Positions 1 through 64,000 of a stretch of 64,000 nt of DNA are shown here, piece by piece. Every line of letters begins with the position of its first letter. Positions within the stretch are counted from its first letter, which is position 1. The position numbers were made by a program, and so were the translations under genes. The notes under the pieces were generated by a model. The model was not told where the DNA came from. It was given only the letters and a program-made list of their open reading frames with translations, and made no database searches. Source of the stretch: Eukaryota sp. GEM-RC1 (lineage: Eukaryota); assembly GCA_040285855.1 (NCBI GenBank), contig JAUFOQ010000016.1, positions 930,001 through 994,000 on the forward strand, in the 5' to 3' direction.

Positions 1-64
1 TTGGAGCAATGTTTATTGCGATATTGGAAAAGCAATATTGTTTTCACACCCCTGGTATGAAATG

Positions 65-395
65 CAGTGAACGCTAACACGTTCAAAAATCGAATCTAAC
101 ACGTGTTAACACGTGTTAACACGCGTGTTACGTGTTACGTGTTTGCGTTACAAGAATTTTTCCTGGTTTCTGGATCAATGATAAACAGCTCGTTTCTTCT
201 ACACATTCATCCCTACAATACCCTACAATCCTGTGGGGACTTCTAAAACGTTGTCTTTCATTCTTTTAGCAACAAAATAACATCTACACAACATTCAGAC
301 CGAATATGGTAACCGATATTTGCCTGTTAGAAATCAGCCAAAATTCCTAACACGCGTGTTACGTGTCAGGCCGTGTTACTTGTTGGCGTTCACTG
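65..395. mobile_element. hAT-type MITE (331 bp)
   Basis: TIRs CAGTGAACGCTAACA (65-79) and TGTTGGCGTTCACTG (381-395, one mismatch). Perfect 8-bp TSD ATGAAATG at 57-64 and 396-403. Internal palindromic AACACG(C)GTGTT subterminal repeats. Confidence 0.9.
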
Positions 396-1604
396 ATGAA
401 ATGTGTCAAAATTGTTGTGGAAACCAGACTACTGCACCGGCAGCAGTATAGTCTCACTGAGACTAATTTGTTACTGAGACTAATTTTGTACTGAGACCCT
501 CTCATTAGATAATTTAAAATATTTTGAACATCAAAATATGCCAAAAATAGCTGTGAAATTAATATAATGAAAAACAAATAAAAACCAAACATCTTATTAG
601 TACATTTTCTCTCAGTCACTAATCGATGAATGCACAATCCATTTGATCATCCCTTTCTTGTCGAAATAGGTTAAGTTACTTTCTGCTTCGTGTAAGTGTT
701 CTAACGGTGTCGCCATTCCATAGAGATCTTCAAAATTAGTTCAATATTCAGCATCGTAGACGACCATGAGAATCGTTCATTGATCATATGCCCGGATACA
801 GTCGTTGGATTGGCTTAAGAACACAGGTAAAAGCTCGTCTGCATCGGTTAGGTTCGACATTGAAATGGCAAAGTTTGAGGAAAAATGTCTCAACTTTGAT
901 TTTTGGCTGAACTTGAGTATTTCACACATCATGTTTCAAGTCAATCAACAACCTTGAGCACTAAATTAACTCAGGCACTATGTAGATCAATGAAGTTTAC
1001 TTTCCGACATTCTATTTATATTAATGTATATTTTGTTTTATTTGCATGATCCTGAAAAGTTGCAAAAATAAATATACATGTAAATATAAATAGGAATAAA
1101 TATTCATAAATAGAAATTATATTTATCTATGAGGATCCCTGAGTGAGATTAATTATGTCCTGAAATATCTTTGTTGTATATGTTTAATATGTACAGTATT
1201 CATAAATTTCATTTAAAACAGAAATCGTCTATCCTCTAACAACAACCACTTCTATTAAATTCCTGTTCATCATTACAGGTTTTAAATTCCATTTTTCAAA
1301 CGAACTACGGTTCCTCTTTTATTCTGAATGATATGTTACGCACCCTATATTTGTATCGTTCACATTTGGTCTCGGACTCTATTATTCATTGTTGTAAGGT
1401 GTCGTTGGACACTGTAAGTCAAGTTTTACGAAGTACAGCAGGCAAAAGCAATCAATGTGGTCACCGCATTCTTCACCTTGGAGTCAGGTTTTAATTACAA
1501 AGATTGTCATCATAATTTGAATGTTTTTGCAAAACAAAACTAGTGATCAAAAAGTGGGGTTTATGATCAATCAGTGAAATCAATGCATTTGCAGAAATCA
1601 ATAA

Positions 1605-2260
1605 CTAACAGACACTAACTAAAGTATCTAAACTATGATCCTTCTGTCCATCACCGAACAACTTACCTGAAATTGAATTAAAATGTCTGTGCATTGAACG
1701 AAACAACGCAAATCTTACCCTACTCAACCAAATAATTTCATTGAAAACTTTACCATACTCAGAACACAATTTACCAAAGGAAGTTAAAAAACCTTGTGCA
1801 GCTGGTCCAACATGACCGTATATCGACATCGCAAAAGGTTGAAACACAAAAGAATTGTACCTGTCAACATTCAATTGGTTAATTAAGTGACAGTACTTTG
1901 TGTTTTTTCCTTTTTCAGCCACTTCAAGAGCAAAAAAATCATCAAAAATTTTGGAAATTGATCTTGAATCAATTAACAGTTGAGAAATTCATGATAATTT
2001 CCTGACAAGATAACCAAGGACCAATCAAATCACTACGACCTCTATCAACTTTTGGCTGATCAAAAAAATTAGCAAGTAAAGGTTCAATTTTTCCATCAAC
2101 ATCATATATATATGATCAAAACGGTTGCTTAATACTAGTTTGAATGTTCTTGTTAGGAGAAAACAGTGTGTATATTTAGTATTGGTGTGAACACACTTCT
2201 TTACGATGTTTAGTCGATAAATCAATAAAATACAGATTCAGCAGATTGTCAAATGCATTT
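1605..2260 (-). pseudogene. 3' remnant of an RLE-type (CRE/R2-like) non-LTR retrotransposon, restriction-like endonuclease domain
   Basis: AEKGKNTKY...FQPFAMSIYGHVGPAAQGFL matches the AE..K..KY...F.P...G..G..A..F tail of RLE endonucleases. The upstream frame has an R-S-D-L motif. Frames are broken and no RT is visible. Confidence 0.65.
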
Positions 2261-2424
2261 TGATGTTATTCAATTTAGTTAGAAGCCGCAAACCCATTAC
2301 GACTAATGAAACTGTACAATTACTAGCAAGTTAGGACAAGGTTGAATCAACCAGAACAAACCCAAAGAAGAATCATGATTCAGAATAATAGCATTGATCA
2401 TTTAATAGCAATTTCTCTAACAAA

Positions 2425-5303
2425 ATGGACTCGATTGTTGATGAACAACCAACTACCTCCGGTGGCTGTTCTGGTCCCCGACAATATCATCATGAGTTGG
2501 TTTCTCATCTCATATCTCGAATTCACGCTCTCAAATCAAATCCTACGGTATCCCTGGCAACCCGTCAAGTTTTTCAATCTGGACATCCTTACGAAAACAA
2601 TGAGAACACCTTAGGCCAATGTATTATCGAGGGCGCTGCTGAATTAGAAATCTCATTTGATCCATCTTGCGCTACAGAACAGGGCTGCGATGTTCTCCGC
2701 TTCTTCTCTGACTCATCTCGTGAGAACTGCCTTACTTCTGCTTCTGGATCTATCGGTAACAGCTGCTGGAAGGACGTCCTCAAAGTGCCGGGAAATTCCG
2801 TCTTCTGGTCCTTTAAGTCTGACTCTTCTGTTGTAGACTGGGGTTATAAGTTCATCGTAACTCCTATAATGAAGAAGAACTTCTCCCCACAAGGTCAGTT
2901 TGGATTAATGCTGTTGGATTCGCTTATTAATATTCCCATTGATGAGCAGAATTATCAACAAATGACAAAGTACTATGAAAATCCTACTATTTTAGAGGCA
3001 TTGGCAAACTTACTAGTGCATAATTGTACAGAAACGGCAGACGTTTTGTCACGGTCGCTGGTTGAAATGACGTGTAAATTCTTTACAAATGTTTTAAAAA
3101 TCTCCACTTTCTGCCCTACTCTTGAAATTCCCGTACACACATTTTCCTGTGTTTTAGACAAATTTGAAGATTCTTTTGTTTCCCTGTTAAAACAATCTTC
3201 CAGTACTCTACTCTCGTCAGTTTACAGACTAGAGCCTATTGTCTTTTGTAATGCGTATATTGAACTCTCTACAAATTTAAAACCGTTACAATTTAAAAAT
3301 ACACGGTTGAGGTACTTAAATGACGGTTTCCTGAGTCCTGGAATTTTGTTTATGTTGTCTGAATTTTTTGAATCTAAAGTTTTGAAAAATCCAATGTTTC
3401 TGGCCAAATCTGTCTACACGTACAATCAAAAACACTTTGTCATGTTGGAGTCACCCCATCCCTATGAAAATTCCTCCTCTTATTGTGCAAAAGTTGAATT
3501 TCCAGAAGATTTCGACAAAATTCAAATTTTCATTGATCCTCTTACCAGAACGGAAAGAAACTGTGATGAAGTTAAGATCTCTGATCGTAGTAATCAACTG
3601 TTCAATTGGAGTGGTGATGACTTTCCCTCTTTCGGCTGTGGTTGAAGGTCGCTTTCTGAAAGTAGAGTTCAGGACTGATTCGTCCGGAACTGATTATGGT
3701 TTTAAAATGTTTGTTTGTCCGCTTGTCTCACATACTATTGATGAAAAGAACGTCACTGCAATGGCCAACAATTTTGAATCTCATCTTACCCCTAAAATTT
3801 TAAATTCCTTTGTAAAATTCTATTCCGAACTTAGTGACAAAAGAAGGGAATCGTATCGCTTGATGAAGTAGTTGTTGACGCTACTGTTGAACAAGACGGT
3901 CAGTCTGTTGCATCAGTTGACCCCCACTCACCTGAAGTTCAATCATTAATCCAAGAGACTTTAAAAGACTTTCCCCTTTTGGTGGAATTACCAGCTGGTG
4001 TGCTATCTAATTTGTGGACTTTAATTCGGTTTCTCTCCATGCACATTCAAATGATTCTTCCCTTTATTGATTTGTCAACGTTTTCATCTTCAAAAGAGAA
4101 CTCTTTGTCAGGAATCCTAGTCTCTCTTAAGTCTGTAATGACGAAAAGGCTCAGAAATGACGTGTTTGTTGGAGAAATGTCAAGAACTTCACGTGATAAC
4201 AAACCCAGTATTAGACTATCGCGTACTCTGGATGGTATATCTGTGTTTGAACAACTCTCAAGTCAATTAAAGTCAATTCCTGGTGAGAATCTGTCTCATT
4301 CATCACATTCCTTTTCAGTAGATCTCGACAATGAGTCTGCTCAAGATGCTGGTGGCGTGTTCAGAGAAGTTCTATGTCACGCAGTTGACGATCTTTTAAA
4401 TTTTGAGAGTAATTTGAATATTTTCACTCCAACTCCTAACTCAGTTGAAGGTGTTGGAACCCTCCAAGATGCAGTCATATTCAATTTGAATAGTTTCAAT
4501 TCTGATCATTTAATCACTTTGGGAAAGCTGATTGGTATAGCTATTAGAACAGCAAATCATCTATCTTTTTGTCTGCCTCCATTCTTTTGGAAGAAGTTAG
4601 TTGGCTCGTCTGTCACTCTTGCTGATTACAGTGAAATTGATTACTACCAATCATTTTTGATTGATTCGCTCTCTGATGACAAAATCTTCACTCATGACCA
4701 GTCACTAACAAAAGACAATTTTGCTGATCTAATTGATCATGAATTTGGTGTTAAATTAGCTTCAGGAGATTTCTCCAACTTGTCATCTCATTATAATACC
4801 ATCACTTATTCAAACAAAGCAGAATACGTTGAACTTGCTAAGGAGGTGCTCTTTGCGCAGTTTGACCGCCACATTGAGGAGATACAGAAGGGTCTGACGG
4901 GAATTATTCCTCTTTATCTTTTGTCTTTGCTCACTTATAGTGATATTGAAGTAATGGTTTGTGGAGATCCTGTCATTGATATTGCTCGTTTAAAGTCTAT
5001 AACTCATTATGGAAAAGGTGGCTTCCACCCAAACTCTCCATATGTTTTAATGTTTTGGTCTGTGCTAGAATCCTTTTCTCAAGTTCAGCGTCAACTCTTC
5101 CTAAGGTTTGTGTGGGGAGGACTAAACTGCCTTTGAGAGGCGGATCTAGGTTCAACTTGGTGGATAGAGATGGTGTTGGGTTGCCAACGTCTGCTACTTG
5201 TTTCTTCCAGTTGTGTTTGCCACGTGGATATTCGTCACAGGAGGAGATGAGAACCAGATTGCTGTTTGCTATTGAAGCTTGCACAAATATTGATGCAGAT
5301 TAA
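2425..5303 (+). CDS. HECT E3 ubiquitin ligase with two CUB-like repeats (split by frameshifts near 3630, 3845 and 5120)
   Basis: ESAQDAGGVFRE, FWSVLESFSQVQRQLFLRFVWG and catalytic LPTSATCFFQLCLP. Repeated SGHPYEN/SPHPYEN...F.SD.S..D.G.KF modules. The true 5' end is uncertain. Confidence 0.85.
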
Positions 5304-5454
5304 AGGGTTAGTGTAAATAAAACAATTTTGATATCGTTTTCGAATACTCGTTTGACACAACTGTTGCTCCATCAGTTCTACATTTGAACACATAATTAGA
5401 GAGAAGATTGTTCTGTTCAATCAGTTGTTTAGTGTTGGACTTGACATTGGAAAA

Positions 5455-6126
5455 ATGGAAATTGTCAATTTCAAACCAGAACACTTCCACACCACACGTC
5501 TTTTCTCAACACTCGCACGTGTGTCACATATGCCTCTTCAAGATGTTAAATCCTCACACCCTGTATATAAGTATGTCTCCCCCGACCCCAATTCTACAGC
5601 CACTCATGCTGCAAGAGCTGTAGTTTGTGATTTTTGCAGCAATTCAATGAAAGGCACTTGCTATCGCTTCGTCGGACATTTCCTTGCTGACTACCGTAAC
5701 CGAGGCGTCGGTCTGTGTGAAGAACTTACTGGTCACGAAGATGCTATTAAGGAGATCCTTGAATTTGAACAGCAACGCACTGCTGACCCTGCTCCAAAAC
5801 GTAGGTCATCCTCCACTTCCTCAAAGTCTGCTAAAACACCGGCCAAACTTGTTAAGAAGGTTGAAGATGAACAAGTCCCCTTTGAATCTGCAGATGAATG
5901 GACGCTCTCCGTTAACACAGAACTTCTGTCCTTTCTACATTCCACAAATCTCCCCCTGGAGTTTCTAAATGTTCCGACATTCAAAAATTTCGTCGCGGCT
6001 ATGTCAAGACACTCTCGTTATCCGTATCATCTGCCTTCAGTTGAAGAACTCAATCTGTTGAAACTTCAATTAGATCAAGACTATCAAGCTCACTATGCTT
6101 TTCTTGGAGGTAATGATACCGTTTAG
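5455..6126 (+). CDS. BED zinc-finger protein derived from a hAT transposase N-terminus (no catalytic domain)
   Basis: VYKYV...CDFC...RFVGHFL...C is a BED-like finger. FLHSTNLPLEFL...FKNFVAAM...YHLPS resembles the segment preceding DUF659 in hAT transposases. Confidence 0.55.
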   Translation: MEIVNFKPEHFHTTRLFSTLARVSHMPLQDVKSSHPVYKYVSPDPNSTATHAARAVVCDFCSNSMKGTCYRFVGHFLADYRNRGVGLCEELTGHEDAIKEILEFEQQRTADPAPKRRSSSTSSKSAKTPAKLVKKVEDEQVPFESADEWTLSVNTELLSFLHSTNLPLEFLNVPTFKNFVAAMSRHSRYPYHLPSVEELNLLKLQLDQDYQAHYAFLGGNDTV

Positions 6127-6493
6127 TTGTTGTTGTTTAAGATTTTTGTGTAATTTTTTGTCATTCGGTTCTTTTTTATTTTGACATGCAGACTCTAGAT
6201 GTTTCTTCATTTTGTTTAGATTCTGATTCATAAATTTGTTAATTTTTCAAGTGCTTTGATAGTGAAACGGGACTTTGTTTTGCTGGCTTGGATTACATCT
6301 ACTAATAGCGGTAAAGTTTAACTCGCTCAGTATTTTAAAGAATAATACAATCAAATACTTCATACTTTCGCTGCTTGCATTGAGATCAATCGTGTTTTGG
6401 GACAATTACGATAGTATTTATTTCCATAAAAAATCCAAATTTGTCTTGAACACCCGAGACTCATATTACCTTCATTCTTCACACACGTACAAC

Positions 6494-9410
6494 ATGCATT
6501 CAGAGACCTTAATAAGGCTTCAACAATGTCTCTCTGTTGCTATGAATCCCACAAACTTCTCTGCAGAAGATCAACAATCTACACTCTCTTGGATTTCTTC
6601 CTTCAAGAACTCACCTGAAGCCTTAAGTTTATCCCTATCATACCTTGATCAAGTTTCTACAACACTATCATTCGTAAATGAGATTATCTTCTTCTTCCTT
6701 CAACAACTTACAACTCACCTATGTTCTTACACCTCTTCTAGTCAAATCCTTTCAGAAACTCAATGGTTAACTCTCCAACAATCTCTTTTCCGTCTCTATC
6801 CTTTGTTAAGCTCTGATTTTCCTAGATATCTGAGGACTAAAGTTGTTGTTTTATTGATTCATTTTATTCAAATCAGACTTAACACTCTCTCTTTCTGTCC
6901 ATTTGACTTCTTAAATCAACATTCAGGACTGGAACCAAACGATGAAGTAAAACAGGATAATTTCCTTATTTTTCACTATAATCTTGATGAAATTGTTATT
7001 GTTTACAATGAAGGCAGAGTTTCTGAAGAGATTCAGCAGAATATGTTAATCAAAGCTCATATCAAAGACTCGGAAACTGGAACAAAAATTCTGCACAAAC
7101 TTTGTCAACTTTTAGAATGTTCATCATCCTCGATTGTCCAATTGTCATTGAAAACTTTAGCCCAGTATTTTGGTTGGCTTGATCCTGTTAAATCATTGGA
7201 AACTTGTCTTCCAGCACTGGAGAATTTCTTCAAAAATTTTAAATTTGACAAAACTCATATTGATGTAATTATTTGTTATCTTTCTTGTTTTGAGGAGTTA
7301 CTTCACAAAAGATGCGAGTCTGAAACCAAGTATTTTATCATTTCTACAATTTTTTCAAAGTACAACAACTTAATTCTTCCGATTTTTCAAATGTTTCATG
7401 ATCAAGAAGAAGTTGTTGCTTCACTTTCTTCTTTGTTTTCTGAGGCTGTATTGTCAGTTTATAACTTAATTAAAGAGTCACCAAGTCAGTTGAATACAAA
7501 GGAACTTGTTGATGTTTTTTCCTTTGTTGTAGGCTTGTGTATTAAAATTTTTAAATTTGCTGGTTCAACTGTAAATTTGATTGTAGCCTTCAATTGTTGT
7601 TTAATTGAACAATTGAAAACTAATGGAAATTTTAAAAATGTAGTATTGGAGCAGTGGCTTCCCCAAATATATTCCGCTTCCTTAACACGCGTGTTGGTCA
7701 CTGAACAGGAATTTTTAAATTTCTCTGAAAATTTCTTTAGTCAATCAGCTGAAACTGATTCATTTTTTGCTTTCAGATTTTCCCTAAGTTCTTTCCTCAC
7801 CGTTTGTTTCCAAACATTCCAGGAACAGTCCTTGTACAACTGACTTTTTCTCATGGATGTTCACTGAAATTCAAAAAATTGTTAATATTTCAAATGTTGT
7901 TCAACAAGTAATATCAGCCGAAGCTTTAATTTTCTTTTTAAATACATATGTGGAATCTTTCCCGTATAATTCTCGTTCTAATGCAAATCTTACCTTTATT
8001 TCTGAGTTTTTAAACTCTTTCTTTATAGATTTCGTTACAAACCTTGATCATTCAGTTCTGTCAACTGTTTTTCTTGAGTTTTGTTCTAAAAACCCTTGGA
8101 TAGTCAATTGGTCCTCTGTTTTCCCCTTGTTCTTCACTTCATCCACAATTGCTTCTGAAAACACACTCATCTCCCATCATTTATGTTCTCTATTTTGTAG
8201 ATGCCTCTTTAAACTCAAGAAAATTAGTACTAATTTTGCCTCAAAGTATGGTAGTCTCTTAAGACCGTTGTTATCTCTTCTTGAGATGAAATTCAATTCA
8301 AATGCTGAGCTCAAAGTGATTTCTCCTCTAGTTCAATCATTTGGAGTACTTGCTTTGACTTCACAAGACCTATTTTCTTTGATTAATGGATTGATTGAAC
8401 CAGTGTCAGACAGAAATCCTCTCACTGGAGTTTGTTTATTAGTAGAGATGTTTAAAGGAGTTCCAAAGGATTTGAAGAAGTCGCTAGATGTAACAATTTT
8501 AGAAAGTTGTACGGCTAAGTATCTGAATTTTTTAAATTTTGAGGGAAATAATTCTCTGGATTTTGGCCTTTTCAAGTCCAAGTGTATTTCTTTGTTACAG
8601 GTGTTTTTAGATGTTTTTTCATCACTATCTTTGGAATCTTTACTACCTGCATTTATTGAAAAGTTTATTAGTTTAGGAAATCAAGCCAAGGATTTTGTTG
8701 AAATTTTAAAATTGTTAGAAAAATGCTGCGCACGTCATGTTCTCTCGTCTCAATTACTGCACCTTTTTTCGATTCTTTTTGTAAACGTTCAAAATTTAAA
8801 AATTCTGTCGACATCCTTAGATTGTGTTGAATATCCACCAAAATCTGAAATTGACCGAGAATCACACCTCCTCCGTTGTGAAATATTTGTCTTTTTAAAA
8901 TGTTTCTTTTCACAAGTATCTCCCATTAATGGTACCATCAATCCAACATTTCAGAATCATTTGAACACTTTACTTTCGGTTTCGTTGTCTTTATTGTTCT
9001 CTCAAGATTTGGCCTTAAGAAAAACTATTGTAATTTTTTCTTATTTTGTTTTTGAGCATTTGGATTCCTCAATCAAAGTCCAGTACATTCCTAGTTTGTT
9101 AGATATAGTTTTTAAATCACTATTCGTCCCCCCAATGAACCCTTCCCTTATTACACAGGATCCTGAAGTTGACGTGTTTGCTGGTGAAGTCTTCAATTTG
9201 ATTCTTCATTTGAACTGCTCTCAGGTTGTAAGAGATGTGTTTCTTTTACATTTTAAGCAAGTTTTGACTCAGTTTTGTAATCTTAGTGACATTTTTGACC
9301 CGCTGATTACTGAATTTAACCGTTTTCATTGCACAACTGAAAGCAAAGAGTTTCATGTTTTCAAACGAAATTTCAAACAATTTCTGTCCACTCTTCAACG
9401 AGTTTCTTAA
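6494..9410 (+). CDS. XPOT: Exportin-T / Los1-like importin-beta family protein (frameshift near 7845)
   Basis: PRYLRTKV, LDEIVI...RVSEEIQQNMLIKAHIKD and QYFGWLD resemble exportin-T. About 970 aa of helical HEAT-type sequence across two ORFs. Confidence 0.6.
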
Positions 9411-9570
9411 TTCAAATCAAACCAATCTTTCTTAGTTTTTTCTCCTTCATAATATCAAAATTTTTCAAAATTTCCTAGTTTTTTTTAATTATTTAAATCT
9501 ATTCATTTATTGACACAAAAACCTATCTTTAAGTTACGAAACTTCCAATAAATAATAATCCAAGCCGATA

Positions 9571-10950
9571 TCATCTTTTTTTAACATCGTTTGGGCTCTT
9601 ATTTAAAAGTAGAGCTAACCCCAAACTCAGAATCATTACAATCACACAAATACCAATATAAAACAACAAAGTCCTATGCATGCCAACATTTCCATCAGAT
9701 TCCAGACAACCTGCACAATTTTGGCAAGTCAATGATTTGTTTCTAAAAATAGGATACTCTGTACTCCAATCAAATGAATCAACATCGAAAAAAGAACTAA
9801 AATGTCCATAACTCTGTATAAAAGGCATTCCCAAACACTGCAGCTTCTTCTCCCCAGTAACATCTACCATTGGAGATAGAGCGAATGACGTGACGGGAGC
9901 AAGTCCTAGGGAGGGTAGTGTAACTGAAAGAGAAACGTTAGTAGCGGAGTGCAATTTAAAGTTATACTTTGAGTTTTTACTGTAATTCTGGCTAAACTCA
10001 AAGCCCTTATCAACTCTATTGATTACGTTGAATCCATCGTCATAATGATAACCTAATCCAAGTGAGTGTAACCAATGACCACGGACTGACGAAGAATACT
10101 TGAAAGCATCTTCAAAAACAAGGTTAACATCTGCTCGTTGTTTTAGAGAGAAGTCGAAGTGAAGGGGGATAGGAATCGGACCGAGGAAGAACCAAAAGGA
10201 GGAATGTTTAAGAGGAAATCCAAAGTTCAAAGATCTTGAAATGTTGCGTAGAGTCATGTCGAAATCAAAAGAGAGTTCAGCTTCCCCGGTTAGAATGAGC
10301 TCAAAGTCCTTTAAAGTCATGTAGGAGGTGTTGTAGAGAAGAGAAACAGAAGCGGAAACATACGCATATGGATTGGTGAAAACTAAAGAATTGAGATCAT
10401 CGGAAAAGTCAAAGGATTTCTTGATTAATGAGCTGTTGTTGACGTCATAGTTGAAACTGATTGAATAACGTTTCTCCGCATTAGTTTTATCCTTGGAGAT
10501 TGAAGTATTGACAAAACCTGTTTCAAGAACTTCATCTAGAGTTTTAGAAATGGTACTAATGAACAAGGTGGAAGGTGAATACTCAATAAAGGAAGAGATT
10601 GCAAGGCGAACATTAGAAGGCCTTGAAGTAGAGACATCAGACCAGGAAGAGAACATGATAATGAAGGGGCTTTGGAGTGACAGCAGTTTGTCACGGTATG
10701 GGAAGGAGTTGGAGAGAGAAATAAAGAGGAAATTAGATGATGATGAGGAAACATTGGTTATACCAGAGAAAAGGTCGAGGTTGAGAACTGGGTATTGGAA
10801 GCGGAAATGGTAGTCAGGACCCTGAACTTCTGAGAAGACAAGGTTGTCATTGTCAATGAGAGAGTGAGGATAGTGTGTGAGAGGGTGTGTAGGATGCAGG
10901 ATGGGTATTGCAGAAGCAAATGAGATTAACAGCAGTAGAACAGCTATCAT
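9571..10950 (-). CDS. Secreted or type-I membrane protein of unknown function
   Basis: 459-aa ORF with an N-terminal signal peptide, a beta-rich body with N-glycosylation sequons and a C-terminal TM helix. Confidence 0.7.
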   Translation of the reverse strand: MIAVLLLLISFASAIPILHPTHPLTHYPHSLIDNDNLVFSEVQGPDYHFRFQYPVLNLDLFSGITNVSSSSSNFLFISLSNSFPYRDKLLSLQSPFIIMFSSWSDVSTSRPSNVRLAISSFIEYSPSTLFISTISKTLDEVLETGFVNTSISKDKTNAEKRYSISFNYDVNNSSLIKKSFDFSDDLNSLVFTNPYAYVSASVSLLYNTSYMTLKDFELILTGEAELSFDFDMTLRNISRSLNFGFPLKHSSFWFFLGPIPIPLHFDFSLKQRADVNLVFEDAFKYSSSVRGHWLHSLGLGYHYDDGFNVINRVDKGFEFSQNYSKNSKYNFKLHSATNVSLSVTLPSLGLAPVTSFALSPMVDVTGEKKLQCLGMPFIQSYGHFSSFFDVDSFDWSTEYPIFRNKSLTCQNCAGCLESDGNVGMHRTLLFYIGICVIVMILSLGLALLLNKSPNDVKKR

Positions 10951-11141
10951 AATGAAGGCAGAAAAATGATATCAAAAAAGTTTGTAGGTCTCACCTCGAC
11001 TATGTGTGTATCGTTTATGGATGAAGCTGTTCAAAAACAACAGTCTCAAGCATTATGAATGTTTTTAGTCTTCTGTATGTAGTAGATGACAGCTCAATGA
11101 AGCGTTTATGAGACCAGAAAGCTAAATTTAACTTCAGAAAA

Positions 11142-12426
11142 ATGCAGTCCCCATCTTCTCATAACGGCCCTAGGCCGCTACGAGCACGTTCATCTACTCC
11201 GACTGGCAGACGTTCTGCAACGCCTGTTCGGCTGCACCAGGATACTTCTTCAGTACTTTCTGTTATTTCTCGCACACCACGATCCTCACGACCTTCTTCT
11301 GCATCTACTCGACGCAGTGCCTCTCCACTACCTCCCTGATCGTGGTATCGTTGCACGTGTACTTTCTAACTGTGCTACTGATGCTGATATACTCAATATG
11401 TCTTTAGATGATATTCAAATGATTCAATCAAACCAACGACGTGCCGAAGAAGGTCAAAAAAGAGCGAAACTACGACTGAAATTACGTGAACTAGAAGCTA
11501 AAAAACAACAAGAGGAAGCTGCAGAACTAGAACGCATAAGACAAGAGGAATTCAAACACAGAAGAACCAAGAAAGTAGCCTCTGCTCTTGTAAGTGAAGG
11601 AATTCTCACCGAACCTCCTCAACTAGTAGTCTCCTCGCAAGACTCTGAATCCCAAGTCCTCAAAGAATGGGATAAACTGCTGCATCAACGAGCGGAAAGT
11701 GCTAGAAGAAGCAGGACTCCCTCAAAGAAAGAAGAGGATTTCCGTCCTGATATGAAGCAGGTTAGAAGTACTTACAATGATGTCCTACGTCAATCTGCCG
11801 AGTCCTTCAAAAAGAGACCAGTCTCTGCTACTCGTGATAACAGACCCTTCTACGCTGGTTCTCCCTCTGTTGTCATTCCTTCAATGACGTCATCATCTAC
11901 TCCCATAGAAACTCCTGTTAAGCCTAGACTACCACCGGAAGCCAAGATCCGTCCTTCTTCTTCTAGCTCCCGAAGATCAAAACCTTTACAATTAAGAGAA
12001 GAACCTGTCGTTGTTTCCACTCCAAAATCACTACCCCCAGAAGCTAGAATGGGGATCAAAAAACCCAAACCTTCCTTGATTGAGCAGATCATTGGAGATG
12101 AAAGCCCTCAGACACCTGCTAGGACTCTGACAGTCGATGACCCTGCAAAAGGATTCTGGAGTCTAGGAAGAAGTATGGAAGACAAAGTGTTAAGTTTGCT
12201 AAGAAGTTGGAGGAAAAGAAGAAAAAAGTCACCTAAAGCTGATGAGCTTTTGGATTCTTTAAGAAGCTCTCAAAATAGGTTGTCCAGTTATTTAGCAACG
12301 AGTCCTGGGTTTTCTCTAGTTGATCATGTTACCAAGTCTGTGAGTATAAGGCAGGGTTATGCTAATGAACGAAATAATTTAGAGAATTTTGAAATATTTG
12401 ATTTGAGCGAAAGTGAAACAGATTGA
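11142..12426 (+). CDS. Ser/Pro/Arg-rich coiled-coil protein of unknown function (frameshift near 11335)
   Basis: Two overlapping ORFs of similar composition joined at a C-run. Confidence 0.6.
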
Positions 12427-12901
12427 TTGACCATATTGAATTATTGCTATTTTTTGGAGAATTGCTTTTTGTATAACTATTGTGTATTTTCTACTTTTTT
12501 GATCATCAAGTTATTTCATGAATATAATATAATAATAATTTTGGTCCATTTTTCTTTTGTTGGGTTATACAACAATGTTCGAGAACATCTACAAGGTGGT
12601 TTTCCCGAAGACACGTGGTTTAGTTTTTTCCCTTCGATATATTATAATCTATGTTTCAATTTGTTTGGAACAACACCATGTCCTTTTAAGATCTGGTGTG
12701 CACTTTACAAAACTCATTAACATTCTAATTCCGTTTTGACTACAATCGACATTCTAAAATTTACTTGAATTACTTTGGACAAATATCTCCTGGAAATAAA
12801 AAATCAGTAATTGTCGATTAATTGAGAAATTGTGCAAGTTTGGTGTGAAGGTTAATGTTGAAGAACGTAATCTTTTACCGGGTGGTGATGAAGTCGTTTG
12901 G

Positions 12902-12980
12902 ATTTTATCTTAGTATTATTTGTTTGATTTTACACTTTCATAGTTTTGTAGGAAGGTGCCTTATTGGGTGCCGAATAAAG
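12902..12980 (+). repeat. Dispersed copy of the approximately 85-bp spacer of the 28-kb minisatellite element
   Basis: TTAGTATTATTTGTTTG...CATAGTTTTGTAG...CCTTATTGGGTGCCGAATAAA matches 28250-28320 and 28537-28607. Confidence 0.8.
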
Positions 12981-13838
12981 TTTTGTTTTATTGTCATGAT
13001 ATAACATTGATAATACCATACCATAACCGTTAATCTGTTACTATGTCGTATTATTATTATTATATACAGCTGATCGCGAAGAAGAAGCGTGAATTTCTAT
13101 TATGCGAAACATCATCAAAATTTTTGAATTTGATTCGAAAACAATTCAGTTTGTGTGATGGACAATCTAAGAAACACATGAGATTATTTTGACATCATTG
13201 GTTTCGTTTTATCAATTGAATTGTGACATTGTAGTACTGATATTGTTGGAGCTGTTGGTAATTGATAAACAAGATCATGTCAATCTTTGAATCTAATAGT
13301 AAATATGTGGAATAAATATCATTTGTTACATATGAAATACTAATAGATACTATAGCTGTTGTGTTGTTAAGAATCACCATTGTTAAGAAGTGTTAAGTTT
13401 CTACATACAGTCGATGAGAAAAACCTTTGACTAGAAAGGAAATTTCAGTTGGAGACAAATATTTACATTGTTATTGCTCTTATATATAATTATACACCTG
13501 ATGAGTCTTTTCTTAAAATTGGATCCTCTGAACTTAGCGGTCAGTGAGTGATGACAAAATTCAAATCTAGAGATGAGGACACAAGGTACTATACGCTGCT
13601 TTGAATGAATGCACGCATGCTGTAGAATAATCGGTTCTAGATTTGCAAATCATTACAATGTTACTGTTTCAATTCACGTGAACAAGGTCCACTTTAATGG
13701 CGTGATATGGGGCATATCAGTAACTGACAAATTTAAGTTGAAACCGTAAGTGAAATTAGCTAAGCACTGTTGGCGACATATTAGGAGTAATGTAATGGTT
13801 TCAGAATTGGGCGGCAAGAATTCAATTCGAGATTCTGA

Positions 13839-15227
<1,389 letters not shown>

Positions 15228-15397
15228 TAACTTCTGAACTAATTCTTTAATAAATTTTGTAACTCTCTCTAAATGTTCCTACATATCAGTCAGTACATAT
15301 CACTTTCAAATATAGTTGCAAATCACAAATTTTGGACATTGTGAGTCACAACAATCACATCACACTTCAGTTGGAAAATATCAAAAATCGATTCTCA

Positions 15398-17928
15398 ATG
15401 TTACCTCTTACATCAGACACAGTAGATCCTATTACTGAACATGATTCCCACAAACCACTTGCTTTTCAAGTCAAATTGTTCCGTAATTCAATCATCATCG
15501 TCATACTCTTAATTGTTCTTGCGTTTCTTGGAGTGTTATATACTCTTTTAATTTCGAGCCCAAGACAACTTCAACAATCTGCCAATGCATTAGAAGCTGA
15601 ATTTGATGTTGATTCCGTTCTAGACTTCGTTCATCAGATTACCAAACTTGGACCTCATCCATTTGGATCTCCTGCGCAACGTGAACACGTTCTCCCATAC
15701 GTTTTCAACGAAGCCATACCATCTGTTGTCAATCTCGCAAGATCTCTCAATTGGGAAGCTGGCCAATCTGTCATCTGTTCAGACGGAACTGCAATGATTG
15801 AAGGAGCTCCTTACGCCTACTACAATGTCTGCAATGGAGTACTCTCCTTTGCGCCTCCAGGTATCTCCCTCGACTCCCCTGGAATCGTTCTCTCTGCTCA
15901 TATAGACTCAATCTTCTGGGCTCCTGGTGCTTTTGACAACGCTATCAACGCTGGTATTGCCCTTGAACTTTCTCGTGGTATTCTCAAACACTCTTCCAAT
16001 CTAGATTCATTCAAACATCCCATCCATATCATCCTTGGAGATGCTGAAGAGATCGGACTCTTTACCTCTCATGTCGCCATCAACACTATGCCTGAGAAAC
16101 TAGGTGTTGTAATTAACTTGGAAGCTGTTGGATGGGGAGGGAAGTCAGTATTGTTTAGGTGGACTCCTGAACACCAGTCCTCTTTACTTAAACATGTACG
16201 TAAAGCTTCTGATGTTTTGGTGGCTGGAATTGCTACTGATATCTTTGCCTCTGGAATTATTGGATCCATGACTGATTACTATTACTACTCAACTGTTTGT
16301 CCCGTGTTAGACTTTGCTTTTGTTGAGAAAACTGAACGCTATCATACCTATTTCGATCGTTATCCTCAAGACAAGAAAGAAGAAGAGGAAATGAAGAGGT
16401 CTGCTGCTGATACTTTGGTTAACTTGTACCAAATAGTAGAATCAATTGCTTCTGAAGATGAACTAGACTTTGATTCTGGATCTGGATCTTGGTTCATTTT
16501 GCCTGTACCTGGAATTGTAATTCTAGTGTTCCCTGCTGTTTTCACTAACACTTTCTTGCTAGTTGGGTTCATCTTTCTGGTGTTTGTTGTAATCAGAAAA
16601 GACTATTCTCTTAAGCGTGAGGTGAAAAATCCCGATTTGAACTGGTTCTTAGTTGTTGGATTCGTCATTGGTCAACTATTGATTCCAATCATTTTATGCG
16701 CTTTCTTTGGGTTCATTTTAAGGGCTGTCAACTCAATGAGTCTTCATGCTTTTCCAGTTGTTGCAACCTCAATGTTCTTTTTGCTGACAACTTCTGGACT
16801 CTTTTTGCTCATTTTATGTTGTTCAACGGTACCAATGATCGTGTTTTTCTACGTGTTTTAATTTCAAACATCCATTATATTTTGGTGTTCTTATTTTCCG
16901 TTGTCTTTGGACTCTACTCAAATGCTGTTTTCGCCATACTATTGATTGTTTCTCTTTCTGCTATCATTACTGTCTTCATTGACTCCAAGCCATCCTTTAA
17001 CAAGTCAAATACAAGAGAGAATCTGTGCGGTTGGAAGTTTTGTAGAGTTATTCCGTTCGTTATTGCTACATTTCTTACAGTTTCTGCTTTTGGACCAGTC
17101 TACTTCCTCTTTGGTCAGTTCATGGCTGGTAATATGGCTAGAACTTCCCCTACTTATCCAGCAGATGTTGTTTTTGCTGTCGTTATTTGTGTGTTGACTT
17201 ACTTGTTTGTTGGTCCTCTTTTATCTTTTTTCCAATCATTTAGGACAAAGCTAGTTTCTTTACCTTTATTTTCAATCGTGTCCTTTACTGGAGCCACTGT
17301 TCTTCTCATCTTTTTGATGTTTGCCAACATTTACTCAGATTCATCTCCTCTCCGTGTTACTCTTCATCATGAACACATCCCTGCTACCAACGAGTCTAGA
17401 GTTGCCTTCGCCTGGCCTCACCCTGCTTCTATTGATGTTCTAAAGGATGAACTTACAAGCATTGGTTACAAACCCTTTGATTGTAGAACTAACATGCCTT
17501 ATCTCATGGACGCTGTGTGCGTGAATGTTGAACCTTTGGAAGTTTCTCGTCCAGAATATGTATTTGAAAAAGTGGGATTCAATGAAGAAAACAAGGAGTA
17601 TAATTATACTCTGACTGTTACTTGCTTTGAACCGGGACGAATTGGACTTCAGTTTCCTTCTCATTTAACAATGGTATTTGATGGTCATTTGATTGATAAC
17701 GCTGACGGAAATGCTTTATCTGTCTCAAATAATGTTGTAACTTTGAATTTTGGAGATGATGTTGATGAGTTCAAATATTCTATCATTATTGGAGATGTTG
17801 AGGCTGATATCGAAGTTACTGTACTTGAAACGTCTCATCGATTTTCTTCTCAATTGCATGAGGTTGTAGATAAACTTCACCCCAGAATTCACCCTTGGGG
17901 TAAATCCTTTTACCTGGAGAAGTGGTAA
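15398..17928 (+). CDS. M28 family membrane metallopeptidase (ERMP1/PFF1-like; frameshift near 16850)
   Basis: SAHIDS, GAFDN, DAEEIGL, NLEAVG, TDY and YHT..D zinc motifs followed by multiple TM helices. Confidence 0.85.
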
Positions 17929-18455
17929 CTATTAATCATGTGGTGGTCCATGTTTAAACACACTATTAATCATGTATAATTGAGTTTAGTTACAGGTACA
18001 ATATATGGATAGTGCATTATAAAATAGTTTTATTAAACGCCTTTTGTTTTCAATTACAGTGCAAATCCTTTCTTTTCAATAACATATCGATATGTATTAA
18101 TAATAACACTACAGTGTACATAATAATTAATATACTCAAAGACCAAACTGCCTATTCGGAAATCGCACCTACCATATCCTTATAATGACTGTCAAGTGAT
18201 ATTAAAGCATCGGAAACAGTAGTCACCATAGGTTTAAAGATAGCAAACACAATTCCCTTTTTCCAAAATCTAAGATAATAAGTCGTAGTAGATGTGTTTT
18301 CTTTTCCATTCCTCACAAAAATTTCAGGCAATGATGTTGCAGATTCACCTAAAAAACCACTAAGCGAAACGTCACGAGTAATATGAGTGTGAAATCGAAT
18401 TCAAGTTGTTTTTTCGTCCTGTAATTGGTCTGAGAGTACAGTCTTCATCTCAATC

Positions 18456-19882
18456 ATGGCTGCTGGAGACCACACACACTTTGGTGAAGTACTTGAGGAA
18501 CTCACAGATGTAACAATCCAATCCCCTTCTCATTCTCAAGATACTAATAGTCTTTCCACTCACGTATCTATCCTAAAATCATCAACCATTGAATCACAGG
18601 TGCTTACGACCATCAGAAACATCCGCCATACGGTATCAACTAATGGTCCTGACCTTGAAACCAACATAGCCTTTTGTATCAACCAGGGTATCATTCCTCA
18701 TCTCATATCACTTCTTGAATCATCTAACGCTGAGCTGTGTTTTGAATCTGCCTGGGTCTTGACCAATTTTGCCAGTACTTCTGATTCGGCTCATACCCAT
18801 TCACTGGTCAATGCTGGAGGTTTAGAAGCTCTCTTTAAATGCATGATCAACACTACACACACCAATATCAAAGATCAATGTTGCTGGGGATTAGGTAACA
18901 TTGCTGGTGAGAATGCCCAGTGTGCAGAACTCTTTCTAACTCCTGATTACATTAAAGCCATTGCTTCCACTGTCCAACGCTTTATTGAATTAGATGCTTG
19001 TACTCCGCTTTCTAATGCCACGTGGATGATGGCTAATATCTTCAGATGGAAGTTGTTTGATGATCTGGACATCTATGCACCACTAGTAGAAGTCTGTAAA
19101 AAGATCTTCTCAATGATGTCTAAGTATATGGAAGGCGGATTCCACAATTTAGTGGAATCTTTACTTTGGGTTTTTTGTTATCTTGGAGATGTCTTTGCAC
19201 AATCATACCCCAATTATCTCACAAAGGAATTGACCTTTGCAATTGGAGCTTTAATTCATGATTCCAATGCAATCATAATTAATGTTGCCTTGAGATTTAT
19301 TGGCAATGTGTTCTCAGATTGTTGTCCTTTTGTAACAGAAATGGTGGATGAATTAGATCTAATTATCCCTCTGTGTAAAATTCTAGATCCTTCACGTCCT
19401 TTAAAAAAGAAAAAAAGAAGTTCTCTGGATTTTTAGTAATATATTGGGAGAATCTGCTGATTCTGTCGACCTTTGTTTCAACAAGGGTCTCATCCCAATT
19501 ATTATTAAATACCTTACTCACGATGACCATTCTTTATTCATGGAAAGTGGATGGTGTGTCTTAAATACTGTTAACATTTGTTCTTATGAACAACTCTTGA
19601 TTCTGGCAGAAAATGACCTTTTGATACTGTTATCAAAGGATTGTCAAGGCCCAATTCTAAAGCCGTTGAACATTCAATTAATATTCTTTCATCATTTGCT
19701 CGTCGATTGATTGAGGTTCCAGAACCACTTCCAAGAGAACTTCCTAGTTTGACCGCTCTTTTGAAACAGCAAAGGTTATGGAAAATGTGACAGCAATAGG
19801 TGTCGACGGTATTGATTGCAATGATGATTATGAGTTTCTTTTCTTTTCGGAATTTGAGTCGTTTTTTCCTAATGAATATTAG
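18456..19882 (+). CDS. Importin-alpha-like ARM-repeat protein lacking an obvious IBB domain (frameshifts near 19410 and further 3')
   Basis: FESAWVLTNFAS, DQCCWGLGNIAGE, NATWMMANI, ALRFIGNV and ESGWCVLN. Confidence 0.8.
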
Positions 19883-20684
19883 TGTATGAAGATATGAGGG
19901 ATAAACAACATGAACACTGAATTAAACTAGAGAATTTGTGTGGTAGCATCAAAGGGCCTGCGGTCATTTTAAGGATACTATTCGATCATGACAGAGTACA
20001 AAGTCTGTATGATCTCTCTGACTTGATCTATTGGTCAAGTCTCTAATGAAACTATGATGTGTTCACAAGTTCTAACATTGAAGACAAACAAACGGATGAG
20101 TCTTTACAAGTTAGATACGGTTATGTCCATTATACTTTGTGAGATCAGTAAAGATAAGTCGTACATGTTTGTACTCCTAATGAGATCCGTCCTTATAAAA
20201 ACTGGAAATGAGTGATGACAAGAATGAAGATTGATGTAAAAGAACAATAAAATAGGTGTGAATAGTTTCAAAAATGTGTAAAATGGAAGATGAATGGTGT
20301 TCTTGTTTATTCAAATTGAAGTGTTCCAATGTATAATGATAGTATTTTTCATGGCAAAAATATATTGTAATACACTGTTTTCGATCCCTGAGTACCACAC
20401 AATTTTTGGACGACTATATGAACGTTTACACTGTTTCAATTTGAATTCGATTTTAAAATAGTTAATCTTTTAGTTGATGTTGCAAGTGTAAAGGGTTTCA
20501 CTGTCTTGACCTAAAAACGAATTCTACATGTGTTTCAGAGAAAGACACACAACAGAAAAATGTCAAATAAATAGTGACTGGTAAAACAAACTACAATTTA
20601 CCCCATTCCGAAAAGTAGTTACCACAATGCAAATTGGCCAAAATGAAATCAACATACTATTAACTAGTGCTACGAGAAATTTTT

Positions 20685-20770
20685 CTACGTTTCCGAAACG
20701 TTTCCAATAAACATATCAGTATGGAAACGGCATGGAAACGTTAAGTACGTTTCGGAAACGTAATTTCGGG
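20685..20770. repeat. Inverted or palindromic GTTTCCGAAAC-type repeat cluster, probable MITE remnant
   Basis: TACGTTTCCGAAACGT ... ACGTTTCGGAAACGTA inverted pair with internal GGAAACG copies. Confidence 0.5.
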
Positions 20771-21762
20771 TCTGGTTTTATACTGTTTTTGTACGACAGA
20801 AACTCACCAAATACTACAGATTGATACAGTTTGAGTGAGATAATTCCCTAAAACTCAATTTCAAGCCACCAAGAAGAATATCGGCAATTTCATCTAGTTG
20901 TTGAACTAAATCATTCGAAACTTCTTCGTCTTCTTCAACTTATATGATTACTGATAAATCCCAGAAATTTCATTTAAATTCGTTTTGGTAAAAGAAGAGC
21001 TGATGTCATAGTTCCATCAGCCAATGATGAACTGATTGTTGATGTGATTACCGTGGATGTTTGTAAAAAAATCTCCTTTAAAGAAGCTAAAAATGATGTC
21101 TCCTTTTGACTTTTCAGAACAATTTAAAAAGAACAAACACGATGTTCCCTTTACTGCTCTCAAACATACACAGCACGTTGAGTTCAAATTGTGTGATTTT
21201 GCATTTTCAAATTATGATCGGCTCGTTGTTTTCTCTCTTATATTGAAAAAGTTACTACAAAAAGAATTAACAAAGCAGTTCGATCATAAGTGTTGGATGA
21301 ATCGTATGTGATACCTTCAGTACAAAGGGAAAAGGATATATATATATAAATGAATTATAATGACTATAGTACATGTATGTAACTATACTAATACCTTTGG
21401 CTAAGATAATCTAACAATTCCTGATATGCTCTCGAAAGCTCTTTTTGCTCTTGGTGTTATCTATGTAAAAAAGCTTTTGTGAGATTCGATGGCAATGGTT
21501 GTTGCTTTTATGATAGTGAGATAAGAACAAAACTATTCTGTTCCATAAAGGTTTTTGTATTGATCTTAAATCCGTCTATCGAATAGAACAGACTTTTGAA
21601 GTATTCTGTTGAATGTAGAATCCGTCGCCGACCACCAAGTAGATTTGAAGGAGATAAACCATGTATTATGTATTATGTATTATGTACACTGTAGGATTGA
21701 GTAAAAATGGCGGGAAGCTTTCAAATAAAAGAGTTGAGTTCTGTGCGAAAAAATCCTTCTTC

Positions 21763-23133
<1,371 letters not shown>

Positions 23134-23282
23134 GATGTTATTTGTACTTAATAAATTTTGAATATTTGTTAAGAGTCAGAATTAGTATAGTACACAACTC
23201 CATGAACTGAATGGACAGATGATCTTTTCTTCATTTTATCAGCATTCAATCAAGCTTGGCTAGATCTAAAATTGTTTGGAAT

Positions 23283-24066
23283 TCTTATACGTGTGACAAA
23301 ATGGCCAACATTTTCTTATACGTGTGACAACACAATTCTCTTTTTCTTATACGTGTGACAACTGTCAAGTCCATGAATCCCAACATCCTACATGTTACTC
23401 CATTCCCCAATAATCCACATCAACTTCTTTTTAATTCATTTGATGCTTGTTTCTCGTCATGGCAAACTTATGCTGCTGAACAAGGATTTGCCATCCGAAT
23501 TGAAGGTGGAACGGAAGAACGTGGGCGTTGTTATTTCACTTGTTATGCTTCCGGTAGTTATGTTCAGGAAGGAAATAATAAAAGACCCCGTAAAACAAGA
23601 AAAGCTCAATGTCCTTGGAAAGTATATGTAAAACGAACATCTGCAGGCCAATGACTCACATATCCCAGAGTAAATGGTCACTCTCACCAAATGTTGCAGG
23701 AGCCTTCGACACTTTTCCATCACCGTGTCGTATCCCCAACCCAGAAGAATATATTGGAGTGTCTAAATCCAACTTATCCAGTCAGAAGCGTACTTGCAGA
23801 TTTGAACAGGCTAGATGGTCCCACAAATCTCACACGCAAAGATGTATCGAATCACCGTCAAGCGGTCCGCAAAGAAATTATTGGTGAAGATTCCTGTATT
23901 GAGGGCGCTGCACGAGAATATGGGGATCGCTACTATATTCAGGTGAACGAAGACCCATTTTGTGTCTTAATCTCTTTTTTTATACCTATAAAGTCTATCT
24001 ATATCAGTTGTTTACATTGGTATCCATTTCTTTGATTTTGGAATTCAAATTCTGTCACACGTATAG
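23283..24066 (+). mobile_element. Internally deleted Mutator-like (MULE) element with a FAR1/WRKY-type DNA-binding domain fragment
   Basis: ORF 23355-23654 reads YAAEQGFAIRI...YFTC...RKTRKAQCPWKVYV and continues in 23691-24035. TATACGTGTGACA occurs three times at the left (about 23286-23361) and inverted once at the right (about 24053-24065). Confidence 0.65.
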
Positions 24067-24231
24067 CCGTTCTCATCAAGTTTGACTTTCTATTTCTCGA
24101 TGCATTTTCCCTTACCAAAACGTGTATTACACATGTTTATGAAGCTAATTCAAACCACTCTTAATCTGTGTCACTTTCCCCCAAACAATGTAAGTGCACA
24201 CAGGAACCACTCTCTCGTTTTCAAGGTGTTT

Positions 24232-24328
24232 TCGAGTCATGACATTTCATGACGTGACACGACTTGAAGTCACGTCGACTTAAGGTTTTTGTAACGACGT
24301 CATGACGTCGTCGTGACTTTTGAGTCTG
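24232..24328. repeat. GTCATGAC/GACGTC palindrome-rich cluster, probable MITE end
   Basis: Repeated CATGAC, CACGAC, GTCGAC and GACGTC motifs ending in GAGTCTG. Confidence 0.4.
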
Positions 24329-24897
24329 TTTATTTATACTCCTTTTTTCTAAATGATGATGGGTTATTTGTTATAATTGGGTGCTACTTTACTCCTTCTC
24401 TTTTATAAAAATGATAGGTAGACTCATATTGTGGTCACTAGAAGATAATAAGATCAGTGCTGCTTCAAATTAATAACTTGGAAAGGCCTTCTTTTATGTT
24501 TTGTCATGTTTAGTTTGGTGGTGAAACCCATAAATTTTTAGTCATTGTCGCTTTTAAATAAATTTAGTTCTCACCATGACTTTCGAAAGTTTTCATAAGT
24601 CGAGTTAGTTTGTATTGTTCTGCATTTTTGTATTTTCTGTATATTTTTCAGGGAGTGGCTGTTTTTCCCAAGTACATGTACATGTACTGTACATGTATGC
24701 CTTAAATTACATTCTCAATAATTGTTAAATTTCAATTTGACCCAAACGCCAACTAATGTTCTGTGATCGCGAACATAAATCCGAGTCACTAAAATGTTTG
24801 TTAAGACAAATAGAAAACATATCAAAACTAACTACAGTTAGCTTTTTGTAAACTTTTTGTCGAAAGTGAGTGAAACAACTTCTTGGTGATTGATCTG

Positions 24898-25590
24898 ATG
24901 CAGACACCATCCTGGAAACTCTCTCCTAACACAGTTTTGCTTGTTGAACAACAACGAAGCAATCCTATAGTGTCTTCTATCAAAGCTGTTCGTTCATTCT
25001 TTGTACCTTCATTAAGAGGAGCTGACTTTGCTTATGATACTCATGCCTGTGGTCTTCTTCTGAGTCTTCGCTACCACAACTCTTCTCCTCGGTACATATA
25101 CAACAGAGTCAATAAACTTCCATCATCCACCAACTGTTGTCTCATTCTTTTGATGGACTTTAATAGTGACTCACTCATGGCCATAACTGAACTCTGTCTC
25201 GTCAGCAACATTAAACTCTATCTGGCACATACTTATAGAGAAGCTGCTTCGTACATTGAAGTCCTACGGCAAATTGCTGAAAACAAGCCAAAGACAACAG
25301 CTAATCTGTCTCTAATCACTGATGATCCTGTTCAATTTTTATCTGACGCCGTTCCCAGGTTGAGTAAACGACACATTGAAGGTCTTTTCAAAGAGTTCAA
25401 GACTCTTAAGGGAATTGCCAATGCTTCTGTGAGTAGTTTAGCTTCAGTTAATCATATTGGTCCTAAGACTGCGAAAAAGATTTGGAACTTGTTCAATGGA
25501 CCTTTTGTTCCAACTAGAAAGCGTACAATAACTGACTATGTTACACCAAAGAAACGGAAGTTATTGACATCGACTGACAATAACTGGTGA
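24898..25590 (+). CDS. ERCC1: ERCC1/Rad10 excision repair protein
   Basis: QRSNPIV...ADF...LLLSLRYH...YIYNRV, EAASYIE and a C-terminal HhH (HIGPKTAKKIW). Confidence 0.85.
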   Translation: MQTPSWKLSPNTVLLVEQQRSNPIVSSIKAVRSFFVPSLRGADFAYDTHACGLLLSLRYHNSSPRYIYNRVNKLPSSTNCCLILLMDFNSDSLMAITELCLVSNIKLYLAHTYREAASYIEVLRQIAENKPKTTANLSLITDDPVQFLSDAVPRLSKRHIEGLFKEFKTLKGIANASVSSLASVNHIGPKTAKKIWNLFNGPFVPTRKRTITDYVTPKKRKLLTSTDNNW

Positions 25591-25923
25591 CTGATGATTA
25601 ATTCATTTATTTGGAAACTCGACAATAGTTAGCCATTTCAACATGTCTTAATTTTGAAGGAGTACCATGTTCGACAGAAGTGATTTAGTACGAGCTAAAA
25701 TGTACTGTTGTATAACTGTTAATACTATTCTGATTGTGTATTAATGACTATAATGTTCTCTATCAAAAAGCACAGTCCTTTCTTGGTCTCATGATCAGGT
25801 CCAACATCCAGAGATTGAGTATATCGAGGGCAGACTGAATGTGTAAAGAATTTAGTTTAATGATAAATTTGAAAATTACATCTGAGTCCAAAACTCGTCA
25901 CTTGTAACATAAATACAAAAGTT

Positions 25924-26940
25924 CTAATAAGTAATTGCTTTCTTAGGACATCCATCGACACACCTCAAACACCCCATACACTCAGTGTTTCTCAACTTCA
26001 GAACCACCTTCCCATCATCTCTAGCCTTGCCTATCTGCTCACTAAGTAAAATTCCCATATCACAGTCAGCATCGCATTTGCGACAAGAAATACACTTGGT
26101 AGTATCAACAGTTAGCTTGTACATTGAAGTTTTCCCAATCAATGAATACATCGCTCCAAAGGGACAAACCCAACGACAGAAGGATCTGTTTCCAAGAAGA
26201 GGCATAATGAACAAAGAAAGAAAATACAAATCTGGAACAAAATGCCAATGGCGGGCCACAGCAGATGAAAACTCCTTGGAAAATAAAGGAACGTACATGA
26301 CAAAAATCATTAGAAACATATACATCATCACAAAGTACTTGATAAATCGGAGTCGATCCCATCCCTTACCTCTCTTAGTACTTCCTCTAAAAGCAAACCC
26401 AACTGTTTCCCTAGTAGAGACGCATGTACAGATCAAGCCACAGTCCAATCGTCTTCCAAAAACAATCATTAAAGAACCCCAAATCCAGAAGGTCAATGAC
26501 CCTGGGGAGTGAACCCGGGGTATCCAGCGTCCTTGTCAAGGAAGGGAAAGGGGACAGTGTAACCAAGGCTGGAGGCAATGATGGGGATGATTAGGTATAG
26601 GGATACTGTACCAAAAACAACAATGTACATTCTCATTAAATCAGAGCGGATGTTGGTGGAGTACAGTCGCCAGATTCCAAAAAAGAAACATCACTATTAC
26701 TTCAGTGAATGATGATAAAAGGAAAGTATCAATATGATACGAAGAGTCACGGAGATAGCTGTTGTTGATGTAGGCGGCACATATCCAGAATATTCCAATG
26801 TAGGAGAGGAAAACTACAAGCCGTTTGTTTTTGATCTTGTATCGAGATCTAGGTAATTTCTTTGACAACTTTCGGGACGGTGAATCATTGTTGTTGTTGA
26901 TTAAGAGATCATGTTCCATTGTCGTAGATTCCTTCTGCAT
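25924..26940 (-). CDS. Membrane 4Fe-4S-binding protein (NapH/MauN/YccM-like polyferredoxin; frameshifts near 26500-26660)
   Basis: TM helices, RSFCRWVCPFGA, CISCRKCDADC and CMGCLRCVDGCP. Confidence 0.8.
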
Positions 26941-26989
26941 CTAGAAGTACAGGAATGGAGAGGAGAAATATCATGATTTTTCTGTTTCA

Positions 26990-27160
26990 ATGGAATCGTC
27001 TCTTCACAATCTTATGCAAGATGAACGTATTGCTGCAGAACAGTACATTGCGCAACATCCTGAATTAGAAAAGTCTCTACGTGATCTTATGGCTGCTATT
27101 CTTTCCGAGCGACCCGAAAATCCTATCGAGTTTGCCAAAACCTACTTTCAAAATTGCTAG
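26990..27160 (+). CDS. Small RIIa/DPY-30-type dimerization-docking domain protein (56 aa, missing from the ORF track)
   Basis: My translation: MESSLHNLMQDERIAAEQYIAQHPELEKSLRDLMAAILSERPENPIEFAKTYFQNC*. The L..L...IL..RP.NP.EFA..YF pattern matches this domain. Confidence 0.8.
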   Translation: MESSLHNLMQDERIAAEQYIAQHPELEKSLRDLMAAILSERPENPIEFAKTYFQNC

Positions 27161-28065
27161 TCCTTTTGGTGGTTTCTGTTGCCTGTTCTGTATTATATGT
27201 TTTTCTCCTTTAAATGCTATCTTCATTTTCAGCATCCATGATTCTTTTAAATGATTCTACAATCCATATCATTTAAGTCTTGATATTAACAATAAATTCA
27301 ATGTCTTTTTTAGCGGCAAAAAAGTAGGATGTTCTATCATCTTATATATTTGATTAAATTCGCTCTATTCACTGCCCTAACACAATCAAACCAGTTTGCT
27401 GGCTCTGTAATGTTCCGAGCCACTACAGTAGAATGAAAGATTCTAAAGAAATGAGCGTATATAATGACAGCGACATTTGTTATTCATCTATTAAAATATT
27501 GGTCTTACCTTTTTTTAGTTTGGTTTGTCCAGTAAACCATTATCAGAGACATGAACTCTGCGGCGGCAACTCAAAACTGTAGTGATTTGGGAAGTGACTG
27601 TTTCTTTGACATTTTTTTGATGTCAGTGATATACATTTAGGTGACTTCATGGAAATGTACTCACGAGTGTTGTTGTTAATAAACGATAATTAATAAGCCT
27701 TCTTTAAAGTTGGAGAAAAAGGAGTTACATAAATGAACAATCAAAAATTTACCAAAGGATTGCACTAAATGGTGCTGATTGATTCTACAAATTGGGAATG
27801 TTTTGTTACCTGTGTCTATTAAGACGAAGACGAACTATGTATTGAGGGTAAAGACACTAGGGTTGAATTCAATATATATGCATATATTATACTGACTACG
27901 TAACCATACTAATACCTTTGGCTAACATTACCTCTTCTCTTCTTTCGAGCTCCTTGTTCTCTTAGCCACAGGTGTCTTAACAATATATATTTCCTTAGTT
28001 GCGACATCAAGTCCATGAAGCTTCATTCATCAGAAGACACAAAGACACCAAGTTATAATTACATG

Positions 28066-28758
28066 TACAACATTTGTAACTACAACATTTGGTGATACAA
28101 CATTTGTAACTACAACATTTGGTGATACAACATTTGTAACTACAACATTTGTAACTACAACATTTGGTGATACAACATTTGTAACTACAACATTTGTAAC
28201 TACAACATTTGGTGATACAACATTTGTAACTACAACATTTGTATCTATTTTTAGTATTATTTGTTTGTTTTTACAATTTCATAGTTTGTAGAAAGGTTAC
28301 CTTATTGGGTGCCGAATAAACATCTCACATTTGTAACTACAACATTTGTAACTACAACATTTGGTGATACAACATTTGTAACTACAACATTTGGTGATAC
28401 AACATTTGTAACTACAAAATTTGTAACTACAACATTTGGTGATACAACATTTGTAACTACAACATTTGTAACTACAACATTTGGTGATACAACATTTGGT
28501 GATACAACATTTGTAACTACAACATTTGTATCTATTTTTAGTATTATTTGTTTGTTTTTACAATTTCATAGTTTGTAGAAAGGTTACCTTATTGGGTGCC
28601 GAATAAACATCTCACATTTGTAACTACAACATTTGTAACTACAACATTTGGTGATACAACATTTGTAACTACAACATTTGGTGATACAACATTTGTAACT
28701 ACAAAATTTGTAACTACAACATTTGGTGATACAACATTTGTAACTACAACATTTGTAA
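28066..28758. repeat. 15-bp minisatellite (TACAACATTTGTAAC / TACAACATTTGGTGA) in three blocks separated by two identical approximately 86-bp spacers; probable subterminal repeat arm of a DNA transposon
   Basis: Seen directly. Further copies occur at 59982-60038 (unit) and 12902-12980 (spacer). Confidence 0.9.
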
Positions 28759-29410
28759 TGAAAGTGTCGTATGTGTAATGAATTGTTGACCTAGACATTG
28801 ATATTTTTTTTAAACACAACCAATAAAATATACAACCTCAGTTTATCAAACTTAACTAACACTACTATATCCCCCCATCACCCTCGCAAACATCACAGCC
28901 AACGAAAACGACTCCTTATATCCAATCCCACAACAATACTCACACATCACTTCACGAAATTCATCCAATATTCCCAAACAATGTTCATCACACATCACTT
29001 CATCATTTAAATCTAATATCGACATAACAAAAGTATTGGTCAACGACAACACATTAAAGTACTTGTCCCTATCATTCAAATGAAAACTCAAAATTTCCGC
29101 CATCAATAAATTTAAATCTTTTAACAACTGAAGTTTCAAACTCATATGTGATTGACAGTCTGATGTTGTACCACTTTGGTTCCAATGCAGTGGTACAATA
29201 TCGTGGACAATTGTAAGAACCTTTGTTTCTGTCTGCATGGAAATAGTACGAGTATTGTTCAAGTTGTTTTCAAAGTCTGTCTGAAGACCAAGTGAATTTG
29301 GTAATCTGTTGACAGATTCAGTGACCTCATGTTGTGCACTATTTTTGATAATTTCAAACTAGGTAAATTCAAATTTGGTTTGAGAGTATTTCGAGACAAT
29401 AGATTTGGTC

Positions 29411-31299
29411 TCAATTTAGGCAAAGTAGTGACTGTTGTTTTTTCAGTTTTGGCACAGGTTTGTTAAAAATTAAATCAGAATTGATGGCACTTACACTTTG
29501 ATTATTGAGACACTCATCGTCATCATTCACAACAAAATCATTCATACTAGACGACGCATCGTCATCATCATCAGTTTCATCATCTCCACTATCACTTCCA
29601 GAGACAACAACTTCATTATCGAATAATTCTAAAACTGAATCAGAAGTGTTATTCAAATTTTCAATTTTTGGAACATCCTTTTCCACCAAATCTTCCTCAA
29701 TTTCTTCATTGACTGGACCAAGAACATCAACAGTTTCTGTACTTTGACCAACACTAGAAATAATATTGGACGAAAATTCATCAAAAGTTTTCAACACAGA
29801 AGGCCAATTTCTAACAATTCTTTCATCTTCTAATGGCAAAGGATAAAGAGGTTTAGTAACCGGTCGACAGGGGTGAAAAGTGGAATAATACCACTGATAA
29901 AGATCAATTCTTGGTTTGGGAAATCTTGAAGAAATATCTAAAATTTTAATTGAGTTCCAGTTCTTCACCCTACTCAATGTAACGTACAATTGGGCATATT
30001 CCCAAAAATTTAATGAAACTTCAATTCCTTCAATTGTTAGACCCTGAGATCTATGGACTGTTATTGCCCAACAAGGACGAAGAGGATATTGCAATCGGGA
30101 TGCTATAATTACAGGCTTTTTCTTCTCATTCAACACCTCAATTTCAAATTTAGTCGGAATAATTTTGATTGGTTCTTCGTCCCTCCCGAATCTTACATTA
30201 ATGAAATGTGAAGTTTCTGAAAAATCAATAATTTTGCCTTTTGACCCATTTACTAGGCCCAGATCTGGTTTGTTTTGGGTAAACATTACCAAACCCCCGA
30301 CAACACAGTGAAATTTTTGTTCGGCAAAATCGTTTAGCCTACTTGATAATTTTTTTACATTTAAATCAACAGCCTTTTCCATTTGTTCCTCATTAGGCTT
30401 ACCAAATGCCCAACTTTTAACAATTTCTGATTTAATTAAGTTTTCATTGAACTTATCGAGGGAATGAAATTCAACATTTTCATTCCCTTGTTCACATAAT
30501 AATTCAAATTGCTTTAAATTTTCGTCGGCGACATCCTTGTTTCTAGCAAATAATTTGGTTGGACTTTCAATATTTTTGGCTAATGACTTATGTTTCAATA
30601 AAATATGTTTCATATAGTCATCAAAAAGTCCGAGACGTATTTCATTCAAAAAATTATAAAAATTGACATCACCTTGTTGTCGGATACTTCCAGATAATTC
30701 AATAAAATTTAAATTCAAGTCCTTCCAAGACTGTGATGAAAACGTAAAGTCTGAAAGTTGAAGAACAGTCCGTGTGTTTGAATCAGATTTTACAATTGGT
30801 GCAAGTTGCAAAAAATCACCAAATATTACAACTTGAAGTCCACCAAATGGTAACTGAGACTTCAGTAAATCTTTAAATATATCAGAGGCTCTGTTGAATA
30901 ATTCAGCAGTCAACATTGAAATTTCATCAATAACAAGCATTGAATTTCGAGCACTAATAGTTCGTAAAACAGACTTAACACTCGAAGGCATAGAGCGAAT
31001 GACATCAGATATTGGTTTTTCATTACGGATAAAATTATAACCAAAGAGAGAGTGTAGTGTTTGACCACCAAAGACAGTGGAAGCAACACCAGTAGTAGCA
31101 GTAAAAAGACATGGCCATTGGGTCTCATTAGCTTGGAACCCGCATTAGACCACCACTGTTTAAGACAGTACAGTAGGTAAGACTTGCCCGATCCGGCACC
31201 ACCAGTAATGAAGAAATTTCGACGCTTAGAAGGTCTTGCATGAGTAATAGCTTGGAAGACCTGAGCCTGTTCGTCTGTAAGTGTGTTGATAATGGACAT
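29411..31299 (-). CDS. PIF1-family SF1B DNA helicase (frameshifted near 31000-31130)
   Basis: GGAGSGKS, IDEISM, FGGLQVVIFGDFLQL, RQQGD, YPLRPCWAITVHRSQGLTI and QLYVTLSRV. Confidence 0.9.
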
Positions 31300-31756
31300 T
31301 GAGTGTGTGAAGTGGTGATGTTTAAGATGCAGATTGTGCAGGGAAACTTTCCTTTCACTATAATTTATATATCTACCTCCACTTTATGGAAAATGCTGGT
31401 CGTACATAATTCTTAGAAGCTTGTTCTATCATGATGAGCTTTCTATCGTCTCATATGTCAAATTATATGTCTATGTAAAACGTGATGTTGGTGTTGGGAT
31501 CGATCTTGATGAAATAGAGCAATGTATCGTGTCATTGGACTACTTTCGAGCACTCTAACTCATATCCGAGTCTTTTAAAGTCACGCCCTTGATCTTACAA
31601 ATCAAACATGAGATCTCTCTCCTAGCCCTCGTTGATGCCATTCTATCTGAAGACAAGGTACCTTCTGCTTCTGTTTCACTAAATCCAAGGTAATTCCTCC
31701 TCCTCCCTACACAGCTGATGTTCCTCGTAGAAGTAGAACACCCCGATTTGTGTTCT

Positions 31757-32560
31757 CTATATGTCGAATGTAATCTCCTTATTGCTATTTGTTATAAAAT
31801 ACAACTGTTCTTTATACTTAAGCAATGAATCAATGAAACTCACAAACTCCTTGTCACAATCTGCATCACATTCACAAATCTCATTCACATCAAACAAGTT
31901 GAACAACGAAGACACCCTTTTAACAACAACGGACATGTCAACAAACTCCTCATCTTGACTGTTCTCACACATAAGTATTATATCTGTCAATGTTTCAGAA
32001 CATCCTGTAAACTCTTGGAATACTTCAGTAAGTAACAATTCCCTACATTCATCACCATTCAAGGATAGTAGCAAAACTGTCAATACTTTAACTAGACACT
32101 GTCGATCATTAATACTCCAAAGAAATTCGGAAATATCATTGAGAAACAATATTCTTTCACACTTTGTGATCAACAACGTGTTATACATTGCTTGTAAAGA
32201 ATTTGCAAGTACAAATAACAGGACAGAAAAACAATTTAGCATTCCCTCAACATCTACACTACAACAACAACAACAAACAATTTTGAATACCACGTTCCAC
32301 AATGGAATCGACGGCATTGTCTTACATTTCGCTAGTATATGTGAGCAGATTGAAAGTAAAGGAGATAAAGAAGTTAAGTCATCTTCAGGATTTGGATGAA
32401 AGCTCATACGATGTATGTGAGACAAAAGTGATGTCAATTTGTCAAGAGAGTTAAGTTCTCCTATGGCCATGCATTTGATACACCCACATGCTTGTATTTG
32501 TTGAATGAGATATGTTTCAAAGAATGTTGCCAAACAATCTTGTAAGATATTGTTGGTCAT
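31757..32560 (-). CDS. Hypothetical Cys-rich helical protein
   Basis: 267-aa ORF with no recognisable motif. Confidence 0.4.
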   Translation of the reverse strand: MTNNILQDCLATFFETYLIQQIQACGCIKCMAIGELNSLDKLTSLLSHIHRMSFHPNPEDDLTSLSPLLSICSHILAKCKTMPSIPLWNVVFKIVCCCCCSVDVEGMLNCFSVLLFVLANSLQAMYNTLLITKCERILFLNDISEFLWSINDRQCLVKVLTVLLLSLNGDECRELLLTEVFQEFTGCSETLTDIILMCENSQDEEFVDMSVVVKRVSSLFNLFDVNEICECDADCDKEFVSFIDSLLKYKEQLYFITNSNKEITFDI

Positions 32561-32602
32561 TGAATTGATAGTGAAGGAAAATATTTTTCCGGCAAAAATC
32601 CA

Positions 32603-33381
32603 ATGTCAGTTGTATGTCTTTATTCACTCTCATTTCAGTCTTCAGATGATGCAACGTCTATGTCTGTCAATTATAACAAGAAACGACGCTCTAACGCTTT
32701 CCGAAGAAAGAATATGAACAAGCACCAGGATGTCTATAACGTCTTTAGTTATACATCGACAAAGGTGGATGGTAAAAGTGTTCAGCTCGGTCCCAATGGG
32801 GATTATATTCTAATTTCACGACCTCGTGATAATTCAACAGATGGACTTTCTATAAGTACCAACAATGATGAATTCCTCTCAGACTTGGTACAGTCTAAGG
32901 AAGACTTTTTGAGAATATTGTTCACTTTATTAATTCTAGAACTCAGTATTTAGCTTCCCAAGGCGCAAAAGTACCAGACATTTCTTCACGTTTTAAGAAA
33001 GTGTATGGTATGAATGCTGAAGAAAACGAAGATCTTTCTGAGTTTTATTCAATTGCTCCTAATGTTATTCATGAAAGAACTCATATTGTTAAGAAAAAGA
33101 ACAAGCACCTTAAAGAAGCTAAAGTTGTGAGCAAAGAAGCCACAACTCCAGAACCTCTCACAAAGTCCTCTCGTAACTCTCCCACCGAATCCGCTCCTTC
33201 CACTCCTACTAAATACGATGAAATTCAATCCTCCCTAGGATCACTTGTTTCCAAGACTTTGGGACATCAGTGTGGAAAGGAAAAGCCTATCTCAGGCAGC
33301 GATAAGAGAAAGAAGTTAGAGATAAAGAAGTTAAATGTAGGACCTGTTTTGCAGAAACAACTGGCAAGTAGAACAAAATAA
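32603..33381 (+). CDS. Hypothetical protein (two ORFs, probably frameshifted)
   Basis: Adjacent ORFs 32603-32953 and 33001-33381. Confidence 0.35.
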
Positions 33382-33625
33382 AGAAGATGTTGTTTATTGA
33401 ATGAGATAAGTGTGCATGGTCTAGTATAGGACTCCGAAGATGTGAAGTGAAGTCTAAGGTCTAGGTTCACTTTTCTTTCATACATGAATCCACTGATCTA
33501 ATTCTAGATAACTGAACCTCAACCTAAGAAGATTGTTGACGTTGACAGCGTTGTCAAGACTGGTCATGAGGCAGTGACCACTCTTTTAGCAAACTCTAAG
33601 CATTCACTTGACGAGAAGGAACTTG

Positions 33626-33873
33626 AACTCATCTTTAGTGCAGTTGCTTCCGCCCTTCGTGAACCCCAGTAATTGAAAGAGCTATTCGAATTGCTGGTGA
33701 TACTACTCGTGATACTGCTAGCCTCATACACCATATGCGATTTAAAACTCATCTTTAGTGCAGTTGCTTCCGCCCTTCGTGAAACCACCACCCCAGTAAT
33801 TGAAAGAGCTATTCGAATTGCTGGTGATACTACTCGTGATACTGCTAGCCTCATACACCATATGCGATTTAAA
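33626..33873. repeat. Tandem duplication of an approximately 121-128-bp unit
   Basis: ACTCATCTTTAGTGCAGTTGC...CATATGCGATTTAAA occurs twice, with a small deletion in copy 1. Confidence 0.9.
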
Positions 33874-34430
33874 TTTGTTTTTATAGATCATTATTGTAGT
33901 TTTCTTTGTTTAGATATCAATAAAGCATCACGTTCTTCTTTTGTTTCAAGTCTCTTCCTTGTTAACACGAAATCAACATATACGTTCTAGTTCAATGCAT
34001 TGTCAATGTTGTGATACACAAGAGCATTGAAAATAACATTGTTGATGTATTAATTAATGAATGATGTCAAGTAAGTAAGTACAAAAATGTTGTATATGAA
34101 GTGTAGGAGATATCCGAAGACAGAAAAGATGTCTGCTATCTGTAGACAAACAAGACAAGACTCCAAAAATGAATACTGCAATTTCACTTTTCTTCTCTCT
34201 TGACATGCGTATGATCCTCCATCTTTCTAACTATAGACATTGTGATGATGCCAAAAGTAAGTTTTGGTCACGATATGTGCTTGCTGCCACGTATATCTAT
34301 GAGAAGTGACCTCTTTACATAGATGGCAATTCCGCTCTTCTTGTCAATTTGTCTCCTGCACTCGACAAGTGGGCAAGATGAGTTGGGTTGTCATCTGGTG
34401 TATCGTGGTTGCACTTATTGCTTTGCTTTG

Positions 34431-34520
34431 CGTCCACATCCGCCATTTCTCAATTCCGCCATCCAGATACTGTTTCCATTGCACGGTCACGGGATTTGGA
34501 TGGTGGGTTGAAGGAATGTG
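34431..34520 (+). ncRNA. Solo copy of the conserved stem-loop motif (type A)
   Basis: CCGCCATCCAGAT-ACTGT-TTCCATTGC-ACGGT-CACGGG-ATTTGGATGGTGG, homologous to the 141-bp unit. Confidence 0.55.
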
Positions 34521-35062
34521 TTGTTCCGTGGTTTTCTCTTTATCCACTTCTTCTGTGATGATGCTCCTTCAGTTATCTCCTCTGCTGAAAACACTGGATT
34601 TCTGACTGATTCTTGCTGAATGCCTCTTGCATTGTATGTTTCGTAGATCCGCTTAACGTTGCATTGAACCACTTGAAGATTGTCCTCTGAGAAGTATGGT
34701 TGTCTTGTGATTTGTCTTGGCCATACTGTATAACAACTTTCTTCGTTCCCTCCGTTTCATTTCTCTCTGCTCTTCTTCTCAAAGTCACAATGGGAACATC
34801 TTGAGCAATAGCTTGGTGGTATATCTTCGTTCCTCTGTACAATTCAGAAGCAGAGTAGATCAACAGATGTAAATGGTCTTTATGTCATATACATCACCTC
34901 TTCAAATCCTGCCACCCCCGCTTCTTTGGGAACAAAATTCGTTGGTGAAAAACAGAAAATGTGACTTTCAATATCAATTAAGTTGGGGCGATATCCAGAT
35001 CAATCACTGTCCTGTTAATAGACAGAATTTTGCATAAAGTAATAAGGCCTTTCATACTGGGA

Positions 35063-35867
35063 CTATCTAAACTCAACTGAGCCCGAAACCCTGCAATGGA
35101 GTCAGTCTCGAGTTGAGTTAGATAAGGATAGGGAGGCTGCATCATCAAAGCTACGGCAGTGGATGTTGAAAATCTACTGTTTATCCACAAGTGCAGTTGT
35201 ATTTGAGTTACAATAAGTTTTAATTACAACTGATTCAGTTCCAAAAACTTTCAAGGCTTGTTTCTATGAAGAGAAATTTTTTAGACGTAGACGCCTTACC
35301 CATTATTCAAGAAAAGAACGAAGTGAACAAAACTTGGTCCACAGATTTGCTCTCCAATATGGTGATCCAGATTTTCACATGAATCAAAAACTTGCCATTG
35401 GAACGTTGAATATAGACAACGACGTTGTCGAAACTCTTCATACAGAATGTTTTTGATTTAAACTTTTCGTTACTAAAAAATTGTTTTAGTATCTTCAAGT
35501 AAATCTGTAGTTCTCATCATGAAAAGAACCAGTCACAAGATAATTAATAAAGTTAAGGCTCATTGTTCTGGGCCATTTGTACTCAACCCAGCAACAGACT
35601 GATTAGTGAACAAATTTTTGAACACGTTTATGTTGGTAAGATTTCTTAGGTTTGTGGCAGCCGACACTTAAATTCTTAGTGTGGGAACTTTCTCAAAAAC
35701 TCAACCTTCAAGTGTATGATCGTACGAATAATCAATGGCGACTTCCACGAATTAAGTGTCAAGACCTGATTTTGCCTAACCCTTCTTCTCTTTCCAGTTT
35801 GACTAAAACAGTTAACGAGGCTCTTGCCATTCCTGTTAAAACTACTACTCCTTCAATTTCTACTTCA
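35063..35867. other. Mosaic of short scrambled fragments of the downstream helicase/Fanzor block
   Basis: Eight segments of about 21-108 nt match the 48.2-48.5, 43.3, 45.6, 45.7, 52.8, 44.5, 39.9 and 36.4 kb regions. Confidence 0.85.
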
Positions 35868-36039
35868 CTGGTTCCTTTATTAATCCTGTATTAGTTAGTT
35901 ATAGTAAAACATTAATCCTCGTGAATGACAAATTCATCACGGAATGAATAAACCCACCCTATTGTATTGATTGAAAGTCAAAAATGGAATCTTTGTTGTA
36001 ATAATAGACTAGGACATAAATTTTCCTCTCTGCACAAAC

Positions 36040-37738
36040 ATGTCAACATCATTCCGTGTCCGCCAACGTTTTCCCAAACAACAGATGCAACTAGACTTCG
36101 TAAATGACATTCCTGCGGAAGTTACAGATGTTGAAATTGTCATCGTCCAAGACACTGCGGGCGACTTCTTCATTGTCGTAGTGTATAATGGACATATTCA
36201 ATACCATTTCAATCTCGTTCTTGTAACATCAGACGTTGCACAAACAAAGTTCCTTTTCAGCTTAGCATCGTCCTCTAATCTTCGTGCAATCACTCCCCTT
36301 GAAGATACACAGTGTATTAGCGACGTGATATCTTTCATCGTAAAAACCACCCTCTCATCTCATAACCTGATTGTATCCCCTTCTTCTCTTTCCAGTTTGA
36401 CTAAAACAGTTAACGAGGCTCTTGCTATTCCTGTTAAAACTACTACTCCTTCAATTTCTACTTCATCTGATTGTTGTTATGTCTATTCAGTTATCCATTT
36501 TATTATACGTCACATTGAACGTTTCTTCGAACTCAATGTAAATCATTTCAAAGAACTAGATTTTGATACTTCTGCTACTCCTCTCTTCAATTGTTTTTAT
36601 ACGAAAGATATTGAAGGTGTTCATGCGCAAATCGCTGACATTTATCCTGTTTTTGCGGCGGGTCAACACGATCCTTTCAATTTCCTTGCCAAACTTTTAA
36701 AAACACTTGACAAGGAATTCCGCACCACCTTGCCATCTTCATCAAATGATGAATTACACTCTTTGTCAAAAATTTGAACCACAGTCTGAATCAGAAGAAA
36801 CTGATACTACAGACTTCCAATATAATGGATATGATTTAGATGAGAAACCATCACCAAAAAAAGTTCAGACTCAGTTAGATGTCAAATCATCACTTCAGCA
36901 AGATTTAGATCAATTGTTGATAACTCAAAAATTAAAGCATTCTTGTGCTGTTAATGCATTTTGTTTCTGTATTAAAACAACAACAAAATGTTCTTGGTGT
37001 GGGACTGATCCGACATCTAAAATTCACTTCGCCTTGGATATTAACCAGGAAAGTATCCAAAGGCGGTATCCTTCTAGACCAACCGATCTCGAATCATTGT
37101 TGCAAGCTCATCTACCTTTTCGAAAAGAAATAATTTGTGCTACTTGTCCTGAACAAAAATCAGAAATTACTGAAACTTTTGCTTCTCTTCCAAAAGCTCT
37201 TATCATTAGACTGACTGGACATCCTCAACCAGTTACTATTTCTTCAAATCTATCACTCTATCTATTCCTGTCTTCTGAAGGACAGATGGGTTCAGAATCG
37301 ATTGAGTTTTCCCCTACCAATGAAATCAACTCACAACTGCCACTTAAGGACATTTACACATTGTCTCATTATCCAACATCAGAAGAATTGTCTGTCTTTG
37401 ACATTTCTAATGAAAATGAAAGAAAGTGTGGGAGTCAGCATTTTGTTAGAGGTAGTGATTGGGAAAGAAGTACCAGTCGAACCTCAACCGCCAAAGTGTC
37501 AACCAAGACCAAAAGTAGTGTTGAAGAAAAATACACATACAGACTGCTGTCTGCGATCTGTCATTACGATTCCCTTGCTGACGGTCACTGTGTGACATAT
37601 GCAAAGGAAAAAGAAGGTTCTTGGTGGTTACATGATACCAATAGTGATTGCAAGAAAGGTGTAGACGAACAGACAGTATTAACTGAGATTTCTTTAAATG
37701 GCTATGTTTTACTTTATCAACATCAATATTTAGAATAA
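36040..37738 (+). CDS. USP / peptidase C19 deubiquitinase-like protein (frameshift near 36770)
   Basis: Cys box SDCCYVYSVIH, GQHDPFNFL, LPKALIIRL, His box HYDSLADGHCVTYAK...WWLHD and GYVLLYQ. Confidence 0.75.
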
Positions 37739-37888
37739 ACGCATAGTAATAAATTGTTCTACATGTATCTAAGAGAAAATAAAAGTGTACACAAAGCGAT
37801 CCTTGTAAATGTAGTTGTGAAGACATGAGAATTCCTTGTTCTATCAGTACAGTATAGTTGTTTACAGCTCCATAATTTTCCCACTCCA

Positions 37889-40800
37889 ATGACTTCTATT
37901 ATACTGCTAACACCCCTCGCCTCGTCCACATCCGCCATTGCTTCATCACATCACCCAAACACTGTTTCCATAGCACGGTCACGGGATATGGATGGTGGGT
38001 TGAAGAAATGTGTGAATACGTGCTTCCCGATGTCGTCTCCGCTTATTCTGTGCTCTATCCTCTCGTCCACATCCGCCATTGCTTCATCACGTCATCCAGA
38101 TACTGTTTCCATAGCACGGTCACGGGATTTGGATGGTGGGTTGAAGAAATGTGTGAATACGTGCTTCCCGATGTCGTCTCCGCTTATTCTGTGCTCTATC
38201 CTCTCGTCCACATCCGCCATTGCTTCATCACGTCATCCAGATACTGTTTCCTTAGCACGGTCACGGGATTTGGATGGTGGGTTGAAGAAATGTGTGAATA
38301 CGTGCTTCCCGATGTCGTCTCCGCTTATTCTGTGCTCTATCCTCTCGTCCACATCCGCCATTGCTTCATCACGTCATCCAGATACTGTTTCCATAGCACG
38401 GTCACGGGATTTGGATGGTGGGTTGAAGAAATGTGTGAATACGTGCTTCCCGATGTCGTCTCCGCTTATTCTGTGCTCTATCCTCTCGTCCACATCCGCC
38501 ATTGCTTCATCACGTCATCCAGATACTGTTTCCATAGCACGGTCACGGGATTTGGATGGTGGGTTGAAGAAATGTGTGAATACGTGCTTCCCGATGTCGT
38601 CTCCGCTTATTCTGTGCTCTATCCTCTCGTCCACATCCGCCATTGCTTCATCACGTCATCCAGATACTGTTTCCATAGCACGGTCACGGGATTTGGATGG
38701 TGGGTTGAAGAAATGTGTGAATACGTGCTTCCCGATGTCGTCTCCGCTTATTCTGTGCTCTATCCTCTCGTCCACATCCGCCATTGCTTCATCACATCAC
38801 CCAAACACTGTTTCCATAGCACGGTCACGGGATTTGGATGGTGGGTTGAAGAAATGTGTGAATACGTGCTTCCCGATGTCGTCTCCGCTTATTCTGTGCT
38901 CTATCCTCTCGTCCACATCATGGAAACGTGATCTCTCTATCGATGGAGACGTTGAGCAGAATCCAGGTCCCCATGATCGTTTACCATCCCCAGAAGTAAA
39001 GAGACCCAGAAGAACTTCTGTGTCACCATCGCCTCCTCCATCTCTGCCAGAAACGCTACCAGAAGAACTGCCAACACAAGAACCGCCAACACAAGAACTG
39101 CCAACAGAAGAAACTCTAACAGAAGAACCGCCAACAGAAGAAACTCAGCTAAAACAAAAGAAACATAATCAAAGAACTAAATACCACATGGGCATATTGC
39201 ATCGTTACTGCCGTATTCCACATGAAACTTTTGCCCATCCAGTGCTAAGATCTGGAAGAACACCTGGTTTCCAAGTTTGTTCATGTATGAATCATGTTTT
39301 TATAGATGAATCCGAAAACTTAACTGATCTCGCTCCAGATGTCATTCCCAATCCAGACAATGAATCACGACGCTCGTTCCTGGCCCAAATTATGCAAGAG
39401 TGTTGCAAACCTGGTGACACGCCAAGTAATTGGAGAATTGAAAATTACATCATGGCCAAACACTATGAATCGGAGTTGATTGAATGTCAACAAGATGCTA
39501 ATCATTACTTGCTCAGTTATGATGGAGCGTTGGAATCCCTCCATAAATATTGGTGTCAATTGTGTGACCCTAATCGAGAATCTACTGTGAGTTTACCGAT
39601 TATGCCTCTTGGATTCAAATATGAGATGCCTCCCCATTGTCCTCAAAAACAACCTTCTTTTCGTGAATCGTTTTGCCTTTTTATTGCTCCATGTCTCTTC
39701 TGCCTTCTTCCTGGTCACAGTTATAATGAATGTCCCTTCCAAACTTTTAGACTTAGTGATGTTTCATTAAGTATCACATCCTTGTATCAAAATATCAACC
39801 CTAAAGTTTTGGTACGTCCTGAGGTTATGCTGGACATTTTATTAACAATGCTCCATCTGCAATTTGTTGTGGAGGAGAAAAAACTCAACCTTCAAGTGTA
39901 TGATCGTACGAATAATCAATTTACTTTGGAAATGTACAAAGAAAACCAAAAAGTGATTGAAAAGTTTGCAAAGTCAAAAGCTACTTATAAACTCAAAATG
40001 TTAATCTTTGATATTGCTCATGTTATTGAATTAATTAAAAAAGAAGCCCCCAAAATACCTGATGTTGATGTCAAAGATTCTGATTTTGAACATACTGACG
40101 ATCCTACAGACGATCCTTTAAATGATGACGGATTTGATGATCTATATAATCAAACTTCTGTTAGTATTATGTGGGATGATTTTAATAATATCAGAGATTC
40201 GTCCTACACTTCTCAATTACTTTCAAGATTTTTTAACTTTTGTCATTTTCTCGAGCACTATACTTTTGTGGATACAGATGAAGAAAGCCGCATTGTCGAA
40301 ATTAAAGACCCTGAAACTAAACAAGTTGTACAACGGAAAGAAGTTTACCGACATCAGTTTACTGTATATCAAGATTTTTTCGAAAACAAAATTGAAACTA
40401 TGAGTATGCTCATGTTCCAACTGTCATTTTGTGCCCATTACCATTATGAACAAAAAAAAGAAAACAAAGATCTCTCTTTAATGTCTTTCTGTTTCCAGGC
40501 AATGGAATACTTAGTCTCATTGTCATGGTTGGCGTCAAATCATAGTGATTACAAGATGTTGTTAGATCATTATCTTCAATGGAGACGACCTCCCCGCTAT
40601 GTTTACAATTTCCCAAGCACTGTGACTTCACCAGAGGAACCAACGTGTACATTTACATCAATTGATTTTCCTAAAGTATGTTCTAAATTAGCACATTTGA
40701 AATCTTATGTCCGCGAAAGTGATTTACTAACACAAATTCTTCAAATTTTGACACTAAATGAACAGTGGAATAATACAGTTGACAGTAATGACGCCTACTT

Positions 40801-43800
40801 CCACTTGGTGTTTTCTTGCTTTCAGTTGATTTCAAAAGCACGTAACTGCCGTATTGCATTTGTTAATGAAGGAAAAGACACTTTTTATCAATTGTTTCGT
40901 GTTGTTGGTCAAAATCATGTCAAAGACAACAATATTATTCCGTTTATTGTTTCTGGTCAAACAGGTTCCGGGAAATCTGTCTTAACTGGTGTTGTTGTGG
41001 TTATGGTTACTTTGAAACCAATCATTGTGTGTCAACCTAGAGTTCTACCAGCCACAAAACTCTCCGATTTTATCAATGATTTATGTCATAGTGATTTTCC
41101 TCTGTCTGGATACCGAACAGGCAACAAGAATACGAACATTCCAGTACATTCACCAAGATTTATCGAAGTTCAAACCGCTGCCTTCACTTCTAAATTTCTG
41201 ACAAATAATAGCAATCTGTCTCGATTTGCAACTATCATGGTGGATGAAGTTCATGAAAGAAAATGTGACATTGACATTTTATTAGCACAAATGAGAATAA
41301 TTTCCCAAACTGATTCAAAATTGAGAGTGGTAATCTGTTCGGCAACTATGGACAAACCTAATCCTTGTTTTAATTACCTTACACAAGGAAATTATTTAGA
41401 TACCGAACCCTCCTATACTATCCATGCAGCTGGAAGAACCAATCCACTGATTGTCCTTGATGTGAATTTTGTTCGTCAAAATGAATTTCATTATAGTCCC
41501 TTAATATCAAAACTTGTGATAACTCCGATTTTTGAACCTACACTTCAACAGGTTTTCAACGATCATTTTATTGATATTTACACTTATTTTGTCTTCAATG
41601 TGAACTCATACTACGACTATTTCACTCAACACTGTAATCCTCTTTCATATAAAAGTATCAATTTCAGAGCGTTAGCCCGACTATGTCTCTGTTATTACTC
41701 CCTGTCTCAGAAACTTTTTCAGTTTGAACCAGAATGTACAGGATTTACTTTGCTCGTGTTTCTTCCTGGAAGTCCAGAAATTACAACTCTCAGTAATATT
41801 ATTGAGAATGAGTATGAGAGTCAGAAAAAAGTGGATCTGGTGGTCTATACATCCCAGCTTCTTCTGAGAAGCCAGGTGTGTATCCGTTGTATTCAAGTCT
41901 GGATTCAGTCCAACAAGATGCAGCTGTGGCTAAACCAGCGAAAAAACAATTTAAAATTGTCATTGCTACCAATATAGCAGAATCTTCCTTGACTATTGAT
42001 GGGGTCAAATTTGTCATTGACTGTGGTTTGTCAAAGCAAACTGATGCAGATGACCTTCTCGACACTCATCATTGCTCCATTGCTTCTTTGGACCAGCGCT
42101 CTGGTCGTGCTGGAAGAAATTCTCCTGGACTTTCGTTACGTCTTGTGCAGACAAACTTATATCCGAATGGAACTTCGAGATTGCATTTCGACGAACCAGA
42201 AATTCTAAATTGTTCGTTGATTGAGCCATTGTTAACAATCAAACAGATCGCTGAAAATCCTCAATTTTTAATCAGTAATCGTCCAAATCCCCCTGAATTT
42301 TTTATCAGTCAACTGCCTGATGTTCCTTCTAGCGAGAACATCATGTCTTCGGTTGATGTTCTTTTCCGCACTAATGTTCTTTCAAAAAACCAACTAAATT
42401 CTCCCCTTACTTATCTCGGAAAGATTTGCACCAATGCCAATATTTCATTCTACAACTTCAAGTTTTTATTTTTCTGTTTAACAAACAATTACCTGTGTCC
42501 TGGATTGATTCGTCTTGCGGGTATCAATTCTATGTCGTTCATTCGTTGCTCTCGTACAACTTTTATGTCATTTTACGATTTGTATACCTTTTCACAATCG
42601 ATTCCTTTACTCAAACAACTCTCTACTATTGAAGAATCTAAAGTTGTACGTTCAGACATGTTTTTCAAATTATCCTTGGTTCATTACATTTTATGTGGCG
42701 AATTTATTAAAAATCTGGATATTGTCCCAACACGTGATCAAACCCTTAATGATCAAGCCCTTAAGAATTTATCTAAATTAGTTTTTTTGGAAAAAACTAG
42801 AGCGATATTTAAATGAACTAAGATCTTTAGTTTCACGTTTCGTGGATATGGAAGATTCTAATACTCATCTCAAAAATCAATTAATATCATTGGAAGGCAT
42901 TGCTCTAAAACTTGTCAATTTCATATCAAATCCTTCTGAAGTTACACTCAATAAGTTTCGAAATGAATCAACAATCTTCTCTTCTCTTTTTGAATCTCCA
43001 AATTAAACGACGTCTCTCTTTCAAGCCATTGTGGCTTCTTATCCCAATAAGTCATTCCATTCAACTGTAGTAGACAATTCATTCTCAGTTAGGTTGAAGT
43101 TGGAAGGTTATGTCAATGGAAAAAATTTAACAGCTTTATAAAGAAATTGTTTGATGAACAAAAAATTGTCAAATCTTCCAAATCTCTAAAAGTTAATGAC
43201 AGTGATGATGACAGTACTCGTTCAGAGACATTATGTTCAAAAGTTAAAATTACTTCAGATCTAGCTCCAGGTGAAACCGAAAGCACTGTTGTTATGTTGC
43301 ATTCAGAGAATACAACTGAAATTGAAAATCTACTGTTTGTCAACAAGTGCCGTGGAACTCTTTATTCATTAAAAAATTTTTCTCTTACGTTCCATCTTGA
43401 TTGGTATAGATTCATTATCAAATCACGATTCAATTTATCAATGGCATTGAAAGTTGTCAATGACCCAGAATTTTGGAACATGTACAACCAATTGTTACAG
43501 TGGGGTAATATCGTACATTTGCATATACCAAGAAATTCTATTAAATTAACTTTCGACATTATGTCAAGTCCTTGTAGTGATTTGACTCAATACACTCGTA
43601 TTGATAATGAGTGGTCCAAGGAAGTTAAATGTGCCAAATCACTGTTCCCTGTACCTACAGATCTAGGTTATCATAATGGTATTTCTGTTGGTGATAAGTT
43701 TCCACAATTCTTGTCTCATATTCCTTCTTCTTTTCAATACTTGTTCATCGTATGGCTCATGAACTTCAATATCAATTTGGTTTCGGAAATGGCAAAGCCA

Positions 43801-46031
43801 TCTATCAAGGTTGGTACACCAATGCATTGTCAAGATTCGAGGTTCAAACAATTAATTGCATACAGTAATGAGCTGGATATTCATGGATCTTTTGAGGTAA
43901 AACGTGTCTGGAATGTTTACTGGCCTTATCATGAGTTACCAATCGAATCCACCTTTGGATGTATCAATCGATTACGTATTTTGGTATATTTAACGGAACA
44001 AGGTGAGGTTCCCATAACTGTGTTGAAATCGTGGTATGACAACATTATTATTCTTGATTTCAACTTACTGAAAAGTAACAGTCCACCAGTTACCGTGGAT
44101 TATGTGAATGGAAGGAAACATCATTTCCAGTTACTAAATTTCCAAGTCAATGATGAACAGGACCTGTTGATGTGCTTTGATCCTGCGTGTCCTTTATGTG
44201 CATCATCATGTACTACACTTAATGAAGTAGTAAATTCTGAAATTACCTTAGCCCAACACAAGGTTGAAGAACCTATGATCCCCGAAAACGCTGACCTTCC
44301 TGAACCCATGATTAGTGAAACTACTGCATTGCCCCAGTCACCAGTAGCTACAAGTACTTTGGATTTGTCATCTTGGACTAAGTCGTATTGTACTGCCTCT
44401 TCTCATACTGCTAAATATTTAGGACAAAATGTTCAAATCTTAAATTTTACACGTGAAGAAATGAGAACTTTCTATGTTGTTTTTTCATTTGAATCAAAAA
44501 TTGCCATTGGAACGTTGAATATAGACAACGACGTTGTCGAAACTCTCCATACAGAATTTTTTTCTGCTATTACTCCTACTCCTACTCCTGTGTTGAATGT
44601 TACATTACGATTTGTAGTCTACAACATTGATAAAGAACTCCGAAGGTTCAGTCGCAGTATTGATGATGATAGACCACAGTGTAAACCATTTGACAATCAA
44701 TTGACTATGTTTGCACTTCATCATCAATTGCTTTACCAGGCCATACTGATTGCTTTTGAAGGGCCCATATTTATGATTCAATACAAGCCAAAAACAGACA
44801 AACGAAAGACTATTCGACAAGTATTACCGTTGCCGTTGGCCAGAGACAGTTTTGATTCTCAATGTATTGACATGGCTGCTGCAAAAATTGTTTTGTTGTC
44901 GCAACGAAGACTCTGTTGTTGATCATTTTTGTGCAGGAAGATGAAAAAATTGTGTTAATTGTTCAGAATTATCAACATTAATGGATTTAAACATGTCTGA
45001 AATTGATCGTGACGAAGAATTCAAAAGTTTGAAGTGCTATGACGATTTCGTTCTAGTTGTCGGCACTTGTTCCATCCGAAAGTTAGACTTGTATGAAAGG
45101 GAGCTGCTTGGTGAACAACCTGTATGGGAATTTTGCTCCTGTCACAAAGATGACAGAATTATAGATGCAGTGTATGTTAAGCATTATGACACAATAATGT
45201 ACATCACGGAATTTGGGTTCTGTGTTGGTTTCGGTTTGAAACTACCAAAGAAACAGATTCAATTTATTATTGATTGTTCAAGTGGTGAGTTAACAGGTCA
45301 ACTGTTAAAAATCGATTTTTGCAATGATTTAAATTCTTTCATTGTTCTGAAAAGGATGGAACACTGTTAATGCTTTCAGCATTATCTGTGATTGGTATTT
45401 CTGGTGTACCATTAGAAGTTCATGATGTTCGCTCTTGTGATTCAAAAAATATTTACGAACAACGAAGTCTTGAACTACATGCTTTAACTGTTCAATCGAC
45501 TCAACAAGTTCAACAAGTTGAGATTCCTGTTGTTGAAGAAAGTGCTCATCCCATCGACATTGATACGACGAAAAGACTTCAGTTTCTTTCATCTAGATGG
45601 AGTGTTGATGAAAAAATCAACAAGGTGAAGCATTTGTTGACTATATTTGAGTTACAAAAGTTGTAATTACAACTGATTCAGTTGAAAAAGTAAGGAAACT
45701 TTCAAGGCTTGTTTCTGAGGTTGCTTTTAAAGTTGTGACACTAGAGGGTGGAAAACCACGAAAGATTACATCAAGTCTGAAAATATTCGATGAACAGACT
45801 GATCCTGTTTTATTGATCAGTACTACTCAATTAGCGGTTAACCATTCTGTTCGGGCTGATCTTTGTATAATCTTTGATCTGCCAAATGATGCCAGACATG
45901 TTTACAATTTGTATGAACATAATCAAAAAATCGTTGTCTTTTACGATTCTATCCGTGATAAGGACAAAAAGCAAAATTTGGAAAAACACTTCTTTAGACC
46001 CTCAGGATTGCAAGCACTTGATTTTATATAG
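37889..46031 (+). CDS. Very large polyprotein: repeat leader, 2A, CCHC knuckle, DEAH/RHA helicase and a long unknown C-terminal region (probably one ORF broken by indels)
   Basis: CLFCLLPGHSYNEC; GQTGSGKS, QPRVLPA, DEVHER, SATM, FLPG, ATNIAESSLTIDGV and QRSGRAGR. Abutting ORFs continue to 46031. The last one (LLISTTQLA...IIFDLP) resembles a degenerate helicase C-domain. Confidence 0.75.
37921..38919 (+). repeat. Seven near-identical tandem 141-bp units, each containing a long stem-loop; in frame (47 aa)
   Basis: Units start at 37921, 38062, 38203, 38344, 38485, 38626 and 38767, with a partial unit at 38908. Confidence 0.97.
38921..38971 (+). other. 2A/StopGo ribosomal-skip peptide WKRDLSIDGDVEQNPG|P
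   Basis: Exact match to D(V/I)ExNPGP, preceded by DL..DG. Confidence 0.9.
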
Positions 46032-46534
46032 TCTTTCAATAATTCATTGATGTTTTTTTATTATGTAGAACAATATAATAATTATAAGTCTTTATTACAA
46101 TTTTTCTTTATTTATCAATCAACGAAGAAGTTGATTGATTGGGTTTATCTGGTCTAAATTTATAATTTATACCATGATTTTTCACATAAACTATGCTACC
46201 ACATCTACACTGAATATGTAACAAATTGGTCTGGTTTTATATGTCACATTTTCTGACATACTAAATCTGTAACAAATTTCTGTCAGATTTCAGGTGGATG
46301 AAATTCACGGATTGTTCTGTGTGTAATAACTATGTACCAAAACATTGGTATTCAGACTACGTCTGACACATTTCATTGAACATTGTAATATTGTACAAAT
46401 ATTGTTTATTTGATGTGTTATTCTTATATGTTATACAAAATTATAAATACATCTATATTGTACTATTTATTCTCTATCACTATCAATTCATTTTTTTAAA
46501 GTCTTTTTGATTCCAAAAGCACTTGCAGTTGTTT

Positions 46535-48012
46535 TCATTCTTCGTTTTCCTGTTTTTTCCCTAAAACTTCATTTTCGTCTTTTGTCTTTAACGATTTGTT
46601 TTCAAATTTTGTTCTTGAACAATCAATTACATTTTGTTCTGTCACCAAGTCAGGTTGTACACTCTGAAGTAGATCATACATAACAAGACATAGATTTTTT
46701 CTTGATCTGTTAGTGTATAATTTTGTCTGATTTTGTTCCTGACGTGCATCAACCATTAATCCTTGTAAAATTAAAGTAACATTCAAACAGACAATCCATC
46801 CACAGATAAGAGACGATGTTGACTGTGCAAAAGGTATATAGTAGTCCACCTTATACTCTGGTAATCTTGCAAACAGATTTGTTTCCCCACATCCATAAAC
46901 AGTTCTAAAAGGATTAACGATTAATTCAGTGGTTAATGAATAATCCAAAGAATCATAAATATTGAATAGTAAAACATTTGCTTCATTTAGAAACAATTCA
47001 ATAAGAATCCAATGACCAGATCCTGCATCACCAGGAACATGTTCTTTCACCAAACATAATGGGGCAAGAATTCTTTTCCTGATTTTAGTGTATCGACAAT
47101 AGCCTTACCAGAATGTAAGGCATAGCATATTGGATCACCAACCAACTGTTGAGTTTCTTGAGATTGCAGGAACTTGTACCTACTTGATTTAAATTTTTGG
47201 AATGCAAGCATCACAATGAAATCAAGTTCAGAACTCAACAAGAGTTGTGTTTTACCTTCCCTATCATCCTTTGTCAACATTTTTTCAATATCACAAAATC
47301 CAGATTTTAATTTTGAATTTATGTAAAACTGATCACTGATTAAATCTACAGAAAGAATCAACGGGTTACGTTGTTTTTTGCGTTTCATAGGTTTAGATAA
47401 ATTAGCATTATCAATGACCGGAACAGGAACTATTTCAGATGGTTCAGAGAAAATAGAATGAATATGATTGATTGCGAAGTTATCAATACGACGTTTTGGT
47501 GAAGGAAAAACGACTTGAGATGGAGTATCGTTAATGCGAGTATTGTCACAAGCATGTAAAAGAGTAGGAGACTGAGGCTGAGGAGGAGGAGGGGAACGAG
47601 CAATTGTAACTCGTTTAACGTCTTTGAGTAGATCCTTAAGATGATTTAGAGTTGAAGTTGTTGATTGAAGTGGAAGAGATATGTCACGCTTCTCATAAGA
47701 ACCATCAAAAGGAAAGAGATGAACAGTTTCTAGATCAACATCTAGCACAATGGCAACGGCTGCTTTGTAGTTGAGGCAAAAATCCATGGTACCCTTTTTA
47801 AGATCATCTGGTAAGTCAGATGTTGACACTTCCGTTATGTGGATGGATTTAGTTCTCCATGAATTGTATGTTCCATAAGGAAGAAGAACAAGTGACAAAT
47901 TAACTGCATGCTTATCAGCAAGCTTTACAACAAGTTTCATATATGTTTTGATGGTACGGGAACGACTTTCTTGTTCAGAAGTATTTCTGAGTTTGAAAAT
48001 TGAGTAGGACAT
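46535..48012 (-). CDS. Ulp1/C48-like SUMO/Ubl protease (frameshift near 47055)
   Basis: GHWILIEL...YDSL...QSTSSLICGWIV gives the H-D-Q-C catalytic order. Confidence 0.65.
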
Positions 48013-48159
48013 GGGAAATTCTGGTATAGACTTTATTACAGATTTCGTTTTTTAACACGTGAATTCCCACACACATGTCCATTACAGTCTGTGTGGGATT
48101 TCATTTTCCTTCCTCCTACAGTATAAATGTCGTTTGTTCTGCATCCAAACAGATGTTGT

Positions 48160-48535
48160 CCGCCATTCTGTCCTTATCTGACTCAACTTGTGACTGTTTC
48201 CATTGCACGGTTTCGGGCTCAGTTGAGTTTAGATAAGGACAGTTCTTTCCCTCCACTGCCTCCGCTTCTGTTGCTTCTCCCTCTACTGCCGTTGCTTTCC
48301 CCACTTCTGTTGCTTCGATAATGCCGCCATTCTGTCCTTATCTGACTCAACTTGTGACTGTTTCCATTGCACGGTTTCGGGCTCAGTTGAGTTTAGATAA
48401 GGACAGTTCTTTCCCTCCACTGCCTCCGCTTCTGTTGCTTCGATAATGCCGCCATTCTGTCCTTATCTGACTCAACTTGTGACTGACTCCATTGCACGGT
48501 TTCGGGCTCAGTTGAGTTTAGAAAAGGACAGTTCA
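48160..48535 (+). repeat. Three tandem copies of stem-loop motif type B
   Basis: Copies at 48160, 48324 and 48449: CTGTCCTTATCTGACTCAACT ... ACTG(TT/AC)TCCATTGCACGGTTTCGGG ... AGTTGAGTTTAGATAAGGACAG. Confidence 0.92.
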
Positions 48536-49756
48536 TTCTGTGTTTTATCAACACATACATTTATTGCCATGAAGTACTCGTCTCCCCTGTTTATCCCTTC
48601 CCATCCTCCGTTCCCAAAAGACCTCACCGCTGATGGTGATATTGAATCCAATCCAGGACCCGTAACTCAAGAAGCCATAAACTCAGTTTATCCTAATCAA
48701 TGGGTTGATGACGAAGCGATAGTGGAGTACTGTAAAGTGATATTTCAAGAAGCAGGGTTAGACTTTGAAAGCATGTTTATCCATCCGACCACATGGCTTC
48801 AATACATTGTTTCACCAGATGTCCCGCTAGATCAATGGTTGTTGACGAAAATTGAGAAAAATCAAATCACAAACTCCAAATATCTCTTTGTTCCCCTTAG
48901 TGATACCATGACTAGAAATACTAATTATTCCAGAGAAGGTGTCACTGGTTCTCATTGGGGTTTAGCCATTATAGACTGTTGTGAAAAGGAATGGATCTTC
49001 ATTGATCCAATGTTAACTACCGTCGATATGAGTAAGTCTATGGTAAAATCAGCTGTAGACATATTATCCGAAGTACTTGTGCCATGGGGGTATGTTTTCC
49101 GTTATGTACCTGTGACTAAAAGTCAGTCTGCTAACGACTGTGGAGTTTATGTCATTGCGTATATTCAAAAATATGTTGAACTTTTTAAAAGACTCATGTA
49201 TGTTCCGTCTCTGATGTATATGGAGTCTGATTTGGTCCAAGTGAACATTGAACTTCAAGCAGACATATTTCGTGAAGAAATTCTGGAGGTCTTGTCTCAA
49301 CAAAGGACACTTTATCTACAACAACGTCAAACCACAGTAGCTCCTATTGTACCATCGTTACCCATTCAACCTCCTGCCGGTAAAGAACATCCAACCACTT
49401 CAATTCCTCTCACAGGTTCACGTCTTGCTAGTACTAAAACATCTACTGGTTTAAGCACTAAAAAAAGGAAAGCCAAAATTTCAGATGTTCCATCACCACG
49501 AGGTTCACCTTTAATTCAACGAAATAAATTTAGAACTACCAGCTCCCTTGTTTCAACTGGTGACACTCCAATACGAAAGACCCACCGCCGTATGTCCACA
49601 TTGGAATCATCGGAATTACCACAATCTGAACTATCATCACCATCTGAACTATCATCACCATCTGAACTACCACCATCTGAACTACCACCAAAATCACAGG
49701 CCTCCATTATGTCGTATCCATCGCCAATTCAAGAAGAAATCCAAAAATGGAAGTAA
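48446..49756 (+). CDS. 2A followed by a Ulp1/SENP (C48) protease domain and a Ser/Pro-rich linker
   Basis: WVDDEAIVEY, LFVPL, SHWGL, IDPM and QSANDCGVYV. Confidence 0.85.
   Translation: MPPFCPYLTQLVTDSIARFRAQLSLEKDSSFCVLSTHTFIAMKYSSPLFIPSHPPFPKDLTADGDIESNPGPVTQEAINSVYPNQWVDDEAIVEYCKVIFQEAGLDFESMFIHPTTWLQYIVSPDVPLDQWLLTKIEKNQITNSKYLFVPLSDTMTRNTNYSREGVTGSHWGLAIIDCCEKEWIFIDPMLTTVDMSKSMVKSAVDILSEVLVPWGYVFRYVPVTKSQSANDCGVYVIAYIQKYVELFKRLMYVPSLMYMESDLVQVNIELQADIFREEILEVLSQQRTLYLQQRQTTVAPIVPSLPIQPPAGKEHPTTSIPLTGSRLASTKTSTGLSTKKRKAKISDVPSPRGSPLIQRNKFRTTSSLVSTGDTPIRKTHRRMSTLESSELPQSELSSPSELSSPSELPPSELPPKSQASIMSYPSPIQEEIQKWK
48620..48661 (+). other. 2A/StopGo peptide DLTADGDIESNPG|P
   Basis: Exact D(V/I)ExNPGP consensus. 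Confidence 0.9.
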
Positions 49757-50751
49757 ATCTACACACTGAGCCTATAGAAGAAGAAATACAAATTCAAGAC
49801 TTTCTTAAATCCCCTTTACTTTGGAACAATCTGCCAACTTTTTGTTTAATTCATGTTCAAAGTGATTTTGCCAGTTCAGAAAGAATTAATGGCAAAAATG
49901 TTCAACTTGTTCAAGATGATGATGACATTGAAACTGTTGAAGGTGAAGCTGAAGATCAATTAGAAGTTAAACGTGATTCTTCTGTTGATCCGATTGTATC
50001 AATTTCCATCCAGATCATTGATCACAATGAATTCAATGAAAAGCATTTATTTTCTCATGGTAATTTTGATACTACAAACTTGGATTTGTGTACTTTACAT
50101 ATTTCAGATAGTGAATCCAGTATGCTTAAAAACTTCATTTCCTTCATTACTCAACATTGTCCGCGATTGTTTGTGAGTTATGACTTTCACTTAGATACAT
50201 TTCCCTTTCTTGTATCACGTTGTCAAGTCCTCAAAATCAATACAACGTTTACTTTTCCAGAATTTAAACCCTATATTCCCTTTTGGTTCAACAAATGGTG
50301 TAAGGAAACAACTTTTGGTCCGTTTTTTAGTCTCGATTTGAATGCTGTATTGAAGAATTTTTATGTCTTTACTGGTGGCCGTTTTTTGGAAAATGTTGTT
50401 CAAATTTTTCTTGAAATGAATAATTTTTCTAAAAATGAAACTGTCAAACGCTTGGAAGAACTTGATCATGACTCTGATCCTGATGAAGTTCAATTGGTCA
50501 ATGATGTCCAAAACTTGCATGGCATAATTGACAGTATTAATGTTTTAGTTCCAGACAATCCCAAAGTGAAGGTCGATAAGATTAAAAAGAAATTTGTAAA
50601 AAATTTGGAGAAAGTAAATGAACTTTGGGCCAAGGAATCGACAAGACCGCTATTGTTGATGAACTCAATTCAACAATTACCTCTGATTGAATACTTATTG
50701 GCTGACCTATTGGATCCCAAAAACAAACATTACGTTCAAAGTCACCAATGA
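49747..50751 (+). CDS. Degenerate family-B DNA polymerase 3'-5' exonuclease-like domain
   Basis: SESSMLKNFISFITQHCPRLFVSYDFHLDTFPFLVSRCQVL and LDLNAVLK...LENVVQIFL resemble PolB Exo II and downstream motifs. Catalytic residues appear altered. Confidence 0.5.
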   Translation: MEVNLHTEPIEEEIQIQDFLKSPLLWNNLPTFCLIHVQSDFASSERINGKNVQLVQDDDDIETVEGEAEDQLEVKRDSSVDPIVSISIQIIDHNEFNEKHLFSHGNFDTTNLDLCTLHISDSESSMLKNFISFITQHCPRLFVSYDFHLDTFPFLVSRCQVLKINTTFTFPEFKPYIPFWFNKWCKETTFGPFFSLDLNAVLKNFYVFTGGRFLENVVQIFLEMNNFSKNETVKRLEELDHDSDPDEVQLVNDVQNLHGIIDSINVLVPDNPKVKVDKIKKKFVKNLEKVNELWAKESTRPLLLMNSIQQLPLIEYLLADLLDPKNKHYVQSHQ

Positions 50752-53630
50752 AAGTGGTTAAGAAACGACTAGACAATGTTGTGTCCAAAGCGAAGGTTAA
50801 ATTTATTGAATCTCGTGTTAAGAGAGCTCACCAAGTAAGAGTCCGTAGTACTCTCTTTTTGAAACATTTTTTTGTTCATAATTTTCACCATTCTGGTATT
50901 TTAGGTTACATTCAGAAGTTACTGCCTGCTGCTGTTCCAAATGTAACTGTTAAGGAAGAAATGAATTCTGATACAGATGAGTCAACTGACGAAGAAACAG
51001 ATGTACATTCAGAGTCTATCGATGCTGTTACTCCTCCTATTAAATTAGAAAATATTGAAGATGCGAGTGATGAACCTAAACCTGAACCTGACCTTTGGAC
51101 TAAAATTCAAACTGCCAAAATTGAATTGCCAGACTGGAAGAATTTTTTTACGTTGAAATCAATGGAACAAGTGTTGTCTATGATGACGATTAGGGACAAC
51201 AAACTTGTAAACAATCAGAATCATATTGAGACTGTACAAAAATCGTTAACAAACATAATTTCTAACACAAATGATGGCTCAACTCAAAATCAGTTTGCTC
51301 AACACTTATTGTTTCATTACATTCCTCGTTTAGAACTAGCTGCTGATTCCGTTGGACTTGATAGGATTGTGTTTCCCAGTAGCCATCGTTTATCTCCTAT
51401 ATTGCATTACATGGCTACAGAAATTATTACAAATTACAAGAAAAACATGAGTGAACACTTTCACGAATATGTTTTTCAAGTATTTAATTTGGTTACCCTG
51501 AAAAAGAAAGACTTAACAAGCGTACTGATAAGAATCAACGACAAGAGTTGTGTACAAAGCTTAATGAAGTCAGACAGTTGATCATTAATGGGGAAATTTC
51601 AAAAATTAATTTTCAAGATGTTGAAGTGTTTCCTGATCCCAATTCTAGACTGAGTTTACTATTTTTTAACTATTTGTTTACTTTTTTTGAAGGTAAAATG
51701 GAAAAAACAATCTATTATGCAGAAAAAGTAGATCCTTTGAAATTCTTAAGTCATGCAGTGTATTTGAAACGTCTTGTTGAGGACTCTTGTACTGGAGTTA
51801 CTGCCAACAATCCTTTTCCTCTGACAAAATCATTGATTCCTAATCATATCAGATTGGATACTACATGGTTTAAAAAAGTTTATGCATCAGAAATTAAAGG
51901 TAGCTTTGATGACGTTCGAAAAGATATTTGGCACTCAGTTTTGAAACCAAAGTTTCTTCCAAAGTCATTGTCTCATGACTTCAAATACAGTTCTATTTCT
52001 ACAGATGGAGTTAGCTGTAGTTTAATGATGATGCGGAAAGATCTGCTTGATGGGAGAGGAAATCCTCATAAGAAGGTGAAAGCTGTTGACTACACAGCTA
52101 CTGAAAGGTACATTGATTCTTTGAGTTCCACAGAAATTCAAAACTTAAATTTGAAATCAAAAGAATTGTTGCTATTGATCCTAATCAGCATGATTTGATG
52201 TATTGTGCTTCTTTAAAATCTAAGGAGGAAAAGAAAATCGAAGGTTTCGATACATCAGCCAATCTCAGAAGAAGAAAGATTTGTCCAAAATCGTCAAAGA
52301 AAAAAGGAAGCTTGAAAAAATTAAAAAAGGAATTGAAGGATTGGAAAGACGCACCTACTATTGACAAACCATCAACTGTCAAGTTGAAAAATCGAGACAA
52401 TTGGAAAGTATTCAGATACACTGCTGGGGAACGCAATGCCGATATTAAAAAGTCTCCATGGAAAAGAAAAAAACAAGTAAGGAAAGAAAAAGAGCTAAGA
52501 GGAAGAAGAGGAAGCTGGAGAAGAAAATAAGACGATACAATCTCCACCGTTTATCTGAATCCGAACGGTTACAACAATATTCTACTCAATTTATTCACAT
52601 TCCAGATGGCAGACGCATTGACATAAATGGGCAACAAATTTTAGATCAATGGGGCTCTAACTCGCCAGGTAGTAAATCTTGTGAATTGACTCAGTATTCT
52701 GCTTTTGTTCTTGGTAAAGAAATTGCCTGCTCTTTACTACGATCACCCACTACTGATCAAAAAACTACTGAAGGAATTTACGAAGAAAAGTGGTTTAGAC
52801 GGAATCGTCTCACACAGTATTCAAGAAAGGAACGAAGTGAGAAAAACATGCTTCACAGATTTGCTCTCCAGTTTGGAAACCCAGATGAAGTCGTTGTTGG
52901 GTATGGAGACTGGAACGACACTACTTTTCGTCGAAGAAGAGGTAAAGCATCTACTGTAAAAGGTGCTTCAATTCGGAAATTATTGAGAAAATTTGGATTT
53001 AAAGTGTTCCTAGTTGATGAATTTAAGACCAGCAAATGTTGCTCTGCATGTGTTTCCAGAAACGACGAAGGTATCTGTTCCAATCCTGAAAGGATAAAAG
53101 TCACTGATCCTCATTGGAAGAAGAAGTTACAGAAGGAAGAGAAAAGAATTAAAAAAGGAAATTATGGAACACAATCAATTAGACAATATTGTGGAGCGTA
53201 ACTTTGATGATGAATGGACCAAACAGTTGACATTATCGAAAGAAAGATTGAAGAGCAAAAAGTCTCACCATGGGGCTTAGTTGAATGTGCCAAATGTCAT
53301 GTCCTCTGGAATAGAGACTTCAATTCTGCTATCAATATTTACAATATTGTAAATGGAACCATTCAAGGTCAAGGTAGACCTGCCATCCTCGAGAGACCAA
53401 AATCTCAAACAACACCTGTCGTGGATGGCGGGAATACAGATCAGATTCCTAAGAAAAAGACTGTGAGTAAGGGTAAGGGTAAAGCAAAGCGTCCTCTAAC
53501 AAAAGTCAGAGGTCCTAACAAGTGTGGTATATGTTTTCAACCTGGACATAACAGAGCAACTTGTCCAAATAAGCCTAAGAAAGATGTACCCAAGGACTCA
53601 CATGTAAACCAGAAAGATCAGGAATCTTGA
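50748..53630 (+). CDS. Fanzor: Fanzor (eukaryotic TnpB-like RNA-guided RuvC nuclease, Fanzor1-like) with a C-terminal zinc knuckle; several indels at A-runs
   Basis: ISTDGVSCSL; RuvC-I VAIDPN (D at 52177); VVVGYGDW; RuvC-II LVDEFKTSKCCSAC (E at 53019); CAKC..WNRDFNSAINI (D at 53316); CGICFQPGHNRATC. Confidence 0.9.
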
Positions 53631-53635
53631 ATCTA

Positions 53636-53770
53636 TGAAGTTAGCTCGTCTTAAAAGACTTTGCGAATGAGGACTTTGTCAACTGTGGTTTATCTCATGA
53701 AAATGTGAAGGGTTATGCCCTTATGCATTTGGAATGAAATTCACAGTAGGGTTGATAATTGAATCACTTG
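53636..53770 (+). ncRNA. Putative Fanzor omegaRNA scaffold plus 3' guide
   Basis: Immediately 3' of the stop: hairpin GTCT-TAAA-AGAC, then a long stem ACTGTGG.../...TCACAGT enclosing AATGT-G-AAGGGT-TAT-GCCCTT-AT-GCATT. Confidence 0.6.
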
Positions 53771-53809
53771 CAACTGTTAATTTATCAGTGAAGAGCGCAT
53801 CAACATGTT

Positions 53810-55416
53810 ATGTCTACTACCGTATCAGCTCCTTCCCAGCGTACCCGTCTTGCACTGAACCTATTTGATGCATACATCACCTCCTTCCAATCGAATATTC
53901 CTTCTGTCAAAACCATCCCTTTCTGGAAATCTGTTATTAGAACTGTTGACGGCCGTTTTATCTATAGATCTTCTCTTCCTCCCAATGGTCCTATTCCCTA
54001 CATTGAGTTGTCTCTACTGACTTCCCACCTCACCCCTCCCTTACTAAGATCTACTTCTTCTAATCCATCTGCTTCATTTTTTCTTGTTACCCACCCTTAT
54101 GGTATCTCAAACCCTTTACCTCTCTCTGATACTGATTCTTTGAAATGTGCTCTTGCTCAATTAGACAATTCCCTGCAATCCATCTATTTCAACTCAATTT
54201 CTCCCCTTGTTTACCAACCTTCTCCTCAGATTATCCCTTCTACTCCTTCTCCAAGCTATCTCTCCCCCGTACTTCCTCCAGATCATCCTTTCCCCCACAG
54301 ATACGGTCTCCTGCTCGTCCACAATCTGCTTCCAATGTCACTAAGCCAGTTCAGCGAACCCCCAGACCCCAAACAACTAGACCGCAAACTGCTAGACCCA
54401 TGACTAGGAGTGGACGGTCTTTGATCAGTATATTGGAACAAATATTTGAAATAGATTATTTTACTGATAATTTAAAAATTGAAGAGGTAGTCTTGTGCAG
54501 GGAGAGTTTTGAAGATTATGAACGAATTACGATTCCATTTCTTGCCTCTTCACATATGCATAAAAGGTCAAAAGGATGGATTAATGACCTTTCTATCCAT
54601 TTCAGTCAATCAACTTCAATCATATTACGTGACGGTCGAATGATTCGATTGATTGATGAGGATGATTGTTCAATCACACTTTCCGCTTTCAGACCAACTC
54701 GATTAGGAGATCACCTTGACGACGTGGAAGATGTGACTTTTCTTGAAAACGACGTGATTTATGACCTTCAGTTACTTCCACATTCTGACCAAGTTGAAAT
54801 CGTTACCTTTTCTAAACGTCTTGATCTACTGTCACTTAGAGATGTGTCATCGCCAGCAGATGCTCATCATTTGGGACTTTTGTTGGACACAAGTACACAT
54901 GCACTGCAGCATTATTTAAATATTTCAAATTCTGAAATTTCCACATTTATTTGCTATCCACCCAGATTTCATCATTTATGTAGTAGAAGTATCGTCAGAA
55001 CTAATTTCATGGATTATTTAGAAAATCTAGAAGAGCCTATTTGTGTTGATCAAATGCCATCATCTTTTGGTGCACTTTTGTTCAAGTCACACGTACTTTC
55101 TTGTCTTTCCACTTCCTTTTCTTACTTTGTTGCCCACACTTTCTTTTTCTATACCGGTCTATCTAGTTGTTGGGCAACTCTGTTAAAGGATGACCAAGAA
55201 GAAGAATGTTTCAGTTACTCTAATTCGTCATCAATCAATTCTGATAGCCAATCATTTAACACCCAATCTCTTCTTCTTGCAACTCCTTTGCTTTCTTCAC
55301 CTGCTCCACAGCCCAAACCAGTTGATTCATCCCCAAGAACTCATCAGATTGCTCCTTCTTTATCCAGGATCAACAGACTAAGTTCTAGAAGGAGACCACA
55401 GAGTGCTTTTCGATGA
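53810..55416 (+). CDS. Protein with a divergent DcpS (scavenger decapping, HIT-like) domain; frameshift near 54280
   Basis: ESFEDYERITIPF...WINDL, LLSLRDV and ICYPPRFHHLC resemble DcpS motifs, but the His triad is degenerate. Confidence 0.45.
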
Positions 55417-55562
55417 CAGTTGTTTTTTAAAAAAAATGGCTGTGAATTTTTGATTTTGTATATACAATGTAACCATTTTTTTTAAATATCGTATTTGGGT
55501 AAAAAAGAACAATAAAACAAAACTATTTTAAAATTCAATAATTTTAAAAACTAAGTTCTAAC

Positions 55563-56841
55563 TTACTTAATTCGTCTAATCATTCCAATAGCCACATTCA
55601 CACCCTCACTCCTTAGAACAAACCTTCCTAATTGCTTACACCTCTCAAAGGTATCAACTGCTATAGGTTGAGTCGTCTTCAATCGAACTGCAGCGTGCTG
55701 ACCCTGACGAACAAATCTAGGTCTTTTCTGAATAATTTCCTTGGTTTTGGGATTGATCTCTGCAAGAATTTGGTCTACCTCAACCTCACAAATCAATGAA
55801 TGTATGTGCAACACTGCTTGATATCCAGGTGCAATAATATTCTTAACATCCATGATAACTAAATGGGCATCAAACGAACACGTGGCTGGGCAAGGATCGT
55901 CAGCAGGACAAATGATTGATCCAGGGTGGAAATCATCATCTGAAATTCCCTTTAGAGCGATTCGAACATTATCACCACAGAAAGCTTGTTCCACACTCAC
56001 ATCTTCAATATAAATACCAGAAATCTCTGTTTGCAGATTCTCCGGCATCACCACCACCTTTGTCCCAACGTTTACCGTCCCCGTTTCCACTTTCCCTACT
56101 CCACAAGCAGCTCCACGGTCTCTAAGTTTAGCAGACAGTGGGACACGTAGAGCACCAGTGATATTACGGCGAGGAGGTTCTAGTTTATCCAGTACTTCAA
56201 AGAAACAAGGTCCTACATACCACCGGTCCTTGCATCGTTCACTAATGTTCTCCCCAGAGAATCCAGAAAGTGGAAGGAAAGTGACATCAGAGTTGGTGTT
56301 GAAGCCAGATTTACGTAGAAAGGGGAGTCATGCGTTTGACAATATCATCATATCGTTCCTTTGACCATTCTACTGTGGGTTCATCCATTTTATTGATGGC
56401 AACAATGAGATGCTTGATGCCGGCAGTCTTGAGAAGAACAGTATGCTCTCTAGTCTGTCCTCCCTTGTCAAAACCAGTTTCAAACTCACCTCTACGAGCA
56501 GAGATGACGAGAACGGCGACATCTGCTTGGGAGGCTCCACCAATCATGTGATGAACAAAGCCTTTGTGACCAGGAGCATCGAGAATAGTGAAACGCTTTT
56601 CACCTGTGGAGAAAGTAGCATGACCAACTTCAACAGTTTTTCCTTTTTCACGTTCGTCTTCATCAATATCAAGAGCATAAGCATGTGCCCAAGAAGCACG
56701 ACCTTTGGCTTCAGCTTCGCGAGCAGACTTTTCTAGAGTTCGTTCATCGATTTCATGGCAGATAAAGAGAATATGGCCACAGAGAGTTGATTTTCCACAA
56801 TCAACGTGACCAGCAAAGACAATAGAAAGATGTTTGGACAT
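55563..56841 (-). CDS. eRF3: Eukaryotic release factor 3 GTPase (frameshifts near 56100-56320)
   Basis: GHVDCGKST, EREKGKTVEVG, DAPGHK, MIGGASQAD, GEFETGFDKGGQTREH, NKMD and LGRFVLR. Confidence 0.9.
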
Positions 56842-56892
56842 TAAGTCAAGTAAGAAAGCTGAAATCCAAAACTTGTTACAGTTCAATTACCA

Positions 56893-58689
56893 ATGACTTC
56901 ACATCTTACTGAAACCCAACTTAGAATTGGGTCTGAATATCTCTCTATAATTCCTTTGGGAGCAGGTCAAGAAGTTGGACGCTCCTGTATTATTGTCAAA
57001 TTCCATGGTAAATCTATCATGTTAGACTGTGGTATTCATCCTGCTGAGACTGGTGAGGGTCAACTACCTTTTTTTGATGAAATAGATCCATCCACCATTG
57101 ATGTTGTACTAATCTCTCATTTCCATCTTGATCATATTGGAGCAGTCCCTTATTTCTGTACAAAGACTTCCTACACTGGCCCTGTCTACATGACTCATCC
57201 TACTCGTGCTGTGTTTCGAATGCTCATGTCAGACTTTCTAAGACAAGCCACTGAAGCTCCAATCTTTAACGAATCTAACCTCGAGGACTCCTTGAAAAGA
57301 ATTACTGCAGTACAATACCACCAAGTTTGTGAGTTCGCTGGGCTTCGTTTCTGGTGTTACAATGCTGGACATGTTCTAGGTGCATGTATGTGGATGATTG
57401 AGTTTGCCGGCACACGTGTTTTATACACTGGTGATTTCTCTCGACATGAAGACCGTCACTTATGTGCTGCTGAAACCCCAAACATTAGACCAGACGTTGT
57501 CATTTGTGAAAGTACCTATGGAATCTCCACTCACAGACCAAGAGAGGAGAGAGAACAACAACTTACTGACAACGTAGGAAGGACGATTAGAAGAGGAGGG
57601 AAGGTGTTGATGCCGGTGTTTGCTCTAGGTCGAGCTCAAGAACTTTTACTGGTTCTGGATGAGTATTGGGATTTAAACCCTGATTTACAACAGTTTAATT
57701 TGTTCTATGCTTCTTCGTTGGCTCAGAGGTGTATGCCTTTGTTTAGAAGTTCAATCAATTCAATGAATGAACAGATTCAAGAGCAGTTTAATATTCGAAA
57801 TCCCTTCATTTTTAAACATGTTAAACAATTAAAGGAGACAGTGGCTTTTGATCAAACCAGACCTTGTGTCGTCATGGCTTCTCCAGGTATGCTGCAGTCG
57901 GGTCTATCACGTGAGCTTTTTGACCTGTGGTGTACTGATGACAAGAATATGGTACTGTTGCCTGGGTATTCTGTTGCTGGTACTCTGGCTAAAACTCTAC
58001 AATCAGATCCACTGCAGGTTACGTTAAGTGATGGTCGTCGAGTTGGACGGAAAATTGAAATTGTATCAAATATTTCATTCTCTGCTCATTCTGATTCAGT
58101 TCAAACTAAAGAGTTCATCAGCGAGACCAATCCTCGTCATGTTGTTTTAGTTCACGGAGAATCTAACGAAATGATTAGATTTCAGAACGATTTAAAGAAA
58201 CAGTTTGGTAAACTTGGTATGGGAATTCACGCTCCTAAGAACATTTCTGGAGTTAAGCTGAGATTCAAACAGGATAGAGTGGCTTTAGTTAGAGGGAGTT
58301 TAGCTGAAACTGCAAGTAAAGGAGGTAGAATCGATGGGGTACTCGTACAGGACGGATTGGATTTGTCAATTGTTGCTCCCGAAGACATTGGAGCTGAAAC
58401 TGGGGTGGAGCCAGTCTCTGTGATATCTACGGTGAGGTTACCCAGACCTAATGGTGACGTTGGAGAGATTTTGGGAGCCTTGCCATTGGATGTGGAAAAG
58501 TTAGATGACGGAAAATGGAGGGTTGCGAATGTGGAAGTTGTTGACGAGGGCGATGATGGTGAGATTGTGCTGGATTGGGAAAGTAGTCTGGTCGATGATT
58601 TAGTCGTTGATGCGATCTCTATTGCTCTGTTGAAGGGGCAAGATATTGTTGATTATTCTAATGCTTTCTGTAAAGAGTGTTCAAAGTAG
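56893..58689 (+). CDS. CPSF3: CPSF73/Ysh1 pre-mRNA 3'-end endonuclease
   Basis: PLGAGQEVGRSC, SHFHLDH, AGHVLGA, PVFALGRAQELL, ASPGMLQSGLSRELF, FSAHSD and LVHGE. Confidence 0.95.
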   Translation: MTSHLTETQLRIGSEYLSIIPLGAGQEVGRSCIIVKFHGKSIMLDCGIHPAETGEGQLPFFDEIDPSTIDVVLISHFHLDHIGAVPYFCTKTSYTGPVYMTHPTRAVFRMLMSDFLRQATEAPIFNESNLEDSLKRITAVQYHQVCEFAGLRFWCYNAGHVLGACMWMIEFAGTRVLYTGDFSRHEDRHLCAAETPNIRPDVVICESTYGISTHRPREEREQQLTDNVGRTIRRGGKVLMPVFALGRAQELLLVLDEYWDLNPDLQQFNLFYASSLAQRCMPLFRSSINSMNEQIQEQFNIRNPFIFKHVKQLKETVAFDQTRPCVVMASPGMLQSGLSRELFDLWCTDDKNMVLLPGYSVAGTLAKTLQSDPLQVTLSDGRRVGRKIEIVSNISFSAHSDSVQTKEFISETNPRHVVLVHGESNEMIRFQNDLKKQFGKLGMGIHAPKNISGVKLRFKQDRVALVRGSLAETASKGGRIDGVLVQDGLDLSIVAPEDIGAETGVEPVSVISTVRLPRPNGDVGEILGALPLDVEKLDDGKWRVANVEVVDEGDDGEIVLDWESSLVDDLVVDAISIALLKGQDIVDYSNAFCKECSK

Positions 58690-59196
58690 AGTTTTTAGAC
58701 TGTTTTTGGTAGCAACTTTTTCTTCATTTGTCCAGCGTCTCGTTACAATCAGAAATTGAACTCAACGGTTTTCTTGTTTGCTATTCCATGTTGTTCTGGT
58801 ATTCACCAATTTTCTTTAAAATCTTCAAGATTTTGGAGATTTAACGTATGGGATTATCCTAACTGCTAGTAGTATTTGTTTTTGATACTTTATATGCCAA
58901 TTGTAGTTAGCCTTGAACTACTAATTTTGATGATTAATCATCATCAATAATTTGAATAAATGTTCAAATATTCAGAAAAGAAAGTATGTTCTGTGAGCTT
59001 GCAATCTGGAATGAAAGATTGTAAAGAACCAATACATGTACTACTCTAGTAGTAGATCGGACAGTTTATATTACATGTAAGACATACTAGTAAGTGCAAA
59101 ATGCATACTTATTATACAATGATTAAATATTTAATCACAATGGAACAAAAATGTCAAGCAAATTTAACAGAAGTTTGTCAAGAAAAAAAAGCCACA

Positions 59197-59823
59197 TCAC
59201 GTAACTACATCTTTACCACAGAAGTGTTCAAACATCATTATTGGAGCAAAGTACAAAGAAAGACCAAATGAAAGGACACAAATAATCCCCAACGTTATCA
59301 CTAGCTTGGAGGTTTCAATTAAATCGTTGATTTCTGATACTATAAAGGTAGCAAAAGTTATTCCAATTGGAATTAAAACGATCAACAATGGAGTCCAGAT
59401 CCAGAATAGAACTACTCTGGTTGCCCCTGAAGTTAGAGTGAGTAAAACATTAAAGACTTCTTGCAGGTCATCTTGAGTAGTGGTGATCTTGAAGTTGTCA
59501 ATACTGTGACAAATTCTGCCATTGTTAAACTGCTCAGTTGTATTGAGAAAAGTTACAGATTCAATGGACAAGTCATCTGGCAGGATCAAAGACAGTTGAT
59601 AAGAAACAGATTCCACCTTGTCACTTAAATGCAGAGAAGCAGGGCTGGACCATTTGAAAGCTGATAGATAGATAGATTCGCTGACGTTCCCAGGAAACAC
59701 AGAAAAGGATGTATGTAGAGCATCAGAGCTTAAACCAGTCAAGTAGACAAATCCAGTGATAATGGACGCCAGAGCCAAGGCAGAAAGAAGACATTGGCCA
59801 GATGATGATGGCATTGATAACAT
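59197..59823 (-). CDS. Small membrane protein of unknown function
   Basis: 208 aa with three hydrophobic segments. Confidence 0.55.
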   Translation of the reverse strand: MLSMPSSSGQCLLSALALASIITGFVYLTGLSSDALHTSFSVFPGNVSESIYLSAFKWSSPASLHLSDKVESVSYQLSLILPDDLSIESVTFLNTTEQFNNGRICHSIDNFKITTTQDDLQEVFNVLLTLTSGATRVVLFWIWTPLLIVLIPIGITFATFIVSEINDLIETSKLVITLGIICVLSFGLSLYFAPIMMFEHFCGKDVVT

Positions 59824-59981
59824 TGAATTTCATTTAATCTAGAGTCACTTTGGACAGATCATCAACTTACGACAATATCAGTTCCATCATCAAATGTATA
59901 GCAAACATCACAATCATTGGCAGATCCAATACAGAATCACAAACGAGAATTATGTTGGATTTATCTTATCAACCAGTACTA

Positions 59982-60038
59982 ATTTGTAACTACAACATTT
60001 GTAATGACAACATTTGTAACTACAACATTTGTAACTAT
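59982..60038. repeat. Short copy of the 15-bp ACAACATTTGTAACT minisatellite
   Basis: About four units identical or near-identical to those at 28066-28758. Confidence 0.85.
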
Positions 60039-60189
60039 ATTGTAGTGTTGCAATCAAAATGTATTGATGGCTTGAAAATACCAAAAGTAAGAATATTGGT
60101 AACATAATTGTTTACTTCAAAAACGTTAAACCTTAAGAAACAAACTCGAGTATTATCTACAAACTATCAATCGACAAAAAGTACACTCT

Positions 60190-61042
60190 TTAATATTTAA
60201 ATGTTTCAAGGATGAAAATGAATGTTTTGAACTTTGATTGCTTGAACTGATTGTCCTTTTTCAAAACTAAAACATTCTCTGCAGTAGAAAAATACTCTTT
60301 CCCACACACTTCAGGGGTATCTTCACCAAATATTATTGGACATTTTAATATTTGAATCAACGGAAGTACCCAAATACGATCCCAAAGGACCATAGATCCG
60401 TACATTCGCAAACTAGGACTAACATCAGAAGTGGCTAAGTTTAAAGGCAATAAACCAGGCTTTTTAAAGATTTCTCACGTAATTCCAATCTAGATCTACC
60501 AACAACAGAGGTCCAAGAAATGATTTCAGTGACAGTATCTCTGACACGCAGAATATTAAACTGCTCCAAACAAAGAAAACGCTCGATAGCATTGAGAACT
60601 ATCAGTGTTTTGTAGACTAAAGCTGAATTCCGACTCGGAGGAAGAGAAAGAATCAATAGAGAGTGGAAGTAAGAAACAACAATAGTAGCAAATGATGGTG
60701 AATCATCAAAAGAATTTGATAGAGGAACTACAATCAGAAAAGGATCCATTGAGGTAAGACAGAACGACGATGACAAGGTAAATCACAATCAAAATTGATT
60801 GGTTGTTGATTTTGGCAATTGATTACGGATAGGGAAAGCGCATCTTCAGAAGGTAAACAGACTATAACTCGATCAGAAACAGGCAAAGTCAGACTATAGC
60901 GATTGATATTAACAACGAGAGGAGATATCAGATTGTTGACAATGTTCAATAAGCTAAGTACCGTACAGCGAGTACCGAGACCCTGGAAAATATTTAAATT
61001 TGTTTGTAAATCATCCATTTGACGTCCTAGATCACCTTCCAA
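60190..61042 (-). CDS. Hypothetical protein (three abutting ORFs, probably frameshifted)
   Basis: ORFs 60734-61042, 60441-60776 and 60190-60450 overlap end to end. Confidence 0.35.
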
Positions 61043-61218
61043 AGTTAAAAAACTCCATTTGAGACAATTAAAAGCAGTATCAGTGTCTGGACTCCAAAAC
61101 GAGTGGAGATGACGATAAAAAATTAACCAAATTCAAGAAAAATATTGAATTATTCGAATATTCGTTCGAATAGGAATACACATTCTCATGAAATCTCTCC
61201 AATGATCCTGAATACAGT

Positions 61219-63695
61219 CTAAAAATCAGGTGGATAACAAGGAGGAAAAACAGCTGGCAACTTAAGATTCAAAAAGGGAGAAACAATATCATTAAAATAG
61301 TCCACGACATCAGGAAAAATCCGGCTGTGATCAAAGCGGAAGTTGTCTAAAACAGAAGGAAAGATACCGTCATCAAATGTCGTTACATTGAGCTCATCAG
61401 AGTCAATCACACAGTTGTTTTCTTCAGCTTCTGATAGTGCCTTGAAATCTGACTCCCATGATGGCGGAAGAGGCAAGTCGTTTCTGTCCTTGATTGGTAC
61501 TCGATTACGAACAAAAGGGGTGTACCAGACCAGGTTATGAACCAAAGCGATAGCACGGAAAATTAAAAGGACATAACGATAGAACGGAAAGAGTAGGATC
61601 ACGTCTAAAGGTGATTGCAGGTCGTGACGGTCGCGTAGAACCCAATAATTGAAGAAAAGAAGAGCAATAGTGTATATAACGTGACACATGGCCATTCCAG
61701 TGAAGAAGGCAATGGGGTTTCTAGAGATAATCCACCCAAGGAGTAAAACTCTAATCCAATCCATTAGAACTGTCCAGAGTTCAAACAAGAGAAAAGGTTT
61801 TAGAATCATTGTGTTACGTTTCCAATAGAAAAGGATCAATCCAATCAGTTTGATTGCAAATCGATGAGCTGTGATATCCCAACTTTTGATTCGTTGAACT
61901 AAGAGTGAATAACCGGTGGGACAATTACACTTAAAAAGCTTTGAACAAAGGAAATGGTCTGGAACAGTCGTTGGTACACAAACCCTACCCACAGTGGCGA
62001 TTCTAAAGTTTTGGTTTAATTCATGAAGTTTCAGTCCCAACTGGAGATCTTCTCCATGGAAGGTGCAATTATGTCTAGAAAGAACAGATAAAAAGGTGGC
62101 ACGTTCCCAAAGAGAAAGAGCTCCATGGGGACAAACGCAACTAGCAACTGATGATTGAAAGAGTTTGAATAATCCAGCCAGCTTATACTCTAAGTCCTGC
62201 ATATGAGTCAAAAGATTACGTTTTCCGGCAGAATCCGAAAGATTCTCAGCTCTAATCGTAAAGGCTAAACACTTAGTCAAACCATCATCAAATTCTTCAA
62301 AAGGAATAACCAAATCCTGGGGTAAAAGCACGTCATCATCAGTAGTTAACACGTATTTACTAGTAATGAAGTATTGACAGGTATACCAGGTACTCAAAGT
62401 CTTGTTCCCCACTGGAATCCAATGGTAGTTAATAGAAGGATTTAGTTTGAAAACTACTTGTTTTGTGTTATCTAAAGGTGACTTACTGTTACCATTGTCA
62501 CAAATGTGGATGTTCTGTGGGGGGAAGATTTTAAGGGCGGCTTTTAGAGTGGTTTCAATGATGTCAGCGGATTTGTGAGTAGTGATTAGAAGAGCGCAAT
62601 CAACGATTTGTTCTTGCCGTTTTATTCGGGAAAGTTTCCGTTGTTCAGCTGAATCAGCTGGTAACGAAGGCCATCGGACAAGGTAAAGAGCCAAAAGAGG
62701 AGTAGAAACTCAACAATCCACAGTAAAAAGTATGTCCACGATGTACTTTTGTTCCAAAACACCAATATATCAGAAATTGGCGGTGCATAGAAAACAAAAA
62801 ACAATACAATTACCACATAGAGAGTGTAGAAGCCAGATACAGACAGCCACTTTTCTATTCTAGCGGACCTTTCTTTTAAATGAATTAGATCAGTATTCAT
62901 AATAGAAACTAACGAATGAGTTGAACCTAGTACTAGAGAGAAGTCGTGCTTCTCATTCTCAATAAAAGAGATCAAATCACGTGAACTTCTGAGCTGTTTT
63001 GAGAAGGCTTGTCGTAGAAGTCTCCAGACTTCAAAGAACTTTGGATGGCCAGAAGGAAAACAAGCAGCCATAGAAGTCAATTGAAGTCTGTAGACTTTGA
63101 TAGCATCTGAGAACTTGGCATTGGCGGAGAGAAGCTTTGCGACTGTGGTACAGACAGCAAAGAAATGAGGATTTTGTTTAAGAATTCTACGTAACTTATC
63201 TGAATCAACATCATTAGAAAGAGGCGAGCAAATGAAATCATCAATTTTTGGGAATTCGTGTTGAATTTGTTTGACAATTGATTGATATTCTGACGAAGCA
63301 AAGGAGTATACATGTGTTGAAGTAGGTGGAAGTGGAACTTTTTGGGTTTCCACTTCTTCTGAGCGTATTTTGACGATATTGTCAAAGAGATTTTCAGCTA
63401 GTTTGTCATGTAGGGAGAGTATTGGTGGTCGTCTTCTAAGAGCTTCTTCTAGAGCGGCAGCTGCATCAAAATATTTAAAATTTTTAAGGCAACCGTCAGA
63501 GATGAGTCGCTGATTTTTGACAAAGAAATGCCAATCAGAGAGAAAGTTGGGATCAACTGGCTCACTAAACTGCGAATGTAAAATCATCGAATTATCCATT
63601 ACAGTTTTGACCTCAAAAGTGGCACCTTCCTTCATGAAGAGCTCAGAATACTCGCGATTGATCCCCAATATTCTATTAATAGAAGCTGGAGTCAC
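61219..63695 (-). CDS. GT2 processive glycosyltransferase (chitin/hyaluronan-synthase-like) with an N-terminal helical domain; frameshift near 62690; start lies further upstream
   Basis: ICDNG, TDDD, QDLEY, GED and QRIKSW (QxxRW-like), plus flanking TM helices. Confidence 0.8.
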
Positions 63696-64000
63696 AGTAC
63701 TAGAAACTTCCTCGTTATACCTTAACTGATAGAGATAACGAATATGAGATGTATTATCCTCCCGAACTGAATTAATAGCTTGTTTAACTGACTGGAAAAA
63801 AGAAGACTCTGGGGGAATACCTTCATCTTCTAACCGTGAGGCATGAGAAGAGAGAAAGGAAAAGAAGTTCGTAGGGATTTTCAGAGCTCTTTGAAATTGT
63901 GAATAAAAGTCTCCATGATTCTGTTAGCACTGAATTGTCAGTTAATCCAGCACTCACCATTAAATCAATGGACTCTATTAAAATTCCTTTTGCGTGGGAA

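Follow-up and report, generated by a model that had tools for sequence, protein, structure and literature searches.

How did a short stretch of DNA between two repeat modules come to hold pieces of several mobile-element genes in scrambled order, and does it serve any purpose? The window analysed here (the whole stretch of 64,000 nucleotides) is eukaryotic, with tubulins, ERCC1, CPSF3-like and eRF3-like genes (the last two being labels that we assume from translations recognised by eye), short introns and a GC content of 37%. A block of repeat-family open reading frames (ORFs) occupies about 28.0–53.8 kb, with host genes on both sides. It runs from a PIF1 helicase through a 2.6-kb gap (33381–36040), which contains the mosaic, to a UCH/DEAD/H helicase module and then a Ulp1/exonuclease/Fanzor module. 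The four flanking ORFs tested are all singletons, whereas the element ORFs are multicopy: their relatives are proteins of Eukaryota sp. GEM-RC1, in clusters of 14 (helicase), 26 (Fanzor), 19 (PIF1) and 16, 11 and 9 (others) members. Among the ORFs scanned in 28066–53780, none was recognised as a transposase, an integrase or a reverse transcriptase, yet every module tested is multicopy. Eukaryota sp. GEM-RC1 is a skoliomonad metamonad, with a genome described as 48% repetitive (PMC11316075).

To the left of the gap (28066–33381) lie a 15-bp satellite and the repeat-family PIF1 helicase, on the minus strand; none of the mosaic pieces with an assigned donor comes from the PIF1 gene. To its right, on the plus strand (36040–46031), is the first donor family, composed of an ORF starting at 36040, a UCH protease, seven 141-bp hairpin repeats, a 2A-like motif, the DEAD/H helicase (the cluster of 14), a 542-aa ORF (the cluster of nine) and a helicase-C-like ORF. 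The second donor-family module (46499–53780) comprises a minus-strand ORF, type-B hairpin repeats, a 2A-like motif, a Ulp1 protease, a PolB-type exonuclease, a Fanzor1 gene of subfamily A and a structured 3′ region, with clusters of 16, 11 and 26 members. The helicase-C-like ORF (45651–46031) has a weak Helicase_C match (E = 8e-4). The 542-aa ORF (43294–44922) finds matches of only 0.80 in the ESM Atlas, one of them with Plavaka in 13% of its members, which makes Plavaka a weak lead. Members of these element families rearrange: in the protein P0001, the C-terminal part of the 542-aa ORF is fused to the helicase.

The mosaic itself (35063–35867) consists of seven pieces of 32–108 nt, identified by BLASTN and pairwise alignment against the window, which match mobile-element sequence at 79–100% identity and stand out of order. 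All fragment matches listed in a preliminary description of this DNA were recovered in this way, as was the non-colinear order that it reported. Its list of pieces needs two amendments: two of its fragments (35200–35240 and 35245–35265) are one piece, because a 1-nt insertion and an 8-nt deletion explain the split, and an eighth piece at 34431–34533, outside its range, had been missed. The seven pieces cover 517 of the 805 nt, including 387 of the 391 nt of a left block, and leave 288 nt with no donor.

Piece 1 (35064–35163) is an inverted type-B hairpin unit with its upstream flank, cut off at the 3′ side of the hairpin and lying on the minus strand; it is 84–85% identical to 48399–48301 and 48522–48425, and its first 68 nt are 90% identical to 48235–48168. 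It holds the hairpin core with one mismatch, and both the minus-strand fold and the alignment support its identity as a hairpin; its donor was probably a sister subfamily. The other pieces are all on the plus strand. Piece 2 (35166–35197) is from the N-terminal part of the 542-aa ORF (29 of 32 nt identical to 43322–43353). Piece 3 (35200–35265) is part of the helicase-C-like ORF (84% to 45644–45716, with the two indels above), and piece 4 (35265–35372) spans 36 codons of a Fanzor1 gene of subfamily B, 79% identical to 52779–52886 in the adjacent subfamily A copy. Piece 5 (35372–35454) is an internal part of the 542-aa ORF (94% to 44482–44563). There follow 240 nt (35455–35694) with no confident match in the window and no coding-like character; coding-like signal was seen in none of 16 windows over 35455–35779. 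Piece 6 (35695–35736) is 42 nt of the 2A–DEAD/H helicase ORF 4.2 kb away (42 of 42 nt identical to 39879–39920), and piece 7 (35780–35867) is 88 nt of ORF 36040–36777, 0.6 kb downstream (87 of 88 nt identical to 36378–36465, with one synonymous change). The eighth piece (34431–34533) is a single type-A hairpin unit, 87% identical to 38064–38166 among others, and folds at z = −4.3. Further left, a plus-strand coding-like fragment with an internal 127-nt tandem duplication (33516–33890) has no assigned donor.

Chance does not account for this density. The mosaic matches seven distinct donor regions; among sliding 805-nt windows (n = 158), 110 have no donor match and 29 have one. Two sliding windows contain five donor regions, both overlapping the mosaic, and the best one away from it, at the 15-bp satellite near 28 kb, contains four. 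Triplet-shuffled copies of the mosaic gave no match in 98 cases out of 100 and one match in the remaining two. The mosaic is real and unusually dense, and shuffling does not reproduce it. We also considered a chimeric gene. Several pieces share a frame, but there is a frame shift in piece 3 and no continuous ORF runs across the mosaic; because stops stand between the pieces, this reading was rejected.

The preliminary description had the pieces sampled from the adjacent block. This holds at most for pieces 6 and 7, and at least two of the others fit copies elsewhere better. Piece 4 agrees with the subfamily B protein P0073 at 35 of 36 residues, compared with 28 of 36 for the adjacent Fanzor. 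Its identity is 31–35 of 36 to the 10 of 15 B proteins that cover the region (five do not) and 28–29 of 36 to the five A proteins that cover it, and it carries the subfamily B state at all six fixed A/B differences. The piece keeps its frame, with the translation previously quoted, and 16 of its 23 nucleotide differences from the local Fanzor copy fall at third codon positions. Its earlier attribution to a sister copy is borne out and can be made more specific: a search with the mosaic's own frame identified a second Fanzor subfamily, made up of P0073 and the P0074 cluster of 14, and on sequence similarity the source of piece 4 is this subfamily, elsewhere in the genome. Piece 5 is identical over 20 of 20 residues to P0089, encoded on a different contig, which alone among eight covering proteins has its variant. 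Piece 2 carries four amino-acid changes over 11 codons, which are in none of five covering sister proteins, and the variant in piece 6 occurs in two of six sister proteins, including one identical to the local ORF.

The mosaic thus mixes remote and probably local templates, because pieces 4 and 5 fit other copies and pieces 6 and 7 are near-exact to their neighbour. The two probable local-template pieces stand at the end of the mosaic nearest their source. Local donors are intact in their ORFs and the remote donor proteins exist, indicating that donors were copied, not moved. Every donor that could be assigned is an ORF or a hairpin 5′ of one; all are repeats, and none is a host gene of the window.

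Whether the mosaic places the helicase and Fanzor modules in a single element family, as had been proposed, is a separate matter. It provides no evidence of kinship between them, because the Fanzor piece is from the other subfamily, not the neighbouring one, and repair capture can mix unrelated repeats. Better evidence of kinship is the 19-nt hairpin core, followed by a 2A-like motif, that both modules carry. Clustering by locus tag among 87 listed family members (at most 15 members each being listed for the clusters of 16, 19 and 26) gave nine close pairs (within 15 tags) against 7.0 expected; the positive control, exonuclease and Fanzor, which are neighbours in the window and a single protein in P0107, had no excess either, so that the count speaks neither for nor against linkage.

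The joins are close to blunt. With the local copies as proxy donors, so that microhomology is an estimate, the four joins at which left-block pieces abut have 2-nt gaps (two) or 1-nt overlaps (two), and none of them has long homology to these proxies. Small indels and substitutions gather near the joins, and the longest repeat inside the mosaic, of 10 nt, lies away from them. No common motif was seen by eye beside the donor sites in eight proxy donor flanks. No poly(A) was found at the mosaic.

We propose that the mosaic is filler DNA, a complex templated insertion that error-prone repair left behind after a chromosome broke between two repeat modules. We consider this reading rather likely; it is the best explanation and matches one of the two options offered in the preliminary description. 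We favour it because the anatomy fits such insertions (the pieces are scrambled, the joins are near-blunt, the donors have stayed where they were, and two or more pieces fit copies other than the neighbour better), and because the metamonads studied retain alternative end-joining to a varying extent. The pieces, their order, the joins and the mixed donors are observed; the break itself, the polymerase involved and how many events took place are what we infer. Complex insertions are described as containing several fragments from local or distant loci, with 0–20 nt of microhomology (PMC11724301), and as a 'molecular patchwork', with segments that differ in origin and with unassignable bases (PMC12426944); long-read examples of distant templates are given in PMC8034613. 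According to PMC8516963, the metamonads studied do without Ku/NHEJ and DNA-PKcs and some have full or partial alternative end-joining, skoliomonads not being among the taxa in the part of that study that bears on this point; the same study proposes transcript-templated repair in metamonads.

In such a repair, a broken end would prime short rounds of synthesis on any template at hand, or capture short loose fragments, before being rejoined. Pieces 6 and 7 would probably have been copied in cis from the adjoining helicase module, and the left-hand pieces in trans from other copies of abundant repeats (the donor families form clusters of 9–26 members). The mosaic may have formed in one event or in several, and the break could be due either to transposition or to the Fanzor nuclease.

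Like the complex templated insertions presented in PMC11724301 and PMC12426944, the mosaic has short segments of mixed origin, local and distant, retained donors, unassignable bases and repetitive donors; its microhomology, as estimated with the proxy donors, is zero to a few nucleotides. It differs in that it stands in a natural protist genome, not at an induced break, and in that its segments are longer, mostly co-oriented and, where assigned, all from mobile elements. At 32–108 nt, they exceed typical Pol theta inserts (<25 bp, as given in PMC12426944), which lowers the case for a Pol theta subtype but not for MMBIR or fragment capture. That every assigned piece is a repeat also counts against the repair reading, but the donorless 288 nt and the repeat-rich genome temper this. 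Orientation is a third point: seven of the eight matched pieces point the same way as the genes they derive from (P = 0.07), where DNA capture would be expected to give random orientation; counting the coding-like piece post hoc, the figure is eight of nine (P = 0.04).

The same bias is what an RNA template would produce. A reverse-transcribing polymerase (Pol theta or the reverse transcriptase of a retroelement) would have used a break or nick as its primer and jumped serially between element transcripts, with the inverted piece arising by hairpin fold-back. The sense orientation of the pieces, their near-blunt joins and the restriction of assigned donors to ORFs or their 5′ hairpins all agree with this, and serial template jumping by non-LTR reverse transcriptases has been described (PMC8857657, PMC8594491). 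However, the bias is not significant for the eight matched pieces, no piece spans an intron, so that splicing gives no signal, and there is no poly(A) or target-site duplication (TSD); no reverse transcriptase was found among 30 ORFs scanned in the window, and no assigned piece derives from a host mRNA. We therefore regard RNA templating as unlikely. Less probable still is that the mosaic is part of a non-autonomous derivative element, formed by Helitron- or Pack-type capture, or arose by deletion from an element with the same order of pieces at another site. Rearrangement within the families, as in P0001, would make such a product conceivable, and Fanzor1 genes are recorded in Helitron, MuDR and other transposons (PMC3627910). 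Yet searches for terminal inverted repeats (TIRs) and TSDs at the mosaic returned only shuffle-level scores, and the pieces come from different subfamilies and copies. A search with the 79-aa frame of the mosaic yielded only single-donor proteins (four matches among 12 candidates of 140–2,000 aa), and a junction peptide, which would mark a second copy of the mosaic, occurs in none of 248 proteins, a weak result given that gene calling has probably passed the mosaic over. An artefact of assembly or polishing in a repeat-rich long-read assembly is the least probable of the readings. Probable homopolymer frameshifts in the element ORFs and the host eRF3-like gene do point to residual errors, but mis-polishing does not reorder sequence, and a chimeric read would not join seven pieces of 30–110 nt from unlinked copies with private changes. 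The host genes on either side, alpha-tubulin and the CPSF3-like gene among them, are intact. If the window derives from an assembly such as the one reported for Eukaryota sp. GEM-RC1, it was built from long reads of a ligation library at 119x; the published account of the sequencing mentions no amplification step (PMC11316075).

The remaining alternatives assign the mosaic a function, as did the second option of the preliminary description, a fragment archive that could template silencing or guide RNAs. CRISPR arrays and the omegaRNA guides of TnpB and Fanzor set short pieces of mobile DNA in a row beside the gene of an RNA-guided nuclease, and the mosaic resembles them to this extent. It differs from them in lacking repeats, an even piece length and any copy of the Fanzor 3′ end. 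The Fanzor 3′ end and putative omegaRNA region found no match in the gap (local score 21, against shuffled maxima of 27–30). We therefore find no support for a CRISPR-like or Fanzor guide array, because no repeat or scaffold separates the pieces, their lengths are uneven (32–108 nt) and the Fanzor 3′ end is not matched. PiRNA clusters and siRNA trap loci are gene-poor stretches rich in fragments of several transposon families. The mosaic shares these traits, but spans only about 0.8–2.6 kb and has pieces of 30–110 nt with neither element ends nor TSDs. It could in principle be a silencing 'trap' or memory locus, which would gather fragments of active elements and yield, by transcription, small RNAs directed at several element families. 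Its assigned pieces indeed represent only mobile-element families, from two modules and two Fanzor subfamilies, and are longer than small RNAs. However, the pieces vary in length with no scaffold between them, the whole strand folds no clearly better than shuffles (z = −1.7, 2 of 20 as good), whole-element insertions are absent, as are TSDs, and other gaps between genes in the window (at 12897, 21376 and 59982) likewise contain single scraps of repeat. We give this reading the same low probability as the derivative element. Slightly less probable again is a combined reading, in which breaks, possibly cut by Fanzor1, were patched with copies of element transcripts, and the patches were then retained as a transcribed, heritable small-RNA memory directed at several families at once; this would be a counterpart of CRISPR arrays or piRNA clusters that is built by repair and free of repeats.

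The mosaic is most likely an ordinary class of repair product, and probably has no function. As a repair scar, it would be a natural record of how breaks are mended in a lineage reported to lack Ku-dependent end joining. One scar alone is of modest interest; transcribed silencing patches, if true, would matter far more. A genome-wide tally of mosaics, covering orientation, introns and junctions, would tell DNA from RNA templates and would bear on the transcript-templated repair proposed for metamonads (PMC8516963). Single scraps of the 27.9–28.6 kb region are present in other intergenic gaps of the window (12897–12979, 84 nt at 87%; 21376–21407, 32 nt at 91%), and short-fragment insertion may therefore be common in this genome.

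The neighbouring elements, with their 2A-like motif, hairpins, Ulp1 protease, exonuclease and Fanzor1, look more novel than the mosaic; no title on these elements or on this mosaic was found in the literature searched, nor was the 2A/Ulp1/exonuclease/Fanzor1 architecture. Across 48446–53630, the 2A-like motif, Ulp1 protease, exonuclease and Fanzor1 seem to make up a single long reading unit, interrupted by frameshifts that are probably sequencing errors, and P0107 (1,473 aa) contains the 2A-like motif, the exonuclease and Fanzor in a single protein. The Fanzor donor gene matches Pfam PF07282 (E = 2.7e-8), and its PDB sequence matches include SpuFz1 (E = 1e-13), PpFz1 (7e-8) and GtFz1 (0.018), all Fanzor1; neither Fanzor2 nor TnpB is among the six PDB matches at E ≤ 1. 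The gene thus appears closer to Fanzor1 than to Fanzor2 or TnpB. The sister proteins P0020, P0026 and P0027 have D161, E442, TS445 and RD540, with a D-to-TS spacing of 283, slightly outside the published Fanzor1 motif, D-X(125,275)-[TS][TS]-XX-C4 zinc finger-X(5,50)-RD (PMC3627910). Judged by its sister copies, the module shares the RuvC-type D/E/D residues and, but for this spacing, the TS–zinc finger–RD motif with the Fanzor1-carrying transposons described there; it differs in its tandem hairpins, 2A-like motif, Ulp1 protease and PolB-type exonuclease before Fanzor. No transposase, TIR or TSD was identified for it in the window. Just past the Fanzor stop, 53630–53775 folds better than shuffled sequence (z = −2.7, 1 of 200 as good) and is a candidate omegaRNA or element end. 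Homologues of the local Fanzor ORF were found in none of 1,437 candidates among longer proteins; a Fanzor query of viral contigs gave eight pattern matches and a subfamily B query of metagenome contigs gave 46, none of which was confirmed.

The two different tandem hairpin repeats (37921–38919 and 48160–48538) share an invariant 19-nt core, which has 12 matches in the window against 0.04 expected. Each array continues in frame into the 2A-like motif. In the enclosing stem, two pairs are changed on both sides among seven distinct rows, which are few and related sequences, and an invariant complementarity between loop and bulge, in a structure drawn by eye, could form a pseudoknot. The repeats are a candidate new structured RNA or single-stranded DNA signal. 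HDV-like and twister ribozymes were considered and rejected, as a P1 partner and a catalytic C were not apparent and Rfam gave no match. Over 28000–56000, Rfam returned a single sub-threshold match (DUF805b, 22 bits against 35.6) and nothing on the hairpins or the mosaic. The core had no match in viral contigs, and the hairpin pattern none in metagenome contigs.

The 15-bp satellite at the PIF1 end (28066–28758) recurs as a short array at 59982–60037 and resembles, inverted, 45643–45675 of the helicase-C-like ORF, the donor stretch of piece 3. Short palindromic or duplicated intergenic motifs occur at 97–135, 348–366, 23282–23361, 24294–24311 and 24671–24688. Frameshifts at homopolymer runs affect the eRF3-like host gene (56311–56330) and the PIF1, helicase and Fanzor ORFs. 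They are probably residual long-read errors, and the elements may be intact. Finally, 25924–26535 encodes a single-copy 4Fe-4S dicluster membrane-type protein, possibly of bacterial type.

Follow-up and report, generated by a model that had tools for sequence, protein, structure and literature searches.

A predicted hairpin RNA motif repeated between the start codon and a putative 2A peptide in a multicopy gene block of Eukaryota sp. GEM-RC1

The stretch of 64,000 nucleotides analysed here, which we refer to as the window, carries a 141-bp unit repeated in tandem just before a sequence resembling a 2A peptide. This raised the question of whether the repeat is an RNA element, and of what kind, or whether it is conserved for the peptide it encodes. 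The first-pass annotation had described a structured RNA amplified seven times, and the array itself was confirmed as 7.1 copies with 98% matches at 37921-38919 on the + strand. Each unit contains a 25-nt core (at 37961, 38102, 38243, 38384, 38525, 38666 and 38807). A pattern search found 12 copies of this core in the window, each with at most one mismatch, against none in 100 shuffles; the remaining five are at 34469, 35082-35106 on the - strand, 48193, 48357 and 48482. A covariance model built from the eight distinct copies recovered the same 12 cores at 79-103 bits, and in the window nothing else scored above 12 bits except the reverse strands of these copies. The solo copies reported earlier at 34431 (+) and about 35063 (-) were found by both methods. 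The copies are arranged as follows:

37921 to 38919, + strand: family A array, one hairpin per unit of 47 codons, found by repeat search, core pattern and covariance model
48160 to 48538, + strand: family B array of three hairpins (48160-48249, 48324-48413 and 48449-48538)
34431 to 34521, + strand: solo family A copy with the best-paired stem and the loop AUUGCAC, outside any ATG-2A context
35064 to 35163, - strand: solo family B copy, truncated at its 3' end, with the loop AUUGCAG and without a 2A

Between families A and B the core is identical at 19-21 of 25 nt, whereas the basal stems are unrelated, yet each pairs, as had been proposed for the region around 48160. The stems have no other match within the window. 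The sequence CCGCCATT, described as common to the copies, is present in families A and B and absent from solo B. The array units are not all alike (A1 and A7 differ from A2-A6, and A3 has one change), which argues against a pure assembly artefact. The family B hairpins are spaced by 164 and 125 nt. Both spacings lack one base for the frame, at a C-run, and the family B linkers contain sub-repeats of 18 and 21 bp. The related proteins P0004 and P0036 read this C-run in frame, and we read the one-base deficit in the window as a homopolymer error.

The sense strand folded better in all four copies that were folded both ways, with z scores of -3.0 against -1.45 for the antisense strand in A2, -5.0 against -1.2 in solo A and -5.9 against -4.4 in B1. 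Folding is weak for the first array unit, A1 (z -1.45), and also for the 141-nt unit taken whole (z -0.23). It had been argued that the mismatches are of the G-U type in sense RNA, and a strand-neutral alignment of the arms bears this out, with G-U to A-C ratios of 5:1 in solo A, 5:1 in A2, 2:0 in B1 and, most weakly, 5:3 in solo B. The ratio was 16:1 for solo A, B1 and three unrelated hairpins of the block taken together. The apical stem originally drawn, ACTGT/ACGGT with a 6-nt bulge, had to be abandoned. In seven of the eight copies its pair probability is 0.0, and B1 gives 0.2; the stem is interrupted in solo B and in B3, and its helix contains no two-sided change. An alternative tip has pair probabilities of 0.63-1.0, excepting one pair of B1, and is better by 0.8-8 kcal/mol (at least 4.5 in seven of the eight copies). 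The predicted tip consists of A.G; C-G, U.G, G-C and W-W (CUGW/WCGG); a 2x2 pyrimidine loop; two C-G pairs; and a 7-nt loop, WUWGCAS. Below it a variable basal stem of 25-30 bp is predicted. The loop heptamer is unpaired with a probability of at least 0.97 in six of the eight copies, and a pseudoknot search gave it no conserved pairing partner.

Covariation lends this fold thin support. On the alignment of eight related rows 91% of cells are paired, compared with 20-49% in slid controls. The covariation that the annotation had called for is present as two-sided changes in four of ten pairs, but 56 of 500 shuffles also reached four such pairs. One covarying pair lies inside the core: family A has U-A, solo B and B3 have A-U, and B1 and B2 have U.U; about half of the B cores in related proteins encode the U.U variant. 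The A cores in these proteins are mostly NTVSIARSR, which suggests that the weaker A1 type is the most frequent one among A copies elsewhere. We predict that this motif, in many copies within long hairpins that favour the sense strand, is a real RNA motif without an Rfam match. Other hairpins occur in the block, among them:

34316 to 34402, + strand: long G-U-rich hairpin, z -7.0, with loop UCCUGCACUC

Together with those at 29162-29203 and 48059-48104 it makes three long + strand hairpins with core-like tips (UCCUGCAC, UCCAAUGCAG and UCCAUUACAG), a likeness that is not statistically established.

Both arrays sit in open frames that lead from an ATG into a putative 2A peptide:

37889 to 37891, + strand: ATG opening the frame through the array, the 2A and a helicase; related proteins start with MTSII or MSSII
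38921 to 38971, + strand: putative 2A/StopGo-like peptide, WKRDLSIDGDVEQNPG/P, of a motif class in PMC12846837
48127 to 48129, + strand: ATG opening the family B leader, the start of P0036, P0067, P0068, P0074 and P0075
48638 to 48661, + strand: putative 2A core DIESNPG/P after KDLTADG, from a motif scan

The array had been placed directly upstream of the 2A. The 2A motif does follow, at 38948, but the two share one open frame, in which the array comes after the ATG at 37889. The motifs at 38948 and 48638, DLSIDGDVEQNPGP and DLTADGDIESNPGP, fit (D/G/C/N)(V/I)ExNPGP with a DLTxDG-like upstream motif, which is the 2A class set out in the available text of PMC12846837. The proposed 2A peptide thus belongs to a recognised class, and skipping is predicted. 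Both leader ATGs follow a pyrimidine-rich stretch ending in TACAG that resembles a splice acceptor (37850-37888 and 48100-48126).

Among 51 related proteins examined, 33 contain NPGP, and 31 of these carry an in-frame A, B or C core upstream (8 A, 14 B and 9 C), in counts that are biased because only in-frame arrays are visible in proteins and the queries contained leader peptides. One of the 31, P0038, is 99.7% identical to the helicase gene of the window and is probably this very gene. The leaders hold 1-8 copies per protein at spacings of 38, 42, 46, 47, 51, 52 and 58 codons (114-174 nt). Unbiased evidence for the frame comes from the window, in the 141-bp in-frame unit and the sub-repeats of the family B linkers; a shuffled unit is free of stops in a given frame only 15% (A) or 22% (B) of the time. 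The family B spacings of the window, one base out, count against it. The cassette, AUG-(hairpin)n-2A, is by sequence consistent across a multicopy block of this anaerobic protist. The other two of the 33, P0007 and P0061, have a fourth type of leader with the shared peptide CRLT before the 2A, which P0061 repeats in a 27-residue unit.

Conservation of this kind could also reflect the encoded peptide, T(V/D)SIAR.R. The core peptides are TVSIARSR in family A, T(V/D)SIARFR in family B and AESPAWIL in family C, with only Ser and Ala common to all three, and families A and B translate CCGCCATT in frames that differ. We therefore rejected the peptide as the cause; the core is conserved as nucleotides. 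Family C is known from proteins alone. Its Trp codon would keep the GG of the core, and C is inferred at loop positions 1-2. Back-translating its codons did not discriminate, since arms that do not belong together paired completely too and the score was equalled by 20 of 300 nulls.

The genes behind the two cassettes belong to a block at about 29-54 kb that encodes a PIF1 helicase, a ubiquitin hydrolase, a DEAH helicase, an Ulp1 protease, a PolB exonuclease domain and, on weak evidence, a TnpB/Fanzor-like gene. Positions 1-27000 and 55500-64000 of the window hold what we take, from their sequences, to be ordinary eukaryotic genes such as tubulins. The two cargoes are:

38972 to 42816, + strand: CCHC-like region and DEAH-type helicase, with a frame break at an A-run near 41830
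48662 to 53630, + strand: Ulp1 protease, PolB-type exonuclease domain and candidate TnpB/Fanzor-like nuclease, in overlapping frames whose breaks mostly fall at A-runs

Pfam matched the helicase cargo to DEAD (E 1.3e-5, just under the cut-off) and Helicase_C (E 2.4e-11), and the second cargo to Peptidase_C48 (E 1.9e-6) and DNA_pol_B_exo1 (E 2.7e-8). For the TnpB/Fanzor-like gene the matches were Cas12f1-like_TNB at E 0.004-0.005, below the cut-off, and a PHROG transposase at E 0.002-0.05. Fanzor and TnpB are marked by a RuvC nuclease with a zinc finger at its C terminus, and we take the motifs of this gene to be RuvC-like. No reverse transcriptase was found among 23 ORFs of the block with Pfam or 21 of its proteins with PHROGs, and Pfam found no HUH domain in the block; several of the ORFs received no assignment. 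The frame breaks mostly coincide with A- or T-runs and are probably read errors; short introns, considered as another cause, were dropped for this reason. Should the A-run breaks stem from read errors, a single polyprotein of some 1800 aa could follow the 2A, comprising Ulp1, the PolB exonuclease domain and the TnpB/Fanzor-like nuclease (48127-53630). The related proteins P0057 and P0070 run from Ulp1 into the N-terminal part of that nuclease. NCBI labels every homologue of the two 2A cargoes, 9 of the one and 2 of the other, as Eukaryota sp. GEM-RC1, and these homologues lie on at least 10 different contigs. The block is therefore multicopy, and we infer that it is mobile. A taxon of that name is treated in the accessible part of PMC11316075 as a free-living metamonad; repeats make up 48% of its genome, which was assembled from nanopore data.

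Several other features of the block and its surroundings were observed. The ORF at 43093-44919 gave a single-sequence fold with a pLDDT of 30; Atlas matches were at most 0.82. The ORF at 46535-47104 (-) has, by eye, a second Ulp1-like catalytic pattern and no Pfam match. At 35166-35867, adjoining the two solo hairpins, lies a mosaic of six same-strand fragments of 32-108 nt, some exactly abutting, which match block genes at 79-100% (43322, 45644, 52779, 44482, 39879 and 36378). A guide-RNA scaffold is expected near the end of a TnpB/Fanzor-like frame, and a stable sense hairpin at 53376-53437 (z -5.9) overlaps the end of this one. Arrays of a 15-bp direct repeat flank the block at 28066-28761 and 59982-60049, and an 83-nt dispersed repeat occurs at 12897, 28238 and 28525.

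We found no homologue of the motif outside Eukaryota sp. GEM-RC1 in viral, metagenome or prokaryote DNA or among HMMER representatives. The strict core pattern gave no match in the three DNA collections. Relaxed patterns gave 2, 3 and 70 loci; all 75 were rescored, the best reaching 26.6 bits against 79-103 for the window copies, and we judge them to be chance, mostly core-only matches. HMMER searches with the unit and the 2A against 1.84 billion representatives returned 23 hits, one from the same organism (P0012) and the others 2A-only or low-complexity repeats. A literature search, mostly of records without full texts, found no description of the motif or the element, and the main text of a 2026 survey of eukaryotic 2A peptides (bioRxiv 10.64898/2026.06.17.732966), as far as it was available, does not mention this organism.

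The annotation had also suggested a self-cleaving ribozyme by analogy with L1Tc, and the expected signs did not appear. Rfam returned no ribozyme family at E≤5 in the window or E≤10 at either locus. A descriptor of the HDV fold (the nested double pseudoknot P1-P2-P3-P1.1-P4 with a catalytic C in J4/2), run without a positive control, had 0 matches in five regions on both strands. The supposed twister L4 likeness of UCC..GC depends on the wrong apical fold, since CC is paired in the favoured one. Twister as a whole, which besides L4 requires two pseudoknots and a UA cleavage motif in L1, was rejected: the UCCNNNGC words are present, yet CC is paired, the loop has no conserved partner, the sense strand of the A dimer has no TAA and Rfam gives no match. 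Hammerhead (a three-way junction with CUGANGA, GAAA and UH) was rejected as well, since on neither strand do families A and B arrange these words alike and Rfam gives no match, and so was a non-LTR retrotransposon of the L1Tc type, with no reverse transcriptase found in the 2A ORF or among the ORFs of the block. With no conserved partner for the loop, and with the motif inside the reading frame instead of at the 5' end, the L1Tc analogy is not supported. The wider claim in that annotation, a conserved cis-acting RNA of the sense strand, gains support from the strand asymmetry, the pairing of two different stems and the nucleotide-level conservation of the core.

In the reading we prefer, to which we give about an even chance, the hairpin array is a signal in the translated leader of the mRNA whose tip binds a protein, with the 2A removing the peptide. 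A protein ligand is suggested by a conserved, unpaired tip on a replaceable stem. The ribosome would start at the in-frame AUG, read through the hairpins and skip at NPG/P. The cargo would then begin at Pro whatever the copy number, and the peptide encoded by the hairpins would be trimmed off. Because the 2A would separate the leader peptide from the cargo, changes in copy number or stem sequence would leave the cargo untouched, and each added copy would bring a further binding site. A protein bound at the tip would mark these mRNAs, either for better handling of long AT-rich messages without clear introns, through protection, export or translation, or for recognition in cis during mobilisation.

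What might bind the tip is suggested by its loop. After the C of the closing pair, solo A and B1-B3 (4 of 12 copies) read AUUGCAC and solo B reads AUUGCAG, so that an exact heptamer occurs in 5 of 12 copies. These are the heptamers of U1 SLII and U2 SLIV (PMC2203988, PMC4114683), in which G4 and A6 are given as the most critical bases (PMC2203988, PMC4114683, PMC5992148). The C-G pair that closes the loop 5' of position A1 is found in 8 of 8 distinct sequences, and G4, C5 and A6 are invariant in all 12 copies; the seven array copies carry U3A, and unit A3 also A1U. The optimal loop size for U1A is at least 10 nt (PMC4114683), larger than the 7-nt loop here, and widening this loop costs 5.7-8.6 kcal/mol at best. 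Rfam gave no U1 or U2 match on the motif. The tip may work like a U1A site, yet we do not file it as one. An RRM protein of the U1A/U2B'' type is, by this analogy, the best candidate ligand, though overall not a likely one; the alternative is a zinc-knuckle/helicase protein encoded by the element itself. In the available part of PMC3510501, Giardia is without a clear U1A and Trichomonas U1 keeps UGCAUAU, and five supplements of PMC11316075 gave no match to U1A or snRNP. A broader proposal, which we regard as doubtful, is a giant, undescribed metamonad mobile element with polyproteins expressed from this modular cassette, whose tandem hairpins would mimic spliceosomal U1/U2 stem-loops and recruit a host U1A/U2B''-type protein, or form a new catalytic RNA, while the 2A would leave the count of RNA modules within the coding sequence free to change.

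Other explanations compete with a protein-binding leader signal. The hairpins could enhance initiation through structure alone, each unit offering an in-frame AUG with a hairpin 11-49 nt downstream and the 2A removing the peptide. Families A, B and C have an in-frame Met in every unit, the ATG-to-stem distances are 49, 41, 11 and 11 nt, an engineered alphavirus enhancer joined to FMDV 2A works (PMC13386960), and the two CRLT proteins may use other hairpins to the same end. This would leave unexplained why about 20 nucleotides of the tip are conserved on stems that have been exchanged, and we think it distinctly unlikely. It is improbable that the motif is a small self-cleaving ribozyme of a new class, trimming its transcript and multiplied in tandem in the manner of retrozymes or L1Tc. 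The 114-174 nt units, the core with non-canonical pairs on a variable stem, the N-terminal 2A shared with L1Tc (PMC5814959) and the in-frame ATG after the last hairpin in families A and B would all suit it. The hairpin, however, is simple and unbranched, the Rfam, HDV and pseudoknot searches described above gave nothing, no reverse transcriptase was found in the block, and cleavage would remove the reason for keeping frame from the first ATG.

The same amplification might be driven at the DNA level, by a single-strand hairpin acting in nicking, at an origin or in recombination and giving rise to the fragment mosaic as well. Repeated independent amplification, the solo copies beside the mosaic, the PIF1 helicase and the folding of family B as DNA (z -6.4) agree with this, but the DNA folding of family A is poor (z -1.6 to -1.8), the motif is always sense to the ORF and in frame, and no HUH domain was found, making this explanation highly improbable. 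More improbable still is a small-RNA precursor or a mimic of the tRNA-Ala anticodon loop. The hairpin loop presumably resembles that loop in having 7 nt, U at position 2, WGC and A, and it varies at the wobble-like position; the hairpin is about 75 nt long, with weak Rfam matches to miRNA precursors only (E≥1.2). Against it, the stems match nothing else in the window, there is no canonical 5-bp anticodon stem, and the inferred family C loop is without U. That there is no RNA function at all, only shared ancestry or peptide constraint amplified by slippage, we consider the least probable. The motif is confined to one genome, with few independent sequences and young copies, but the unrelated A and B stems both pair around a nearly shared core, the strand bias is present and the peptide is not conserved.

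If the protein-binding leader signal is correct, it would give a concrete reason for the N-terminal 2A peptides of eukaryotic mobile elements, in that an RNA signal could live and multiply inside coding sequence; their role is described as unclear in the available text of bioRxiv 10.64898/2026.06.17.732966. The motif, short and without an Rfam entry, lends itself to direct tests of cleavage, binding and reporter output. A multicopy element not described before, carrying a helicase, proteases, an exonuclease and a TnpB/Fanzor-like gene, is indicated as well.

Among known systems, L1Tc of Trypanosoma cruzi, a mobile element, likewise has a 5' structured RNA (the HDV-like ribozyme Pr77) and an in-frame N-terminal 2A. 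Its ribozyme spans nucleotides 1-77 and cuts on its own 5' side (PMC5814959), whereas the motif described here has no HDV fold, is tandem and lies downstream of the ATG, in a block with two 2A genes and no RT/APE found. U1 SLII and U2 SLIV share AUUGCAC/AUUGCAG 3' of a C-G pair at the tip, with G4, C5 and A6 invariant here; they differ in having a loop of 10-11 nt within an snRNA, compared with 7 nt, U3A in family A and a coding leader of mRNA in the present case. Retrozymes and the hammerheads of Penelope-like pLTRs are also built from tandem units of 100-200 nt with a conserved core, but families A and B share no hammerhead core and their units keep the reading frame. The alphavirus design that couples a downstream loop, or capsid enhancer, to FMDV 2A has a hairpin in the first codons and a leader removed by the 2A, as proposed here; the cassette of this protist is by contrast natural, tandem and variable in number, with a conserved tip, and is found in a cellular DNA genome.

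Follow-up and report, generated by a model that had tools for sequence, protein, structure and literature searches.

The locus analyzed here belongs to a mobile element that is repeated in the genome of an anaerobic protist lineage. The eight overlapping open reading frame (ORF) pieces of this copy, located on the + strand between 48446 and 53630, are likely to belong to one long polyprotein. Joined with X at the breaks, the pieces yield 1729 residues, 1658 of which lie downstream of a 2A motif, and none of the eight segments contains an in-frame stop. Leader, 2A, protease, exonuclease-like domain, Fanzor1 and zinc knuckle, in this order, probably make up one protein some 1,730 residues long (Table 1). 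A sequence-only reading of the window, that is the whole stretch of 64,000 nucleotides, had proposed a single protein of approximately 1700 amino acids, and this proposal is upheld by the 1729 codons, by paralogues that bridge six of the seven breaks with no residue lost and by fusions in sister families. The single ORF is strongly supported except at one break, J3. Neighbouring genes in the window, which we take by recognition to encode tubulin, eRF3 and a CPSF3-like protein, provide a eukaryotic context.

Table 1. Positions of the element's features in the window; breaks in the reading frame are numbered J1 to J7
Feature	Position	Strand	Basis or remark
First 5' hairpin, loop core TCCATTACA	48059..48106	+	fold -21 kcal/mol; near left end inferred
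Three 5' direct repeats, long hairpins, loop core TCCATTGCAC	48160..48538	+	also read as leader peptide
Leader ending in 2A motif DGDIESNPG/P	48446..48661 (motif 48632-48661)	+	codons checked
Clan CE / C48 cysteine protease	48662..49350	+	profile, triad codons
Ser/Pro/Thr-rich linker, basic patch, ELPPS repeats, break J1	49350..49810	+	
PolB-type 3'-5' exonuclease-like domain	49822..50715	+	profile; catalytic residues missing
Fanzor1: WED, REC, RuvC with basic insertion, C4 zinc finger with insertion	50745..53400	+	
Break J3 within REC	51501..51505	+	
CCHC zinc knuckle in basic tail	53523..53564	+	stop codon 53628-53630
Candidate omegaRNA, non-coding between stop and next ORF	53630..53790	+	moderate fold

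A Fanzor1, a protease for ubiquitin-like tags and an exonuclease in one protein appear to be a new architecture. The earlier remark was that such an architecture is not known from described Fanzors, and the literature searches showed no description of it. Natural fusions to a protease or exonuclease were not found in the available text of PMC3627910, PMC10711439, PMC10432273 and PMC10530073, and the terms Peptidase, Ulp1 and DNA_pol are absent from two text supplements of PMC10530073. Searches for Fanzor fused to Ulp1 or to an exonuclease and for TnpB fused to DnaQ/DEDD, judged largely by titles, returned no such architecture. The comparison also took in PMC12338488. Fanzors often carry extra domains, and the figure that displays them may bear on the novelty (PMC10530073, fig. 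S1B).

Domains of the polyprotein

By sequence tests and by fold tests on a predicted model of an intact relative, the nuclease part is a Fanzor1. Codon checks placed the RuvC residues D 52177, E 53019 and D 53316 exactly where the sequence-only reading had put them and confirmed its CxxC...CxxC zinc finger, whose cysteine codons lie between 53037 and 53049 and at 53286/53295. In the PDB, the piece 52449-53198 matched PpFz1 (E 1e-4) and SpuFz1 (E 2e-4) best, the piece 53214-53627 matched the TNB and zinc-knuckle families of Pfam, both under cut-off, and NCBIfam returned only TnpB and Cas12f matches, all sub-threshold. The RuvC triad D, E, D, the C4 zinc finger and the RD motif occur in Fanzor order, and the corresponding counts in paralogues are 10/10, 16/16 and 13/13. 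The element has the D-x-N of Fanzor1 at RuvC-I, and its DEFKTS aligns with the same motif in PpFz1 and SpuFz1, which puts the RuvC-II glutamate in its rearranged position adjacent to the zinc finger, a feature of Fanzor1 (PMC10530073). The D-to-[TS] spacing is 283 in paralogue P0045, 281 in P0056 and 254 in the sister protein P0009, compared to D-X(125,275)-[TS][TS] given for Fanzor1 (Bao and Jurka 2013, PMC3627910). The 283 exceeds this range and counts against the main reading; the excess is due to an insertion after RuvC-I, and we read the range as descriptive since PpFz1 is an Fz1 despite a 100-aa RuvC insertion (PMC11423790).

A profile search against Fz1 gave E 1e-109. The structure was tested on the intact relative P0056 (residues 257-1440; pLDDT 70, pTM 0.67), to which the window is linked by colinear homology. 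Foldseek matched this model to PpFz1, SpuFz1 and GtFz1 at E 1e-16 to 1e-23, and VIA-align gave Z 21-26 for Fz1 with 536-593 residues aligned, 11.8 for the next family, 9.5 for TnpB and 8.7 for ApmFz2. The WED-REC-RuvC-TNB fold is common to P0056 and the solved SpuFz1, PpFz1 and GtFz1 (PDB 8gkh, 9cf0 and 9cer), so that the postulated kinship to Fanzor holds by profile and, through the intact relative, by superposition. Since the fold match starts with the first strand, at the equivalent of window position 50748, the window holds a whole Fanzor1 with J3 inside REC. The exonuclease part of the P0056 model lies mostly below pLDDT 50. Giant-virus proteins give similar scores. Most Fz1 proteins comprise 600-700 aa, against about 880 aa for the nuclease part in the window (PMC11423790), and unlike in Fz1 the Fanzor occupies the C-terminal part of a likely polyprotein of 1,730 aa that also comprises 2A, protease, exonuclease and zinc knuckle. 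It is predicted, with fair probability, to be an active RNA-guided nuclease.

The Ulp1-type and PolB-exonuclease-like domains proposed together with the Fanzor were recovered by profile. Piece 48401-49753 matched Peptidase_C48 at 28.3 bits (Pfam cut-off 20.7), and its codons provide the triad H 48953, D 49004 and C 49139 and the oxyanion Q 49124. The triad is invariant across the three 2A-protease families of the Skoliomonas-lineage assembly; the other two families (P0218-P0220) are known here without a visible join to Fanzor. The assignment to the SUMO/Ubl proteases stands as to C48 identity, but the scores are nearer to the NEDD8 protease SENP8 than to Ulp1. SENP8/NEDP1 ranked first by fold, with a low-confidence model, and led the eukaryotic chains in the profile search; the bacterial NopD outscores it by sequence. 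Specificity for NEDD8 is a lead only, because the model behind the fold search, which represents the N-terminal half of the window's family, was poor (pLDDT 32).

Piece 49681-50748 matched DNA_pol_B_exo1 (PF03104) at 33.9 bits (cut-off 23), in agreement with Atlas features (0.91), and the sole match of the exonuclease search beyond the family was a full-length PolB (E 1e-4). The exonuclease-like fold proposed earlier is therefore retained by its PF03104 match, but the catalytic acids are lost in the window's family: ExoI DxE, ExoII NxxxFD and ExoIII YxxxD are missing there, and largely so in P0009. All three are retained in P0056, P0198 and P0212 of a second species. Compared to the proofreading exonuclease of family-B DNA polymerases, whose profile it matches and whose motifs these three proteins keep, the window's domain has no polymerase attached, carries an acidic insertion after ExoI and lacks the catalytic residues. 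By sequence, the exonuclease of the window's family is probably dead.

The sequence DGDIESNPGP contains the class A 2A motif GD[V/I]ExNPGP, for which ribosome skipping is predicted, and is kept in 11/11 paralogues covering it. Across its six frames, the window has only one further NPGP motif, which heads a second element. A 2A motif by itself is insufficient and needs a suitable upstream tract as well (PMC3708506). The CCHC zinc knuckle is kept in 12/12 paralogues covering it.

Paralogues and the reading frame

Searching with the RuvC-II piece turned up a single long relative, from Eukaryota sp. GEM-RC1, a designation matching by name Skoliomonas sp. GEMRC, a free-living metamonad (PMC11316075). 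Look-ups of window fragments (four of eight found) and later searches assembled a family of 39 proteins, which are 92-99% identical to the window and distributed over 10 contigs of the Skoliomonas-lineage assembly. The RuvC-II region is present in 16 of them, which indicates at least 16 other element copies. The window itself probably derives from this lineage. Every paralogue covering the RuvC, zinc-finger, protease and 2A residues has kept them; since the copies are young (92-99% identical), this is weak evidence of selection. The sister protein P0009 has one ORF of 1182 aa, extending from the exonuclease through the first half of the zinc finger and colinear with six window pieces. In a second named species, TZLM3-RCL, the ORFs of P0056, P0198 and P0212 are unbroken (1473-1491 aa) and encode leader, 2A, linker, exonuclease and complete Fanzor; the protease is absent. 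Exonuclease and Fanzor in a single ORF are thus found in two families and two named species.

Further afield, neither exonuclease nor protease domains were found among 15 long matches scanned (688-913 aa), and none of 5 pattern matches on viral contigs and 167 on metagenome contigs was confirmed as a related locus. A quick tree of 60 rows, built without P0051 (motif filter) and without short matches, separated 13 Skoliomonas-lineage rows from 47 other matches by a fully supported branch; long branches meet in it, and a common grouping of the Skoliomonas-lineage Fanzors is weakly suggested.

The reading frame is broken at seven places, namely J1 (A5, 49743), J2 (A5, 50719), J3 (A5, 51501), J4 (A4, 52159), J5 (A7, 52467), J6 (A4, 53142) and J7 (A5, 53257). 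J2 is just upstream of the Fanzor1 part and J3-J7 are inside it. That the junctions fall on A-runs was noticed earlier and is true of 7/7 breaks, although there are seven rather than six, a less clear junction near 53200 having resolved into J6 and J7; runs of at least four A make up 5.8% of the bases in the region. Compared to the paralogues, J1, J2, J4, J5 and J7 are one base short and J6 has one extra; J3 is one base short compared to the sister family. Paralogues 92-99% identical to the window read six of the breaks in one frame, the in-frame crossings among the 39 family proteins being 11 at J1, 5 at J2, 10 at J4, 4 at J5, 12 at J6 and 12 at J7. Predicted introns do not account for this bridging, since no residue is lost at the six junctions checked. 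The paralogue models P0016, P0020 and P0204 have gaps at places other than these junctions.

All 27 early-ending paralogues stop within 12 bases of a run of at least four (21 at runs of at least five), and their ends are spread over about 17 different sites; the frequency of A/T runs of at least five is about one in 123 bases (42 in 5,185). A host gene, eRF3, had been said to be broken in the same manner, and it is broken, but at a C4/T3 run, as judged by eye, and not at an A-run. Because the early ends lie at homopolymers of some 17 sites and host genes such as eRF3 are broken likewise, the pattern in the family is one of sequencing error and not of decay, and the seven breaks of the window are, from their sequence context, probably homopolymer errors of long reads. 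The named assemblies of the relatives are based on nanopore reads with Illumina correction (PMC11316075).

Hairpins, ends and candidate omegaRNA

The sequence-only reading had let the element start at 48446. ORF pieces are indeed present there, but the element itself begins upstream, at about 48055-48127. Its 5' repeats fold to long hairpins with an outer stem of about 21 bp (z -6.1 and -3.6), and the leaders of paralogues have one to three repeats; such a variable number would fit a 2A that fixes a common N-terminus. Inspection by eye against the consensus sequences revealed neither a P1 partner nor CUGANGA in the repeats, and HDV-like and hammerhead ribozymes were rejected. The segment following the stop codon is a plausible omegaRNA by its predicted fold: z is -2.0 to -2.5, and the + strand reaches -41.5 kcal/mol versus -27.8 kcal/mol for the opposite strand. 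Among control windows, 4/63 reached z -2.0, and none of 7 Rfam matches reached the gathering score.

In a comparison of 47960-48165 with 53600-53860, the longest match of 7-8 nt equalled that of shuffles (mean 7.8), and neither inverted repeats nor a target duplication above chance was found at the element ends, including the 30-nt terminal inverted repeats of Fanzor1 elements. No transposase was found in or beside the element, in line with the earlier observation that no DDE or HUH transposase is visible next to it. Another 2A-led element in the window, 10 kb away, has a DEAH helicase ORF and no Fanzor. Seven repeats before this 2A-DEAH-helicase ORF carry the hairpin loop core again, on a different stem, and it is also present at 34431; 12/16 exact matches to the core pattern lie in hairpin-2A elements of the window. 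The + strand folds better in 5/6 hairpins tested.

Explanations and known systems

Taken as a whole, a multi-copy element that encodes a single polyprotein, with breaks due to error and the following mechanism, is the explanation we regard as probable. We infer 2A skipping, guided cleavage, the protease target and mobilisation in trans. Translation would start in the variable 5' repeats, and skipping would produce the same N-terminus for every copy and a protein of about 1,660 residues. The Fanzor1 part would load an omegaRNA derived from the 3' end and flank and cut element-free alleles, which would help the element to be kept or copied, in the way suggested for TnpB and Fanzor. Plant MULEs and Helitron-like elements carry Ulp1 as cargo, and by analogy the protease might perhaps free proteins of the host or of the element itself from NEDD8, SUMO or ubiquitin and so blunt silencing or turnover. 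It is a similarly tentative idea that the exonuclease trimmed cut ends in the ancestor, could yet do so in the sister species and is here a dead remnant that binds nucleic acid or is structural. New insertions could conceivably be made in trans by an enzyme recognising the shared 5' hairpin.

The break at J3 might instead be real and the other six errors: the ORF would be split in REC, the full nuclease would arise only via an occasional -1 frameshift, a toxic nuclease would be limited and the 2A-protease-exonuclease half made in excess. None of the 39 family proteins crosses J3, three paralogues break there with a tail identical to that of the window, nine further ones begin at the first methionines 3' of it, and at about 49875, where the A-run context is similar, just three paralogues are broken and seven intact. 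These 39 proteins, however, are cluster-mates of the window's own fragments, with 11 members of one cluster outside the set, and favour copies broken at the same place because they were picked via its broken pieces. Sister proteins P0002, P0004, P0007 and P0009 are continuous at J3 and gapless against the window's two frames. A canonical slippery site has the form X-XXY-YYZ, which G-AAA-AAG at J3 does not fit, and no stimulatory structure is present downstream (z -0.6 and -1.2). A programmed frameshift signal is thus unsupported, and we consider the split ORF unlikely. Decay of this copy, or of the whole family, by real indels and with passive spread, leaving function only to the sister families, would explain seven frameshifts in one copy, a degenerate exonuclease, a decayed fragment at 35265-35372 and the lack of a full-length family member among the 39 examined. 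It is very unlikely given stop-free segments, intact catalytic residues of nuclease and protease, breaks that are confined to homopolymers and differ between copies, and the damage to eRF3, an essential host gene.

Mobility itself could also be autonomous, Fanzor cutting and end trimming by the fused exonuclease leading to copying by host repair without a transposase. The absence of an encoded transposase, the high copy number, the single exonuclease-Fanzor ORF of two families and species and the grouping in the quick tree speak for this. The chances of this route nevertheless appear remote: two families are multi-copy despite a degenerate exonuclease, a Fanzor-less 2A-led element with the same 5' hairpin core points to a common trans factor, homing accounts for the filling of alleles and not for new loci, and transposase-less Fanzor1 elements such as Spu-1 are already known (PMC10432273). 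A bolder and doubtful proposal is that a metamonad lineage evolved a natural RNA-guided nuclease with an end-trimming exonuclease, whose catalytic residues the sister species has kept, joined in some families by a NEDD8/SUMO-removing protease. The elements would then form an undescribed class, with a cassette of 5' hairpin repeats and 2A, interchangeable payloads (Fanzor, DEAH helicase) and spread without a transposase of their own.

Fanzors attract study as compact editors, and what part they play in eukaryotic transposition is still a question. A nuclease-exonuclease fusion in live and dead versions makes the role of end trimming in Fanzor persistence directly testable, and the unbroken proteins of 1,470-1,490 aa already in public databases are starting material. 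The fused protease suggests an RNA-guided selfish element with its own counter-defence against ubiquitin-like silencing, and the hairpin-2A head common to the two elements may be the sign of a group of mobile elements so far unrecognised.

In the available literature, precedents among mobile elements exist for every part. They are Fanzor1 without a transposase, Ulp1 as cargo, 2A at the N-terminus and DEDDh nucleases, the last being mentioned in P and piggyBac elements (PMC3627910). Spu-1 is multi-copy and without its own transposase like the window element (PMC10432273). Kaonashi/VANC of Vandal MULEs and Helitron-like elements with Peptidase_C48 or UCH cargo have kept a captured C48, as here (PMC13317346, PMC11417382). 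Ulp1-carrying transposons encode a DDE or RepHel transposase, whereas the window protease is joined to a predicted RNA-guided nuclease and, unlike their cargo, scores nearer to SENP8/NEDP1. The non-LTR retrotransposons L1Tc, Ingi, CR1, L2 and Crack have an N-terminal GD[V/I]ExNPGP in a long ORF, as found here (PMC3708506), but the window element has no RT, APE or poly(A) tail. Unlike in these retrotransposons, the 2A of the window's element family and its relatives precedes a protease or a linker to the exonuclease.

The helicase element and hairpin loops

A second long ORF led by a 2A motif (DGDVEQNPGP, at about 38940-38970) is preceded on its 5' side by seven repeats, each some 141 bp long, which have a hairpin loop core in common with the Fanzor element; neither a nuclease nor a reverse transcriptase was seen in this ORF. 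The sequence AUUGCAC or AUUGCAG is found in the hairpin loop at 48200, 48364, 48489 and 35099, and presumably matches the sites to which U1A and U2B'' bind in the U1 and U2 snRNAs.

Features of the window around the two 2A-led elements
Feature	Position	Strand	Remark
Relic	1605-2200	-	resembles a non-LTR restriction-like endonuclease end (by eye)
Relic	5356-6126	+	resembles a BED-finger/hAT piece (by eye)
Relic	23655-24035	+	resembles a MULE piece (by eye)
Repeat array	28066-28760		15-bp period; same repeat as 59982-60049
Pif1 helicase gene	29411-31383	-	near 2A elements
Patchwork	34430-35870		short fragments, copies of nearby sequences
UCH-type deubiquitinase gene	36013-37738	+	near 2A elements
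Second 2A-led ORF	37829-42816	+	zinc-knuckle-like motif, DEAH helicase domains
Divergent gene	46535-48012	-	broken at A-run near 47070; next to Fanzor element
Repeat array	59982-60049		15-bp period; same repeat as 28066-28760

Neighboring genes and fragments

The patchwork contains the helicase-element repeat and, in inverted orientation, the Fanzor 5' repeat, together with a Fanzor RuvC piece (35265-35372, 79% identical) and pieces of the sequences at 36378, 39879, 43322, 44482 and 45644. It looks like a gene capture or silencing-trap locus. Pif1 helicase and UCH-type deubiquitinase are domain types typical of Helitron-like elements, but no Rep domain was seen.

The C-terminal part of the divergent gene carries, as judged by eye, H, D, Q and C motifs in the order of C48 proteases (GHW, YDS, Q..CG). 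Pfam gave no match for this gene, and pairwise comparison with the protease of the Fanzor element no significant one. The three relics were likewise without Pfam matches.

Further families

Named Skoliomonas-lineage assemblies hold at least four additional diverged Fanzor families and two additional 2A-protease families, represented by the related proteins P0050-P0055, P0201 and P0218-P0220.

Follow-up and report, generated by a model that had tools for sequence, protein, structure and literature searches.

Mobile-element genes of the metamonad Skoliomonas carry an exchangeable, in-frame array of repeats at the 5′ end, and a conserved 2A (StopGo) motif at the end of this leader probably releases the enzymes downstream, the cargo, with a fixed proline N-terminus. 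The anatomy of these genes, their in-frame reading in relatives, the variation in copy number, the swapping of leaders and cargos, and the conservation of the last 17 leader residues are observed directly.

The window analyzed here is the whole 64-kb stretch of a contig from Eukaryota sp. GEM-RC1, which is a Skoliomonas (PMC11316075). It is gene-dense eukaryotic sequence with tubulins and a CPSF73-like gene. Mobile-element-like genes are clustered at about 29-54 kb and encode PIF1, UCH, a DEAH helicase, a Ulp1 protease, a PolB exonuclease and a TnpB-type zinc finger. The evidence from beyond the window consists of predicted proteins of relatives, and such gene predictions display in-frame leaders only. 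The set comprises 146 proteins from two Skoliomonas species, gathered by homology, by a profile of the 2A region (the best 120 of 275 matches entered) and by cluster look-ups, and it is a collection of relatives rather than a genome census. One member, P0035, is 99.7% identical to the ORF of the window and may not be an independent relative. The homologues of the ORF at 48446 are all named Eukaryota sp. GEM-RC1 (12 of 12).

The repeat leader at 48 kb

The gene at 48 kb comprises a leader, a 2A motif and a long cargo.

48059..48104, + strand: extra hairpin upstream of the first ATG (z -4.1; 0 of 200 shuffles as stable)
48127..48321, + strand: start ATG of the leader, with repeat unit 1 (hairpin 48168-48242; compared with the in-frame form, a base is missing near 48250)
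48321..48446, + strand: repeat unit 2 with its own ATG (hairpin 48332-48406; one base short near 48414)
48446..48610, + strand: repeat unit 3 and a unique tether (hairpin 48457-48531), in frame with 2A and cargo
48611..48661, + strand: 2A/StopGo motif FPKDLTADGDIESNPG/P, DLTxDG class (motif scan, conservation profile)
48659..49756, + strand: cargo part 1, predicted Ulp1/C48 protease domain and low-complexity linker (PF02902, E 1.9e-6; His and Cys motifs present)
49747..50751, + strand: cargo part 2, predicted PolB-type 3'-5' exonuclease domain (PF03104, E 2.4e-8), continuous with the frame of part 1 in 20 of the 22 relatives that cover the site
50748..53630, + strand: cargo part 3, Fanzor1 in pieces (TDG, DPN, DEFKTS and NRD motifs, zinc fingers), broken at A-runs

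A preliminary description of this DNA had noted three type-B hairpins ahead of DLTADGDIESNPGP, and these are indeed present, with copies at 48160, 48324 and 48449 and spacings of 164 and 125 nt. The two copies that were folded, 1 and 3, form long stems (z -6.4 and -4.8; none of 200 shuffles equally stable), and copy 2 is identical in sequence to copy 1. The hairpin at 48059-48104 is a fourth one, different from the three, and its loop resembles the tip of the unit. The reading MKYSSPLF...DLTADGDIESNPGP starts at the ATG at 48569. Divergent from the leader, a minus-strand gene runs from 48012 down to 46535 and is split near 47050. The second half of this gene contains GHW and CG, motifs reminiscent of Ulp1 proteases, with no Pfam match, and its one relative is P0226 (92%).

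As the spacings are not multiples of three, the amplified unit had been described as something other than a peptide repeat. This is contradicted by the translations: every type-B unit encodes one and the same peptide, and in 7 of 13 type-B relatives two to three units, each of 42-58 aa, are read in frame. The spacings of 164 and 125 are therefore 165 and 126 minus one base. P0014, P0015, P0016, P0190 and P0191 have the same N-terminus as the 48127 leader and continue in frame, and P0006 contains an in-frame 42-aa version of repeat unit 2. The other six type-B proteins start, as gene predictions, at the last unit. In a literal reading of the window, units 1 and 2 are short ORFs, each with a TAA that overlaps the next ATG.

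The window gene has nine frame breaks, located by eye from the translations. Seven coincide with A-runs of 4-7 and the other two with TTTCCC junctions. A single base is lost at eight of them, and the remaining one is +1 or -2. Six of the seven A-run breaks are at runs of at least 5, against a background of 14%. At the 49745 site 20 of 22 relatives stay in frame, as do 15 of 17 at the 50722 site, and there are relatives broken at other runs that are intact in the window copy. Loss of bases from homopolymers in repeats is a known weakness of assemblies that combine Nanopore and Illumina data. The assembly of the named relatives is of this kind, Nanopore corrected with Illumina (PMC11316075). The breaks in the window appear to be one-base losses rather than a feature of the design; an assembly error and slippage in an element copy that is dead account for them equally well. 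The break at 51500 is shifted in all four proteins that span the site, one of which is the window's own, and is read through in none. This result does not fit so simple an account: the break (51490-51510) may reflect a systematic error or a fixed mutation, or mark a genuine site of frameshifting.

The 2A motif

The motifs within MKYSSPLF...DLTADGDIESNPGP and, at 38.9 kb, MSSPLI...DLSIDGDVEQNPGP had been described as a pair, and they are the only two 2A-like motifs in the six frames of the window, where 4e-5 such octamers are expected by chance. Both have the core D(V/I)ExNPGP, flanked on either side by coding sequence in the same frame, and the upstream motif DLTxDG with an aromatic residue three residues ahead of it (W at 38.9 kb, F at 48.6 kb). 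SSPL, which had been regarded as a shared element of the leaders, is incidental, being located within 45 aa of the 2A motif in just 21 of 88 relatives.

The pattern GDx[EH]xNPGx is found near the N-terminus of 88 of the 146 Skoliomonas proteins, as canonical D[VI]ExNPGP in 78 and as DVHKNPGP in 8; many of the 58 proteins without it are fragments that start downstream, as was observed for some. Among 27 distinct 2A 20-mers, six positions are invariant and 24 have F or W at -17. Upstream of -18 the commonest residue reaches just 15-36%, and conservation is limited to the last 17 residues. Both motifs in the window are likely to function as 2A because the DLTxDG class is active in vitro and the upstream aromatic is kept in most variants, a parallel to the conserved Trp. 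In reticulocyte lysate, StopGo was nearly complete with a tested member of the class (almost 100%; PMC12846837). In class B peptides, which have a different register, a change of W to F lowered activity about 2.3-fold, and the 14-mer DLTADGDIESNPGP appears once, as class A entry A10495, a predicted 2A of unclassified origin (PMC12338488). 2A motifs also occur elsewhere (P0120, P0151, P0108, P0129, P0156, P0092, P0103). These proteins combine UCH with DUF6570 or Macro, are Dam-like, or are tyrosine recombinases from Mesostigma, which hints at 2A use in other mobile elements.

The cargo is a protease-exonuclease-Fanzor1 polyprotein

By its sequence, the cargo that starts at 48.66 kb is the first part of a single long protein, made up of a Ulp1/SENP-like protease, a PolB-type exonuclease and Fanzor1; Fanzors are RNA-guided nucleases. 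In P0020, P0022, P0190 and P0193 one frame runs from the leader through 2A, Ulp1 and the exonuclease into the beginning of the 50748 ORF. A cluster in Eukaryota sp. TZLM3-RCL has 23 members, and 8 of the 15 that are listed are intact ORFs of 1498-1583 aa. These contain leader, 2A, Ulp1 and a complete Fanzor, are 95-97% identical and have the RuvC D-E-D residues. The best solved matches of the TZLM3-RCL protein are PpFz1 from Parasitella (9cf0, E 1e-22) and SpuFz1 from Spizellomyces (8gkh, E 1e-15), that of its protease part is SENP8, and the Fanzor piece of the window matches the same two Fanzors. Its split RuvC D-E-D, zinc finger, TDG motif and closest solved matches place the predicted nuclease with Fanzor1. 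A second Fanzor family of this species (P0096, P0148, P0176-P0178), 24% identical to the first, comprises 2A, exonuclease and Fanzor with no protease; it has the DVHKNPGP variant, and N replaces the third RuvC Asp. The stretch at 53560-53810, where a structured omega-RNA would be expected at the 3' end, folds with z -0.9.

A second array and the shared hairpin tip

A related array precedes a different gene at 38.9 kb, and two solo hairpins are found nearby.

37889..38920, + strand: type-A leader, ATG and 7 in-frame 141-nt units with the type-B hairpin tip
38921..38971, + strand: second 2A motif WKRDLSIDGDVEQNPG/P (motif scan)
38969..42816, + strand: second cargo, Cys-rich region and DEAH-box helicase, multi-copy in relatives
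34431..34533, + strand: solo type-A hairpin, no 2A (core at 34470)
35064..35163, - strand: solo type-B hairpin, no 2A (core at 35105), bordering a mosaic of element fragments

The proposal that the leader design is reused on an unrelated gene is borne out. A 25-nt hairpin tip is common to the type-A and type-B arrays (92%, E 0.001), and the cargos behind the two 2A motifs are unrelated (best E 3.2). The 17-nt hairpin core has 11 matches in the window and none in 100 shuffles. Across eight copies, 3 of 9 named tip pairs are changed on both sides between types A and B, and 92% of alignment cells are paired versus 22-50% in slid controls, figures that come from few independent sequences and from a structure itself derived from their folds. 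Folding is weak in the outermost type-A units, the first (z -1.2) and the last (z -2.5). A second reading frame is open throughout the type-A array (38008-38931). The expected succession of core motif and 2A is seen in both arrays, 140-155 nt past the last core, and breaks down at both solo copies (34470 + and 35105 -). Outside Skoliomonas, the core pattern had two matches in viral contigs, of which L001 has no hairpin context and looks like chance, and no match in metagenomes; P0144 had no related loci in metagenomes and P0020 none in viral contigs.

The loop ATTGCAC resembles the U1A-binding heptamer and the tRNA-Ala anticodon loop. The loop of the seven type-A units differs from the U1A-binding heptamer, and no tRNA was found in the window. 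An origin of the leaders from Pol III B-boxes is unsupported: a strict pattern, picked post hoc, occurs in 3 of 14 leaders versus 0.66 expected, and a loose one in 4 versus 4.1. An Rfam scan to E 10 returned nothing relevant and no ribozyme family, and an HDV-like fold was rejected, a custom descriptor giving one anchor, the same as in shuffles.

The 38.9-kb gene is a separate multi-copy DEAH element with a 14-member cluster, and its Cys-rich region had no usable Atlas match. A composite of type-A and Fanzor-type genes was considered (median locus-tag distance 25 versus 58, P 0.03; 1 of 15 within 10 tags); the two are probably not one element because their locus tags are just loosely clustered. 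Pfam identified no transposase family among 29 window ORFs, and neither reverse transcriptase nor APE was found among window ORFs or examined relatives. A search for terminal inverted repeats and target duplications gave chance-level matches only.

Gap-free mosaics of 32-108 nt fragments occupy 35064-35454, 35695-35736 and 35780-35867. Their sources, out of order, are the type-B hairpin, three distant parts of the DEAH-element region and the Fanzor gene. The mosaic looks like templated insertion or template switching, and a process of this kind may be what swaps leaders. Elsewhere in the window, arrays of 15-nt units with a shared flank (28066-28758, 59982-60037, 12897-12979) adjoin the PIF1 helicase gene (29411-31383, minus strand) and are probably another repeat family. 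A FAR1-like transposon remnant is located at 23373-24035 and a gene for a 4Fe-4S dicluster protein at 25924-26469.

Exchangeable leaders among relatives

The 88 proteins with 2A have about 15 types of leader, mostly unrelated to one another (sorted into 15 types by diagnostic words, with four proteins outside any type). Near-perfect tandem units of 23-76 aa are present in 11 of 14 leader representatives, and a Met within the unit is likewise found in 11 of 14. Unit number ranges from 1 to 7 per leader, and some leaders of the second species have little or no repeat. The cargo start LSKDSLE is found with five leader types, and one leader type is found on four cargo starts. In composition the leaders are rich in Ser and Cys and poor in acidic residues, and a hydrophobic stretch (Kyte-Doolittle >1.4) precedes 2A in 12 of 16. 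These properties are expected of translated non-coding DNA, and would be harmful to a nuclear enzyme if retained.

The hairpin had been taken as a constant part of the design. Its core, as distinct from hairpins of other sequence, can be encoded by only 2 of the 14 leader types tested, A and B. The constant part is therefore 2A and not this hairpin. What survives of the earlier proposal is a portable leader of variable length that 2A would separate from its cargo, upheld by the range of types, the copy-number variation, the swaps and the conservation of 2A only; SSPL and the non-peptide repeat do not belong to it.

Mechanism and alternatives

By analogy with mouse L1 monomers and L1Tc Pr77, the repeats may be retained for a role as nucleic acid, either as an internal promoter or as RNA structure. 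Translation would begin at an ATG within one of the units or upstream of it. StopGo would then drop the repeat-encoded peptide, and the cargo would always begin with the same Pro. Because the peptide would be discarded, the leader would be free to expand, shrink or be replaced while the enzyme stays unchanged. We consider this explanation somewhat more likely than not. The F of the 48.6-kb motif, in place of the W of related motifs, counts against it, and so do the restriction of the hairpin core to two leader types, the type-B predictions that start at the last unit, the shared break at 51500, the leaders of the second species with little or no repeat, and the negative searches for transposase, reverse transcriptase, terminal repeats and target duplications. 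A broader proposal is offered tentatively, as one possibility that we find less likely than its opposite: a new group of protist mobile elements with Fanzor1 as sole nuclease and a virus-style self-processing polyprotein that has its own deSUMO/deNEDD-like protease and exonuclease. In such elements 2A would uncouple the 5′ array, and promoters or RNA leaders would be swapped between unrelated elements, possibly via the templated repair that spreads the elements.

Alternatively, 2A could mainly cut the output of a dangerous nuclease by stopping ribosomes, with the repeats as a neutral by-product of slippage. Such attenuation has been proposed for the N-terminal 2A of non-LTR ORF2 (PMC3894237; PMC3708506), most tested retrotransposon 2A-like peptides lowered protein abundance (10.64898/2026.06.17.732966), and the RuvC triad of the cargo is intact. 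It leaves unexplained the in-frame arrays, the swapping of some 15 leaders and the structured tip common to two unrelated genes, and the DLTxDG class is very efficient in vitro. We consider attenuation rather unlikely as the main role, and it is compatible with release of the cargo from an exchangeable leader. It is quite improbable that the leader peptide is itself functional, for example as a signal sequence for dual targeting upon incomplete skipping: there are zero conserved residues upstream of -18, the hydrophobic stretch that most leaders have before 2A is often 100-300 residues from the start, and the cargo is a predicted nuclear enzyme, even though a precedent exists (PMC4981915).

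Two further readings are improbable. Taken literally, the window would have type-B units as separate short ORFs, stop-start coupled via TAATG. Both junctions have the TAA/ATG overlap, which just 22 of 311 ORF ends in the window share, and the solo type-B copy has TGATG at the corresponding place. In the -1 frame, on the other hand, TAATG reads as Ile-Met (ATA ATG), the seven in-frame relatives read through and none has the shifted peptide, seven further breaks at A-runs lie within the same gene, and the type-A array is in frame; we give such coupling little credence. Still smaller is the chance that the 2A motif has lost its activity and is a relic, with the arrays as minisatellites in decay. 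The nine breaks and the weak folds of the outermost type-A units would suit decay, but the 2A positions are invariant across two species and across cargos that are 24% identical, and intact recent copies exist in the second species.

Comparison with known systems

N-terminal 2A is known in single-ORF non-LTR retrotransposons (PMC3708506, PMC3894237, PMC5814959). As in the L1Tc type of these, the Skoliomonas mobile-element genes have a single long ORF in which 2A terminates a short N-terminal piece, and their 5′ end is structured. They differ from the L1Tc/ingi type in that no APE, reverse transcriptase or HDV-like ribozyme was found; their predicted cargo is protease-exonuclease-Fanzor1 or a DEAH helicase, and many types of variable tandem array serve as the leader. 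The 5′ monomer arrays of mouse L1 were swapped repeatedly and exchanged between families (PMC3600994; 10.1101/2021.12.03.471143). Variable-number tandem 5′ units replaced by unrelated ones are common to both, here at the protein level. Whereas L1 monomers are untranslated promoters, Skoliomonas units lie inside the ORF and would be removed by 2A.

Fanzor1 with varied N-termini is known across many transposon families (PMC3627910, PMC10530073, PMC10711439). The Skoliomonas proteins share with it the TDG motif, RuvC D-E-D, the zinc finger and multiple copies. Upstream in the same ORF they additionally have a Ulp1/SENP8-like protease and a PolB-type exonuclease, behind the leader and 2A; DPN replaces DPG in one family, and no transposase or terminal repeats were identified. 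StopGo motif 4 (DLTxDG, PMC12846837) and A10495 (PMC12338488) have the same core octamer and upstream hexamer; in the present case these sit on metamonad Fanzor and helicase genes instead of RNA viruses or retroelements.

A literature search at the level of titles and listings, covering few subscription papers, did not turn up any account of Fanzor polyproteins headed by 2A, or of repeat leaders that are both translated and exchangeable. Neither Fanzor nor Skoliomonas figures in the main texts of the recent 2A surveys examined (for PMC12846837 this applies to Fanzor only). The survey supplements covered, including that of PMC12338488, have no GEM-RC1 or TZLM3 entry. The parts are known, and the combination of repeat leader, 2A and Fanzor polyprotein appears to be new.

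If this reading is correct, natural use of 2A would extend from RNA viruses and retroelements to Fanzor elements without reverse transcriptase. The annotated N-terminal repeats of these proteins would not be domains, and such Fanzors would have a defined Pro N-terminus along with natural protease and exonuclease partners, which would bear on how Fanzor elements spread and evade silencing. The 2A papers leave open why mobile elements have 2A at the N-terminus; on this reading, one reason would be that the 5′ regulatory sequence could evolve while the enzyme is untouched.
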